Source: Patescibacteria group bacterium (GTDB taxonomy: Bacteria; Patescibacteriota; Minisyncoccia; Minisyncoccales; Staskawiczbacteraceae). Taken from it: a stretch of 45,023 nt of DNA. Of this stretch, positions 1 through 45,023 are shown one piece after another; the first letter of the stretch is position 1; the number at the start of each line of letters is the position of its first letter. The stretch lies in NCBI GenBank assembly GCA_022703425.1, contig JAKLDQ010000004.1:1-45023 (forward strand), read 5' to 3'. A program made the position numbers and the translations under genes. The notes below the pieces were generated by a model. It searched no databases. It was not told where the DNA came from and was given only the letters and a program-made list of their open reading frames with translations.

Positions 1-96
1 AGTTCGCTTCCTCGCGCCTTGAAATCTTGCTGTAATTGGCTCCGCTAAATTGATTCTAATGTTGTACTGGCGCCCTAGGAGCCGTTCAACAATATC

Positions 97-124
97 AAAA
101 AGCCCGCCTGCAGGCGGGCTTTTT
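97..124. terminator. Perfect 28-bp palindrome with A/T tails; probable bidirectional intrinsic terminator
   Basis: AAAAAGCCCGCCTGCAGGCGGGCTTTTT, 15 bp downstream of the stop of the minus-strand permease. Confidence 0.75.
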
Positions 125-138
125 ATTCTCCTTAAATA

Positions 139-882
139 TTAAACCTCTATTTTTGCGAAGAGGTATGTGCCGACAGAAACAAAAAGCAAAGCAATAAAAC
201 TGATTACCAGAAAATCCAGTGTCAAACCGTAGTGGGCCCCGTTGATTAATGTTCCTCTCAGTCCGTCCACGCCATAAGACAAAGGGTCAAGCGTCGCAAC
301 AATATCAACTGCTTTCGGCAAATTATTTAATGGAAACAATGCTCCCGACAAAAAGAAAATAGGCATTATCATAAAATTCATAATAATAGGGAAGGCCTGC
401 ATATCCTCGAGCTGAGAGGCAATTGCTATTCCAAAAGCGGTAAATCCGCATGCCAGCAAAAACATAAATATCAAAGTTACGGGAAATAAATACCAGTTGG
501 GCGAAAATCCGAAAAACAATGTTATAAAAAAAACTATAAGCGACTGCAAAACTGCTATTGTGGCTCCTCCGAATGTTTTTCCAAGCATAATCTGCCAGCG
601 CGGAACCGGAGCAACCATGGTTTCCTTCAAAAATCCGAATTGCCTGTCCCATATGACTTCCATACCTGTAAACATGGACGTAAACAAAATCGTCATGGCC
701 ATTATTCCCGGAGTAAGAAATTGTATGTAATCCCCTCCGCCGGCTTTTGCATAAACAGGACCAAATCCAAATCCCAAAGCAAGAAAAAACAAAACCGGCT
801 GGCCGAGAGCCCCGATCATTCTTCCCCGCGAGCGCCAGTATCTTATCAACTGGCGTTTCCACATTAAAAAAATAATTCTCAT
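139..882 (-). CDS. ABC-2 type transporter permease (DrrB/NodJ-like)
   Basis: 247 aa, about 6 hydrophobic segments, D-R-x-x-G-x-L-K-E-x-x-x-x-P motif and NPL-like DPLSY; directly downstream of the ABC ATPase. Confidence 0.9.
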   Translation of the reverse strand: MRIIFLMWKRQLIRYWRSRGRMIGALGQPVLFFLALGFGFGPVYAKAGGGDYIQFLTPGIMAMTILFTSMFTGMEVIWDRQFGFLKETMVAPVPRWQIMLGKTFGGATIAVLQSLIVFFITLFFGFSPNWYLFPVTLIFMFLLACGFTAFGIAIASQLEDMQAFPIIMNFMIMPIFFLSGALFPLNNLPKAVDIVATLDPLSYGVDGLRGTLINGAHYGLTLDFLVISFIALLFVSVGTYLFAKIEV

Positions 883-897
883 CTTGTTTTCAAATTA

Positions 898-1695
898 TTA
901 TCTGCTCCCCCACATCCTTCCCTGGAATTTTGCCCTGTCACGGGCGGTTCCCGCTTCATCTCGGATATGTTTTCCCGTTAATTTTAAAAATGCCTTTTCG
1001 AGAGACTGCTCGCCTGTTTGTTTTTTCAGCTCTGCAGGCGTGCCTTTTGCAACAATTTTTCCGAGATCAATAATAGCTATCGTATCGGCGACATTTTCTG
1101 CTTCCTCCATATAGTGGGTTGTTAAAAAAACCGTCATGCCCTCGTTTTGATTCGCCTGTTTTATATATTCCCACATATGATTTCTTGTCTGGGGATCCAG
1201 TCCGATAGTCGGCTCGTCCAAAAACAAAATTTTAGGATGGTGAATCAGGCCTCTTGCTATTTCAAGCCGGCGTTTCATTCCTCCTGAAAAGTTTTTAACA
1301 AAATCGTTTTTCCTTTCTTCCAGCCCGACAAATTTGAGCATCTGTTCTATCCTGTTTTTCCTGAGAATTCTGGGAACATCATACATTACGCCGTGAAATT
1401 CCAGATTTTCTCTGGCAGTAAGCTCATTGTCTAAACTCGGATCTTGAAAAACAATTCCAAAAGATTTCCTGACGTCCGGCTTATTTTGTTTTGTATCAAA
1501 TCCGTTCACTTTAATATCTCCGTTGTCCTGTTCTAAAAGAGTCGTCAGCATCCTTATTGTTGTTGTTTTTCCTGCGCCATTTGGGCCAAGAAAAGCAAAA
1601 ATCTCTCCCTTTTTTACGTTAAGCGTAACATCGTCAACTGCTGCAAAACTGCCGAATTTTTTCGTCAGATTGTTAATTTCTATTATATTCTGCAT
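898..1695 (-). CDS. ABC-2 exporter ATP-binding subunit (DrrA-like)
   Basis: Walker A GPNGAGKT, signature FSGGMKRR, Walker B ILFLDEPT, H-loop TTHYMEEA. Confidence 0.95.
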   Translation of the reverse strand: MQNIIEINNLTKKFGSFAAVDDVTLNVKKGEIFAFLGPNGAGKTTTIRMLTTLLEQDNGDIKVNGFDTKQNKPDVRKSFGIVFQDPSLDNELTARENLEFHGVMYDVPRILRKNRIEQMLKFVGLEERKNDFVKNFSGGMKRRLEIARGLIHHPKILFLDEPTIGLDPQTRNHMWEYIKQANQNEGMTVFLTTHYMEEAENVADTIAIIDLGKIVAKGTPAELKKQTGEQSLEKAFLKLTGKHIRDEAGTARDRAKFQGRMWGSR

Positions 1696-1698
1696 ACA

Positions 1699-2940
1699 TT
1701 AATACGTTTGCAAATCGTCCTTGGGTATAGCTTTTAGAGTGTAGATATTCGACGGATTCCAAAGCATAAAACCTGCATATTTTTCACCCAGAGCGTCCTT
1801 AATCGCTTTTATTTCCAACGAAACCTTTTCTATGTCATAAACAGCTCCCATATTAAAATCCTGTATCCATGGCCGTAATTTTGCCCCTGAAGCAACAAGA
1901 TTGTCTTCCTGCAAAACTGTGACAATCTTTGAATTTTGGTTTTCTGCCTGCCTTATCAAAGCCGTCAGCATTGAATTTTTTACTATTTCGTAGGGATGAT
2001 CAGCAGGATTATCAAATCCCAAAAAGCCTTTTATATAATGTGACGGATAAACCATCGGAGAAACATAATCAGAATAGTCAAAACCGTCTTCAATAACCTG
2101 GCCTATGCCCATATCATCTCTATTTACTGTCGTTTGGCCGAACAGATCAAGAGAAATTTTTTCTCCAGACAATTTTTCTCTTGCATATTTTAAAAATTGC
2201 CGGATGACTTCCCTCTTTTCAACCTTCCCGTCCCAGCTTGGAAAACCCATATTTTTTGTTTTTCCGTCGGAAGGAAATCTTATGTAATCAAAATTAATTT
2301 CATCGAATCCCCGGTTAAAAGCATCCTTGGCCAGAGAAATATTATAATCCCAAGACTCTTTTGAGCCTGGGTCCACCCAGGAAAGGCGATGATTATCGTA
2401 CCAAAGCGAAAAACTGGTTTTTGATTTGTCAAAAACGGCAAGCTCCGGCCGGGCCTTTGAATATGCCGGATCTTCAAACACTGATATCCTTCCTATCACA
2501 TAAACTCCTTTCTCGTGAAGTTTGTTTACAAGGCCATTTATGTCTCTGATTGCCCCGCTATACAAATTGTAATGAGAAAGCTCTGGAATTTCCGCTCTAT
2601 ATGAGATCATTCCGGAATAATCCTTTATATCTATTACAACTGCATTTATCACCGTAGTGTTAAAAACTTTTTCCAAATATTTGAAATAAGACGAACTGCC
2701 CGCCGACCATCCTGTTACATATATTGCATTAATAATCTGCGGAGGATTGGAAAGCTTTTCGGGCAATAAATCCTCGTTTGTCTGAACAACTTCCTTTACT
2801 TGTGAGACCGTTACCGTATTCGAGACCGAGGCGGGATAATAAGGGACATTAATATTTAAAGCAACAAAACAAACACCGCATGCAAACGGTATGAGCAAAA
2901 AAATAAATAAAGACAGAATTATTTTTTCAGAAATTCTCAT
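1699..2940 (-). CDS. Membrane-anchored putative glycoside hydrolase (DUF4015-like TIM barrel)
   Basis: N-terminal TM helix; motifs INAVVIDIKD, GFDEINFDYIRFP, SPMVYPSHY and LRPWIQDF typical of this family (recognised by eye). Confidence 0.75.
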   Translation of the reverse strand: MRISEKIILSLFIFLLIPFACGVCFVALNINVPYYPASVSNTVTVSQVKEVVQTNEDLLPEKLSNPPQIINAIYVTGWSAGSSSYFKYLEKVFNTTVINAVVIDIKDYSGMISYRAEIPELSHYNLYSGAIRDINGLVNKLHEKGVYVIGRISVFEDPAYSKARPELAVFDKSKTSFSLWYDNHRLSWVDPGSKESWDYNISLAKDAFNRGFDEINFDYIRFPSDGKTKNMGFPSWDGKVEKREVIRQFLKYAREKLSGEKISLDLFGQTTVNRDDMGIGQVIEDGFDYSDYVSPMVYPSHYIKGFLGFDNPADHPYEIVKNSMLTALIRQAENQNSKIVTVLQEDNLVASGAKLRPWIQDFNMGAVYDIEKVSLEIKAIKDALGEKYAGFMLWNPSNIYTLKAIPKDDLQTY

Positions 2941-2986
2941 AAATTATCTAATTATATCTTTTGCTTCAAAATTTAAAAAGTGTAAA

Positions 2987-3010
2987 AAAACAGCCCTGAC
3001 CGGGCTGTTT
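2987..3010. terminator. Intrinsic terminator for the tRNA-Arg/tRNA-His unit
   Basis: AAAACAGCCC-TGACC-GGGCTGTTT; the A-tract gives a U-tract on the minus strand just after tRNA-His. Confidence 0.75.
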
Positions 3011-3016
3011 AAATTG

Positions 3017-3088
3017 GGCGGCTAACGGGATTTGCACCCGTGATGACGCTGCCACAGAGCGTTGTGTTGCTGCTACACCATAGCCGCC
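3017..3088 (-). tRNA. tRNA-His(GUG) with encoded G-1; CCA not encoded
   Basis: Cloverleaf; acceptor GCGGCTA/TAGCCGC, G-1:C73, anticodon arm ACGCT-CTGTGGC-AGCGT, T-loop TGCAAAT. Confidence 0.92.
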
Positions 3089-3100
3089 ATTTTACTTTTG

Positions 3101-3172
3101 TGCCCCCACGAGGAATCGAACCTCGATCTCAGGCTTAGAAGGCTCGCGTTTTATCCATTAAACTATGGGGGC
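3101..3172 (-). tRNA. tRNA-Arg(UCU)
   Basis: Acceptor GCCCCCA/TGGGGGC, anticodon loop CTTCTAA, T-arm CGAGG-TTCGATT-CCTCG; one A:C mismatch in the anticodon stem. Confidence 0.9.
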
Positions 3173-3215
3173 ATTCAGTAATTTTATACTGAAATGTTAT
3201 CATAAAAACTAACCT

Positions 3216-3244
3216 TTGACAAGCTGGTTTTTTTGAGTTAAAAT
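3216..3244 (+). promoter_or_regulatory. Sigma70-type promoter for tRNA-Pro/tRNA-Gly
   Basis: TTGACA (3216-3221), 17-bp spacer, TAAAAT (3239-3244), 11 bp before tRNA-Pro. Confidence 0.7.
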
Positions 3245-3255
3245 AATTCCATGAA

Positions 3256-3326
3256 CGGGGTATGGTGTAATGGTAGCACGAATCGTTTGGGACGATTTAG
3301 TCTCAGTTCGAATCTGAGTACCCCGA
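3256..3326 (+). tRNA. tRNA-Pro(UGG)
   Basis: C1:G72 acceptor CGGGGTA/TACCCCG, anticodon arm AATCG-TTTGGGA-CGATT, T-loop TTCGAAT. Confidence 0.93.
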
Positions 3327-3337
3327 CCGAATTATGC

Positions 3338-3411
3338 GCGGGTATGGTGTAGCAGCAGCACGAAACCCTTCCAAGGTTTGAGCAGGGGTGCAAATCCCCT
3401 TACCCGCTCCA
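3338..3411 (+). tRNA. tRNA-Gly(UCC), CCA encoded
   Basis: Acceptor GCGGGTA/TACCCGC, U73, CCA; anticodon arm AAACC-CTTCCAA-GGTTT; T-loop TGCAAAT. Confidence 0.93.
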
Positions 3412-3416
3412 ATTTT

Positions 3417-3439
3417 ACAGCCCTAATATGGGCTGTTTT
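3417..3439 (+). terminator. Intrinsic terminator after tRNA-Gly
   Basis: ACAGCCC-TAATAT-GGGCTGT followed by a T-rich tract. Confidence 0.75.
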
Positions 3440-3495
3440 ATTTTTATCTTTTTTTCTGATAAAATATAGATAAGATAAAATAACTTATCTAAATT

Positions 3496-4014
3496 ATGGA
3501 TAAATTCAGCAATTTATACGATTTCATCGACCTGGCAAAAGCCAACAAAAAATACCCCGAGAATACTGCCAATAACTTAAAATCCGCACTTAAAATCTTT
3601 GAGAAGGAGCTGAATCCAGATGAATTAAAGTCCATAAATATGATCAAAGACAGCATAGAAGAAATTTTCAGAAGCGTTGCAATTGCCAACAAACACAAGA
3701 GCATATTGTCACTTAATACATATAAGGCCCGCCTTTTAAAAGTAATAAATGATTACAAAAAATATGGCGCAGATCCGGGAAAAATACAGACATGGCACGT
3801 AAAAACGAGGAAATCCACAGGGGTGTTAATTAAAAAAGATAAAGATAATAATGAGAAGATAAGTTTATCTGAATTTATCTGCGACCCTGTGGAAAACACG
3901 CACAAGATAGAACTTGCTCTTAAATCCTGCTCAAAGGCTGTGCTGCAAATCCCCTGCACAATTTCACATGACGAAATAAAAAAGCTTAAGGACATACTGG
4001 ACGCCCTCCCATGA
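3496..4014 (+). CDS. Hypothetical protein, stand-alone transcription unit
   Basis: 172-aa ORF with an extended -10 (TGATAAAAT, 3457-3465) upstream and its own terminator downstream. Confidence 0.75.
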   Translation: MDKFSNLYDFIDLAKANKKYPENTANNLKSALKIFEKELNPDELKSINMIKDSIEEIFRSVAIANKHKSILSLNTYKARLLKVINDYKKYGADPGKIQTWHVKTRKSTGVLIKKDKDNNEKISLSEFICDPVENTHKIELALKSCSKAVLQIPCTISHDEIKKLKDILDALP

Positions 4015-4015
4015 C

Positions 4016-4040
4016 AAAAACCGCCCTCTCGGGCGGTTTT
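4016..4040. terminator. Intrinsic terminator, probably bidirectional
   Basis: AAAAA-CCGCCC-TCTC-GGGCGG-TTTT immediately after the TGA stop. Confidence 0.8.
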
Positions 4041-4103
4041 ATGTTGCAGATTTTATGTTTTCTTCTGGCCTGCCAGGTAGTGAATTTCAACTCCAAAACA
4101 AAA

Positions 4104-4126
4104 CCAGCCAGTGATTAACTGGCTGG
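4104..4126 (-). terminator. Intrinsic terminator of rny
   Basis: CCAGCCAGT-GATTA-ACTGGCTGG with an A-rich 5' flank, giving a U-rich tail on the minus strand. Confidence 0.7.
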
Positions 4127-4141
4127 GCTGTTAAGATTCTA

Positions 4142-5674
4142 CTACCTGGCGTATTCTACAACTCTTGTTTCTCTCATTACGGTAATTTTTATTTCTCCCG
4201 GATATTTCAGTTCTTCCTCAATCTTTTCTGCAATTTGTTTTGCAACTTTTTGCGCTCCCAGATCATCCACCTTTTCAGATTTCACAAAAACCCTGATTTC
4301 TCTTCCTGCCTGAATTGCATATGTCTTTTCAATCCCGGGAAATCCGTTTGCAATATCCTCAAGATCCTTCAATCTTTGCAGATAATTTTCCAATGTGTCT
4401 TTTCTGGCGCCCGGTCTTGAACCCGAAATTGCGTCAGCTGTTTTAACGATTACCGCTTCCAATGTTTCTGCGGGATAATCGTCATGATGGGCGCGCATTG
4501 CCTTGATTACGGCTTCAGATTCCCCAAATTTTTCAAGAATCTTAACCCCGATTTCAATATGCGAACCCTGAACCTGCTGATCGATTGCTTTTCCAATGTC
4601 GTGCAGAAGACCGGCTCTCTTGGCAACCTGCGTATTTGCTTTAAGTTCATCGGCGATCGTTTCTGCAATCAGAGCAACCTCCATTGAATGAAGTAAAACA
4701 TTTTGGCCGTAACTTGTTCTGTAATAAAGCCTTCCTAAGATCTGAATAAGCTTGTCATTTAACCCGATTACGCCCGTGTCATAGGCGGCCTTGTCTCCGG
4801 CTTCTTTTATTTTCTGGGCAATTTCTGTTTTTGCCTCCTCAACTTTCTCCTCAATCTTTGCCGGCTGGATTCTTCCGTCCTGGATTAATTTATCAAGGGC
4901 GACTTTTGCAATCTGCCTTCTTATCGGATTAAATCCGGAAATAACAACAGATTCGGGTGTTTCGTCAACAATAAGTTCAACTCCCGTAAGCTTTTCGAAT
5001 GTCCTGATATTTCTTCCTTCTTTTCCAATAATTCTGCCTTTAATGTCCTCGTTCTGAAGCAAAACTGTTGTGGTGGTCAGCTCCTGCGTCTGTGAAACTG
5101 CGCATTTTTGTATAGCGAGCGCCACAATTTCTTTTGCCCTGTTTTGCAGTTTTTCCATGCCTTTTTCCTCCAATTTTCTCATCCTTTCCAAAATGTCTTT
5201 TTCATACTCGATTTCCACAAGCTCTAAAAGCTCTTTTTTTGCGTCTTCACGCGAAAGATGGGCAACTTTTTCAAGCTTTTCCTCGGCCGTTTTTCTCAAG
5301 CTGTCTAAATCTTCACGCACAGCTTTGAGCTTTTCAACTCTATCTTTTAAATCCTGCTCTTTTGATTCAAAGGCTGCAATTTTTCCGTCCAGCAGATGTT
5401 CTCTTTCCAAAAGAATTTGTTGCGCCTTTAAAAATTCTCTTCTTCTTTCATCAACTTCTCTTTGGGCTTTTTCTATTATATCGCTCGACTTCTGTTCTGC
5501 CTTTTTTATCATGGCAGATGTTTCTTCCTTTACGTCAACAACCCGTTTCTGAAGTTTTGCCTCTAATGTTCCAGCCCTTCTCTTTGCTATGGACTGCCTT
5601 ACATAGTATCCCATCAGGAATCCCAGAAGCACACAAATAACAACCCCAGCAAAGTACAATGTAACTTGGTTCAT
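4142..5674 (-). CDS. rny: Ribonuclease Y
   Basis: N-terminal TM, coiled coil, KH domain (GRIIGKEGRNIR), HD domain (LLHDIGK), C-terminal AIQAGREIRV and YPGEIKITV. Confidence 0.97.
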   Translation of the reverse strand: MNQVTLYFAGVVICVLLGFLMGYYVRQSIAKRRAGTLEAKLQKRVVDVKEETSAMIKKAEQKSSDIIEKAQREVDERRREFLKAQQILLEREHLLDGKIAAFESKEQDLKDRVEKLKAVREDLDSLRKTAEEKLEKVAHLSREDAKKELLELVEIEYEKDILERMRKLEEKGMEKLQNRAKEIVALAIQKCAVSQTQELTTTTVLLQNEDIKGRIIGKEGRNIRTFEKLTGVELIVDETPESVVISGFNPIRRQIAKVALDKLIQDGRIQPAKIEEKVEEAKTEIAQKIKEAGDKAAYDTGVIGLNDKLIQILGRLYYRTSYGQNVLLHSMEVALIAETIADELKANTQVAKRAGLLHDIGKAIDQQVQGSHIEIGVKILEKFGESEAVIKAMRAHHDDYPAETLEAVIVKTADAISGSRPGARKDTLENYLQRLKDLEDIANGFPGIEKTYAIQAGREIRVFVKSEKVDDLGAQKVAKQIAEKIEEELKYPGEIKITVMRETRVVEYAR

Positions 5675-5723
5675 GTTTATGAGACTAAATTAATAAAAAA
5701 TTAATAATTCGACTTTAAAAAAT

Positions 5724-5766
5724 TCGCTCGTTTTATTGCACCTGACAGATGCAATAAAACAAACGC
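5724..5766 (-). other. Long hairpin (about 16 bp) between clpP and rny
   Basis: Perfect core GTTTTATTGCA (5730-5740) / TGCAATAAAAC (5750-5760), extendable with G:U pairs; followed by a U-rich run on the minus strand. Confidence 0.5.
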
Positions 5767-5777
5767 CTTTAAACAAC

Positions 5778-5804
5778 AAAACTCACCTAGCGTGGTGAGC
5801 TTTT
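5778..5804. terminator. Intrinsic terminator downstream of clpP
   Basis: AAAA-CTCACC-TAGCGT-GGTGAG-CTTTT. Confidence 0.65.
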
Positions 5805-5832
5805 ATTAACGACTTAAATTTATAACGGGGGA

Positions 5833-6420
5833 TTACTGCTTGTCCTCTCCAATTACCTCATCGATTAATCCGTATTTCTTTGCCTCTTCTGCGGTTAAAT
5901 AAAAATCCCTGTCGGTGTCTTTTTCCACCTTTTCCAGCGGCTGTCCTGTATGCGAGGACAGAATTTTATTTAACTTTTCCTTCATTTTAACAATCTGTTT
6001 TGCTGTGATTTCAATATCTACTGCCTGGCCCTGGGCGCCTCCGGCAACCTGGTGTAATAATATTTCGGCATTGGGCAAGGAGAATCTTTTTCCTCGTGTT
6101 CCCGCAGCCAAAATAACAGCCGCCATTGATGCTGTTAGACCTATGCAGATTGTAGATACCGGGCATTTTAAATACTGCATCGTGTCGTAAATAGCCAGAC
6201 CTGCCGTAACTGAACCGCCCGGGCTATTAATGTAAAGCTTGATGTCTTTTTTTGAGTCCTTTGAAGCCAGATAAAGCATCTGGGCAATGACCAAATTTGC
6301 ATTTAAGTCAGTTACAGGCCCCGCCAAAAAAACAATGCGCTCTTCCAAAAGCCTTGAAAATATGTCGTATGCGCGCTCACCGCGCTGTGATTTTTCTACA
6401 ATAGTTGGAACTATTGGCAT
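5833..6420 (-). CDS. clpP: ATP-dependent Clp protease proteolytic subunit
   Basis: [15 protein letters not shown], catalytic Ser in TASMAA, His in LLHQ, DRDFY. Confidence 0.98.
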
Positions 6421-6446
6421 GAGTTTTTAATATTGATTGTGCGACT

Positions 6447-7715
6447 TTAATCTGTGAAAGTTTCCAGTTTTTGGAAGACTTTCTCGTTGTATATCGCACC
6501 TTTAGTATACTCTTTTAACTGCTCGATGTCAATTTTGTCCAGATCGGATTTCGAGTAGTTTTTTATCGTTTTTGTGACCTCTTCTTCGATTTCTTCTTCA
6601 GAAACTTCCACCTTTTCATTTTTCCCGATTTGCCTTAAAACGAGAAAGTTTTTAATCCTTTTTTCAGCTTCTTTTTTGAATGAATCCTTTATTTCCTGTT
6701 CTGTTTTTTTAACAGAAGCCAAATAATCCTCAAAAGAGATCTTAAAGCTTCCTGCAATATGAGCTTTCATGTCTTCAAACAACCTATCCTTTTCATATTC
6801 AACCAGTTTTTCGGGTATCTCAAAATCTGTTTTTTCCGCAATTTTTTCCAGAATTTCACCTCTTTTTCTCTGCTTTTCTGCCTCTTGTTTTTCCATTAAG
6901 ATTCCCTCATTCAGGTTTTTTTTAAGTGCAACAAGTGTATCAAAGGCGCCCAAGGTCTGCGCAAAGTTATCGTTAATTTCAGGAATTTCCATTTTGTGCA
7001 CGCCCATCATTTTTACGTGAAAATCCCCTTCCTTTCCGGCAAGATCTTTTCTTTCGGGGTTCTCGGGAAACTTTGCCTTAAAATCTTTCTCTTCTCCGGC
7101 TTTCATTCCTAAAAGCTTGTCTTCAAAATCTTTCATTAATCCGCTTTCGCCTAAAATAAACCTGTCGCCGATTTCTTTTCCGGCGTTAATGTCTTTGTTC
7201 TGGTATTTTATTTCAACAAAATCTTTTTTTTCTGCCGGCCTGTCCTCTAGCGTAAGTTTTGCCCTTGATTTCTGCAGATAATTTAAAGCGTCCTGAATCT
7301 CCTCTTCGGTTACTGCAATTTCTTTTGCTTTTATCTTTCCCGAAATTTCTTTATAATCAGGAAGCTGAATTTCCGGCAAAACTGTAATTTTTGCCTTGAA
7401 AATAAAAGGGCTTCCCTTGGCAATTTTTACAATCTGGACTTCAGGATGTCCAACCGGCTCTATATTGTTTGCCAAAATATAATCTGTGTAAACATGTTTT
7501 ACTGCATGGTCTCCGGCTTCCATTAAAAGATTTTCCTGTCCTATTTTTTCCTCAATCATTTTATCGGGAGCCTGCCCCTGCCTGAAACCATCCATTTTTA
7601 CGTGGCTTTTCAAATGTAAAAGCGCGTGTCTGAAATGCTCCTGAAATTCTTCGGCAGTCAGCTCAAACTCCAGCTCAATTTCTGATTTCGGCAACTTGTT
7701 TTGTTTGACTTGCAT
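6447..7715 (-). CDS. tig: Trigger factor
   Basis: Ribosome-binding motif variant GFRQGQAP, FKBP-like middle domain (FEDKLLGMKAGEEK); upstream of clpP as usual. Confidence 0.95.
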   Translation of the reverse strand: MQVKQNKLPKSEIELEFELTAEEFQEHFRHALLHLKSHVKMDGFRQGQAPDKMIEEKIGQENLLMEAGDHAVKHVYTDYILANNIEPVGHPEVQIVKIAKGSPFIFKAKITVLPEIQLPDYKEISGKIKAKEIAVTEEEIQDALNYLQKSRAKLTLEDRPAEKKDFVEIKYQNKDINAGKEIGDRFILGESGLMKDFEDKLLGMKAGEEKDFKAKFPENPERKDLAGKEGDFHVKMMGVHKMEIPEINDNFAQTLGAFDTLVALKKNLNEGILMEKQEAEKQRKRGEILEKIAEKTDFEIPEKLVEYEKDRLFEDMKAHIAGSFKISFEDYLASVKKTEQEIKDSFKKEAEKRIKNFLVLRQIGKNEKVEVSEEEIEEEVTKTIKNYSKSDLDKIDIEQLKEYTKGAIYNEKVFQKLETFTD

Positions 7716-7856
7716 GTATTTTAGTTCTCGCCCTCACACCGTTACCAGTGGCAAACTCGCAGTGACGGGCATATTTTTAATACTAATTAGAGAATATTAC
7801 TTTTTAGTTAAATATTGCCTATTTTACCCCGCTTTTCTTAAAAAATCAACTTACTA

Positions 7857-7885
7857 AAACGCCCCAGGCATTGCCTGGGGCGTTT
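7857..7885. repeat. Near-perfect palindrome with a 1-nt centre
   Basis: AAACGCCCCAGGCA-T-TGCCTGGGGCGTTT. Confidence 0.85.
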
Positions 7886-7898
7886 GTTTTCCCCTTAG

Positions 7899-7930
7899 CT
7901 GAACGGCTCACTCCGGAGTGAGCCGTTCAG
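7899..7930. repeat. Perfect 32-bp palindrome just downstream of hppA; possible terminator
   Basis: CTGAACGGCTCACTCCGGAGTGAGCCGTTCAG is its own reverse complement. Confidence 0.85.
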
Positions 7931-7942
7931 TTTTGAGCTGTT

Positions 7943-9973
7943 TTATACTAAGAAAGCTACAATAAGCAGTGCAACAATGTTTAAAACCTTAATCATCGGG
8001 TTTATTGCAGGTCCTGCTGTGTCTTTGTAAGGATCACCCACTGTATCTCCTGTCACTGCGGCCTGGTGAGCAAATGAACCCTTGCCTCCGTGAGCTCCTG
8101 TTTCAATATATTTCTTTGCGTTGTCCCATGCAGCTCCGCCTGTCGTCATAGAAATTCCAACAAACAATCCTGTAACAATGCTTCCGATTAAAAGTCCGCC
8201 CAAAGCTGCCGGACCGAGGATAAATCCAACCAATACCGGAGCCAGAACCGGAATCAGTGCGGGCAAAAGCATTTCTTTGATTGCCGCTTTTGTCACGATA
8301 TCAACGCACTTTCCGTATTCGGGCTTGCCTGTGCCTTCCATCAAGCCGGGAATCTGTTTGAACTGCCTTCTTACTTCTTCAACAACTTTTCCTGCTGTCT
8401 TTCCGACTGCCGACATTGCGTATGAGGCAAAAAGATATGGAAGAAGTCCGCCGATTAAAAGACCGGCAATAACTTTCGGATCATCCAAAACAAAATTTAC
8501 TGTATTGTGAACTCCCGTTAAATCAAGCAACTGTTGTGAGTATGCAGAAAACAAAACCAATGCCGCCAGTCCGGCTGATGCGATTGCATAGCCTTTTGTG
8601 ACTGCCTTTGTTGTGTTTCCGACTGCATCCAGTGCATCTGTAATTTTTCTGACATCCTCTGGCATTCCAGACATTTCTGCAATTCCTCCGGCGTTGTCTG
8701 TGATAGGGCCGTATGCGTCAACTCCGACGACAATTCCCGAAATTGAAAGCATTGCCATTACTGCAAGCGCCACGCCGTAAATTCCTGCCAACCAGAAGCT
8801 GACAATTGTTGCAAGAGCGATTAATAATACCGGATATGCAGTAGACTGCATTCCAATTGCCAATCCCCTGATTATATTTGTTGCATGTCCTGTTTCAGAG
8901 GCTTTTGCAATATCTTTTACAGGCTTATAACCTTTTGATGTGTAATATTCTGTAATAACGAACATTCCGGCGGCCACTGCCAATCCAACCAAGCATGAGA
9001 GATAAAGTTTCATTACCGAAATATCCTGCTCTGCCATTGTATTTGCAATCAAAGGATAAAATGCGACTGCAGATAATATAACTGCAACAGCCAGTCCTTT
9101 GTACATTGCGCCCATTATGGATTTTTTCGGTCCGAGTTTTACAAAGTAGCTTCCGATAATTGAAGTTAAAATTGAAACCGCTCCGATCAACAAAGGCAGA
9201 AAAACGAACTCGGGACTTGTGGGGTAAAGCAAAGCTCCCAAAATCATCGTGGCAACTGTCGATACTGCGTATGTTTCAAAAATATCTGCTGCCATTCCTG
9301 CGCAGTCTCCAACGTTATCGCCAACCTGGTCTGCAATAACTGCAGGGTTCCTTGGATCGTCTTCGGGAATTCCCTTTTCAACTTTTCCGACCAAATCGGC
9401 TCCCACATCTGCCGCCTTTGTGTAAATGCCTCCGCCGACTCTGGCGAAAACCGAAATCAATGATGCTCCAAATCCCAGAGCAACTAAAGCATTAATGTCT
9501 CTTGTTATCAAATAAAAGCTGGATACGGCCAAAAGCCCCAGGCTCACAACCAATAATCCTGTTACCAATCCGCCCTTGAACGAAAGATCCAGCGCCTGTG
9601 CCAGTCCTTTTTTGGCAGATTCTGCGACTCTTGTGTTCGCCTGTGTTGAAACAAGCATTCCGATAAATCCGGAAACTCCGGAAAGAACTGCGCCGATTAA
9701 AAATCCTATTGCCATTTCAAATCCGGCGGAAAATCCGTTTACTCCTCCCTGATACCAGAAGAAACCCCAGATCAGAAAGAACAATACAATCGCGACAATT
9801 CCGATTGTCTTATACTGCCTTTTCAGATAAGAGACTGCGCCCTCCTGAACGGCTTTTGTTATCTGCACTGCTTTGTCTTTTGCAACCGGCTCTTTTCTGA
9901 TTTTCATAATCAGATAGACGACGAATGCAATCGCAAACAGCGAAACAATAATCGGAGAATATATGGATAACAT
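7943..9973 (-). CDS. hppA: Membrane-bound proton-translocating pyrophosphatase, predicted K+-independent
   Basis: [33 protein letters not shown] and [14 protein letters not shown] motifs; GNTTKA (Lys) signature. Confidence 0.95.
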
Positions 9974-10064
9974 ATAAATTTAATTCAAAATCCAAAAGTC
10001 AAAAATCAAAAGTGATTGTTGAAATTCAAACTTTGAAATTAAATATATTTATTAATTTTTATTA

Positions 10065-11342
10065 TTATTTTTCTTCTGCTGGAGATTCTTCAGATTCTTC
10101 GGGCGACTCTTCTGATTTTTCAGATTCTTCTTTTTTAGACTTTTTTGCCTTGCGCTTGGGTTTTTCCTCTTTTGATTCACTGCCCTCTTCGCCAGATTCT
10201 TCTTCTGCCGGCTTTTCAGATGTTTTAATATCTATTTTCCATCCGGTCAAGTTTGCCGCCAGCCTTACGTTTCTGCCGTCTTTTCCGATTGCAAGCGAAA
10301 GCTGGTCTTCGGGAACGAAAACAACAGCAGTATTTTTATCTTCGATTTTAACTTCGGCAATTTTTGCGGGCGCCAAAGCATTGGCGATAAACTTCTGCGG
10401 ATCCTGCTGCCATTCTATTACATCAATTTTTTCTCCGCCAAGCTCGTTTATTACAGCCATAATTCTTGTGCCTCTCTGTCCGACACAGCTTCCGATAGGA
10501 TCGATTCCTTCCTCAGTTGAAGAAACCGCAATTTTTGTCCTGAAACCGGGCTCTCTGGCAATTGATTTTATCACAACAGTGCCTGCGGCAATTTCGGGAA
10601 CTTCGAGTTCAAATAACTTTGAAATTAATTTCGGATATGCGCGTGAAAGCATCACAACAGAACCCTTTGGGGTTTCGTCGACTTTCAGCATATAGAATTT
10701 TAATCTTTGCGCGGGCCTGTAAAATTCACCAGGAATCTGTTCTTCCCTGCTTAAAATTCCCAGTGTTTTGCCGATGTCAACGAATACTGTATGGCCTTCG
10801 ATTCTCTGCACAATACCGGAGACAATTTCTCCTTCTTTTGATTTGTATTCTGAAGTAATTGTTTCTTTTTCTGCCTCCCTGATTTTTTGAAGAATAACCT
10901 GCTTTGCAGTCTGCGCTGCAATTCTCCCGTAATCCTGTTTTGGAGTTAAAGGTATTTCAAGCTCATCGCCAACTTTTATTTTGGGATCATCTTTTTTTGC
11001 GTCATCGAGCATTATGTGTTTTTCTTCATTGAAAACCACTTTTTTCTGTTCGCCTTCGGCGAATACGGGCTCTTCGGCCGGAAGCTGTTTATTTTCTTTC
11101 ATTTGTTCTATTTCCTCCTCTGTATAAAGCATCGATTTATCCACAACCAGCTTTATCTGCCAAAACTTAACATCGCCCGAAACCGGGTTGAATTGAGCTT
11201 TAATTTTCTGTCCTTTTTTTCCGTAATCTTTTTTGTAAGCAGTGGCAATTGCCGCCTCGATTGTTTCTATTACTTTTTCGGGAGAAATTCCTCTGGCTTC
11301 TGCAATCTGCCCTAATGCTGTTTTGAATGATTTTATATCCAT
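10065..11342 (-). CDS. nusA: Transcription termination/antitermination factor NusA
   Basis: GRIAAQTAKQVI, S1 domain, AREPGFRTKIAV, GSCVGQRGTRI, LSLAIGKDGRNVRLA; acidic low-complexity tail. Confidence 0.97.
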   Translation of the reverse strand: MDIKSFKTALGQIAEARGISPEKVIETIEAAIATAYKKDYGKKGQKIKAQFNPVSGDVKFWQIKLVVDKSMLYTEEEIEQMKENKQLPAEEPVFAEGEQKKVVFNEEKHIMLDDAKKDDPKIKVGDELEIPLTPKQDYGRIAAQTAKQVILQKIREAEKETITSEYKSKEGEIVSGIVQRIEGHTVFVDIGKTLGILSREEQIPGEFYRPAQRLKFYMLKVDETPKGSVVMLSRAYPKLISKLFELEVPEIAAGTVVIKSIAREPGFRTKIAVSSTEEGIDPIGSCVGQRGTRIMAVINELGGEKIDVIEWQQDPQKFIANALAPAKIAEVKIEDKNTAVVFVPEDQLSLAIGKDGRNVRLAANLTGWKIDIKTSEKPAEEESGEEGSESKEEKPKRKAKKSKKEESEKSEESPEESEESPAEEK

Positions 11343-11347
11343 TTTAT

Positions 11348-11373
11348 AAAAAATGCCCGTGGTCAGACGGACA
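11348..11373 (-). terminator. Terminator-like hairpin plus U6 inside the nusA 5' leader (candidate attenuator)
   Basis: Minus strand TGTCCGT-CTGACC-ACGGGCA-TTTTTT-ATAAA-ATG. Confidence 0.55.
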
Positions 11374-11400
11374 ATGTTAATTCCATAAATCTATTACGAT

Positions 11401-11429
11401 AGTTTAACAAAATTAAATAGGCATGTCAA
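11401..11429 (-). promoter_or_regulatory. Sigma70-type promoter of nusA
   Basis: Minus strand TTGACA, 17-bp spacer, TAAACT. Confidence 0.7.
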
Positions 11430-11457
11430 CCGTGAAAAAAAACAGAGCAAAGCTCTG

Positions 11458-12246
11458 TCATTTTGAGGAAATTGTTGTTTTTGGCGTGCTAACCATCTTG
11501 AGTTTTGCATAATCGTTTTGAAAAAACCATCTGTGCCACGAGTTACCAAGATCTTTCATTTTTTCAAAGCCATAATACTTTTTTGTCGCTTCTTCCCAAT
11601 TCTGCGTTTGCATTCCTTCGCTGATATAAGAAATAAAGTGCCTTTCACCCTTAAGCTTCACCAGATATTCGCACAAGGAATGCGAGCCCGCATAAAAGGG
11701 CATTATATCCCTTGGATATTCCTTCATCGTCATAATGTGGGCAAAAGCGAACGTGCGTTGCTGTATCAAAAATCTTCGAAGCATCCTGTTATGGATTTTT
11801 TGTTCGCGGACGCACTCTACATAAGTCGCACACCCTTCGTCCGCCCATCTTGGAACGGGTTTTTTGAAGTGGCAGGCAAGCACAATGTGCGCAATCTCGT
11901 GTGGAAGAACAGAGTCCAGAAGGCTTTCTTTCGGACCAACCAGTTCCATCCGAAAATTCCAAACGCCGCCAAACTGAAAGGCAAAAGAAGTATTTCCTCT
12001 CGGACCTGCGTTCGGATTAATTTTCAGATCCAGTATGCACGGAGAATTTAGATCAGCAACAACATACCCCAGCCATCTTTCAGAAATTTCTTTTCTGAGT
12101 TTTTCTGCAGCCTCTGCAAATTCTTTGCAGTCTTCTTGTTTTTCTGCGTACACAGCAAAGTTCACCGTTTGGCAATAACTTTGCTTTGGAGCGGGGATAA
12201 TAATGACAAGAAACAACGCTATTTTAAAAAGCGCAAGACTTTCCAC
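11458..12246 (-). CDS. Exported zinc metallopeptidase-like protein (peptidase MA-like/gluzincin)
   Basis: HEIAH (HExxH) followed by WADEG (third ligand Glu); N-terminal hydrophobic segment. A GTG start at 12246 is preferred over 12288 because AAGGGAGG lies 7 nt upstream. Confidence 0.75.
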   Translation of the reverse strand: MESLALFKIALFLVIIIPAPKQSYCQTVNFAVYAEKQEDCKEFAEAAEKLRKEISERWLGYVVADLNSPCILDLKINPNAGPRGNTSFAFQFGGVWNFRMELVGPKESLLDSVLPHEIAHIVLACHFKKPVPRWADEGCATYVECVREQKIHNRMLRRFLIQQRTFAFAHIMTMKEYPRDIMPFYAGSHSLCEYLVKLKGERHFISYISEGMQTQNWEEATKKYYGFEKMKDLGNSWHRWFFQNDYAKLKMVSTPKTTISSK

Positions 12247-12357
12247 AACATCGCCTCCCTTATGTTGTAAAAGATCTTTCCACAACAAGCATCCAACTGC
12301 TTGTTCTTAAAATAATTATGCAGTTTTAATAAAAAAAGTCTAATTAATAATTAGACT

Positions 12358-12753
12358 TTAGTCTCCGGATACTGCGTTTGAAAAATAATGAAGTTTTGCC
12401 TTTTTACTTTGGCTGTCGATCAATATTCCTGCAATATCAATCTGATACGGAAAATCTGAGGGGAATTTATTTTTTGAAAGCCAGATTTCTGCCAGCCGCC
12501 TCAATTTCCTCTGCTTTTTAGAATTGACATGCTGTTCTGGAAAAATTCCCTCTCTCTGCCCCAATAGCGCTTTTACCTCTATAAAATGTATCGTTTTGTC
12601 TGTCCTTGAAAACAGTTTACGTTTTTTTCTGGCAATTATGTCTATTTCTCCAAAGTTTATCCTATAGTTTTTACACAGTATTTTAAACCCCTTTTCAACA
12701 AGATATTCACAGGCAAGCTTTTCACCAAAATTTCCCAACTCTTTCGTATTCAT
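12358..12753 (-). CDS. yraN: YraN family (UPF0102) putative nuclease
   Basis: LGNFGEKLACEYL, GEIDIIA, FIEVK, HVNSKKQRKL. Confidence 0.9.
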   Translation of the reverse strand: MNTKELGNFGEKLACEYLVEKGFKILCKNYRINFGEIDIIARKKRKLFSRTDKTIHFIEVKALLGQREGIFPEQHVNSKKQRKLRRLAEIWLSKNKFPSDFPYQIDIAGILIDSQSKKAKLHYFSNAVSGD

Positions 12754-13088
12754 TTTTCATTTCCAAATAATCTGCTCCACCAGCTTTTTTTCTTTTCTTG
12801 TGTTTGCTCCTCTTTATTTATTTCAGTTTTTTTTGCTTTTTCCTGCATCTCTTCGGGGGTCATTCCCAAACTGTCTGCAAGATCTCTTCTGGCTTTTCTT
12901 AGCTTTTCCTCGAGTTTTTCTTTGGCTTCAAACGTTTTATCAAACTGCACAGTTCTCTGCCGTAGAATTTCCTGGTTTAGCCGGACTTCTTCCAAATTTT
13001 TTCTGTCCTGTGCTTCTTCGTGCGGATCTTTTTTTTGAATATCGTAAGTATCTTTTTCTTCTTTTGGCGCTTGTTCTATGTTTTTCAT
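12750..13088 (-). CDS. Hypothetical charged coiled-coil protein
   Basis: 112-aa E/K-rich ORF ending KKSWWSRLFGNEK; 4-bp overlap with the yraN start. Confidence 0.65.
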   Translation of the reverse strand: MKNIEQAPKEEKDTYDIQKKDPHEEAQDRKNLEEVRLNQEILRQRTVQFDKTFEAKEKLEEKLRKARRDLADSLGMTPEEMQEKAKKTEINKEEQTQEKKKSWWSRLFGNEK

Positions 13089-13122
13089 ATTTTTTCGATA
13101 TACGTAATTTTACCATACAAAC

Positions 13123-13149
13123 AAAAAGCCGGGAACTTCCCGGCTTTTT
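13123..13149. terminator. Bidirectional terminator-like palindrome with a 1-nt centre
   Basis: AAAAAGCCGGGAA-C-TTCCCGGCTTTTT adjacent to the stop at 13150. Confidence 0.8.
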
Positions 13150-14103
13150 TTATTTTTCATTCAGCGGGGGATATAACTGTTTATCAATTGTTTTCTCAAA
13201 ACAGTTTCTTCCTGCTGTATGGTCCCAATTTCTGAATACTGAGTACGGAGATGCATATTTTCCTTCATAACCTTCACCGGTTGATTTTCCCTCCTTGTTA
13301 AATGTTGCACATAGTTCAAATTTTAGCTGGCTTGAATCAATAATTCTGTATTCATATGGCTGTTTGCTTTGGGGATCGACGGGAACTTCATAGCCGGAAA
13401 TTGTATCTTTCAAATCAGCAAAAGAATTTGGCAAAGCTTCTTTTCTCTGCCAATAATTTACAATCTGAGCTTGGATTCCTTCAAGGTCGCCGATTTTTTG
13501 CTGGTCAAATTGCATCAATCTCGCAGTTTGAGGAGAGCCGACTATAAAGAAGGCACCAATTACTCCGATTAGAACAATAGCGCTTGTTCCCCATGCAAAG
13601 TATCTTGCAAGCTTTGTGGGGGTTTCCCGTCTGACATCGTCCAAATAGTATCCAAACACCAGTCCGGCAACCAGAAGTACCGAAAGCGCTTTCAAAATAA
13701 ATCTAGCGGTAATCTCTCCGCCCAAAAACATATTAATTGTTATAATCAAGTCGCCGATAATCACCAACGAAGCAATAAAAAGGGTCAAATAAATGAGCCA
13801 TTTTCTGATTTTTGATTCCCTAACAGCATATTCGCGCGAGTAAATTTTATTTAAATACCAAGAAACGAGAATAAAAACCGGAAAGACGATAAAAAGCGAA
13901 GAAACAGCAAATCTGATTGCTTCGTTTCCGGCATAATATCTGTTTAGCGCGTCAGGGAAAAATTTGTTTATATACTGCCACATCAATGTGACAAAACTTA
14001 CTGCAGACCAGTAAAGGGTAACAATTGCCAAAAGATGCAAAAATAAATCTCTTGGAATGTTTCTTTTGGTTTCTGGCCCGTTTGCCGATTCAAAATTTTC
14101 CAT
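13150..14103 (-). CDS. DUF5671-like multi-TM protein with a C-terminal pseudopilin-like domain
   Basis: Five hydrophobic helices, KWLIYLTLFIA motif, then DQQKIGDL...LPNSFADL...PVDPQSKQPYEY...FELCATF. Confidence 0.65.
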   Translation of the reverse strand: MENFESANGPETKRNIPRDLFLHLLAIVTLYWSAVSFVTLMWQYINKFFPDALNRYYAGNEAIRFAVSSLFIVFPVFILVSWYLNKIYSREYAVRESKIRKWLIYLTLFIASLVIIGDLIITINMFLGGEITARFILKALSVLLVAGLVFGYYLDDVRRETPTKLARYFAWGTSAIVLIGVIGAFFIVGSPQTARLMQFDQQKIGDLEGIQAQIVNYWQRKEALPNSFADLKDTISGYEVPVDPQSKQPYEYRIIDSSQLKFELCATFNKEGKSTGEGYEGKYASPYSVFRNWDHTAGRNCFEKTIDKQLYPPLNEK

Positions 14104-14109
14104 AAATTT

Positions 14110-14427
14110 TTATTTATTAATATTTCTTTTTTTAATTTCGGCGGTTATAAATCCGACAAGTCCGCCGATTATAAACCAAAAAATAAGCGAAATTACCATC
14201 TGCAGATATACATTACTGAGAAAACTGCCCTCACCCCAATTTATTATTCTGCTTAAAGCCAAAATTGGAAATGAAACAACCGCCAGCAAGGGCATAAAAA
14301 CAAACCAGAGTTTTTCAAATATAGGCCACGGCGTTAGCACAACAAGCAAAATGCCAATGAGCGCGGCAATCGTCGTGATTACCCCTGTTTTAAGCCATAA
14401 TGGCCAGTTTTTATAAAATTTGTTCAT
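14110..14427 (-). CDS. Hypothetical membrane protein (3 TM)
   Basis: 105 aa, three hydrophobic stretches, co-oriented and tightly packed in the operon. Confidence 0.65.
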   Translation of the reverse strand: MNKFYKNWPLWLKTGVITTIAALIGILLVVLTPWPIFEKLWFVFMPLLAVVSFPILALSRIINWGEGSFLSNVYLQMVISLIFWFIIGGLVGFITAEIKKRNINK

Positions 14428-14848
14428 GTTTTTTTGTTATATAAATTTTAATCGGTTCAATTGTAGTCTGTGTTATATTTTCCGGCAAAGCTGAAAAATT
14501 AAACCATTTTATTTCTTCGTGCTTTTCCGGTTCTAAGTTTTTTGGCTCTCCCTTCGTGATTTTTGCAAGATAATTAAAAGCAATCCAGTGCTGCTTTTCT
14601 GATTCGATAATATGATTTGTATAACCTAAAAAATCCGTCAGCGTAATTTCAACTCCCAGCTCCTCTAAAATTTCCCTTTTGACTGCATCCTCAACTTTTT
14701 CGCCGAATTCAACGCCTCCGCCAGGTTTTGACCAAAAACCAGCTTCGTTTCTCGATTTTCCGGTTCTTTTTAAAAGGAGAACTTCATTTTTATCATTTAC
14801 TATCAGCGCTCCGCACCCAACTCCGATGTAATCGCTTCCCTTTTTCAT
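14411..14848 (-). CDS. NUDIX hydrolase
   Basis: Complete Nudix box GGVEFGEKVEDAVKREILEELGV. Confidence 0.93.
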   Translation of the reverse strand: MKKGSDYIGVGCGALIVNDKNEVLLLKRTGKSRNEAGFWSKPGGGVEFGEKVEDAVKREILEELGVEITLTDFLGYTNHIIESEKQHWIAFNYLAKITKGEPKNLEPEKHEEIKWFNFSALPENITQTTIEPIKIYITKKHEQIL

Positions 14849-14865
14849 GTTATTTCAGTATACAT

Positions 14866-15174
14866 TTATTTTGCTAAAACAAGAAGAAAACTCGTATTTT
14901 CTTCGGCTTTCAGCTTATGTACCATATTTTCTCCCATTGTAATTAAAACACCGGGAAGCATTTTGATTTCTTTTCCCTCCAGCGTGAAAATTCCATTGCC
15001 TTCGATAACATAAACAAAACCTTTTTTTGTTGAAGTGTGTTCTGATATTTCTGTTCCTTCTGCCATTGAAAATAAAGTTATGTCCAAATTTTCATCTTTC
15101 GAAATAACTTTGCTTAAAACTCCGCTTTCTGAATATGCTATCAAATCTTTTATATTTAAATTCTTTTCCTCCAT
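14866..15174 (-). CDS. Cupin domain protein
   Basis: ITLFSMAEGTEISEHT...YVIEGNGIFT...HKLKA cupin motifs. Confidence 0.88.
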   Translation of the reverse strand: MEEKNLNIKDLIAYSESGVLSKVISKDENLDITLFSMAEGTEISEHTSTKKGFVYVIEGNGIFTLEGKEIKMLPGVLITMGENMVHKLKAEENTSFLLVLAK

Positions 15175-15177
15175 GTG

Positions 15178-17052
15178 TTAAAAACTGGTTAATTTTGCCT
15201 GTATCTCGCCTCCACCATTTGTTCCATTGTTTTTATCCTTTTCATCGATTGCCGGCTCTTCTTCTGCTTGAGGTAAAAATCCGCCTGCTTGAAGCTTCCA
15301 CAGTTTTGCATATAAGCTTCCCTTTTTTGCCAGTAAATCCTTATGGCTTCCTTGCTCAATAATTTTTCCCTCCTCTATTACAATTATTCTGTCCATTTTT
15401 TGAATAGTTGAAAGCCGGTGAGCGATTACAATCGTTGTTCTGCCAGCCATTAAATTTTTTAACGCATCTTGAATAAGCATTTCTGAATGAGAATCTAAGC
15501 TTGAAGTCGCCTCATCCAAAACAAGTATCGGAGCATTTTTTAAAATCGCCCTCGCAATGGCAACTCTTTGTCTTTCTCCGCCGGATAATTTTACCCCCCG
15601 TTCCCCGACAAAAGTTTCCAGTCCATTTGGAAGATCTTTTATAAAATCATCGCAATGTGCAAGTTTGGCAGCATTTTCAATTTCTTTTTTCGTAGCATCG
15701 CGTTTCCCGTAAGCAATATTTTCGGCCAGTGTTCTGTGAAACAAAACTGGGTCTTGCGGAACCATTGCAATATTACGCCTCAGACTTTCTTGAGTAACAT
15801 CCGAAATATCCTGTTTGTCTATTAAAATTTTACCCTGAGTCGGATCGTAAAAACGCAAAAGCAATCTTACAAATGTCGTTTTTCCCGCACCCGAAGGACC
15901 GACAAGAGCTATTTTTTCACCAGATTTAATAACAAGATTAAGATCCCTTAAAACTTCTCTGGTCTGGCTAAAACTGAACCCCAAATTTTGAAACTCAATT
16001 TCGCCATTTTTAATTTCCAGGGTTTTGGCGACCGGAGAATCTTTTATTTCGTGGTTTAAAAGCAGAATCTCAACCATTTCTTTTGAATCTGCGTAGCTCT
16101 GGTAAACATCTCTGACGAGGCGCGTAAATCCCCACAGCTGGCTGATTATATTAATAATGTAGGCCTGAAGCATTACGAAAACTCCAACAGTAATCAAACC
16201 CTCCTGCCAGTATTTAATTGCATAAAAAAACAAAAGAAACTCGATTAAAAAGCTTAAGAACGCCTGAACTCCCTCGACAACAGCGTCAAGATTCCATGCA
16301 AAAGTAGTAACCTTTGCCTGTTCATTCGTCACCTTTTTATACCCCCTTGATTCGTGCAGATATCCCCCAAAAAGCTGGATCGTGTTTTGATTTCCTATTG
16401 TGTCTGCAAGATATCCGGTGGCTCTTGAATCAATTTCGGCGGCCTTGATATCATATTTCAGCTTCCATCTGGAGAACAGAACGTTAAAAAGGATAAAAAT
16501 AATGATCCAGACAAATATCACCAAATCAATCCACTTATTAATGAAGAAAACAACAACCAAAATTGAAACCACTCTTACGACCAGAGGCAACAGCGACCAA
16601 GCGATCTCATCCGTCATTCTTTCAAACGCTCGTGCGAATCTGTTTACTTTCTGAACCAGAGACCCGGCGAAGTTGTTTACAAAAAAAGAATAAGAGTGAA
16701 GCATCAGATGGTCGTATGCCTGTTGTTTTAAATTTGCCATTACTGATGGTTCAAGAGACGTGTTTGCAAAAGTTGCAATTCTATACAAAATCCAAAAAAC
16801 TCCGTTGAGACACGCAATATATAAAATAATTTTGAAAAGTTCTCCCGCGATTTGGTTTGGGTCTCCGCCTGCTGAAATCACGTCAAAAAATTGTTTATAA
16901 AAAATCGGCACAAGGATAATTGCGATGTTTGCCAGAACAATCGAACCGAACAAAGCAAAAAAGCTTCTCTTTTTGGGCCTTATTCCTTTCCAAAAAGCGC
17001 CCAAAACATCTTTGAGCCGGACCTGCGGATAAATAATGCTTCTTGAAGGCAT
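15178..17052 (-). CDS. ABC exporter, fused permease/ATP-binding protein (MsbA-like)
   Basis: N-terminal 6-TM domain; GPSGAGKT, LSGGERQR, LVLDEATSSLD, IAHRLST. Confidence 0.93.
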   Translation of the reverse strand: MPSRSIIYPQVRLKDVLGAFWKGIRPKKRSFFALFGSIVLANIAIILVPIFYKQFFDVISAGGDPNQIAGELFKIILYIACLNGVFWILYRIATFANTSLEPSVMANLKQQAYDHLMLHSYSFFVNNFAGSLVQKVNRFARAFERMTDEIAWSLLPLVVRVVSILVVVFFINKWIDLVIFVWIIIFILFNVLFSRWKLKYDIKAAEIDSRATGYLADTIGNQNTIQLFGGYLHESRGYKKVTNEQAKVTTFAWNLDAVVEGVQAFLSFLIEFLLFFYAIKYWQEGLITVGVFVMLQAYIINIISQLWGFTRLVRDVYQSYADSKEMVEILLLNHEIKDSPVAKTLEIKNGEIEFQNLGFSFSQTREVLRDLNLVIKSGEKIALVGPSGAGKTTFVRLLLRFYDPTQGKILIDKQDISDVTQESLRRNIAMVPQDPVLFHRTLAENIAYGKRDATKKEIENAAKLAHCDDFIKDLPNGLETFVGERGVKLSGGERQRVAIARAILKNAPILVLDEATSSLDSHSEMLIQDALKNLMAGRTTIVIAHRLSTIQKMDRIIVIEEGKIIEQGSHKDLLAKKGSLYAKLWKLQAGGFLPQAEEEPAIDEKDKNNGTNGGGEIQAKLTSF

Positions 17053-17092
17053 GATTTTTTAAAAAAATTTAATATTACAAGAAGCGGAATTG

Positions 17093-17163
17093 TGGACTTA
17101 GCGAGAGTCGAACTCGCGTCTCCGCAATGCGAATGCGGCGTACTACCACTGTACTATAAGCCC
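17093..17163 (-). tRNA. tRNA-Ala(CGC)
   Basis: G3:U70 identity pair, A73, anticodon arm CCGCA-TTCGCAT-TGCGG, T-loop TTCGACT. Confidence 0.93.
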
Positions 17164-17189
17164 TTTTGATAAATAATTAATGAACCTTG

Positions 17190-17260
17190 TCGGGGCGCTG
17201 GGAATTGAACCCAGTCTACACCCTCCCGAAGGGTGCGTACTGCCGGCATACTCCGCCCCG
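17190..17260 (-). tRNA. tRNA-Pro(CGG) with an atypical tertiary core
   Basis: C1:G72, A73, anticodon arm CACCC-TTCGGGA-GGGTG, T-loop TTCAATT; G at positions 8 and 14. Confidence 0.85.
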
Positions 17261-17269
17261 CATTTGGAT

Positions 17270-18727
17270 TTAAGAAACCCAATATTTCTTTTTTGTCATT
17301 TCGTCTTCTTTTGTTTCAACCTTTTCTATTTGCTCTTCTGATTTTTCTGCCATTTTTTTAAGTTTTTTTTCATCCAATTTCCCGAGTTTTTGAACTTCGC
17401 TCAATAAAAATTCTTTGTCGTTTTTTTCAGGATCATCCAGCACATATTCCAAAAGGATATTAAGTATGTATCCTATTTTAGGACCTGGAGTGATTTTCAA
17501 AGTTTCCATTATGTCCTTTCCGTTTACTTTCAGCATTTTTGCAGAAATAGGATCCTTTGAAACCTTCTCTATTATATACTTTAAATGCCTCAATTTATAC
17601 GGCTCGGCTTTCGGCACACCCGATCCGATTCTGTCTGCCTGCCTGACCTGAAGCAGTTCTTCTATATTTTCCATTCCCACGTTTTTAACAAGCCTTCTTA
17701 CCGAAGATTCTGTAACCTCCCCGACATTGTAATAAAACAAATGATATCTTACAAGCTTTGTAATCTTCTCGATATCCTTTTTTGAAAATTTTAATCTGTT
17801 CAATATCTGAAATGTGACTTTTGCCCCCACGATTTCGTGATTGTAAAAAGTGGCGTTCTCTCCCTCTCCGGCTTTCACGCGAGGCTTTGCGATGTCATGA
17901 AATAACGAAGCCAGCCTTACATATACATTAAGCTTTTTCTTTGCGCAAAACTCCAAAGCTTTCAAAGCATGCTGGTAGCAATCATAAATATGATGCTTAT
18001 TTTGCGAAACTCCGTAATTTTCAAGAAGTTCAGGAAGAATATATTTGAGAAGATTTAATTCCCTGAGAAGTTCAATTCCTTCAGCCGGCTTTTCAGACAT
18101 AACAATTTTAACAAATTCATCCCTGATTCTTTCTTTTGACACTGCCTCAAGCCAGATACTGTTTTTTATTATGGCTTTTGCCGTCTCTTCCTCTATTTTA
18201 AAGTCCAAAGTTGTTGCCAGTCTGACTGCCCTCAGCATCCTCAATGCATCTTCTGAAAATCTTTCCTCCGGATTTCCAACAGTCCTCAAAATCTTCTTTT
18301 TCAAATCCTTCTGTCCTTCAAATGGATCAATAACGTCTTTTTTAAGACCAGAAGTTTTTATCGCGATTGCATTAATCGTAAAATCTCTTCTGGAAAGATC
18401 TTCCTGAATATTTTTTGCATAGACAACTTCATCTGGGTGTCTTTTGTCTGAATATTTTGCATCAGAGCGGTATGTTGTAATCTCAATTTCCTTCAGATTA
18501 TCTTTTGCGCTGTCTGTTATTACCGTAACAGTAAGGAATTTATTTTCATAAAAGCTGTTTTTAAATATTTTCTGGATATCCTCGGGTTTTGCGTTTGTGG
18601 CGATATCCCAGTCTTTTGGCTCTCTGCCAACCAAAAAATCGCGCACGCATCCGCCCACAATAAACGCCTCAAAACCCGCTTTTCCGAGCTCTTCAATTAT
18701 GTTTTTTATTTCCTTTGGGATAATCAT
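17270..18727 (-). CDS. cca: Class II tRNA nucleotidyltransferase (CCA-adding) with HD domain
   Basis: GGCVRD...DWDIAT, intact flexible loop RSDAKYSDKRHP, EDLSRRDFTINA, EDALRMLR, FHDIAKP. Confidence 0.88.
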   Translation of the reverse strand: MIIPKEIKNIIEELGKAGFEAFIVGGCVRDFLVGREPKDWDIATNAKPEDIQKIFKNSFYENKFLTVTVITDSAKDNLKEIEITTYRSDAKYSDKRHPDEVVYAKNIQEDLSRRDFTINAIAIKTSGLKKDVIDPFEGQKDLKKKILRTVGNPEERFSEDALRMLRAVRLATTLDFKIEEETAKAIIKNSIWLEAVSKERIRDEFVKIVMSEKPAEGIELLRELNLLKYILPELLENYGVSQNKHHIYDCYQHALKALEFCAKKKLNVYVRLASLFHDIAKPRVKAGEGENATFYNHEIVGAKVTFQILNRLKFSKKDIEKITKLVRYHLFYYNVGEVTESSVRRLVKNVGMENIEELLQVRQADRIGSGVPKAEPYKLRHLKYIIEKVSKDPISAKMLKVNGKDIMETLKITPGPKIGYILNILLEYVLDDPEKNDKEFLLSEVQKLGKLDEKKLKKMAEKSEEQIEKVETKEDEMTKKKYWVS

Positions 18728-18836
18728 TTTGATTTAATGATATTACCCTAAAATTTGCGTTTTTTCAATTTTTAGGTTAAAATTTAGTTAAAATCCGGCT
18801 AGCTGCCCTGATAAAAATTAATACCCGAAGTGCCGA

Positions 18837-18908
18837 GCCCTCATGGTGAAATGGATATCATATTTGGCTTCGGACCAAAGGTTGGGAGTTCGAGTCTCTC
18901 TGAGGGCA
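18837..18908 (+). tRNA. tRNA-Arg(UCG)
   Basis: Acceptor GCCCTCA/TGAGGGC, A20, anticodon arm TTTGG-CTTCGGA-CCAAA, T-loop TTCGAGT. Confidence 0.92.
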
Positions 18909-18950
18909 CAATGACGAAGGATAAGCACATATTTAATTAAAAAATTTAAA

Positions 18951-19337
18951 ATGAAAAAAATATTCTGGGTATTTTTTCTTTTATTAATCGGCGTAGCTGC
19001 GGCAGAACATGCTTATGCAATCCCTTGCGGAGTTGACGGGATTGTTCCCTGCGGACAGTATCCAAACTGTCCCTGCGATATTACCGACGTATTTATAATA
19101 CTGACAAATATTTATTTCTTTGTCGTCGCATGGATTGCAACTCCCCTTGCCGTAATAGCTATTGTAATCGGAGCTGTAATAATGATGATATCTGCCGGAA
19201 ATCCCCAGGCATTGGGCACGGGAAAAAAAGTTTTATACGCCGGAATTATTGGCCTTGTCCTAGTGCTCTGTTCGTGGCTCATCATTGATTTTGTTTTAAG
19301 CGCACTGGGATATCGGGGATCCTGGAATAGACTATAA
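18951..19337 (+). CDS. VirB2/TrbC-like (T4SS-type) pilin
   Basis: Signal peptide ending AYA, short 4-Cys segment, hydrophobic hairpin with ISAGNP...GKKVL..GIIGL.LVL.SWLII. Confidence 0.8.
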   Translation: MKKIFWVFFLLLIGVAAAEHAYAIPCGVDGIVPCGQYPNCPCDITDVFIILTNIYFFVVAWIATPLAVIAIVIGAVIMMISAGNPQALGTGKKVLYAGIIGLVLVLCSWLIIDFVLSALGYRGSWNRL

Positions 19338-19340
19338 GTT

Positions 19341-19453
19341 TTTCCCTCCGTTGTTTGTGCCTCGCCCTTGTAGCTCAATTGGCAGAGCAGTTGCCTCTTA
19401 AGCAATTGGTTCCGAGTTCGAGTCTCGGCAGGGGCACAAACAACGGAGGGAAA
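19341..19453. repeat. 23-bp inverted repeat enclosing tRNA-Lys
   Basis: 19341-19363 TTTCCCTCCGTTGTTTGTGCCTC versus 19431-19453 GGGGCACAAACAACGGAGGGAAA; 21 contiguous perfect pairs, and the single mismatch is G:U in RNA. Confidence 0.95.
19364..19436 (+). tRNA. tRNA-Lys(CUU)
   Basis: Acceptor GCCCTTG/CAGGGGC, anticodon arm GTTGC-CTCTTAA-GCAAT, T-loop TTCGAGT. Confidence 0.93.
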
Positions 19454-19456
19454 CCC

Positions 19457-19485
19457 TTTACAAAAGTATTAAAATAGAGTATACT
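19457..19485 (+). promoter_or_regulatory. Sigma70-type promoter of rpsO
   Basis: TTTACA, 17-bp spacer, TATACT. Confidence 0.65.
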
Positions 19486-19514
19486 ATACATAAAATCACA
19501 AATTTATATAAGTT

Positions 19515-19784
19515 ATGGCATTAGACACAAAAGAGAAGGAAAAAATTATCAAGGATTTGAATATCCATGAAAAAGATACAGGATCTGCCGATGTTCAGAT
19601 CGGTTTGCTCTCAAAAGAAATAGACAGGCTGGTTTCGCATCTTAAAAAACACACCAAAGATACTCATTCCAGGAGAGGACTAATAAAAATGGTCATTAAA
19701 AGAAAAAAGCTTCTGGCCTATCTTAAAAAGGAGGATGAGAAAAGATACTCTGCAGTCATTAAAAAAATAGGACTAAAGAAATAA
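19515..19784 (+). CDS. rpsO: 30S ribosomal protein S15
   Basis: HEKDTGSADVQIGLL, HLKKHTKDTHSRRGLIKMV. Confidence 0.98.
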   Translation: MALDTKEKEKIIKDLNIHEKDTGSADVQIGLLSKEIDRLVSHLKKHTKDTHSRRGLIKMVIKRKKLLAYLKKEDEKRYSAVIKKIGLKK

Positions 19785-19814
19785 ATTCAATAGCCGCTCC
19801 AAAAGTGCGGTTAT

Positions 19815-20330
19815 TTGATTAATCAGATGTCGCCAAAACCAAAAGAACAACGAGTTGAAGTATTGATTGATGTGCAGAATCTTTACCACTCTGCCAAAAA
19901 TCTCTACCATGCGAAAGTTAATTTCCAGGAAGTTTTAAAGCAGGCAGTTGCAGGAAGAAAATTTATCCGCGCGTTCGGATATGTCGTCAGGACAAAAACC
20001 GGTGAAGAGGCGCCATTTTTTGATGCTCTCTCAAAAATCGGCATTGAGACAAGAGTCAGAGATCTGCAGGAATTTTACGGAGGAGCGAAAAAAGCTGACT
20101 GGGATGTTGGGATTGTAATCGACGCAATAAGAACTTCGCCCGCACTGGATGTTATAGTTTTGGTTTCAGGAGACGGCGATTTTATAGCTTTGGTTGAGTA
20201 CCTGAAAAATCAGGGCAAAAGAGTGGAGGTTATGGCATTTGGAAGAACGACATCTTCAAAACTAAAGGAGGTCGCTGATGAATTTATCGACATGGATGAA
20301 AATACAAAAACATTTTTATTAAAACAATAA
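19815..20330 (+). CDS. NYN domain (LabA/DUF88, PIN-like) putative ribonuclease
   Basis: VLIDVQN, KKADWDVGIVIDA and VLVSGDGDF acidic catalytic motifs. Confidence 0.9.
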   Translation: MINQMSPKPKEQRVEVLIDVQNLYHSAKNLYHAKVNFQEVLKQAVAGRKFIRAFGYVVRTKTGEEAPFFDALSKIGIETRVRDLQEFYGGAKKADWDVGIVIDAIRTSPALDVIVLVSGDGDFIALVEYLKNQGKRVEVMAFGRTTSSKLKEVADEFIDMDENTKTFLLKQ

Positions 20331-20336
20331 TTAACA

Positions 20337-20427
20337 GCGGAAACATCGATATACTAATTTACCTTATTAAATAAAATTACGGACAAAATAAATTATTTAA
20401 CAGGGCAAGTTCGTATATCGGTTCCGC
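20337..20427 (+). promoter_or_regulatory. Long irregular stem-loop in the pnp 5' leader
   Basis: GCGGAA(ACAT)CGATATAC pairs with GTATATCG-G-TTCCGC; inner TTAAATAA/TTATTTAA helix; ends 10 nt before the ATG. Confidence 0.6.
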
Positions 20428-20437
20428 AAAAAAATAA

Positions 20438-22573
20438 ATGATAAAAGATACTTTTAAGTTAGAAGTTGGCGGAAAGACGATAACAATTAAGACTACAAAT
20501 TGGGCCGAACAAGCTTCCGGCTCGTGTTTGGTTCAGTGCGGAGAGACAGAGGTTCTAGCAAACGTAACAATGTCTCCAAAAAATGTTGATGGACAGGACT
20601 TTTTTCCTTTGACTGTTGAATATGAGGAAAAGTTTTATGCCGCCGGCAAGATTTACGGTTCAAGATTTATTAGAAGAGAGTCAAGGCCGACCGACGAAGC
20701 AATATTGAGCGGAAGAATGATTGATCGTGCGCTGAGGCCGAGATTTCCCAAAGATTTTAAAAGAGAGGTTCAGATAATTGTAACCTGCCTTTCATGGGAT
20801 GGAGAAAACGACCCAGATATTTTGGGTTTGATTGCCGCTTCCTTTGCGCTCTCAATTTCTCAAATTCCTTTCAACGGACCTGTGGCTGCGGCAAGGATAG
20901 GCAGGATAAATGGAGAATGGATTATAAATCCGACATATAAACAGAGAATAGAATCTGAAATGGATTTTACTTTGGCTGCAATTGAAACAAAAGAGGAAGG
21001 ATTTCTGATAAACATGATCGAAATGGGCGGAAAAGAAGTTTTGGAAAAGGATGTTCTCGAAGCCACAAAAATTGCAGAAAAAGAACTCACAAAAATTATT
21101 GATTTTCAGAGAAAATCCGCACAAAAAATCGGCAAAGAAAAAATTTCCGTCGAGTCGGCTGTTGAAAAAGATATAGAAAAAGAAATCAAAAGATTTTTGG
21201 GTGACAGGTTGGAAAAAGCCGTCAATGAAGCCGAACCGAAAGAGAAGAGCCTTGGGAAAATCGATGAGCTAAGAGAAGAGACGGCAAAACATATTGAAGA
21301 AAAATTTCCGGGAAAAGGGAGGCAGGTTTTACCGTATTTTGAAGACGAAACAGAAAAAATAATTACAAAAAATGCAATTGAGAAAGGTAAAAGGCCTGAC
21401 GGCAGGAACGTTGATGAAATCAGAAAAATTTCAGCCGAGGTTTCGGTGCTCCCAAGAACACACGGATCATCCCTCTTTTACAGAGGTCTTACACACGTTC
21501 TTTCAATCCTTACTTTAGGAGGCCCTGCAGACCAGCAAATATTGGAGGGGATGGAAATTGTGGGAAAGAAGAGGTTTTTGCACCATTATAATTTTCCGCC
21601 TTATTCATCAGGAGAAACAGCTCCGATAAGAGGCCCGAAAAGAAGAGAAATCGGGCACGGAAATCTGGCTGAGAAAGCTTTGTTGCCCGTCATCCCTGAT
21701 GTGGATAAATTTCCATATACAATAAGAATTGTTTCTGAAGTTGTTTCAAGCAACGGATCCACTTCAATGGCTTCAACCTGCGCAGCATGTCTTGCATTAA
21801 TGGATGCAGGAGTGCCGATAAAAGAACCCGTTGCAGGAATTTCAATCGGATTAATGAAAGACGATGAAACCAAAAAATATAAACTGCTGACAGATATACA
21901 GGGGCCGGAAGACCATTATGGAGATATGGACTTTAAGGTTGCCGGGACAAGGAACGGAATTACAGCAATACAGATGGATACAAAAATAGACGGACTAAGC
22001 ATTGGCATAATAGAAGAGGCGCTGGAAAAAGCAAAGAGTGCAAGAATGCAAATTCTTGATATAATAAAGAAAACAATTCCGGAACCCAGAAAAAATTTGT
22101 CTCCTTACGCTCCAAAAATCTTCACCCTGCAGATTAATCCTTCCAAAATCGGAGAAGTTGTAGGGCCAAAAGGAAGCGTTATAAACAAGATAATTGAGGA
22201 ATTTGGAGTAACAATAGATATTGAGGACACCGGGTTTGTGTTTATAACCGGTGTTGATGAAAAAGGGGTAGAAGGCGCAGTAAACAAAATCAGAAGCATT
22301 GTCAAAGAAGTTCAGATTGGGGAAACATTTCAGGGAACCGTCAGAAAAATAATGGACTTTGGCGCATTTGTTGATATTCTCCCCGGACAGTCCGGGCTGG
22401 TACACATTTCAAACTTTGTTCCATATAAAATAAACAAAGTTGAAGACGTTGTAAAAGTAGGCGATATAATCCCCGTGAAAGTCGTCTCCATAGACGAACT
22501 TGGCAGAATAAATCTTTCTGCATCTGAAGCAGGATTTAAGCCCCGAAAGAAACCGTTTTTCGGAAAAAAATAA
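20438..22573 (+). CDS. pnp: Polyribonucleotide nucleotidyltransferase (PNPase)
   Basis: DFFPLTVEYEE, RREIGHG, SSNGSTSMAS, GDMDFKVAGT, KH and S1 domains. Confidence 0.98.
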   Translation: MIKDTFKLEVGGKTITIKTTNWAEQASGSCLVQCGETEVLANVTMSPKNVDGQDFFPLTVEYEEKFYAAGKIYGSRFIRRESRPTDEAILSGRMIDRALRPRFPKDFKREVQIIVTCLSWDGENDPDILGLIAASFALSISQIPFNGPVAAARIGRINGEWIINPTYKQRIESEMDFTLAAIETKEEGFLINMIEMGGKEVLEKDVLEATKIAEKELTKIIDFQRKSAQKIGKEKISVESAVEKDIEKEIKRFLGDRLEKAVNEAEPKEKSLGKIDELREETAKHIEEKFPGKGRQVLPYFEDETEKIITKNAIEKGKRPDGRNVDEIRKISAEVSVLPRTHGSSLFYRGLTHVLSILTLGGPADQQILEGMEIVGKKRFLHHYNFPPYSSGETAPIRGPKRREIGHGNLAEKALLPVIPDVDKFPYTIRIVSEVVSSNGSTSMASTCAACLALMDAGVPIKEPVAGISIGLMKDDETKKYKLLTDIQGPEDHYGDMDFKVAGTRNGITAIQMDTKIDGLSIGIIEEALEKAKSARMQILDIIKKTIPEPRKNLSPYAPKIFTLQINPSKIGEVVGPKGSVINKIIEEFGVTIDIEDTGFVFITGVDEKGVEGAVNKIRSIVKEVQIGETFQGTVRKIMDFGAFVDILPGQSGLVHISNFVPYKINKVEDVVKVGDIIPVKVVSIDELGRINLSASEAGFKPRKKPFFGKK

Positions 22574-22589
22574 ACTAAATTCAAAGCAA

Positions 22590-23597
22590 ATGGCAACAGA
22601 AGCCGAAGAACTACAAGCAAAAGAGTTTTTAAAAAGAGTAGAAGTTCGGACCATGAAAAAGGATCTTCGCGCCTTGCGGGAAGCCGATGCTTTAAAAGAA
22701 AGAGATAAGATTATTAAATCGAAAACTTCCGAAGAGCAGAAACTGGAAAAAATCAAAAAAGAAGACGAGGAGAGAAAAATAAAGGAAAGAATTGAAAGAG
22801 AAAAGATATTGCAACAAAATGTAACGGAAGAAAGAGAAGCAGAAAAACAGGTAAAAGAGTACGCAGAGGAATCCGAAAAACAGCAAATCTTTTTACTGGA
22901 GGCGAAAAGACTGGGGCTGGAGAAGAAGCTGGATACTCTGGAAAAACTGCAGGAGCCGGAAATTATTCTGGAAAAAAACAAGGCTGAGGTTGAAAAGAGA
23001 AGACTCGAGGATAAGCTTAAATCAATCGTTGAAGACGAGTCCAAAATAGAAGGAGAGCAAAACTTTGTTGACGAAAAGGAAAAGCAGAGCAACGTTCCGT
23101 CCGATAAAAAATCTCTGGAACAAAGAAGAGGCGAGCTGGAGCAAACAAGGCAGGAATCTGAAAAGAAAAGATGGACAGTTGAAAAAGAGGTTCAGGAAAG
23201 CGACGGGCAAATCCAGGAAGCAGACAAAAAACTCGGAGAGATTTCTTCTGAAAAAAATAAGCTGAGAAAAGAAATTTCTGATGTTGACGCGTCTCTCCGC
23301 CAGATTTATTCTTCAATTATCGAAAGGGTAGAAGAAAAAAAACGAGGAGAAAGCGAGCAACAAAAAATAGAAGCTCTCAGAACATCGGACATAAAAGCCC
23401 AGCAGAAAGAGCAAATAAGAAGGCGGCAGTGGCAGGGGGCAGAACCGAAAGAAAAGGAATTTCTTAAAAAAATACCAATACAGGCAAGAGAAAAAATATT
23501 TCAGGAAACGCAGAGCGAAGAAGACCGCAGAAAAGAATTTTTGCAAAATATCGAAAAACAGGCGCAAGAAGAAAGCAAAAACAAACCCCAAATATAA
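22590..23597 (+). CDS. Hypothetical highly charged coiled-coil protein
   Basis: 335 aa dominated by E/K/Q/R, no hydrophobic segment; starts 16 bp after pnp. Confidence 0.75.
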   Translation: MATEAEELQAKEFLKRVEVRTMKKDLRALREADALKERDKIIKSKTSEEQKLEKIKKEDEERKIKERIEREKILQQNVTEEREAEKQVKEYAEESEKQQIFLLEAKRLGLEKKLDTLEKLQEPEIILEKNKAEVEKRRLEDKLKSIVEDESKIEGEQNFVDEKEKQSNVPSDKKSLEQRRGELEQTRQESEKKRWTVEKEVQESDGQIQEADKKLGEISSEKNKLRKEISDVDASLRQIYSSIIERVEEKKRGESEQQKIEALRTSDIKAQQKEQIRRRQWQGAEPKEKEFLKKIPIQAREKIFQETQSEEDRRKEFLQNIEKQAQEESKNKPQI

Positions 23598-23641
23598 GTA
23601 ATCATTTGCCAAGTTGCCGAACTAATCAAAATAATTGAATT

Positions 23642-24025
23642 TTGGTCTGGGGGCGAGCTGGTCTGCAGGTGAACAAGAAAATAATAGAAGAATTAAAAGA
23701 GAAACTTGAAGCGCAAAAAGCTTCTTTGGAAAAAGAACTTGAGAGTTTTGCAAAAAAAGATGACGTTCCGAAAGGAGACTGGGAGACAAAATTTCCCAAC
23801 CGGGAGAATGGAAATATGGAGGAGGAAGCAGATGAAGTACAAGAGTATGACAACATGCTTTCTGTGGAGCACAATATGGAACTAAGATTAAAAGATATAA
23901 ACTCCGCTCTCAAAAAAATCGAGGGTGATGAATACGGAAAATGCGAAAGTTGTGGAAAAGAAATCGAAGAAGAAAGGTTAAGAGCTGTTCCTGAAGCAAA
24001 ACTCTGCATCAAGTGCAATAAATAA
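23642..24025 (+). CDS. DksA/TraR family C4 zinc-finger protein
   Basis: EEEADEV coiled-coil tip; YGKCESCG...ERLRAVPEAKLCIKC; the real start may be GTG at 23669. Confidence 0.88.
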   Translation: MVWGRAGLQVNKKIIEELKEKLEAQKASLEKELESFAKKDDVPKGDWETKFPNRENGNMEEEADEVQEYDNMLSVEHNMELRLKDINSALKKIEGDEYGKCESCGKEIEEERLRAVPEAKLCIKCNK

Positions 24026-24030
24026 TATAC

Positions 24031-24052
24031 AACCCGGGGCATGCCCCGGGTT
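24031..24052. repeat. Perfect 22-bp palindrome followed by a T-run
   Basis: AACCCGGGGCATGCCCCGGGTT. Confidence 0.85.
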
Positions 24053-24058
24053 TTTAAT

Positions 24059-25579
24059 ATGCCAAGTAAAGTTTATTCAGGTTCAATTGTCGGACTTGAT
24101 GCAAAATTGGTTGAGGTAGAAATTGATGTGTCCCAAGGGCTTCGTTCGTTTTCAATTGTAGGCCTTCCAGATAAAGCTGTTGAAGAATCGAAAGAAAGAA
24201 TTGAAGCTGCGATCAAAAGCACAAAATTGCTTTCGCCCCAAAGCAGAACATCCAGGGTTTTGGTAAACCTGGCTCCAGCAGACCTGAAAAAAGAAGGATC
24301 CTTGTATGATTTGCCGATTGCATTGGCATTTTTAATTGCTTCAAAACAAACAAAATTTGATTCTGAAAATAAAATGTTTTTGGGCGAGCTCTCTTTGGAT
24401 GGAAAACTGAGGCCGGTTAAAGGAGCTCTTTCTTTTACTCTTTTATGCAAGGAAAAAGGAATCAAAGAAATTATTTTGCCAAGACAAAATGCAAAAGAAG
24501 CCTCCCTAATTAAGGAGGTAAGAGCGATTGGAGTCGAATCAATATCCGATACGCTCGCCTACCTTGAAAACAGAAAATCAATTGAACCGCATATTGCAAA
24601 TGAAAATGATTTTGGCCAGGGCTCTGATGATTTTATCGATATCGGCTGGGTAAAGGGACAGGAATATGCAAAAAGAGCGCTGGAAATTACTGCCGCCGGC
24701 TCACATAATTTATTTTTTTTCGGCCCTCCGGGCGGAGGGAAAAGCCTTCTTGCAAAATCACTTCCGTCCGTTTTGCCAAAATTAAATTTTGAAGAATCGC
24801 TTGAAGTTACAAAAATTTACAGTGTTGCCGGCCTGTTAAAAGAAGGACAAACCTTGGTTAACTTCCGTCCTTTCCGGGCACCGCATCATATTTCCTCAGA
24901 GGTAGCCTTGATGGGAGGAGGAAGCCCGCCAAGGCCAGGCGAAATAACCTTGGCACACAGAGGCGTTTTGTTTTTAGATGAATTTCCGGAGTTTCACAGG
25001 GATGTTTTGGAATCATTGAGACAGCCGATAGAGGAAGGTAAAATTACAGTCTCGCGCGCAAAAAGCGCTTTTACCTATCCTGCAAGATTTATGCTGGTTG
25101 GGGCATCCAACCCCTGCCCGTGCGGATTTTTCGGAAGCCCTGATAAAAATTGCACATGTTCTCCATCTCAAGTTTCAATGTATAAAAGAAAGCTTTCCGG
25201 GCCTTTAATGGACAGGGTAGATCTGTTTTTAGAAGTTCCTGCTGTTAAATATGAAAAGCTTGTATCTGATTCGTCTGAAAATCAAAGCCAGCTGATACGC
25301 CAGAAAATTGAAAATGCAAGGAAAATGCAGGAACAAAGATTCAAAGGAACAAAAATTCTGGTTAATTCCGAAATGAATATTCCGGAAATTAAAAAATTCT
25401 GCCAGCACGATTTTAACTCCCAAAATTTATTGAAAAAATATGTCGATTCGGGAAAGCTGTCTGCGAGAGGATATCACAGAGTGCTAAAAGTTGCCCGGTC
25501 AATTGCTGATTTGGAACAATCAGAAGGCATTAAATACGAGCATATTGCAGAGGCGCTGATGTACCGGCTTAAAGATTGA
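24059..25579 (+). CDS. comM: YifB/ComM Mg-chelatase-like AAA+ ATPase
   Basis: VGLPDKAVEES, NLAPADLKKEG, GPPGGGKS, GEITLAHRGVLFLDEFPEF, NPCPCG, LSARGYHRVLKVARSIADL; ATG 24059 preferred because ATG 24041 lies inside the palindrome. Confidence 0.92.
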   Translation: MPSKVYSGSIVGLDAKLVEVEIDVSQGLRSFSIVGLPDKAVEESKERIEAAIKSTKLLSPQSRTSRVLVNLAPADLKKEGSLYDLPIALAFLIASKQTKFDSENKMFLGELSLDGKLRPVKGALSFTLLCKEKGIKEIILPRQNAKEASLIKEVRAIGVESISDTLAYLENRKSIEPHIANENDFGQGSDDFIDIGWVKGQEYAKRALEITAAGSHNLFFFGPPGGGKSLLAKSLPSVLPKLNFEESLEVTKIYSVAGLLKEGQTLVNFRPFRAPHHISSEVALMGGGSPPRPGEITLAHRGVLFLDEFPEFHRDVLESLRQPIEEGKITVSRAKSAFTYPARFMLVGASNPCPCGFFGSPDKNCTCSPSQVSMYKRKLSGPLMDRVDLFLEVPAVKYEKLVSDSSENQSQLIRQKIENARKMQEQRFKGTKILVNSEMNIPEIKKFCQHDFNSQNLLKKYVDSGKLSARGYHRVLKVARSIADLEQSEGIKYEHIAEALMYRLKD

Positions 25580-25585
25580 TTGTAA

Positions 25586-25613
25586 TAAAAAACGGGGCAC
25601 GCCCCGTTTTTTA
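25586..25613. terminator. Bidirectional terminator between the convergent comM and M23 genes
   Basis: TAAAAAACGGGGC-AC-GCCCCGTTTTTTA. Confidence 0.8.
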
Positions 25614-26723
25614 GTATTTCAGTTTTGTACCCAGACCGTATTTTGAAAGCGGATTTTTTGCGCCTATCGTCTCAAAGTGAACGTGGCATCCGGTCGAGAT
25701 TCCTGCCCCAGCCATTCCCGGCTGTCCGCCCATTAAGGCAATTCTGTCCCCCGTATCAATAACATCTCCCGGGTTTACAAATATGGTTTGCAAATGGCCG
25801 TAATAGGTGACTACTCCGTTTGCGTGAAGAATAGTAACAGAATTTCCCCCTCCAAAGTTCCATCCGTATTTTACCCTTTGGACTGTTCCGGCTGCGGCGG
25901 CATGGATTGGCGTTCCGCACTTGTTGGCAAGGTCAACAGCGTTGTACCAGTGAACTCCCTGCGTAATCTGGCCTTCGGCAGGAATAATAAAGAAATTATC
26001 AGCCAAAGGAGTTTGCGACGGGCCAATTGGAGTGGATTTGCTCGGCATTGTTCCGCCTGGAACGATAAGAATATCTCCGATATAAATATCACCTTCGTTC
26101 GAAAGTCCGTTAAATGCAACTATGTCGTCTGCACTCGCTTTATATGTTTTTGCAATCTGAGTGATTGTGTCGCCCGATCTAACAACTCTGACAACGCCGG
26201 AAACAGGCAAAACAACAAGAGTCTGTCCAACCTTCACTTTTGAACCGCTGGATAGTTCATTTGCCCAAAGCAGCGTGTTTAGAGAAATATTAAAGCTCTG
26301 CGCAATGGATTGCAAAGTATCACCCGGCTGGACAATGTATTCAGAAATTTCATTTCTGCTCGCAGATCCGCTTCCAAACAAATCTCCTAAAACTCTCGTG
26401 GATAAGATGTTAGTTGTCGTAACTCCGCAGACGCAGTTATCCTGAACAAGCTTTAAATCAGGAGTTTCAAGAGCAAGCGTTTGTCCGGTACCAACAAATA
26501 AAGCATCTTTATTCAGATTTTCGCTATTGTTGAAAAATGAATTAAAAAAAACGGCGTCGCTCCTTTTTAGGATATTTAACGAGGAAAAATCGTGGGCGTT
26601 AAAGCAAATTGAAGCCAATAGAAAAAAAGCGCCAAATCCAAAGTAAAAAAGAGGATCATGAAATAACCCCTTTAAATTGGCATTTTTGCGCCTTTCTTTT
26701 ACAATCTTTCCCTTTTCTGTCAA
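25611..26723 (-). CDS. LysM-domain M23 family metallopeptidase
   Basis: N-terminal TM; two LysM repeats (YIVQPGDTLQSIA; VVRSGDTITQIA); M23 zinc motifs H..AVD, YYGHL, STGCHVHFE. Confidence 0.92.
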   Translation of the reverse strand: MTEKGKIVKERRKNANLKGLFHDPLFYFGFGAFFLLASICFNAHDFSSLNILKRSDAVFFNSFFNNSENLNKDALFVGTGQTLALETPDLKLVQDNCVCGVTTTNILSTRVLGDLFGSGSASRNEISEYIVQPGDTLQSIAQSFNISLNTLLWANELSSGSKVKVGQTLVVLPVSGVVRVVRSGDTITQIAKTYKASADDIVAFNGLSNEGDIYIGDILIVPGGTMPSKSTPIGPSQTPLADNFFIIPAEGQITQGVHWYNAVDLANKCGTPIHAAAAGTVQRVKYGWNFGGGNSVTILHANGVVTYYGHLQTIFVNPGDVIDTGDRIALMGGQPGMAGAGISTGCHVHFETIGAKNPLSKYGLGTKLKY

Positions 26724-26847
26724 TATTTTGTTTGTGTCAATTTTCTTTGTAATAGACGTGAATCCTTATTAAGATTTTTTGACAACTTATACCAAAGCTA
26801 TCATTTTATACCCTCGAGGTCAAGCAGTTATACACAGCGCCAGGTTG

Positions 26848-26856
26848 TGCTATAAT
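26848..26856 (+). promoter_or_regulatory. Extended -10 promoter of rsmA
   Basis: TGCTATAAT 8 bp upstream of the ATG. Confidence 0.55.
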
Positions 26857-26864
26857 TAGCAAAA

Positions 26865-27680
26865 ATGGATCTAACCTCCCCAAAAACAATAAAAGAAATC
26901 CTCCAAAAACACGATTTAAGGCCATCAAAAGGCTTCGGACAGAATTTTTTGATAGACAGGAACGTTCTAGACAAGATTATCAGAGAAGCCGGATTAAATA
27001 AAAATGAAACTGTTCTGGAAATTGGACCTGGAATTGGAACACTTACAAGCGAACTGGCGAAAAACGCAAAGCAGGTTATTGCAGTTGAAAAAGACAGAAA
27101 TATGTGCATCGTTCTGAAGAAAACACTGGAGGGGGCAGACAATATAACGGTGCTCAATGAAGACATCTTAAAATTTAATTTTAACTCCTTTCCAGATTAC
27201 AAAGTTGTTGCCAACATTCCTTATTATCTCACTTCGCCCTTAATCCGCCTTCTTTTGGAAAACAGCAATAAGCCAAAAGAAATTATCCTTATGATTCAGA
27301 AAGAAGTCGCGCAGAGAATCTGCGAAAAACCGCCAAAAATGTCTTTGCTTTCGGTTTCAGTCCAATTTTATGCAGATGCCAAAATTCTTTTTACCGTTTC
27401 AAAAAACTCTTTTTTGCCGGCGCCAAAAGTTGATTCTGCAGTAATAAAGATCACTCCTTTAAAACAAAACAAAGGCGTTTCTGCTGATATTTTCTTTAAA
27501 ACTGTAAAAGCCGGTTTTTCACATCCGAGAAAACAGCTTTTGGGCAATCTTTCTTCCGCCTTTGATATCGGCAAAGAAAAAACAGCCGGATGGCTGGCAA
27601 AAAATAATATAAACCCAAAACAAAGGGCTGAAACCTTGTCAGTCCAGGACTGGATTAATTTGTCAAAAAATCATGAATAA
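26865..27680 (+). CDS. rsmA: 16S rRNA adenine dimethyltransferase
   Basis: GQNFL, VLEIGPGIG, AVEKD, VVANIPYYLTSP, QKEVAQR, PKVDSAV. Confidence 0.97.
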   Translation: MDLTSPKTIKEILQKHDLRPSKGFGQNFLIDRNVLDKIIREAGLNKNETVLEIGPGIGTLTSELAKNAKQVIAVEKDRNMCIVLKKTLEGADNITVLNEDILKFNFNSFPDYKVVANIPYYLTSPLIRLLLENSNKPKEIILMIQKEVAQRICEKPPKMSLLSVSVQFYADAKILFTVSKNSFLPAPKVDSAVIKITPLKQNKGVSADIFFKTVKAGFSHPRKQLLGNLSSAFDIGKEKTAGWLAKNNINPKQRAETLSVQDWINLSKNHE

Positions 27681-28230
27681 TATTTTTGTAAATATTTTTG
27701 CAATAATAATTTTGCTTGCGTACGAAGCAATCACAATCCGCGAGAACTGCAAGGTGAAAAAGTATTTTCCAAAACTGCTTGAACTGCTGATGATATTTTT
27801 TTATATTTTTTATGCCGTGGCTTTTTTTCTTGCTGTCAAAAACATAAAAGATTTTATCCTTTCTCCCAAAATAGCCGAAATCAACCAGCCGATTTTTGTT
27901 TTTTTGGGAATAATTTTCTGCCTGGCTTCAATAATATTGTTTTCTTATTTAAGTTTCTTTGAAAAATCATTTCCAAGCTGTATGGCAATTCAGAATAAAA
28001 AAGAGTTGAAGGGAATTTACAAATATATCCGCCATCCTTCGTATTATGTTTTCTTTTTCTTTACTTTCGGCATAGCTTTTTGTCTGCAAAGCTTTTGGCT
28101 TCTTGTTTTGGCAATGGCAAACCACATCTTAATGTATTTTTATTACATGATAGAAGAGAGCCAGGCAAAAAACAACGAATATTACGCAAGTTATTTGAAG
28201 AAAACAAACAGGTTTTTCCCAAAGTTTTGA
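27673..28230 (+). CDS. Isoprenylcysteine carboxyl methyltransferase/PEMT family membrane protein
   Basis: Multiple TMs; GIYKYIRHPSY motif; IEE...EYYASYLKKTNRFFP C-terminus. Confidence 0.8.
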   Translation: MNNIFVNIFAIIILLAYEAITIRENCKVKKYFPKLLELLMIFFYIFYAVAFFLAVKNIKDFILSPKIAEINQPIFVFLGIIFCLASIILFSYLSFFEKSFPSCMAIQNKKELKGIYKYIRHPSYYVFFFFTFGIAFCLQSFWLLVLAMANHILMYFYYMIEESQAKNNEYYASYLKKTNRFFPKF

Positions 28231-28260
28231 TTTCTCCACATATTTGACTTTTTTATATTG

Positions 28261-28269
28261 TGGTATAAT
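28261..28269 (+). promoter_or_regulatory. Extended -10 promoter of the VirB6-like gene
   Basis: TGGTATAAT (perfect TGnTATAAT) 18 bp before ATG 28288. Confidence 0.6.
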
Positions 28270-28287
28270 TATGTAACATTTTTATTT

Positions 28288-30462
28288 ATGCTTGGAAAAA
28301 TATCACAATTTTCAGACGAGCTTTTCATTAAGTTGTACATTTTAAAAAGCTCTGTTTTAGGTTCCAGAATAAAAAAGAAGGAAAGAGGGGCGCTTGTTAC
28401 CGGCCTTGTGATTGGGGGAGCCATTCTTGCAAGCACACTTATAGGAGGATTATGGATGTCATCGAAAGTTGAAACGGCAAAAGAAGGTTTTTTCGCCGAT
28501 CTAACAAGGGGAATCGGATTATTTCTTCTTGCCGTAGCCGACACGGTTTTTCAGGCCGCCGCAACTCTATTATCCTATGTAATCGGACCTTCTTTTACAG
28601 ACCAGGCAATTACAAAAAATCCTGTTTATTTTAGAGTGTGGGGCACAGTAAGGGATCTGTCCAACATGTTGATTGTATTAAGTTTTGTGGTTATTGGAAT
28701 TGCCACAACTTTAAGAGTGCGCGAATACGAGGCAAAAAAACTTCTTGCTCCATTAATAATCCTCGCTCTTCTAATTAACTTCTCAAGCCTGTTCTGTGGT
28801 TTAATAATTGATGCGTCCAACATAGCAATGCGCGATCTGCTCGGAGGCGGTTCTGCAAGCGGATCAATCACCGCAATCAGAGAAGCAATAACCACGTACT
28901 CGAAACTCGAGATGACCGGTAACAATATTAGCCCAAGCACGGGAACCAGCGAACCGCTTTCAAATCCGGGGGAATTTTTGGCAAAATGCGCAGGATTAGC
29001 CCTTTTTCTTTTGATAGCAGCTTACACATTCGGCGTAATGGCAATATTACTCCTTGCAAGATATGCTGTTTTAGCTGTTTTGTTTATACTTTCACCTTTG
29101 GCATTTTTCTGTTTTGTATTCCCGCCCACAAAAAAGGTTTGGAATACATGGTGGGAGCATTTTATTAAATGGTCTTTTATGGGAGTGATTTCCGCTTTCT
29201 TTATTTCGCTTGCCGTGAGCGTGCTTGCTGCCGCAAGTGCGACCGGCACTCCTTTAGACTTTAACACATTCTGCGTTGTATTTATCTTTTTAATTGTCGG
29301 CTACAAGATGACCAAATCAGGAAGCGCCATCGGAGCGACCGCCGTGTTAGGTCTTGCAGCCACCGCCGGAAGCTACGCTCTTGGCGGAGTAGGAGTTGCA
29401 GCAAGAGCTACTGGCTTAAAAAACCTGGCAAAGAGCGCAGGAGAGGGAGCACAAAATACGCTGTCATCGGCGGGAGAAAAAATCGGATTGGTTGCTCCTG
29501 GAACTACCGCAGCAAATAGAAAGAGTCGGCTTGATGAATCAAAGAAGCGCCTTGCAAGCATTGAAAGCAACGAAGAATTGGCAAAGATTGCAGAACAGAG
29601 GCCAGTTACAAGACAAAAAGCTTTGGATAAAGCTGCTGCAGCAGAGATGCTTGCAGAAAGAAAAGCATTTGGGAAGGTTTCTGCAGACAAGAGAGAAGCC
29701 GTTGCTGCGCACGCTTCGGCATACGGGGTTTCAAAAGATGTGTTTACAAAAGAAAGACCAGAGACATTTACAGATACATCTCGGCAGGAAGCTATAAACC
29801 ATGTACGAACGCAAAGGGCACAAAACATGGTACAGAACCTTGGGATGTCCCCCGAAACCGCTTTTGCAGGAGTATCAACATACCCTCCAAACGACAATGA
29901 GATTCGCCGAGCACAGAGCGATTTATCACAAAGAAAAACCACTGACGCGAGGCTTGGCCTTGCGCCGGTAACAGAGAAGGATGTAAAGAACAAACTCATA
30001 GAGGATAGGAGCAGATCATTAATTGAAAATGCACGGAGATCAGGAAGGACAATGACAACGCAAGAAGCGTTGAAATTAAGCAGTGATTACAAGCCGACCA
30101 AAGCAGAAATGATGTTCGGAAGAGAAGAACTTTCAAATGATAGAAGAGCAAACGCAGTAAGAAAATTGTCTGCCGCTAAACAGGCAGAACTTTCGGCTGA
30201 AACACTCGATGATATTCACGTTTTTGGAGCAATCGACTTTACAAACGCAAGGGTAGTTGAAGAATTTAGAAAGGCGCCCCCGAAAACACAGGAAAGAATT
30301 AGAAGTTGGGCCCATGCGCCGTCTACACCCGATCCAAACAGCCAATTTGACAGGCTAAACAGGACAATTGCTGAACTGAATGCAACAGGAAGACCGGAGG
30401 ATGCAGCGAGAGCAACAAGACTTATGAATAATCAAATTTATATTCATACTAACTTCCCATAA
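28288..30462 (+). CDS. TrbL/VirB6-like multi-TM T4SS component with a long C-terminal soluble tail
   Basis: WGTVRDLSNML...GIATTLR, ALLINFS..FCGLIID.SN, R.AVL..LFILSPLAFFC.VFP.TKK.W..WW motifs; ATG 28288 chosen because the ORF-track TTG at 28258 overlaps the promoter. Confidence 0.7.
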   Translation: MLGKISQFSDELFIKLYILKSSVLGSRIKKKERGALVTGLVIGGAILASTLIGGLWMSSKVETAKEGFFADLTRGIGLFLLAVADTVFQAAATLLSYVIGPSFTDQAITKNPVYFRVWGTVRDLSNMLIVLSFVVIGIATTLRVREYEAKKLLAPLIILALLINFSSLFCGLIIDASNIAMRDLLGGGSASGSITAIREAITTYSKLEMTGNNISPSTGTSEPLSNPGEFLAKCAGLALFLLIAAYTFGVMAILLLARYAVLAVLFILSPLAFFCFVFPPTKKVWNTWWEHFIKWSFMGVISAFFISLAVSVLAAASATGTPLDFNTFCVVFIFLIVGYKMTKSGSAIGATAVLGLAATAGSYALGGVGVAARATGLKNLAKSAGEGAQNTLSSAGEKIGLVAPGTTAANRKSRLDESKKRLASIESNEELAKIAEQRPVTRQKALDKAAAAEMLAERKAFGKVSADKREAVAAHASAYGVSKDVFTKERPETFTDTSRQEAINHVRTQRAQNMVQNLGMSPETAFAGVSTYPPNDNEIRRAQSDLSQRKTTDARLGLAPVTEKDVKNKLIEDRSRSLIENARRSGRTMTTQEALKLSSDYKPTKAEMMFGREELSNDRRANAVRKLSAAKQAELSAETLDDIHVFGAIDFTNARVVEEFRKAPPKTQERIRSWAHAPSTPDPNSQFDRLNRTIAELNATGRPEDAARATRLMNNQIYIHTNFP

Positions 30463-30463
30463 A

Positions 30464-30940
30464 ATGGAAAAAGTTATTTTTTCGGATGATATTATAAAAA
30501 TCCTCAACGAAATAATGGAAAGAAACGGAATAACCGAAACTCCTCTGCAGGCACATGAAAAAATAGCAAAAGGAGAAGATCCAATAGTTTCAATTTTAGC
30601 TGGTTTATCCAGGGATATTTATTCCGGGAAAATCACGGAATCAGATTCTATAATTTTTTTAACTAAAAAAATCCCAACTTCCGAGGACACATCAAAAAAA
30701 ATAATTGCCACAATTAAAGATTCCGTTATTCCATCCATGAAAACCATTTCTGAAACCCCTTCAGAAAACAATATACCAAATACGAAAAACAAAAACATAA
30801 AATATCCCTTAACAGAGAGGCCAAAGAAAAAAAATACCGATAGCAAAGATAAAATAACTGTAAATAAAACAATTTCCGATGTGCCAATGCAAAAAACGAG
30901 AAAGAAAGATACGGATATTTATAGGGAGCCTATCAGTTAA
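30464..30940 (+). CDS. Hypothetical protein coupled to the VirB6-like gene
   Basis: Starts 1 bp after the upstream stop; K/T/S-rich tail ending DIYREPIS. Confidence 0.7.
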   Translation: MEKVIFSDDIIKILNEIMERNGITETPLQAHEKIAKGEDPIVSILAGLSRDIYSGKITESDSIIFLTKKIPTSEDTSKKIIATIKDSVIPSMKTISETPSENNIPNTKNKNIKYPLTERPKKKNTDSKDKITVNKTISDVPMQKTRKKDTDIYREPIS

Positions 30941-30949
30941 AAAAAAATC

Positions 30950-30976
30950 GGCCGACAGAATTTCTGTCGGCCTTTT
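30950..30976. terminator. Terminator palindrome between convergent genes, 1-nt centre
   Basis: GGCCGACAGAA-T-TTCTGTCGGCC-TTTT with an A-tract upstream. Confidence 0.8.
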
Positions 30977-30978
30977 AA

Positions 30979-32127
30979 CTAGTCCTCGAAAGGAGGCAAT
31001 CCTTGTTTTATCCTCTCGTGGGCTTTTTTCATCTCCTCCGGAGTACGGTTTTCGGCAGGGTTTTTCCTTTCCTTCTTTGATTCACTTTTAGCAGGTGTAG
31101 ATCCGCCTTCGCGAAGCCTTTCGCTTAGAAGGGCTATTATATCCATGCCTCCTTGCGCACCCGAGAAGTAATACTGACGCACCGCGCCGGCATTTAGCCC
31201 CATGCTCCGAACCACGAAGTCCTGATTTAACTTAATCAGGCTCTCGTACTTTTTCAGCGCGGCGTCGGGATCTTTTTTAAACTCCCGCTTGATAGTCTTC
31301 AGACTTGTACCCGTCTGATCGGCAATCATTTCCATGACAGCCCCGCTTGTGCTTCCCACAAGTTCGGAACGTCGGCGCTTTGCCTCCTGCTCGCCCCGGA
31401 AAGTTTTTGTTGTGTCTTCCCGGTATTTGGCATCTGGACTGATGTCAACACATTCCGTCGCCTCGATTGTAAGGCCATGCATGCCATTGAGCGCTTTGAA
31501 AATACCCTCTCCTCTGAGAGTTTCCTCTACAAGCTTGTCGAGCCTGATGTCCGGCTTTGCAATAATATTCTCATAGGTGTGTTGACCGACGTGGTGTCGG
31601 ATATAGGGTTTGGTTCTGTCGCGAAACGAAGTAAACCAGTCTTGCGTGTCCAGCCAGGCTTTTCTTAGATTCGATGTCCATGCCGTAAAGCTCCACAGAG
31701 AGTGCACTGGCACCCCGTTAACGTCCTCGGCATCGTCTGATTTGATGCCATAAGTATAGAACCGGATCAAAAAGCGATAGAGATTGAAGTCTTCTCTGTC
31801 TTCGAGTTCTTTTTGGCCGGGAGCCGTTTTTGTCCAGTGAAACTCGCGTTTCACAAAGAGCCGAAAATACGGCCACAAACCAACCCATCTCCATCCGCCG
31901 AACGGATGCCATTCATATCCTCGGACAATATCTCCTTCGGGTTCGTTTACGCGGTGATCTTGTTTACAGATCAGCGTCTTGTAATAAGCGCCGTTCTTTA
32001 GAGCGATTGCACCTGTTCCTTCTTCGAGAAAAATCCCGCAGATAAAGATCAGGTAATAAAGGATAAGCACGGGAAGAATTCCCGTATATGTCAGAAACCA
32101 GAGAAAGCTCAGAAGCCATGCCAACAT
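30979..32127 (-). CDS. Membrane-anchored protein with a possible divergent SPFH/Band-7 domain
   Basis: N-terminal TM; AEDVNGVPV...PYIRHHVG...GLTIEATECVDISPD followed by a helical EQEAKRRR segment resembles SPFH plus coiled coil; SD AAGGAG 7 nt upstream; visibly higher GC. Confidence 0.55.
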   Translation of the reverse strand: MLAWLLSFLWFLTYTGILPVLILYYLIFICGIFLEEGTGAIALKNGAYYKTLICKQDHRVNEPEGDIVRGYEWHPFGGWRWVGLWPYFRLFVKREFHWTKTAPGQKELEDREDFNLYRFLIRFYTYGIKSDDAEDVNGVPVHSLWSFTAWTSNLRKAWLDTQDWFTSFRDRTKPYIRHHVGQHTYENIIAKPDIRLDKLVEETLRGEGIFKALNGMHGLTIEATECVDISPDAKYREDTTKTFRGEQEAKRRRSELVGSTSGAVMEMIADQTGTSLKTIKREFKKDPDAALKKYESLIKLNQDFVVRSMGLNAGAVRQYYFSGAQGGMDIIALLSERLREGGSTPAKSESKKERKNPAENRTPEEMKKAHERIKQGLPPFED

Positions 32128-32304
32128 ATCTTTTCTCCTTCTGTCATTATGACCCCGCCAAGCGGGTTTTTAGTGTGCTGTTCTTGCCTCAAACAAAATG
32201 GGGCATTATGGTTAATTATATCATATATTCTATTCCTTGTCAAGTCTATTCTCCCCCCCGCACGAAAGTGTTGATAACTTGCATTGTTTGTGCGATTTTT
32301 TATG

Positions 32305-32313
32305 TGGTATAAT
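32305..32313 (+). promoter_or_regulatory. Extended -10 promoter of the prgI-virB4-pilin operon
   Basis: TGGTATAAT 22 bp before the prgI ATG. Confidence 0.6.
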
Positions 32314-32335
32314 TACATAATTTATATTCAAAAAT

Positions 32336-32743
32336 ATGGAACGCTATCCAATCCCCCAATTTATTGAGCAAGAGGGAAGAATTGCTTTCTTTATTTCTTT
32401 CAGGCAGTTTTTTTATTTGGTGGGAGCAGGAGCAATATCTTTCATTCTTTTTTTTGTTCTTCCAATTTACCTTTTCATAATGGCTTTCCTTCTATTGATG
32501 GGAAGCGCTGTTGTTTTGGGATTTGTAACGGTAAACGGAATGCCAATCGGGAACATGCTTCTTTCCTCAATCGGATTTATGACTGGAAGCAAAAATTACA
32601 CATGGAAGAAGAAAGAATCTCCATATCCTTTTACGCCGGTAAAGCGCGTTGAAATTAAAAAAATTGAGGAGGGAGCCCCCATTCGTGCGCAGGAAAGCAA
32701 ACTTAGAAAAATTAGAACTGACGTCGAGTTAAAAACAAAATAG
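32336..32743 (+). CDS. PrgI family (VirB3-like) protein
   Basis: PQFIEQEGRIAF.ISFRQF.YL, two TM helices, conserved Y.WKK; typical position upstream of VirB4. Confidence 0.85.
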   Translation: MERYPIPQFIEQEGRIAFFISFRQFFYLVGAGAISFILFFVLPIYLFIMAFLLLMGSAVVLGFVTVNGMPIGNMLLSSIGFMTGSKNYTWKKKESPYPFTPVKRVEIKKIEEGAPIRAQESKLRKIRTDVELKTK

Positions 32744-32745
32744 CA

Positions 32746-33414
32746 ATGGCAACAGAATCGGCAACACAAGCTTTTCTGGAAATTAAGGATATACGCGAAG
32801 GAATGTTACTGCTGAAGAATAATTCTATCAGGGGCGTTTTGATGGTCTCGTCTTTAAATTTTGCTTTAAAATCAGATGAAGAACAGACTGCAATAATTTA
32901 CGCGTTTCAAAGTTTTTTAAATTCGCTGGATTTTTCGTGCCAGATTGTAATCCAGTCACGGAATATAAACATAACTCCTTATCTGGACACAATCAAAGAC
33001 CTTGAGGAAAGACAAACAAACGAGCTGATGAAACAGCAAACGATCGCATACAGGGAATTTATAAAAAATCTCGTTGTGGGAGATATGGTAATGACAAAAA
33101 ACTTTTACGTTGTTGTTCCTTACACATTAATGGAGGTTTTGGGAATGAAAGCGACTGCCGCAAAACAGTTCAGTTTTTTAGGGCAGGGAAATAATCAAAA
33201 TTCCGGCCAGGAGATGAAAGATGACGAGTTTGAAAGATGCAAAACACAACTTTGGCAGAGGATGGAGTTTTTGGCAATGGGATTAAAAAGATGCGGGCTG
33301 GAAGCTGTTCCGCTGACCACCCCCGAGTTAATAGAATTGTTCTGGGCAATCCACCACCCAGATCAGGCGGAAATCGGATACTATCCGGAAATTTTGCCTG
33401 AATTATTAAAATAA
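32746..33414 (+). CDS. TraC-like T4SS accessory protein (resembles the VirB4 N-terminal region)
   Basis: SSLNFALKSDEEQ.AII..FQSFLNSLDF..QI.IQSR and KNFYVVVPY motifs; lies between prgI and the ATPase. Confidence 0.7.
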   Translation: MATESATQAFLEIKDIREGMLLLKNNSIRGVLMVSSLNFALKSDEEQTAIIYAFQSFLNSLDFSCQIVIQSRNINITPYLDTIKDLEERQTNELMKQQTIAYREFIKNLVVGDMVMTKNFYVVVPYTLMEVLGMKATAAKQFSFLGQGNNQNSGQEMKDDEFERCKTQLWQRMEFLAMGLKRCGLEAVPLTTPELIELFWAIHHPDQAEIGYYPEILPELLK

Positions 33415-35243
33415 TGGAAATTCCTTTTTTTGACAAATTTTTAGGGGGGAAAAAAGATCTCACAGAAGATAAGATTTTTGAAGAAGAGCGTTTTGACGTG
33501 CGCGACATTATTGCTCCTCCGTATATCGGGGTATTGCAGGACCATCTTAAAATCGGAGAAAGGCTGGCAAAATCTTTCTTTGTTTTTTCATATCCGAGAT
33601 ATTTAAATACCGGATGGTTTTCTCCGATTATTGATTTAAACACCCCTGTTGATATTTCCTTTTTTATACATCCGATTGAGAGCGAACTGATTTTAAAAAA
33701 GCTTAGAAAAAAAGTTACCGAGGTTTCATCTGAAATTTTGGAGAGGGAGGAAAAGGGACTTATTAGAGATCCTTCGCTTGAAACGGCCTACCGTGATATT
33801 GAAAATCTGAGAGACAAGCTGATGACAGCCCAGGAAAAAATGTTCAGGTTCGGCCTTTACATCACAATATATGAGAACACAGAAAAAGAACTTCGTGATA
33901 CGGAACTGACATTAAGGTCAATCTTTGAATCACGGCTTATTTATATCAAACCTGCTTTATTCCGGCAAAAAGAAGGATTTATTTCGTGCAACCCTTACGG
34001 AATGGATATGCTGGAGGTGCATACGCCAATGGATACAGAACCTCTTTCCACTGCATTTCCTTTTATTTCTTTTGACTTAAGTTCAAATGAGGGAATTTTA
34101 TACGGCATGAACAGGCACAACAATTCGCTTGTTTTGTTTGACAGATTCAGTCTTGAAAATGCAAACTTGGTTTGTTTTGCAAAATCAGGATCCGGAAAAT
34201 CATATGCCATTAAACTTGAAATTTTGAGATATCTGATGCAGGGTGTCGATGTGATTATCATCGACCCGGAAAATGAATATGAAATGTTGGCTGACGGAAT
34301 CGGCGGTTCTTTCTTTAAAATTTCTCTTACATCGCCAAACCATGTAAACCCGTTTGACCTGCCCATTCCTGGCCCCGATGACAGCCCCGACGATGTTTTA
34401 AGGTCAAACGTTATCAACCTCGTCGGACTGCTAAGAATTATGCTTGGCGGTTTGACCCCGGAAGAAGACAGTATTTTAGACGAGGCGCTAACCCAAACAT
34501 ATGCGATAAGAGATATCACTCCGCAATCTGATCCGCAGACCTGGCAAAACAACACTCCTTTAATGTCTGATTTTGAAGAAATTTTAGAGAGCATGCAGGG
34601 AACTGAATCTTTGGTAAAAAGAATCAAAAAATTTACAAAAGGCACGTTTTCTGACTTTTTTAACCAGCAGTCAAACGTTGCCATAGACAAGCACTTGGTC
34701 GTTTTTGGAATCAGAGACATGGAAGAGTCGCTAAGACCGATAGCACTGTACATCATAATGCGTTATGTATGGAACATTGTTAGAACAAAACTAAAGAAAA
34801 GAATTCTTGTTATTGACGAGGCGTGGTGGCTGATGCAGTCTGAAGACGGCGCCTCTTTTCTGTTTGGGCTTGTAAAAAGGGGAAGGAAATACTGGCTGGG
34901 AGTAACAACAATCACACAGGATGTTGAGGATTTTATGCGGTCTGATTATGGCAAAGCGATTGTGACGAACTCTTCTCTCCAGCTGTTAATGAAACAGTCG
35001 ACCGCAACAATCGATATCGTCCAAAAGACATTTAACCTTACTGAACAGGAAAAATATCTTCTTTTGGAAGCCGCCGTAGGAGAGGGCCTTTTCTTTGCAG
35101 GCAAAAAACACGTGGCAATCAGCGTTATCGCAAGCCAGACTGAAGACCAAATGATAACAACATCTCCTGAAGAAGTCCTTCGGCTGAAAGAAGCAAAGAA
35201 GAACATTGGAAGGCGGCCGGAATTGGAACAGCAACAAGAATAG
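33414..35243 (+). CDS. virB4: VirB4-like T4SS ATPase
   Basis: Walker A AKSGSGKS, IIDPENEY, VNPFD, Walker B ILVIDEAW, KRGRKY, ITQDVEDF. Confidence 0.88.
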   Translation: MEIPFFDKFLGGKKDLTEDKIFEEERFDVRDIIAPPYIGVLQDHLKIGERLAKSFFVFSYPRYLNTGWFSPIIDLNTPVDISFFIHPIESELILKKLRKKVTEVSSEILEREEKGLIRDPSLETAYRDIENLRDKLMTAQEKMFRFGLYITIYENTEKELRDTELTLRSIFESRLIYIKPALFRQKEGFISCNPYGMDMLEVHTPMDTEPLSTAFPFISFDLSSNEGILYGMNRHNNSLVLFDRFSLENANLVCFAKSGSGKSYAIKLEILRYLMQGVDVIIIDPENEYEMLADGIGGSFFKISLTSPNHVNPFDLPIPGPDDSPDDVLRSNVINLVGLLRIMLGGLTPEEDSILDEALTQTYAIRDITPQSDPQTWQNNTPLMSDFEEILESMQGTESLVKRIKKFTKGTFSDFFNQQSNVAIDKHLVVFGIRDMEESLRPIALYIIMRYVWNIVRTKLKKRILVIDEAWWLMQSEDGASFLFGLVKRGRKYWLGVTTITQDVEDFMRSDYGKAIVTNSSLQLLMKQSTATIDIVQKTFNLTEQEKYLLLEAAVGEGLFFAGKKHVAISVIASQTEDQMITTSPEEVLRLKEAKKNIGRRPELEQQQE

Positions 35244-35252
35244 TTTTAATTA

Positions 35253-38200
35253 ATGACACCTATACAGAAAAAACTTTTGTTTTCCTTTTTGTTTCTGCCG
35301 GCTCTTTTTTTGCCTCTCATTGCTTTCGGCCTTGAAGCGTCATATCCTCCGATATTCGGAATGGCGATAACAAATGCTTCCAGCCTTCCGCAGTATTTCA
35401 AATATTTTTTTAATGCGGGAATTTTGCTTGCAGGATTTGCTGCGGTAATTGTTGTTGCGTTTGGAGGAGTTTATTATCTGGTTTCATATGGGAGGGGAAA
35501 ATTTACAAGCGAGGCAAAAGACTGGATAAAATCAGGCATTCTCGGATTACTAATTTTAGTTTGTTCATATCTCATTCTTTACACAATAAATCCAGACCTG
35601 GTTATATTAAAGATGGACGGACTTTTTTCTATTTCGTTAAATGCAGGCCTGTCAGACGATGATTCGTTTGGCGCAAAGAAAATTTTTTTTGATGAAATTC
35701 CAATCGGAACTTTAACTGAAAATGTCTTAACAAGAACGGTTGACTGTTATGATTTTGACGCAAACGGCGACCCCATCCCGGGAGTTGAGGTAAAAACTGA
35801 CAGCGGCCAAAAAGTCCGCGCGCCCACGCTTAGAAACCACGACAGGACAGATTGCATCTTGAAATTAACCGAAGCAGCAAATAAAAAGGCAGAGAAAATC
35901 GAAAAGCTTTCGCAGGAAGTGTCAAAATTAATGAGAGAATGCAACTGTTCAAACAACTGCACTTCAACTTGCAGCTGTCCAAAACCCACTTCAAAATACT
36001 GCACAGGCAACAGTAACAGTGATAAAGCACTTATTAAAAAATGTGAAGATGCCTGCAAAAAAACCCAGTGCAAGGGACCCTCTGAAACCGGCAGTTCCTG
36101 TCCGGCAGATATATATAAAAAAATAGAGCACGGCCCCATTCAGCTGGAGGTCGCCGGCGATCCGTGGACGGAAACCGAAGAAGGAAAATGCCCTCCGCCG
36201 AAAATGAAGGATTTCGCCGGCTTGGATGAGTTCAGGTGTCCCAACCCAAAAAATAATTCCAGATGCAACGATATTTCAACTCTGGTCGGAAGAAAGCATA
36301 AAATCGGAGGAGATGAAGTTCTTATTATTGATACTGAAACTTTTAAAAAGGAGCTGAATCTGATCCAGCAGCTAACTTTTTATTATGAAGAACTTAAAAG
36401 AATTTCTGATCAGATGAAAAAAGATTCTGAAGATTTGGAGCGCGCAGAACTGATGCTGAGCAACTGCAAGTTCGCAGATTCCTATATTGATTTTTTAAAA
36501 ACTTTTGAGAGATCGAATAAGCAATATGTACTTGCGCTCACGCAGCCGATATTTACTGATTCAGTAACAAATGAGCCGGTAAATATTTCCAATTATTGCA
36601 AAGGGTTCAGCTACTCAAATTCAACCTGCTTTACAACATGCCAGAAAATGTGTCCGGACGACAGCACGCAGGTTACAAGCTGTTATAAAAAATGCCAATG
36701 CGATCCGGAAGATGAAAATTGTCTCAAAGTCCAGTGGATGTGCGTACAAGATTGTTATAATTCCCGCCCGTGCAAAAGCGAAAACTTCGACGGAAATTTC
36801 AGCAATTGTATTATTGCTTGCAAAGAAGGATGTAAAAAAGATTGTGAAAAAATTTATCCCGAGTGCCACCCTGAACGTGAGAAATGCCTGGCAAGGTGCG
36901 CAGATGATTCCCGGTGTCTTCTTTATAACAACAATGAATCAAGGTGTGTGTTTGATCCCAAAAGCCTTGTTACCTGCTCGACGAACAGCAGCCAGAACAA
37001 CATGAAAGATTGTATTGATAACTCTTACACCTGCAAGTACGGGTCAAACCAAAATGCAGGATATCTTGAGTGCACAAACGGATGGGCAAACTGCAAAACA
37101 TACAGGGGAGAGCTTTATAATACCGAATTTTCCGCATCTTATTTATATAAAAATCCTTTTACACAAAGGTGTCCAAATGCTTACGAAGTGTGCGCATATT
37201 CCGATCCAAACTCAGAATCCGGTGTAAACCCGTTTATAAACAGAACATGCGAAGACACTTACCCCGAAGTTTATAAATGTCCGCCTTCTTCGGATTGTCC
37301 TGATTGCCCTTGCGGAGTTTCAGAAATAAGCCAGATGAATATAAAATATACGGATGAAATCGGAGAATGCGCAGGAGGAATGCCAAAGATACAGTGTACA
37401 GACGGCACTTTTGCCTGTTATTGCCCAGAAGAAGCTGCTTTGCCGCTGACGATTATATATCCTATGGATAAGTATGATTTTACAGACGTCTCTCCCAAAT
37501 GCGATCAATATGCATATAATGATGACCCCCTGACTTTCTATTGCCAGCAGTCTTGGTGGGAAAAATCCGAAGGTTCAGTTGATGCGCCCGTCGGAGACAA
37601 GGTACATTGCTCTGAAATGAGAGAAATCCCGGTAGGCAAGACCATTGATGATACGGAGTTGTGGGCGTCTGAAACTCTAAAAAGCATAGATAATTATATA
37701 AATAAAATAAAAGGATTAATCAATTACACTAAAGATATTGGCGACAGGATTAATAATAAATACAAGCCATATTGCTCGTGTGCCAGCGTATGCGACAGCG
37801 GAGACAAAATCTGCTTGTCAAAATGTAAATTTGAGTGCAAAGAAACCACCGAAACGACACCAGATGGAACAGTAACAAAGAAAAAAACTTCCAGCTGTGT
37901 TCTTGATGCGTGCAAAAACAATTCCTGCCAGCAAATGATTGATTTGCTTCTGGGAGGCGGAGGAGGAGAAGATGCTGTCTGTAAAAGCAAAAAAGAAGGG
38001 GTGGGAGAATTTGTCAGATATATGAAACAATATCAGTTGGATTTTAAGAAGACATTAACTTTAAAAAGAAGCGATATCTTAAAAGAGCTTACGTACTCAA
38101 GAGAATCGGTAAATAAGTGCAGCGTTGCCCAGGGGGAATATGGAAAAGATGAGGCCCGAATGTACAGCTGTGAAAGAGTAAAAGACGAAATTATGCCTCC

Positions 38201-38360
38201 GTTGAATGAAAACCGGACAGTTTTGGACACCGCAACAGGAATAGAATACATATCAAGATACTGCTACGGACAAGTAGCCGGAAAATATTTTAATGCACAA
38301 AACCAGCCATTGGCAGACAATTGGTTCTGCTGTAATACCTGGGAAAAAGAAAATGAATAA
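35253..38360 (+). CDS. VirB2/TrbC-type pilin domain fused to a giant cysteine-rich extracellular region
   Basis: Signal peptide, LEASYP, pilin hairpin (GGVYYLVSYG...AKDWI.SGILGL.I...SYLILYTINP), then about 900 aa holding about 70 Cys by manual count. Confidence 0.85.
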   Translation: MTPIQKKLLFSFLFLPALFLPLIAFGLEASYPPIFGMAITNASSLPQYFKYFFNAGILLAGFAAVIVVAFGGVYYLVSYGRGKFTSEAKDWIKSGILGLLILVCSYLILYTINPDLVILKMDGLFSISLNAGLSDDDSFGAKKIFFDEIPIGTLTENVLTRTVDCYDFDANGDPIPGVEVKTDSGQKVRAPTLRNHDRTDCILKLTEAANKKAEKIEKLSQEVSKLMRECNCSNNCTSTCSCPKPTSKYCTGNSNSDKALIKKCEDACKKTQCKGPSETGSSCPADIYKKIEHGPIQLEVAGDPWTETEEGKCPPPKMKDFAGLDEFRCPNPKNNSRCNDISTLVGRKHKIGGDEVLIIDTETFKKELNLIQQLTFYYEELKRISDQMKKDSEDLERAELMLSNCKFADSYIDFLKTFERSNKQYVLALTQPIFTDSVTNEPVNISNYCKGFSYSNSTCFTTCQKMCPDDSTQVTSCYKKCQCDPEDENCLKVQWMCVQDCYNSRPCKSENFDGNFSNCIIACKEGCKKDCEKIYPECHPEREKCLARCADDSRCLLYNNNESRCVFDPKSLVTCSTNSSQNNMKDCIDNSYTCKYGSNQNAGYLECTNGWANCKTYRGELYNTEFSASYLYKNPFTQRCPNAYEVCAYSDPNSESGVNPFINRTCEDTYPEVYKCPPSSDCPDCPCGVSEISQMNIKYTDEIGECAGGMPKIQCTDGTFACYCPEEAALPLTIIYPMDKYDFTDVSPKCDQYAYNDDPLTFYCQQSWWEKSEGSVDAPVGDKVHCSEMREIPVGKTIDDTELWASETLKSIDNYINKIKGLINYTKDIGDRINNKYKPYCSCASVCDSGDKICLSKCKFECKETTETTPDGTVTKKKTSSCVLDACKNNSCQQMIDLLLGGGGGEDAVCKSKKEGVGEFVRYMKQYQLDFKKTLTLKRSDILKELTYSRESVNKCSVAQGEYGKDEARMYSCERVKDEIMPPLNENRTVLDTATGIEYISRYCYGQVAGKYFNAQNQPLADNWFCCNTWEKENE

Positions 38361-39660
38361 AATAAAAAAATTTCGTTCGTCATTATTTTTAATTGGCCTG
38401 TTTTTTGCAGAATCCGCCCAGGCCTTTGAAGCCCGATATCCTTTTATTCCCGGCGTTGGAACGCTAAATCCAGACAGCGGAATCGGAGAATATATAAGTT
38501 ATTTTTTTGGAATTTTAATATACATCGGCGGGGCAATAGCTCTGGTTTCTTTTGCAATCGGCGGTGCACAATATATTATGTCCGGAGACAGTCCGGAAAA
38601 TTCTGGAAATGCAAAAGACCGGATGAAAGGTTCTATCCTTGGGCTGGTCCTGACGGTATCCTCATTTATCCTCATCAAAACAATCAACCCTGCAATGGCA
38701 ACACCGACAATTACCCCTCTGCCAAGCACAGGAGGTGTCTTTTTTACAAATGGATCTGTACTTAAACCGGCTCCCCTCAGGGAAAATAATATTGCCTCAA
38801 TACCTGTCGGTTACCATAATCTTGTTTACAAGTGTAATGAAAACGGTCCCGCTCTGCTTGTTTGGATATATCCAGACGTGGGACTGTCTGGCTTCGGCTC
38901 CGACGGGATAGACGGCGTTCAAATATTCAGAGTCGCTTGCGGGCAATCTCTTGCTTTGGGCGGATCGGGCTCTTACAAAATGGCCTTCGAAACTCCTGGA
39001 ATTTATTACTGTCTGGGAAATTGCCAAGGCCAATTCTGCACGGGATTTATGTCAGAGGCGAACCTGACAGACCAAAAAGAAATCCCAGAGGTTTTTAAAA
39101 ACAAAATCAGATCAATAAGAATAGTAAACGGATTCAGCAATGGAATAGCGCTAGGAGCAATTTTTCACCAGGACAAAGATTTTACCGGAACCTGCAGTAA
39201 CATGATCCCTCAAGATGCCCGGTTCAACTCACGCGAAAGCTACTGTATAGACGTGCTTCCTGAAACAACGGGCTCTGTAAATATTTTTAAATGGAATTAT
39301 AAATTGAATTCGGGAGACGGCGTTACTTTTTACAGCACGCCTCACGGATATAGAACAGGGTCTTATGCAGGATACAGATCTGTTGGCAATGATTTAATCA
39401 ATCCTGTTTATGTGATTAATCCTTCTGCAATTATTTTTGACTATACAAACGTTGATGTCCCTCCGGAAGTAAAACGCCAGTGTGTTTCTTTTGGTGATTG
39501 CCCCGGGTCTGTTGAAGTAAAAGGAAAATATCTGGTTGTTGTATCTGCCGCGGGCGGATATTGTGAGGTTTTTAACCAAAATATCTCGAACATGAAGGGC
39601 ACGAAGGTTGGCGCTCAGGGAAGGCAATTGGGCGATATTTATATTATTCCCGTCAGATAA
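38353..39660 (+). CDS. VirB2/TrbC-type pilin fused to beta-rich (beta/gamma-crystallin-like) domains
   Basis: Signal peptide ending AQA, FEARYP, pilin hairpin ending IKTINP; ATG 38353 overlaps the upstream stop and is preferred to 38293. Confidence 0.8.
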   Translation: MNKIKKFRSSLFLIGLFFAESAQAFEARYPFIPGVGTLNPDSGIGEYISYFFGILIYIGGAIALVSFAIGGAQYIMSGDSPENSGNAKDRMKGSILGLVLTVSSFILIKTINPAMATPTITPLPSTGGVFFTNGSVLKPAPLRENNIASIPVGYHNLVYKCNENGPALLVWIYPDVGLSGFGSDGIDGVQIFRVACGQSLALGGSGSYKMAFETPGIYYCLGNCQGQFCTGFMSEANLTDQKEIPEVFKNKIRSIRIVNGFSNGIALGAIFHQDKDFTGTCSNMIPQDARFNSRESYCIDVLPETTGSVNIFKWNYKLNSGDGVTFYSTPHGYRTGSYAGYRSVGNDLINPVYVINPSAIIFDYTNVDVPPEVKRQCVSFGDCPGSVEVKGKYLVVVSAAGGYCEVFNQNISNMKGTKVGAQGRQLGDIYIIPVR

Positions 39661-40790
39661 TGGAAAACAGGCAATTATTATTTTTTTTAATTGCACTCTT
39701 TCTGCTTTTACCAAACAGCGCCTTTTTATTTTCCGCCGGACTTGAAATAAATTATCCTACACTTTCAAGCGGTTCCCATATAGATGCTCTTACCAACCTG
39801 CCGGAATATATGAGATATGTCTTTGATTTTGCGATGTTTGTGGGATTTTTTTCTGTTTTTTTATCGCTTGTCTGGGCAGGTGTTCTTTGGATTATGTCTC
39901 CTGCAAAAGCAAGTTTTTTAGCAGAAGCAAAAGACAGGATTATGGGTGCTTTTTCGGGTCTGCTTTTGCTTGTTCTGCTTTATCTGATTGTCGTTACAAT
40001 CAATCCTCAACTTGCCTTTTTTAACCGTACGGGAATTAATCAGGACGAAATAGGCCGAGACGACAGCAGAGCACCGGGTGTTTATTTTTTTGTCGGCAGA
40101 GGCTGCCCCTTCCGAGCAGAAAATCCTTATGTAAAAATGACCAGCATTCCGGATTTTGGAGAAATAAACAACCGAATAAACTCCGTTTATATCCAGCAAA
40201 AAAATATCTCTTTTATTTCGGTTTTATTTGACAGTGAGAACTTTTACGGCAGATGCCAATATATAGATCCAAACAGGGGATGCAGCAATGTTGCCCCTTT
40301 TGCAGGTTCTGCGTCCATATATAATTTTAATTACGGATACAGCGGATTAGGAGTAATATTTTATAGAAAAGCTTTTTTTGACGATGAGGGCGGATATTAT
40401 ATGGTAAAAGACAATCAGATAAAGGGAAAAATTTTAATTTTAGATTTGAGGACGATGGATTACAGAGATCCGAGGTCTGGCGAATGCACAGTGCCGGAAA
40501 AAGAAAGGGACTGCACATCATGGGACAACCAGGGAAATTGTTTGACGAGAAAATGCCCTTCCGTATACCGTAATTTGACTTCGATAGAATTGAAAGGCAA
40601 TTATTTTGTATTGCTTGTTTACTATGATGAAAAAAATGATACTCCCGCAGGTCCCTGGTCATTTTGCCAGGCGTTCCCCACAAAAGATGACGTTAACAGA
40701 GATGGTCCAGTCCAGATAAAATGGGAAAATGTAAACAATGTTGGGATGACTCCCAATTTTGCGTTAATTATCCCCGTAACTCAAAAATAA
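39660..40790 (+). CDS. VirB2/TrbC-type pilin fused to beta/gamma-crystallin-like domains; paralogue of the preceding gene
   Basis: LEINYP, AKDRIMGAFSGLLL...VTINP; TAATG overlap with the upstream gene. Confidence 0.8.
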   Translation: MENRQLLFFLIALFLLLPNSAFLFSAGLEINYPTLSSGSHIDALTNLPEYMRYVFDFAMFVGFFSVFLSLVWAGVLWIMSPAKASFLAEAKDRIMGAFSGLLLLVLLYLIVVTINPQLAFFNRTGINQDEIGRDDSRAPGVYFFVGRGCPFRAENPYVKMTSIPDFGEINNRINSVYIQQKNISFISVLFDSENFYGRCQYIDPNRGCSNVAPFAGSASIYNFNYGYSGLGVIFYRKAFFDDEGGYYMVKDNQIKGKILILDLRTMDYRDPRSGECTVPEKERDCTSWDNQGNCLTRKCPSVYRNLTSIELKGNYFVLLVYYDEKNDTPAGPWSFCQAFPTKDDVNRDGPVQIKWENVNNVGMTPNFALIIPVTQK

Positions 40791-40823
40791 AACAAAACCG
40801 CTTAAGGAGCGGTTTTGTTTTAT
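40787..40823. terminator. Bidirectional terminator separating the pilin operon from the jag operon
   Basis: 16-bp stem ATAAAACAAAACCGCT-TAAGG-AGCGGTTTTGTTTTAT overlapping both stop codons. Confidence 0.85.
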
Positions 40824-41296
40824 TTGGGTTTTATAACAATATGGCGGTAAGCCCCCATCCCTGAGCTTTCAGTGGAAATATCCGTTCTGCCAGCAAGTTC
40901 TGAATGTATAACTCGTCTTTCGTAGGCAGACATAGGCGAGAGAACTCTCTCTTCTCTTGTGAGAGAAACCTCGTCTGCAAGGTCTTTTGCCAGATCTTTT
41001 AAATACTCAACTTTTTTCTTTTTGTATTCGTTTATATCCAGGCTTAAATGGAATATTTTCTGGATTTTTTTATTTAAAATCGTTCTCATCAGCCTCTGAA
41101 TTTCAGAAAGAGTCTGCCCCTTTTCCCCTATTAATATCTGCGGCTCTTCAAAAGTCGCAGAAATCACCACAATGTCTCCTTCTGGAGATTCTCCCTTCTC
41201 ATGTTCAACCTCAATTCTTTTTGGAGGCAAAGTCATCAACTGAAAAAATTCTTCAGCAGAATTTTTTATTTTTTTAATGTCGTTTTGGTCTATCAT
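40820..41296 (-). CDS. jag: Jag/KhpB-like RNA-binding protein (KH plus R3H), lacking the Jag N-terminal domain
   Basis: ILIGEKGQTL..IQ, LDINEYK, PMSAYERRVIH (R3H); downstream of yidC. Confidence 0.88.
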   Translation of the reverse strand: MIDQNDIKKIKNSAEEFFQLMTLPPKRIEVEHEKGESPEGDIVVISATFEEPQILIGEKGQTLSEIQRLMRTILNKKIQKIFHLSLDINEYKKKKVEYLKDLAKDLADEVSLTREERVLSPMSAYERRVIHSELAGRTDISTESSGMGAYRHIVIKPK

Positions 41297-41297
41297 A

Positions 41298-42023
41298 TTA
41301 GGCAGTTTTAATTCCGGTCTTTTTTAAAATAAAATATTGCTGAATAATTGAAAATATTCCGCTGGTAATCCAATACAATCCGATAGCAGAGGGAAGACTT
41401 ATTAAAATGATAATCGTCAAAAACGGAAAGAAGTAAAGCATCTGTGTTTGCATCATCTGTGTAATTTCCGATTCCTTGTTTTCTGTTTTGACTCGTTTTG
41501 GCGTCATCATTTTAGTCTGGAAATATTGAAGCACTCCGGCTAAAACGGCAAAAATCCAATTTGGCTTTGACAAATCAATAAGACCGATAAATACCGCGCT
41601 TATATTTACCGGATTTGCAATAAAAGCATATAAATGGACCAGTTCACTGGATTCCAACCCTTTCCAAAAAACACGGTAAAGGGCAATTAAAACAGGAAAT
41701 TGGATGATCGCCAGAAAGAGACCCGAAAAAGGATTAATCTTTTCTTTTTTATATAGTTCAAGGGTTTCTTTCGCCTGTTTTTCTTTATCATCTTTGTATT
41801 TCTTTTGTATTTCCTGAAGTTTTGGCTGGAGATCCTGCAGAATCTTCTGTGATTTAAATGCCTTAACCGATATCGGATAAAGAATAAATCTTATGAGAAT
41901 TGTAAGTACAATTATTGCAATTCCAAAGTCATGACCGGGAAGATAATTGTACAATAAAACCAAAGCGTTAAATAAGGGCTGATAAAGAGCCAAGTCGAAT
42001 ATTTTTATAAGAAATTCAAACAT
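41298..42023 (-). CDS. yidC: YidC/Oxa1 membrane protein insertase (short form)
   Basis: FGIAIIVLTILIRFILYP, LQPKLQEIQKKYK, INPFSG, LPSAIGLYWIT. Confidence 0.95.
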   Translation of the reverse strand: MFEFLIKIFDLALYQPLFNALVLLYNYLPGHDFGIAIIVLTILIRFILYPISVKAFKSQKILQDLQPKLQEIQKKYKDDKEKQAKETLELYKKEKINPFSGLFLAIIQFPVLIALYRVFWKGLESSELVHLYAFIANPVNISAVFIGLIDLSKPNWIFAVLAGVLQYFQTKMMTPKRVKTENKESEITQMMQTQMLYFFPFLTIIILISLPSAIGLYWITSGIFSIIQQYFILKKTGIKTA

Positions 42024-42361
42024 TAGATAATTTTAGCTTTTTTAAGCAAATCTTTTAAGGCCTCTTTTGTTTCCGAAAAATCTGCCTCCTCCAATGGTTT
42101 TAATCCGATAATTATCACATCTAATCCCTTTTTAACTATTGAAAGACTCTGCTCGACAACCGATCTCATCCTCCTTTTTATTTTATTTCTCTTTACAGCT
42201 TTTTTAGAAACCTTTTGGCCTACAACAAACCCGAAGCGGCTGTCAGCGTCGCTGTTTTTAGACGACAAAAGAACAAAAAGCTTATTTTTTATACCTTTGC
42301 TTTTTTTAAAAGTCCTTTCGAAGTCCTTTTTCTTTTTTAGCCTGTTTTTTGAGGGCAACAC
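42023..42361 (-). CDS. rnpA: Ribonuclease P protein component
   Basis: RFGFVVGQKVSKKAVKRNKIKRRMR (RNR motif); GTG start. Confidence 0.95.
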   Translation of the reverse strand: MLPSKNRLKKKKDFERTFKKSKGIKNKLFVLLSSKNSDADSRFGFVVGQKVSKKAVKRNKIKRRMRSVVEQSLSIVKKGLDVIIIGLKPLEEADFSETKEALKDLLKKAKII

Positions 42362-42373
42362 ATTAAAAGCTAA

Positions 42374-42508
42374 TTATACTGTCAGCTTCTTTCTTCCTTT
42401 TCTCCGCCTGTTCCTTAAAACAGCCTTTCCGGTCCTGGTTGTTTTTCTTCTCAAAAAGCCGTGCGTGCGATTCCTTTTTTTCTTTTTGGGTTTATAAGTG
42501 AAACTCAT
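42374..42508 (-). CDS. rpmH: 50S ribosomal protein L34 (absent from the ORF track, 44 aa)
   Basis: Manual translation [44 protein letters not shown]; canonical position upstream of rnpA. Confidence 0.97.
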
Positions 42509-42664
42509 TGTATATTAAATTTTAACTAGTATAATATAGTTAGTATATCCGAAAAACGGCCAAATTACAAGTTAAAAAATCAGATGATAAAAAAAGAAAA
42601 TTGGGCTAAATTACAATTTTCTTTTTTTGCTATTGTGCGTCTGAATTTAACAGGTAAACACAAG

Positions 42665-42781
42665 TTATCCACAGTTTAATAACAGAAGTGGATATTTTAG
42701 CTTTATTTGACAAAGCCGCTTAGAAAATTAAAAATAAAGTCTAACAGCCGTTTTTTCCTCAAAAAAGACTGATTTTCCACA
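42665..42781. promoter_or_regulatory. DnaA boxes upstream of dnaA
   Basis: Perfect TTATCCACA at 42665-42673; TTTTCCACA at 42773-42781; a weaker reverse box near 42687. Confidence 0.75.
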
Positions 42782-42829
42782 GAAAATTCACAATAAAGGT
42801 TAATATAAATCCTTAAAAAGCAACATATT

Positions 42830-44185
42830 ATGGAAAATAATGAGCTCTGGCAATCGGTACTGGCGCAGATGCAATTTCATATTTCTAAAGCGAATTTTGC
42901 CACATGGTTTCAAAATACGGAAATTATTGAAAAAAACAATGACCATGTCGTTATTTCTGTTCCAAATGCTTTTTCAAAAGAATGGCTAAGCAATAAGTAC
43001 AATAAGCTCATTTTAAAAACCATAAGAGATCTGGATAATAATATAAAAGACCTGGAATTTATTATTAAGCCACAGGCTACAAAACAGGTTTCAAAACCTC
43101 TGCCGGAGAATGAAAGAATTGAAACAGAACAGTTAAAATTCGAAGAATTTAAAGCCAATAAGGAAACAAATTTAAACCCCCGCTACACTTTTGATAATTT
43201 TGTCGTCGGATCATTTAATGAATTAGCACATGCAGCCGCGTTGGCCGTTTCAGAAAATCCGGGAATGACATACAATCCGTTTTTCATCTACGGCGGAGTA
43301 GGGCTTGGAAAAACACATTTAATACAAGCCATAGGCAATAAAGTCGCTGATAACCCAAAAAAGAAAAAGGTAAAATATATCTCTTCTGAAAAATTTGTTT
43401 CTAGTATTGTTTCAGCTATCAGAAGCAATAACATGGAAACATTTAAGGCCAGCCTGGCTCCGATTGACCTGCTTATTATAGATGACATCCAGTTTATAGC
43501 GGGAAAAAATAAAAGCCAGGAGGAGTTTTTTCATGTTTTTAATTCTTTGTATGAAAAGAACAAACAGATAATTCTTTCTTCAGACCGTCCGCCAAATGCT
43601 ATTCCCGAATTAGAAGACAGGTTGAGATCGCGCTTTGAAGGCGGAATGATTGCCGACGTTAGCCTTCCCGATTACGAAACCAGACTTGTTATATTAAAAA
43701 CAAAGATGCAGGAAAAAAATGTTGAGCTTCCTGATGATATTTTGGATTATATTGCAACAAACGTCAAAAAAAATATCCGCGAACTTGAAGGAGCTTTAAA
43801 CCGCTTACTGATATTTAACAAAATTAATAATTCCACTCCAAATATCGAAACAGCTAAAAAACTTTTGAAAGGATTTGTATCTTCCCCTTTTGATGTGGCA
43901 AACTATAAAAAAATAATTGAGGCTGTTTCAAAATTTTATAATCTCGAGGAAAAAAGCCTTTTTGATCCCACCAGAAGGAAGGAAATAGTAAAACCAAGGC
44001 AAGTGGCTATGTTTTTTATGAGAAGGGAATTAAAATATTCTTTTCCCGCCATTGCCAGGAAATTTGGGGGAAAAGACCACACAACAGCTATTTATGCATA
44101 TAAAAAAATACTCCAAGAAAGCGAGGAAAATAATAAACTCACTGATGAGCTCAATCTAATAAAACAGAGGATATATAGTGGATAA
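42830..44185 (+). CDS. dnaA: Chromosomal replication initiator DnaA
   Basis: LNPRYTFDNFVVG, YNPFFIYGGVGLGKTHL, LLIIDDIQF, RLRSRFEGG, FGGKDHTT. Confidence 0.98.
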   Translation: MENNELWQSVLAQMQFHISKANFATWFQNTEIIEKNNDHVVISVPNAFSKEWLSNKYNKLILKTIRDLDNNIKDLEFIIKPQATKQVSKPLPENERIETEQLKFEEFKANKETNLNPRYTFDNFVVGSFNELAHAAALAVSENPGMTYNPFFIYGGVGLGKTHLIQAIGNKVADNPKKKKVKYISSEKFVSSIVSAIRSNNMETFKASLAPIDLLIIDDIQFIAGKNKSQEEFFHVFNSLYEKNKQIILSSDRPPNAIPELEDRLRSRFEGGMIADVSLPDYETRLVILKTKMQEKNVELPDDILDYIATNVKKNIRELEGALNRLLIFNKINNSTPNIETAKKLLKGFVSSPFDVANYKKIIEAVSKFYNLEEKSLFDPTRRKEIVKPRQVAMFFMRRELKYSFPAIARKFGGKDHTTAIYAYKKILQESEENNKLTDELNLIKQRIYSG

Positions 44186-44430
44186 TCTATTGTATAAAAA
44201 GGTGGAAAATTGGTGGTAAAAAAATAAAAACTTTTTTCACAAAAATAATTAACAGCATATCTTACCTTTATTTCCATTTTTCCTCCACAGCTTATCAACA
44301 AAAAATAAAAAATAAATTCCCGTTTTTACTATCGAGAAAGTCAAAAATTTCAGGAAAAGAACGATAAAAAAGAGGTTACTAATAACAACAATAATAATAT
44401 ATATAATTAATTAAATATTAATGAATATTT
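44177..44430. other. Probable oriC core in the dnaA-dnaN interval (DnaA boxes plus AT-rich unwinding element)
   Basis: AGTGGATAA 44177-44185, GGTGGAAAA 44201-44209, TTTTTCACA 44233-44241, TCCTCCACA 44281-44289, TTATCAACA 44292-44300, then a period-3 array and a near-pure A/T run at 44378-44430. Confidence 0.75.
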
Positions 44431-44501
44431 TTAAAAAAGTAGTTTAGTTTATCAGACAAAGTTTTTAAAAATTTTTAAAATATAAGTCTGATATAAGCAA
44501 A

Positions 44502-45023
44502 GTGAAAATAGAAATATTAAAAGAAAACTTAAAAAACGGATTGGGAATTGTTGAAAAGATTATTGGTAAAAACCTTTCTTTGCCTATATTAGACAATGTC
44601 CTGTTTGATGCAGAGGATAATTATCTTAGTCTAACTTCAACTGATTTGGAAACTGCGATACAGATTTGGATACTTACCAAAATTGTGAAAAAAGGAAAAG
44701 TTGTCGTTCCTGGAAAATTTTTATCAAGTTATATAGCTACTTTGCCTAATGACAAAATCAGCCTTGAGGCCAAAGGACAAAATTTATACGTCGAGTGTAA
44801 AAATTTTAAAACCAGTGTCCAGGGCTTTAATCCAGAAGATTTTCCAATAATCCCTGAATTAAAAAATTTGGACTTTTTTGAAACAGACAGTAAAAAACTG
44901 TGCCAGGCGCTTTCTCAAGTTGTGGAAATCGCATCGCCGTCGCAAACTAGGCCGGAAATATCGGGGATATACGTAATATTTTCAAAGAACATCATAAAAA
45001 TAGTAGCGACGGACAGCTTCAGG
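44502..45023 (+). CDS. dnaN: DNA polymerase III beta sliding clamp, 5' part truncated by the window end (absent from the ORF track)
   Basis: GTG start; manual translation MKIEILKENLKNGLGIVEKIIGKNLSLPILDNVLFDAEDNYLSLTSTDLETAI...PEDFP...ATDSFR. Confidence 0.96.
   Translation, partial: MKIEILKENLKNGLGIVEKIIGKNLSLPILDNVLFDAEDNYLSLTSTDLETAIQIWILTKIVKKGKVVVPGKFLSSYIATLPNDKISLEAKGQNLYVECKNFKTSVQGFNPEDFPIIPELKNLDFFETDSKKLCQALSQVVEIASPSQTRPEISGIYVIFSKNIIKIVATDSFR

What the first reader, a model, noticed from the sequence alone, without database searches (positions are those of the whole stretch)
28288..40790. Chromosomal, relaxase-free T4SS-like locus ending in three cargo-bearing VirB2-type pilins: a candidate modular surface-display or host-attachment system
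Seen: VirB6-like, PrgI, TraC-like and VirB4 genes, then three genes in tandem (the last two joined by overlapping stop/start codons) closed by a 16-bp bidirectional terminator. All three share one architecture: a Sec signal peptide, a conserved mature start (LEASYP / FEARYP / LEINYP), a pilin hydrophobic hairpin ending TINP, and an extracellular cargo of about 260-900 aa. No relaxase, VirD4 coupling protein, integrase or att repeat is visible, and the locus sits among core genes next to oriC. Established: classical VirB2/TrbC pilins are small (about 70-120 aa), and PrgI plus VirB4 plus VirB6 is the minimal Gram-positive-type T4SS core. T4SS-like clusters are already reported in Patescibacteria, so the core itself is not new. 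Inference: the pilin domain is used as an anchor or assembly tag to display interchangeable adhesin-like domains, which would suit an episymbiont that must recognise a host.
Basis: partly seen in the sequence, partly recalled or inferred. Interest (0 to 1): 0.82.

Follow-up and report, generated by a model that had tools for sequence, protein, structure and literature searches.

The report
Patescibacterial T4SS with ectodomain-bearing pilins
This is the already published chromosomal, non-conjugative type IV secretion locus of ultra-small Patescibacteria. Its less ordinary feature is that the three genes after the VirB4 motor fuse a small pilin hairpin to large outward-facing domains, which are likely host-contact parts.

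Summary
Each of the three has a signal peptide, a VirB2-like two-helix hairpin (Pfam PF18895) ending in TINP, and a 260-900 aa C-terminal domain. A strong terminator closes the row.

The frame is not new. A relaxase-free, oriC-proximal T4SS with pilin arrays and remote coupling proteins is described for Patescibacteria (PMC12102498, PMC10633639). This genome has two VirD4-like genes on other contigs.

The papers I could search do not mention the fused pilins.
- Protein A (1035 aa, 71 Cys) models confidently but matches no PDB fold and no Pfam family.
- Proteins B and C are paralogues with beta-gamma-crystallin-like Greek-key domains.

All three are conserved orthologue families placed directly after virB4 in relatives, so within this lineage they are fixed parts, not swappable cargo. 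Their ectodomains diverge much faster than VirB4 and cannot be aligned outside the taxonomic family. Some orthologues of A carry an M23-like wall-hydrolase module.

Best reading: specialised minor or tip pilins that present host-wall-contact domains. The main rival is that the hairpin is only a membrane anchor. Verdict: a new variant of a known kind, moderate interest.

The parts
28258..30462 (+). Extended VirB6/TrbL-like polytopic membrane protein (734 aa; alternative start ATG 28288) with a long hydrophilic C-terminal tail.
   Evidence: PF04610 at 26.4 bits against a cut-off of 25.9, over residues 160-348. A 659-aa orthologue sits at the same position in L009.
30464..30940 (+). 158-aa protein of unknown function, co-transcribed with virB6.
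   Evidence: No Pfam or NCBIfam hit. A 179-aa gene sits at the same position in L009.
30950..30972 (.). Bidirectional terminator-like hairpin between convergent genes.
   Evidence: 10 pairs, 7 of them G-C, with T-runs on both strands.
30979..32127 (-). Conserved 382-aa membrane-anchored protein of unknown function, on the opposite strand inside the locus. Local G+C is 0.495.
   Evidence: 45% identical (E 3e-94) to the syntenic 419-aa gene of L009. No Pfam or PDB match. GC.
32215..32243 (-). Perfect sigma-70-type promoter match (TTGACA, 17 nt spacer, TATAAT, with TG) upstream of the 382-aa gene.
   Evidence: 12 of 12 positions match. This is a consensus match only.
32336..32743 (+). PrgI/VirB3-like protein (135 aa).
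   Evidence: PF12666 at 38.1 bits against a cut-off of 27.
32746..33414 (+). TrsD-type protein (222 aa), homologous to the N-terminal part of VirB4.
   Evidence: Matches VirB4_plasma positions 102-233 (E 7e-10) and TrsD (E 5.7e-5). The L009 orthologue carries PF26593 TraC-like.
33414..35243 (+). VirB4 ATPase (609 aa) of the monoderm (MPF-FATA-like) type.
   Evidence: conju_CD1110 at 354 bits against a cut-off of 325, and P-loop_TraG at 99.8 bits. It is 74-89% identical in family relatives.
35253..38360 (+). Pilin fusion A (1035 aa): signal peptide, VirB2-like hairpin (about residues 28-118), then a roughly 900-aa ectodomain with 71 Cys and no known fold.
   Evidence: -: sequence and architecture.
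- 75 homologue clusters.
- AF2 pLDDT 77.7, pTM 0.75.
- no PDB or viral fold match.
- PF18895 in 18 of 41 orthologues.
38353..39660 (+). Pilin fusion B (435 aa): signal peptide, hairpin (PF18895 above its cut-off), then a beta-gamma-crystallin-like double Greek-key ectodomain.
   Evidence: -: 38.6 to 42.4 bits.
- AF2 pLDDT 87.
- Foldseek hits to gamma-crystallins at probability 1.0 and TM about 0.6.
- 40 full-length homologue clusters.
39660..40790 (+). Pilin fusion C (376 aa), a paralogue of B in both the hairpin and the ectodomain.
   Evidence: BLASTP against B: hairpin E 1e-8, ectodomain 25% identity over 204 aa at E 6e-8. A 391-aa orthologue is in L009.
40785..40825 (.). Strong terminator hairpin closing the operon, shared with the convergent jag gene.
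   Evidence: 19 pairs followed by a T-run; sequence read.
18951..19337 (+). Stand-alone small T4SS pilin (128 aa). It lies outside the finding and is a candidate shaft subunit.
   Evidence: PF18895 at 29.9 bits. Four more small pilins lie in tandem on contig C31.

Best explanation
The stretch is the vertically inherited chromosomal type IV secretion locus of a Paceibacteria-type (Staskawiczbacteria-like) patescibacterium from an anaerobic digester. It holds an extended VirB6, PrgI/VirB3, TrsD and VirB4, followed in one operon by three 'modular pilins'.

Shown:
- Each modular pilin has a signal peptide, a PF18895 VirB2-like helix-loop-helix hairpin with a conserved Lys in the loop, and a large C-terminal domain that this topology places outside the cell.
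- The hairpin is the best-conserved part of each protein. The ectodomains are conserved within the taxonomic family but diverge far faster than VirB4.

Inferred:
- The VirB4/VirB3/VirB6 machine handles these hairpins as it handles the five small pilins encoded elsewhere in the genome.
- The fused proteins therefore enter the pilus as low-copy minor or tip (or priming) subunits.
- There they expose a large Cys-rich domain (A) and Greek-key domains (B, C) to the host cell envelope.
- Some orthologues of A carry an M23-like peptidoglycan-endopeptidase module in surface loops of the same scaffold. The contact is therefore probably with the host cell wall: binding, and in some lineages local cutting.
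- This would serve whatever transfer this non-conjugative T4SS performs. A homologous T4SS is essential for epibiotic growth in the one cultured species tested.
For: -
- Hairpin homology among A, B and C and to the small pilins. Lys69 and Gly78 are invariant or nearly so across fused and small pilins.
- Operon structure (overlapping or closely abutting ORFs, one terminator).
- Conservation: B has 40 full-length homologue clusters and A has 75. Synteny is identical in L009, down to jag-yidC-rnpA-dnaA.
- In most of 31 relatives, 2 to 4 pilin-fusion genes of 321 to 1478 aa directly follow virB4.
- Rates: VirB4 is 74-89% identical within the family and 57-71% within the order. A is 36-43% identical within the family, and outside it only the hairpin region aligns. 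Median identity is 59% / 50% for the hairpins against 38% for the ectodomains.
- Folds: B has beta-gamma-crystallin-like domains. A is confidently modelled but has no known fold.
- M23-like modules sit at two different loop positions in orthologues of A.
- Literature: the homologous T4SS and its pilin array are essential in Southlakia, and the system is relaxase-free and lies near dnaA (PMC10633639, PMC12102498).
Against: - There is no direct evidence that any PF18895 protein polymerises, or that the fused forms enter a filament.
- A and C score below the PF18895 gathering cut-off on their own.
- A profile of the hairpins finds no solved VirB2/TraA pilin by sequence.
- A domain of 300-900 aa on every subunit would be sterically hard to fit in a VirB2-type helical pilus, so the reading needs low-copy incorporation.
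- Strict one-copy-each conservation right after virB4 fits a fixed structural part at least as well as an adhesin.
- No adhesin, lectin or enzyme fold was found in this genome's own three proteins.
- No VKOR or DsbA-like gene was found and the habitat is anaerobic, so disulfide formation in the 71-Cys domain is unexplained.
- No RNA data could be found.
Confidence: 0.5

Rival explanations
1. The pilin-like hairpin is only a two-helix membrane anchor. A, B and C stay in the bacterium's own membrane as fixed envelope-spanning or wall-processing parts of the T4SS. They would stand in for the VirB8/PrgL and VirB1/PrgK-type components that were not detected here. Alternatively they are general surface proteins and never enter a filament.
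For: - One copy of each lies directly after virB4 in nearly every relative, which looks like a stoichiometric structural part.
- No VirB8- or VirB1-like protein was detected in the locus.
- Some orthologues carry an M23-like wall hydrolase, as monoderm VirB1 analogues do.
Against: - The hairpin is the most conserved part of each protein. It shares the loop Lys and Gly with the stand-alone pilins. That is more constraint than a passive anchor needs.
- The ectodomains evolve fast and cannot be recognised outside the family. That is unusual for core channel parts and typical of host-facing surfaces.
Confidence: 0.3
2. The whole apparatus is an import device, like the archaeal Ced system or the H. 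pylori ComB system. The fused pilins would capture DNA or other host-derived substrates rather than attach to the host.
For: - VirB4 has weak matches to the DNA-import ATPases CedB and CedD.
- No relaxase was found.
- Reviews speculate about uptake from the host (PMC12857230).
Against: - The CedB match is far below its cut-off (54.8 against 700 bits).
- No nucleic-acid-binding fold was found in A, B or C.
- In Southlakia, loss of competence (comEC) did not explain why the T4SS is essential.
- This reading concerns the direction of transport and does not exclude the tip-pilin reading.
Confidence: 0.1
3. The locus is an ordinary integrative conjugative element or a degraded one, and the large proteins are its surface-exclusion or adhesin cargo.
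For: The VirB4 is of the conjugative monoderm type. Two T4CP-like genes exist in the genome.
Against: - No match to three relaxase families anywhere in a genome that is 96.5% complete.
- No flanking direct repeats.
- The neighbours are housekeeping genes, and synteny with ksgA and jag-yidC-rnpA-dnaA is the same in relatives.
- VirB4 is present in 31 of 31 relatives at high identity, so inheritance is vertical.
- The T4CP genes sit among housekeeping genes on other contigs.
Confidence: 0.03

Closest known systems
Patescibacteria-clade chromosomal T4SS (Quinonero-Coronel et al. 2025, PMC12102498; Southlakia epibionticum SEML1_0006-0019, Wang et al. 2023, PMC10633639)
   Same: - VirB4 of MPF-FATA ancestry, with TrsD, PrgI/VirB3, VirB6 and PF18895 pilins near virB4.
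- No relaxase, and T4CP genes far away.
- Position next to dnaA, dnaN, rnpA and ksgA.
- Several pilin genes per genome.
   Different: - The published pilin arrays are treated as small proteins. The Southlakia genes whose lengths I could read (SEML1_0017-0019) are 381-417 bp.
- Here the three pilin genes beside virB4 encode 376-1035 aa proteins with large folded ectodomains.
- The small pilins lie elsewhere in this genome.
- Text searches of those papers found no mention of fused pilins.
VirB2/TraA/TrbC conjugative pilins and the VirB5 tip protein of diderm T4SSs
   Same: A signal peptide followed by a two-helix hairpin with a basic loop, encoded with VirB3, VirB4 and VirB6. VirB5 sets a precedent for a low-copy protein at the pilus tip that contacts the target cell.
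   Different: - Classical pilins are about 70-130 aa with no extra domain.
- VirB5 does not have a pilin fold.
- No sequence match to solved pilins was found.
- The organism is a monoderm, and monoderm T4SSs normally lack pilins.
Minor pilins with large extra domains in type IV pili and type II secretion (for example TcpB/CofB-type initiator pilins; from my own knowledge)
   Same: The logic is the same: a conserved pilin module lets a few subunits that carry bulky domains join, prime or cap a filament built from small major pilins.
   Different: It is an unrelated pilin fold and a different assembly machine. The resemblance is functional analogy only and was not tested here.
Microbial beta-gamma-crystallin domains (for example Protein S and the WmKT killer toxin)
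   Same: The predicted ectodomain of B superposes on two-domain gamma-crystallins (TM about 0.6 on the target, probability 1.0). It also matches the WmKT toxin at probability 0.87.
   Different: - No Pfam Crystall hit.
- The sequence signatures are only partly present.
- The calcium-binding motif is degenerate in B.
Pam pili of CPR bacteria (PMC13278184)
   Same: CPR-specific surface filaments proposed to make host contact.
   Different: Pam pilins have Ig-like folds and assemble by donor-strand exchange. They are unrelated to PF18895 hairpins or to VirB4.

Membership tests
Patescibacteria-clade chromosomal T4SS | VirB4 ATPase of the monoderm (MPF-FATA-like) type | tested here: met
   NF045971 conju_CD1110 at 354.2 bits against a cut-off of 325, and PF19044 at 99.8 bits. 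No phylogeny was built.
Patescibacteria-clade chromosomal T4SS | TrsD, PrgI/VirB3 and VirB6 encoded beside virB4 | tested here: met
   PrgI at 38.1 bits (cut-off 27) and TrbL/VirB6 at 26.4 bits (cut-off 25.9). TrsD is below its cut-off (E 5.7e-5) but aligns to the VirB4 N-terminal region at E 7e-10.
Patescibacteria-clade chromosomal T4SS | No relaxase; coupling protein absent from the locus | tested here: met
   PF03432, PF01076 and PF08751 have no match in the genome. MOBC, MOBM, MOBH and MOBT models were not searched. Two T4CP-like genes lie on contigs C4 and C12.
Patescibacteria-clade chromosomal T4SS | Chromosomal, vertically inherited, close to dnaA | tested here: met
   dnaA lies 2 kb downstream. 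The synteny is the same in L009. VirB4 is in 31 of 31 relatives at 57-89% identity.
T4SS_pilin (Pfam PF18895) / VirB2-like pilins | HMM match above the gathering score | tested here: inconclusive
   - B is above the cut-off (38.6 to 42.4 bits against 26.6).
- A (14 to 19.5 bits) and C (13.7 to 17.3 bits) are below it.
- A and C are linked to B by BLASTP at E 6e-16 and 1e-8.
- 18 of 41 orthologues of A match at E <= 0.01.
T4SS_pilin (Pfam PF18895) / VirB2-like pilins | Signal peptide followed by two hydrophobic helices joined by a short basic loop | tested here: met
   Hydropathy and the alignment with five small pilins. AF2 places helices at residues 44-79 and 81-111 in B, and at 45-81 and 86-112 in A.
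T4SS_pilin (Pfam PF18895) / VirB2-like pilins | Small stand-alone subunit (about 70-150 aa) | tested here: not met
   The proteins are 1035, 435 and 376 aa. Of the phylum-wide top 150 hits, about 13 lie in open frames of 300 aa or more.
T4SS_pilin (Pfam PF18895) / VirB2-like pilins | Polymerises into a T4SS-dependent filament | not testable with these tools
   No multimer modelling or experimental data were available. A hairpin profile found no solved pilin in the PDB by sequence.
Beta-gamma-crystallin superfamily (ectodomains of B and C) | Paired Greek-key beta-sandwich fold | tested here: met
   AF2 pLDDT is 87, and mostly 88-96 (10-residue blocks, a few 79-85) across the ectodomain. The top 16 Foldseek hits are all gamma-crystallins, most at probability 0.99-1.0 and TM 0.5-0.63 on the target (three at probability 0.75-0.85, TM ~0.3), with E about 2e-3. 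The fold is predicted, not solved.
Beta-gamma-crystallin superfamily (ectodomains of B and C) | Sequence signature (Y/F/W-x4-Y/F-x-G plus the N/D-N/D-x-I-S-S calcium motif) or a Pfam Crystall hit | tested here: inconclusive
   There is one signature-like motif per ectodomain and one NNRINS motif, in C only. There is no Crystall hit at E <= 0.1.
Integrative conjugative element | Relaxase, integrase and flanking att repeats | tested here: not met
   No relaxase, no repeats beyond chance, and housekeeping flanks.
Peptidase M23 (considered for protein A) | PF01551 match with HxxxD and HxH zinc ligands | tested here: not met
   The window's protein A has no PF01551 hit. Orthologues P0043, P0052, P0075, P0087 and P0104 carry an insert with a ...HIHF / HLHF motif. 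The one rescanned here (P0043) matches only profile positions 45-87 of 96.

The most novel reading that the evidence does not exclude
The VirB2-like hairpin may be a general 'assembly handle'. On this reading A, B and C form a dedicated hetero-oligomeric tip or priming complex of a monoderm T4SS pilus, built from pilin-fold subunits. This would parallel the minor-pilin tip complexes of type IV pili and T2SS. The complex would carry host-wall-recognising domains and, in some lineages, wall-cutting (M23-like) domains. That would make it the part of the essential patescibacterial T4SS that determines host range.
Probability: 0.25. Interest if true: 0.75.

Novelty: new variant of a known kind. Interest (0 to 1): 0.5.

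Why it matters
A homologous patescibacterial T4SS is essential for epibiotic growth in the one species tested (Southlakia epibionticum), yet its substrate and mode of host contact are unknown. The fused pilins are conserved, outward-facing and fast-evolving. They sit directly beside the motor genes, which makes them the most concrete candidates for the host-contact part in Paceibacteria-type lineages.

Their ectodomains can be expressed and tested for binding to cell-wall material or candidate hosts. This would turn a vague question (what does this T4SS touch?) into a bench assay. Protein A also defines a large family of Cys-rich proteins with no match in the PDB.

Tried and rejected
- **ICE reading rejected.** No relaxase of three families, no att-like repeats, and core-gene synteny is conserved in relatives.
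- **'Genome lacks VirD4' rejected.** Two T4CP-like genes were found on C4 and C12.
- **'Interchangeable cargo' within this lineage rejected.** A, B and C are each conserved orthologue families in fixed order.
- **Known fold for protein A: nothing found.** Foldseek against the PDB and BFVD gave no hit below E 0.8. A profile against PDB sequences and a Pfam scan of 41 orthologues also gave nothing.
Self-BLAST returned only the identity hit.
- **Sequence link from the hairpin profile to solved VirB2/TraA pilins: none.** Only low-complexity helical hits appeared.
- **Oxidative-folding genes: VKOR and Thioredoxin_4 have no match**.
- **Expression evidence: no RNA run holds the locus**.
- **Strain-level variation: uninformative.** Only the same strain at 2-5x depth was found in three digester runs. 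Contigs from relatives map at 80% identity or more almost only to trsD and virB4.
- **The 382-aa minus-strand gene: no hit.** No PDB sequence or Pfam match.


Full report
**1. What is in the sequence**

The window is contig C27 of a 720-kb genome in 32 contigs, estimated 96.5% complete. DNA runs that hold it come from anaerobic-digester metagenomes. Close homologues are labelled Candidatus Staskawiczbacteria.

Plus-strand ORFs and profile searches give the following:
- 28258-30462: TrbL/VirB6-like, 26.4 bits, just over the cut-off, with a long hydrophilic tail.
- 30464-30940: a 158-aa protein with no match.
- 32336-32743: PrgI, 38 bits.
- 32746-33414: a 222-aa protein that aligns to the N-terminal region of VirB4 and to TrsD.
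- 33414-35243: VirB4, conju_CD1110 at 354 bits.
- 35253-38360, 38353-39660 and 39660-40790: three tandem genes, here called A (1035 aa), B (435 aa) and C (376 aa).

A conserved 382-aa gene lies on the minus strand at 30979-32127. A bidirectional hairpin (30950-30972) sits on one side of it. A perfect sigma-70-type promoter match (32243-32215) sits on the other.

A 19-pair hairpin at 40785-40825 closes the row. A and B overlap by 8 nt if B starts at ATG 38353, and B and C share one base.

The flanks are ksgA and an ICMT-like gene upstream, and jag-yidC-rnpA then dnaA-dnaN downstream.

**2. The three tandem proteins are pilin fusions**

All three begin with a signal-peptide-like segment. Next come LEASYP, FEARYP or LEINYP, then two hydrophobic helices joined by a Lys/Arg-rich loop, ending in TINP.

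PF18895 (T4SS_pilin) is above its cut-off only for B, at 38.6 to 42.4 bits. B also matches the Mbov_0395 pilin-like family. A and C score 14 to 19.5 bits.

Pairwise BLASTP ties them together. A against B gives 38% identity over 107 aa, E 6e-16. B against C gives 29% over 92 aa, E 1e-8. In addition, 18 of 41 orthologues of A and 33 of the 36 sequences in the B-family alignment (35 B homologues plus C) hit PF18895.

The hairpins align with the five stand-alone small pilins of the genome: window 18951-19337 and four in tandem on C31. A loop Lys is nearly invariant and a Gly is invariant across all of them.

The basic loop and the signal peptide put both ends of the hairpin outside the cell, so the C-terminal domains should be extracellular. 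The 71 Cys of A and the beta-rich domains of B and C fit this. The topology is inferred, not measured.

**3. What the ectodomains are**

B was modelled with 36 sequences (mean pLDDT 87). It shows two long helices followed by an all-beta region. The top 16 PDB matches for that region are all gamma-crystallins. Most have probability 0.99-1.0 and TM 0.5-0.63 on the target, with E about 2e-3. The WmKT killer toxin also appears.

C is a paralogue of B in this region too (25% identity over 204 aa, E 6e-8). The sequence signatures of the crystallin family are only partly present and Pfam finds nothing, so this is a fold-level assignment.

A was modelled with 41 sequences (pLDDT 77.7, pTM 0.75). It has no match in the PDB or BFVD, no Pfam family and no hit from a profile against PDB sequences. 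Fifty positions are invariant across 41 orthologues, about half of them Cys.

Five orthologues of A carry an M23-like module with YAH...G..IGE.G.TG...HIHF-type motifs. It is inserted after the conserved IEHGPI motif in P0043, P0052 and P0075. In P0087 and P0104 it sits in the variable, low-confidence loop that corresponds to residues 690-743. In the one orthologue rescanned here (P0043), only the C-terminal half of the Pfam model is matched, so activity is unproven. The window's own A lacks the insert.

**4. Conservation and rates**

B has 40 full-length homologue clusters (32-44% identity for the 38 that align over >=81% of the query; the last two, 40% and 50%, align over only 24-34%). A has 75 (28-47%).

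In another assembly (L009) the whole arrangement recurs: a VirB6-like gene, a small gene, the minus-strand gene (45% identical), PrgI, a TraC-like gene, VirB4, then genes of 913, 444 and 391 aa, then jag-yidC-rnpA-dnaA-dnaN.

Across 31 relatives of the same family and order:
- VirB4 is present in all of them, at 74-89% identity within the family and 57-71% within the order.
- Pilin-fusion ORFs of 321-1478 aa, usually 2 to 4, follow virB4 directly in most genomes.
- A is only 36-43% identical within the family. Outside the family only the first 120-250 residues still align.

Within the alignments the mature hairpin has a median identity of 59% (A) and 50% (B), against 38% for both ectodomains. 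So the fused pilins are fixed components of this lineage's locus. The handle is conserved and the outer domains evolve fast.

Phylum-wide:
- PF18895 occurs in 289 of 301 sampled genomes. About 13 of the 150 best hits lie in open frames of 300 aa or more.
- B's hairpin finds 9090 cluster representatives at E <= 1e-3.
- Some long members carry other cargo, such as SpaA-type prealbumin domains or an FN3-like domain.

**5. What is already known**

PMC12102498 describes most of this frame in 3,035 Patescibacteria genomes:
- a distinct VirB4 clade related to MPF-FATA;
- TrsD, PrgI/VirB3, VirB6 and VirB2-like pilins (found with PF18895 and PF04956) near virB4;
- 441 pilin arrays of 2-11 genes;
- relaxases in only 103 genomes;
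- 5,713 VirD4-like T4CPs, mostly far from virB4;
- frequent placement next to dnaA, dnaN, rnpA and ksgA.

PMC10633639 shows that the homologous cluster and its pilin array are essential in Southlakia. The pilin genes there whose lengths I could read are 381-417 bp. A 2025 review repeats the point.

In keeping with this, the present genome has two T4CP-like genes among housekeeping genes on other contigs. It has no match to three relaxase families and no att-like repeats around the locus.

Text searches of these papers, and of the library, for fused or long pilins found nothing. NCBI's pipeline already names some members 'pilin'. Earlier notes from this scan report the same theme in about 100 other genomes. 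I treat those as leads only.

**6. How it most likely works**

Shown:
- the gene content;
- the shared hairpin;
- the operon layout;
- the predicted outward topology;
- the folds;
- the conservation pattern.

Inferred:
- the VirB3/VirB4/VirB6 machine handles the fused hairpins as it does the small pilins;
- A, B and C join or cap a filament, or a short stalk, in low copy and expose their ectodomains to the host envelope;
- the M23-like inserts in orthologues point to the cell wall as the target.

The main rival is that the hairpin is merely a membrane anchor. A, B and C would then be fixed envelope parts standing in for the VirB8- and VirB1-type components that were not detected here. The strict one-each conservation next to virB4 fits that rival well. 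I cannot separate the two with the tools at hand.

**7. Open points**

- No VKOR or DsbA-like (Thioredoxin_4) gene was found and the habitat is anaerobic. Even so, A and at least four other giant signal-peptide proteins of this genome are very Cys-rich. Whether these Cys form disulfides or bind metal is unknown.
- No RNA data exist for the locus.
- DNA runs show only the same strain at low depth. Contigs from relatives cross-map almost only to trsD and virB4.

**8. Verdict**

The system is a member of a published kind, and its ectodomain-bearing pilins are a variant that the literature I could search does not describe. Interest is moderate.

Noticed in passing
window 30979-32127 (-) and 32215-32243: A conserved 382-aa membrane protein is encoded on the opposite strand inside the T4SS locus. 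Local G+C is 0.495 against about 0.39 around it, and a perfect TTGACA-17-TATAAT promoter match lies upstream. It is 45% identical to the syntenic gene in L009. It has no Pfam or PDB match and could be an unrecognised T4SS component.
   Followed up: partly
genome contigs C28:12899-17401(-), C12:51938-55912(+), C23:45767-49342(-), C1:53638-56217(+): Four more giant proteins with signal-peptide-like N-termini are very Cys-rich: 1500 aa with 181 Cys, 1324 aa with 121, 1191 aa with 93, and 859 aa with 59. The genome has no VKOR or Thioredoxin_4 match and comes from an anaerobic digester.
   Followed up: no
genome contigs C4:13199-15655(-) and C12:36738-40078(+): There are two VirD4/TrwB-like coupling-protein genes among housekeeping genes. 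The C12 copy looks like a split form of the C4 protein. A 464-aa membrane protein ends in ...EELATLIHFP..., which resembles ...EELASIYHFP... in C4. It is followed by a 643-aa ATPase carrying a treble-clef zinc finger.
   Followed up: partly
orthologues P0043, P0052, P0075 versus P0087, P0104 (alignment A4): An M23-like module is inserted at two different loop positions of the same Cys-rich scaffold in different lineages. This suggests repeated grafting of a wall-hydrolase module, or repeated loss of one.
   Followed up: partly
window 25611-26723 (-): A LysM plus Peptidase_M23 protein is encoded 1.5 kb upstream of the locus. It is a possible wall hydrolase acting in trans for a T4SS whose protein A lacks the M23-like insert. 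It is not conserved at this position in L009.
   Followed up: no
proteins P0137, P0140, P0144, P0163: Some database proteins of 600-900 aa contain 3-4 PF18895 hairpins in a single chain. They may be true multi-pilin proteins, or tandem pilin genes merged by gene calling under another genetic code.
   Followed up: no
relative G011:C7:36353-40123: In one relative the VirB4 match is split into two pieces about 2 kb apart inside a single 1270-aa open frame. This suggests an intein or another large in-frame insertion in VirB4.
   Followed up: no
window ~18700-19000: The cumulative GC skew reaches its minimum near 19 kb. This is at the divergent junction where the small pilin gene 18951 starts, about 24 kb from dnaA. 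The replication origin may therefore not lie right at dnaA, or the skew may simply follow gene orientation.
   Followed up: no

Follow-up and report, generated by a model that had tools for sequence, protein, structure and literature searches.

The VirB2/TrbC-like pilins of Patescibacteria (PF18895), in which a signal peptide precedes a two-helix hairpin, are encoded in tandem, as arrays close to virB4 and dnaA (Quinonero-Coronel et al. 2025, PMC12102498). No adhesins were detected in the T4SS loci near dnaA that carry these VirB2-like arrays (PMC12102498, PMC12857230, PMC10633639). Wang et al. (2023, PMC10633639) found the pilin array of S. epibionticum to be essential. For no Patescibacteria T4SS has a pilus been demonstrated, and the literature speaks of a 'potential to elaborate conjugative pili' (PMC12857230).

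The two proteins described here, P1 and P2, share with these pilins the signal peptide, the hairpin and the arrangement as tandem divergent paralogs (~25-29% identity), and their locus shares the position directly after virB4 and beside dnaA as well as the relaxase-free, MPF-FATA-like composition with PrgI and VirB6. Canonical VirB2 pilins comprise ~70-130 aa, whereas P1 and P2 add 250-320 aa of folded, predicted extracellular cargo. Neither cargo domains nor a crystallin fold appear in the Patescibacteria pilin papers (PMC12102498, PMC10633639). Literature searches for such a fusion brought up only off-topic work ('crystalline' rock, unrelated reviews); the first-pass annotation had known of no description of it.

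With vertebrate gamma-crystallins (2jdf, 1a5d, 9g3w), P1 and P2 share, in their models, paired double-Greek-key domains (TM 0.58-0.65, normalised to the crystallin) and apparently degenerate, non-functional Ca2+ motifs, at 8-12% sequence identity. Unlike these lens proteins, they would be extracellular, membrane-tethered and Cys-paired, carry a large Cys-rich loop in the second domain and have a Cys in the first hairpin where the corner aromatic stands. The best sequence-profile matches are microbial crystallins from a secreted or surface bacterial context, namely flavollin (3HZB), Protein S (1PRR/1NPS), clostrillin, hahellin and nitrollin, among which Protein S is likewise a two-domain protein. 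Most of these microbial proteins bind Ca2+ via N/D-N/D-x-x-S/T-S, a motif not conserved in P1 and P2, and none of them carries a T4SS pilin hairpin as P1 and P2 do.

Locus and protein architecture

P1 and P2 are encoded together with the T4SS core genes VirB3, VirB4 and VirB6 in the window, that is, the whole analysed stretch of 45,023 nt from a Patescibacteria group bacterium (GCA_022703425.1, contig JAKLDQ010000004.1, forward strand):

28258..30462, + strand: TrbL/VirB6-like membrane protein, 734 aa
32336..35243, + strand: T4SS core genes directly 5' of P3
32336-32743, + strand: PrgI/VirB3-like gene
32746-33414, + strand: TraC-N-like gene
33414-35243, + strand: VirB4-like ATPase gene
35253..38360, + strand: P3 (P0003, 1035 aa, Cys-rich), a third cargo-bearing pilin, upstream in the same operon and in conserved synteny
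38353..39660, + strand: P1 gene (P0001, 435 aa), pilin hairpin and three beta domains; translated part 38353-39657, start set by homolog N-termini
39660..40790, + strand: P2 gene (P0002, 376 aa); translated part 39660-40787
40785..40825, no strand assigned: hairpin terminator with a 19-bp stem, between P2 and a convergent jag-like gene

At the P3-P1 junction, stop and start overlap by 8 nt (ATGAATAA), and at the P1-P2 junction by a single nucleotide (TAATG); the terminator directly after P2 places the end of the operon there. A longer P1 reading frame starting at 38293 was set aside, as 38353 matches the homolog N-termini. Small 'naked' pilins of 97-106 aa are encoded by four tandem genes on another contig of the same genome (C31), and a further naked-pilin gene lies in the window (~18951-19337).

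Of 49 related species loci retrieved with alignment A2, mostly from Ca. Staskawiczbacteria, nearly all show the order PrgI, TraC-N, VirB4, P3, P1, P2, with one copy each of the last three directly behind VirB4; 3' of P2 come jag and yidC, both read in the opposite direction, and then dnaA. Among 301 sampled genomes of the class, the full architecture occurs only in the window's own family, and the cargo types of pilins vary widely between families of the class.

Each protein begins with a signal peptide and a VirB2-like two-helix hairpin, followed by a disordered linker and a C-terminal region rich in beta strands (AlphaFold2 models with pLDDT 82.9 for P1 and 89.0 for P2). The following segments were distinguished:

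38353..38424, + strand: P1 signal peptide, aa 1-24 (...ESAQA, then FEARYP), presumably cleaved after aa 24; read from the sequence, with AF2 helix 2-19 and a conserved ALExxYP next
38425..38700, + strand: P1 VirB2-like hairpin, aa 25-116, terminating in TINP; PF18895 at residues 43-109, helices 44-76 and 81-111
38734..38991, + strand: P1 domain D1, aa 128-213, seven-strand beta domain of family 1 only, with co-varying Cys161/Cys196
38992..39300, + strand: P1 domain D2, aa 214-316, predicted first crystallin-fold domain, homolog of P2 DA (hhalign 99.4%; Foldseek gamma-crystallins)
39301..39657, + strand: P1 domain D3, aa 317-435, predicted second crystallin-fold domain, homolog of P2 DB (hhalign; Foldseek)
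39738..40016, + strand: P2 VirB2-like hairpin, aa 27-119; AF2 helices 47-78 and 84-114, homology to the P1 hairpin, weak PF18895 match
40071..40337, + strand: P2 domain DA, aa 138-226, predicted crystallin fold with F190-x4-F195-x-G197 and a degenerate N170-N-R-I-N-S175
40338..40787, + strand: P2 domain DB, aa 227-376, predicted second crystallin-fold domain with a Cys-rich loop inserted at aa 269-300

D1 showed no relation to the crystallin domains in hhalign (5% probability). The spacing of its strands resembles that of a Greek-key domain, a likeness that is not established.

The first-pass annotation had called both proteins pilins, and the hairpins bear this out: P1 matches Pfam T4SS_pilin PF18895 with 38.6 bits (E 1.2e-9; cutoff 26.6 bits), and P2, which alone stays below that cutoff (13.7 bits, E 0.066), joins it through homology of the pilin parts (BLASTP E 1e-8, 29% identity) and through its family, 23 of 26 members of which match. 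In both families, the short basic loop that joins the two hairpin helices carries a conserved AKDR. Sequence identity is 48-49% in the hairpin and 36-43% in the less conserved cargo; the linker between them is disordered and poorly conserved (12% identity; pLDDT <50 at residues 118-133). By analogy with VirB2 topology, the C-terminal cargo would lie outside the cell. To judge from the geometry of F and T pili, a domain of 27-35 kDa on each subunit seems sterically awkward in a VirB2-type helical filament, so that 'pilin' may be a misnomer for what is a plain membrane anchor.

Crystallin-type folds and the kinship of P1 and P2

The structural models support beta/gamma-crystallin-type double Greek-key folds in the C-terminal regions of both proteins. 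Gamma-crystallins were the best Foldseek matches in the PDB for P2 (1a5d, E 6.5e-4; 2jdf, TMt 0.65; prob 1.00) as well as for P1 (9g3w_X, E 8e-4, TMt 0.61, prob 1.00), with ~240 columns aligned to the two-domain gamma-crystallins, and for P2 the later matches, with many single-domain microbial crystallins among them (RMSD 2.6-4 A), included clostrillin, flavollin, hahellin, nitrollin, Protein S, spherulin 3a and the Ciona crystallin. At the sequence level, the family-2 profile A5 (77 sequences) matched flavollin 3HZB (E 3e-4) and Protein S (E 0.018) among PDB sequences, and the top three matches of profile A2 were all crystallins. The first-pass annotation, which had read crystallin-type Greek keys from the letters, had named a different fold together with the lack of any crystallin profile signal as grounds for abandoning this reading; a predicted Greek-key fold and a profile signal are what we found.

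Searches of the PDB with P1 or P2 alone yielded nothing relevant, and Pfam Crystall (PF00030) matched neither protein at E<=1 and was weak in 2 of 26 relatives, where the best E of 0.018 did not reach the gathering threshold. The family-1 profiles (11 and 73 sequences) gave no crystallin match among PDB sequences, and we thus assign P1 by its fold and its homology to family 2 (hhalign 99.4%), not by a family-1 sequence profile. A legume lectin match of these profiles (E 0.33-0.65) is at chance level and was not taken as lectin homology.

Parts of the crystallin signature can be recognised in the families. Greek key 2 of P2 DA shows the hairpin signature Y/F/W-x4-Y/F-x-G (F190...F195-x-G197), and G197 (80/81) and S175 (65/81) are kept in the P2 family, as are S217 and S219. 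Greek key 1 of DA has a near-invariant Cys149 where the i+5 aromatic is expected, and in family 1 the hairpin signature opens with H272. All strings on which the first-pass annotation had drawn occur in the translations, namely KNKIRSIRIV...GAIFHQDKDFTGTCSNM (P0001 249-285), NNRINSVYI...SVLFDSENFYGRCQYI (P0002 170-202), PGSVEVKGKYLVVV, RNLTSIELKGNYFVLL and the pair GSVNIFKWNY..GDGVTFY / GSASIYNFNY..GLGVIFY. Its second 'partial copies' are repeats indeed but not partial ones, as each protein has two crystallin-type domains, with an additional N-terminal beta domain in P0001.

The proposed origin by duplication and divergence holds beyond chance. In addition to the pilin parts, the C-terminal parts align in BLASTP (E 6e-8, 25% identity over 204 columns), and profile-profile comparison of the C-terminal domains gives hhalign probabilities of 99.4% and 99.3%. 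The gene order shared by nearly all of the 49 loci indicates that the duplication is ancient and that both copies are fixed in synteny.

Surface display and its alternatives

We consider it reasonably probable that P1 and P2 are ancient T4SS-linked paralogs whose disulfide-stabilised twin-crystallin ectodomains serve as surface-display or host-contact modules; display or contact would then be the task of a T4SS-linked minor pilin or anchor. The two proteins would be subunits of a chromosomal, oriC-proximal T4SS-like apparatus with a fixed locus position in a Ca. Staskawiczbacteria-like bacterium. In the models, their two crystallin-fold domains pack as in a two-domain gamma-crystallin, with one beta domain ahead of them in P1, and the hairpin could either anchor these modules in the membrane or place them sparsely, or at the tip, in a 'naked'-pilin filament, so that they would face the host cell as rigid display or contact elements. 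DdCAD-1, a crystallin-fold adhesion molecule, would be a precedent for this fold in cell adhesion, and the VirB5 tip protein and the PrgB adhesin are proposed as functional analogues, with no relation in sequence or fold. A hypervariable Cys-rich loop in the last domain (aa 365-384 in P1), which has 12-200 aa and 0-21 Cys in relatives, would be the likely specificity determinant.

A more far-reaching version, in which P3, P1 and P2 assemble into a dedicated heteromeric complex for tip placement or contact on the naked-pilin filament, with host recognition by the twin-crystallin modules and host specificity set by the loop, is tentative and on the doubtful side; if true, the essential Patescibacteria T4SS would have its missing 'adhesin' in this complex. 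Somewhat less likely, the role could be purely architectural, with the disulfide-locked crystallin pairs of P1 and P2 forming, together with P3, a rigid extracellular T4SS stalk or collar across the envelope that binds no ligand and whose hairpin never polymerises. The fixed order of single P3, P1 and P2 genes after VirB4, their translational coupling through overlapping start and stop codons and the better conservation of the hairpin would suit such a part, as would the stable, tightly packed nature of crystallin folds. However, the variation of the loop suggests a diversifying surface interaction over a fixed structural part, and the wide differences in cargo among families of the class also speak against pure architecture.

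The first-pass annotation had proposed Ca2+-stabilised adhesin or lectin-like domains. Domains of this kind that depend on Ca2+, like Protein S and other microbial beta/gamma-crystallins, would agree with the fold, with the homology to the Ca2+-binding flavollin, Protein S, clostrillin and hahellin, and with the N-N-R-I-N-S of P2 itself, which is near the canonical motif. A canonical crystallin Ca2+ site requires both motifs of a domain, but N/D-N/D-x-x-S/T-S is degenerate in both families. Motif 1 reads K/N-N-K/R-I/V-[N30, K16, R13, T4]-S and motif 2 F-A-S/A-S-A-S in the 81 family-2 representatives. Family 1 (91 representatives) has x-G-K/N-I-[K59, R9]-S as motif 1 and x-A-S-A-A-D as motif 2, the latter with N/D and S/T missing from the key positions. 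Position 5 is mostly Lys, Arg, Asn or Ala. To disable a Ca2+ site, position 5 is replaced by a basic residue; the clostrillin T82R entry 3sny is among the Foldseek matches of P2. Because of these motif statistics we rejected the Ca2+ inference and regard a Ca2+-dependent role as improbable.

Cysteines may take the place of Ca2+. Their totals are even (10 in P1, 8 in P2), and pairs are kept or lost together across relatives: Cys276/299 of P2 (54 both, 27 neither, 0 single), Cys161/196 of P1 (74 both, 17 neither, 0 single) and Cys377/383 of P1 (72 both, 18 neither, 1 single). This points to stabilisation by disulfides instead of Ca2+, and pairings obtained from co-variation and elimination include a probable inter-domain staple, C281-C404 in P1 and C199-C336 in P2. 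The other candidate pairs are 161-196, 220-224, 229-298 and 377-383 in P1 and 149-208, 276-299 and 285-294 in P2.

WmKT, SKLP and SMPI, killer-toxin and protease-inhibitor members of the beta/gamma-crystallin-like superfamily, offer an analogy for a crystallin part that is cut off at the linker and targets the host as a released effector or toxin. Effector delivery by the Patescibacteria T4SS has been speculated upon (PMC11665869) and the disordered linker would permit release, but this fate is very improbable, given that no killer-toxin or inhibitor entries are among the best 50 Foldseek matches, which lens and microbial crystallins lead, that no conserved cleavage motif was seen, and that Sec secretion with a membrane hairpin is not the usual recruitment of T4SS substrates.

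Meaning for Patescibacteria

The combination of a T4SS pilin hairpin with a crystallin-type domain pair is undescribed in the literature searched and probably constitutes a surface contact module. For crystallin evolution, P1 and P2 would represent a gamma-crystallin-like pair of domains in bacteria, in which the Ca2+ motif has been lost and cysteines have taken its place. 'Pilin' matches in Patescibacteria genomes conceal varied displayed cargo domains. The Patescibacteria T4SS is widespread, lies beside the replication origin and is indispensable in the single species in which this was examined; the pilin genes that one lineage has fixed behind virB4, with their well-folded, predicted twin crystallin-type ectodomains, may thus provide an expressible candidate for host contact.

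Locus and operon end

We found two ORFs of the same direction at 38353-40790 of the window, P1 (435 aa) and P2 (376 aa), and demonstrate for both proteins a pilin-plus-cargo architecture, a crystallin-type fold of the beta-rich cargo, ancient paralogy, fixed synteny and a degenerate Ca2+ motif. All peptide strings quoted in the first-pass annotation were recovered in their translations. The genes lie in the following setting:

Upstream of P1/P2, same strand: TrbL/VirB6-like protein
Upstream of P1/P2, same strand: PrgI/VirB3-like protein
Upstream of P1/P2, same strand: TraC-N-like protein, 222 aa
Upstream of P1/P2, same strand: VirB4-type ATPase (TraG P-loop domain, E 1.8e-28)
35253-38360, +: P3, 1035 aa
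38353-39660, +: P1
39660-40790, +: P2
40785-40825: terminator-like hairpin with a 19-bp stem, directly after P2

P3 and P1 overlap by 8 nt at stop and ATG (38353; ATGAATAA), and the P1 stop and P2 ATG share a single base (TAATG). With the hairpin behind P2, this marks P3, P1 and P2 as the last genes of an operon, coupled in translation. These three proteins carry an N-terminal T4SS_pilin domain (PF18895), which exceeds the Pfam threshold in P1 (E 1.2e-9) and is weak in P2 when searched alone. The extremely Cys-rich P3, whose synteny is kept at only 30-40% identity, showed no Pfam domain besides a weak pilin match.

The window, from a 720-kb genome (96.5% complete), lies next to dnaA, dnaN, rnpA, yidC and a jag-like gene, and its locus is a relaxase-free, MPF-FATA-like T4SS as described for Patescibacteria. 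Such systems often adjoin dnaA, and their arrays of VirB2-like pilins comprise 2-11 divergent genes; the survey describing them detected no adhesins (PMC12102498). In Southlakia epibionticum the pilin array is essential (PMC12857230, PMC10633639), and effector delivery has been speculated on as a role of the system (PMC11665869). VirB4 function is apparently split at 32746-35243 (+) into the TraC-N-like ORF and a 609-aa ATPase, with a stop/start overlap at 33414; the two-part arrangement recurs in related loci, so an assembly artefact is ruled out. On the opposite strand, a 382-aa ORF without Pfam match (30979-32127, -) sits mid-locus in the window's most GC-rich kilobase (31001-32000; 0.495 vs ~0.39 elsewhere).

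Crystallin-type fold and paralogy of P1 and P2

AlphaFold2 models built on family alignments (mean pLDDT 89.0 for P1 and 82.9 for P2, with P2 residues 140-340 mostly >90) place a signal-peptide helix, a hairpin of two long helices and a low-confidence linker before all-beta domains. Foldseek against the PDB supported the crystallin fold that had been proposed for both cargo parts: nine of the ten top matches of P2 were two-domain gamma-crystallins (1a5d, E 6.5e-4; 2jdf, target-normalised TM 0.65; ~244 aligned columns), followed by flavollin, nitrollin, hahellin, Protein S, spherulin 3a, clostrillin, a Ciona crystallin and Neurospora APP, and the top three of P1 were human gamma-D and gamma-S crystallins (9g3w_X, E 8e-4, TM 0.61, 236 columns). 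Profile searches bore this out in part. Only three PDB matches, all crystallins, were obtained with a 16-sequence profile of P2-like proteins (family 2), and a 77-sequence profile reached flavollin (E 3e-4), Protein S (0.018) and, lower, gamma-C and beta-B2 crystallins, but Pfam Crystall stayed below threshold (best E 0.018, in 2 of 26 family members) and profiles of P1-like proteins (family 1) reached no crystallin by sequence.

BLASTP aligned P1 with P2 significantly over two distinct stretches, the hairpin at the N-terminus (29% identity, E 1e-8) and the C-terminal region (25% over 204 columns, E 6e-8). By hhalign, P1 domain D2 (214-316) corresponds to P2 domain DA (136-226) with 99.4% probability and D3 (317-435) to DB (227-376) with 99.3%; DA and DB also align to each other (58%, E 1e-4), as the halves of an internal repeat would. 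P1 additionally contains a seven-stranded domain, D1 (128-213). Both components, pilin arrays in Patescibacteria and microbial beta/gamma-crystallins, were already known; the searchable literature yielded no description of their fusion, as the first-pass annotation had supposed, and public records name P1/P2 relatives only 'pilin' or 'hypothetical protein'.

Distribution, cysteines and loop variation

Word-seeded searches with the C-terminal regions gave 10 relatives for P1 and 15 for P2; those with source names are Patescibacteria, and members of both families sometimes share one contig. Among 1.84 billion cluster representatives searched by profile, 669 clusters reached E<=1e-30, the best 150 of which, with the earlier matches, split cleanly into 91 P1-like and 81 P2-like representatives, used for the family statistics. 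Scanning a single genome for each species turned up 49 loci, most of them labelled Ca. Staskawiczbacteria or Patescibacteria; in tblastn with proteins of the window, nearly all showed the order PrgI, TraC-N, VirB4, P3, P1, P2, convergent jag and yidC, dnaA. From this common order it follows that the P1/P2 duplication predates the lineage and that both copies have been retained at fixed positions. Several relatives (loci L007, L031, L033, L034 and L044) have 1-2 kb between the P1-like match and P2, or a hairpin-only P1 match, which suggests extra or swapped cargo genes there.

When 301 evenly sampled genomes of the class were examined, matches over the full length were confined to the window's own family; in a small number of others from the order or class the match extends into the first crystallin domain, and in the remainder it covers the pilin hairpin only, within ORFs of 124-1252 aa. 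Pilins with cargo are thus general in the class, but the twin-crystallin cargo is lineage-restricted.

The cysteines, 10 in P1 and 8 in P2, all lie in the cargo, and several pairs are co-present or co-absent, as disulfide partners in an extracellular protein should be.

Cysteine pairs among 81 family-2 and 91 family-1 representatives
P2 C149/C208: both 78, neither 2, one only 1
P2 C276/C299: both 54, neither 27, one only 0
P1 C161/C196: both 74, neither 17, one only 0
P1 C220/C224: both 33, neither 56, one only 2
P1 C377/C383: both 72, neither 18, one only 1

We infer that the cargo is disulfide-stabilised. P1 C281 and C404 are invariant, with equivalents C199 and C336 in P2; by elimination, they would form a putative bond joining the two crystallin domains. 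Mean identity to the representatives is highest in the hairpin (48-49%), intermediate in the domains (36-43%) and lowest in the linker (12%). One loop of the last domain is variable in length, with 12-200 aa and 0-21 Cys in family 1 (the window's P1 has 20 aa) and 25-73 aa in family 2. In columns 430-600 of the family-1 alignment, P0012 and some other members carry very long Cys-rich insertions (up to 200 aa and 21 Cys) in this loop, and a second insertion site follows the next strand.

Proposed role

Within the window's genome, the crystallin part is restricted to P1 and P2. Small pilins are encoded as well:

Contig C31 ~19433-20841 (locus L050, 934-2342), -: four tandem 'naked' VirB2-like pilins (97, 105, 106 and 105 aa), just downstream of a gyrA-like gene and distant from the T4SS locus
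Window 18951-19337, +: fifth small pilin, ~128 aa, between tRNA genes, matched by the hairpin section of the family profile (E 2.1e-5)

The four C31 pilins are candidate major filament subunits. Judging from F/T pilus geometry, a homopolymer with a 27-35 kDa domain on each subunit is unlikely on steric grounds.

A purely structural, envelope-spanning role of P1 and P2 is rather unlikely. The first-pass annotation had inferred Ca2+-stabilised adhesin or lectin-like domains. A microbial crystallin Ca2+ site requires two N/D-N/D-x-x-S/T-S motifs per domain. Family 2 has K/N-N-K/R-I/V-(N30, K16, R13, T4...)-S as first motif and F-A-S/A-S-A-S as second (81 representatives); in family 1 the first is x-G-K/N-I-(K59, R9)-S, and an N/D pair is missing from the second, whose position 5 is Ala (91 representatives). 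The window's P2 comes nearest to the canonical motif with N-N-R-I-N-S, but without a partner motif. By these statistics the canonical site is conserved in neither family; they speak against the proposed Ca2+-stabilised domains and make Ca2+-dependent stabilisation of the cargo improbable. A Ca2+-dependent adhesin is likewise quite unlikely. That the crystallin part is a cleaved effector is highly improbable.

With VirB2 topology (both termini outside, basic loop inside), the P1 and P2 cargo would be extracellular. The small naked pilins could plausibly supply the bulk of the filament, if one exists. P3, P1 and P2 are probably display subunits in contact with the host envelope, whether as minor or tip components or held by a membrane anchor only.
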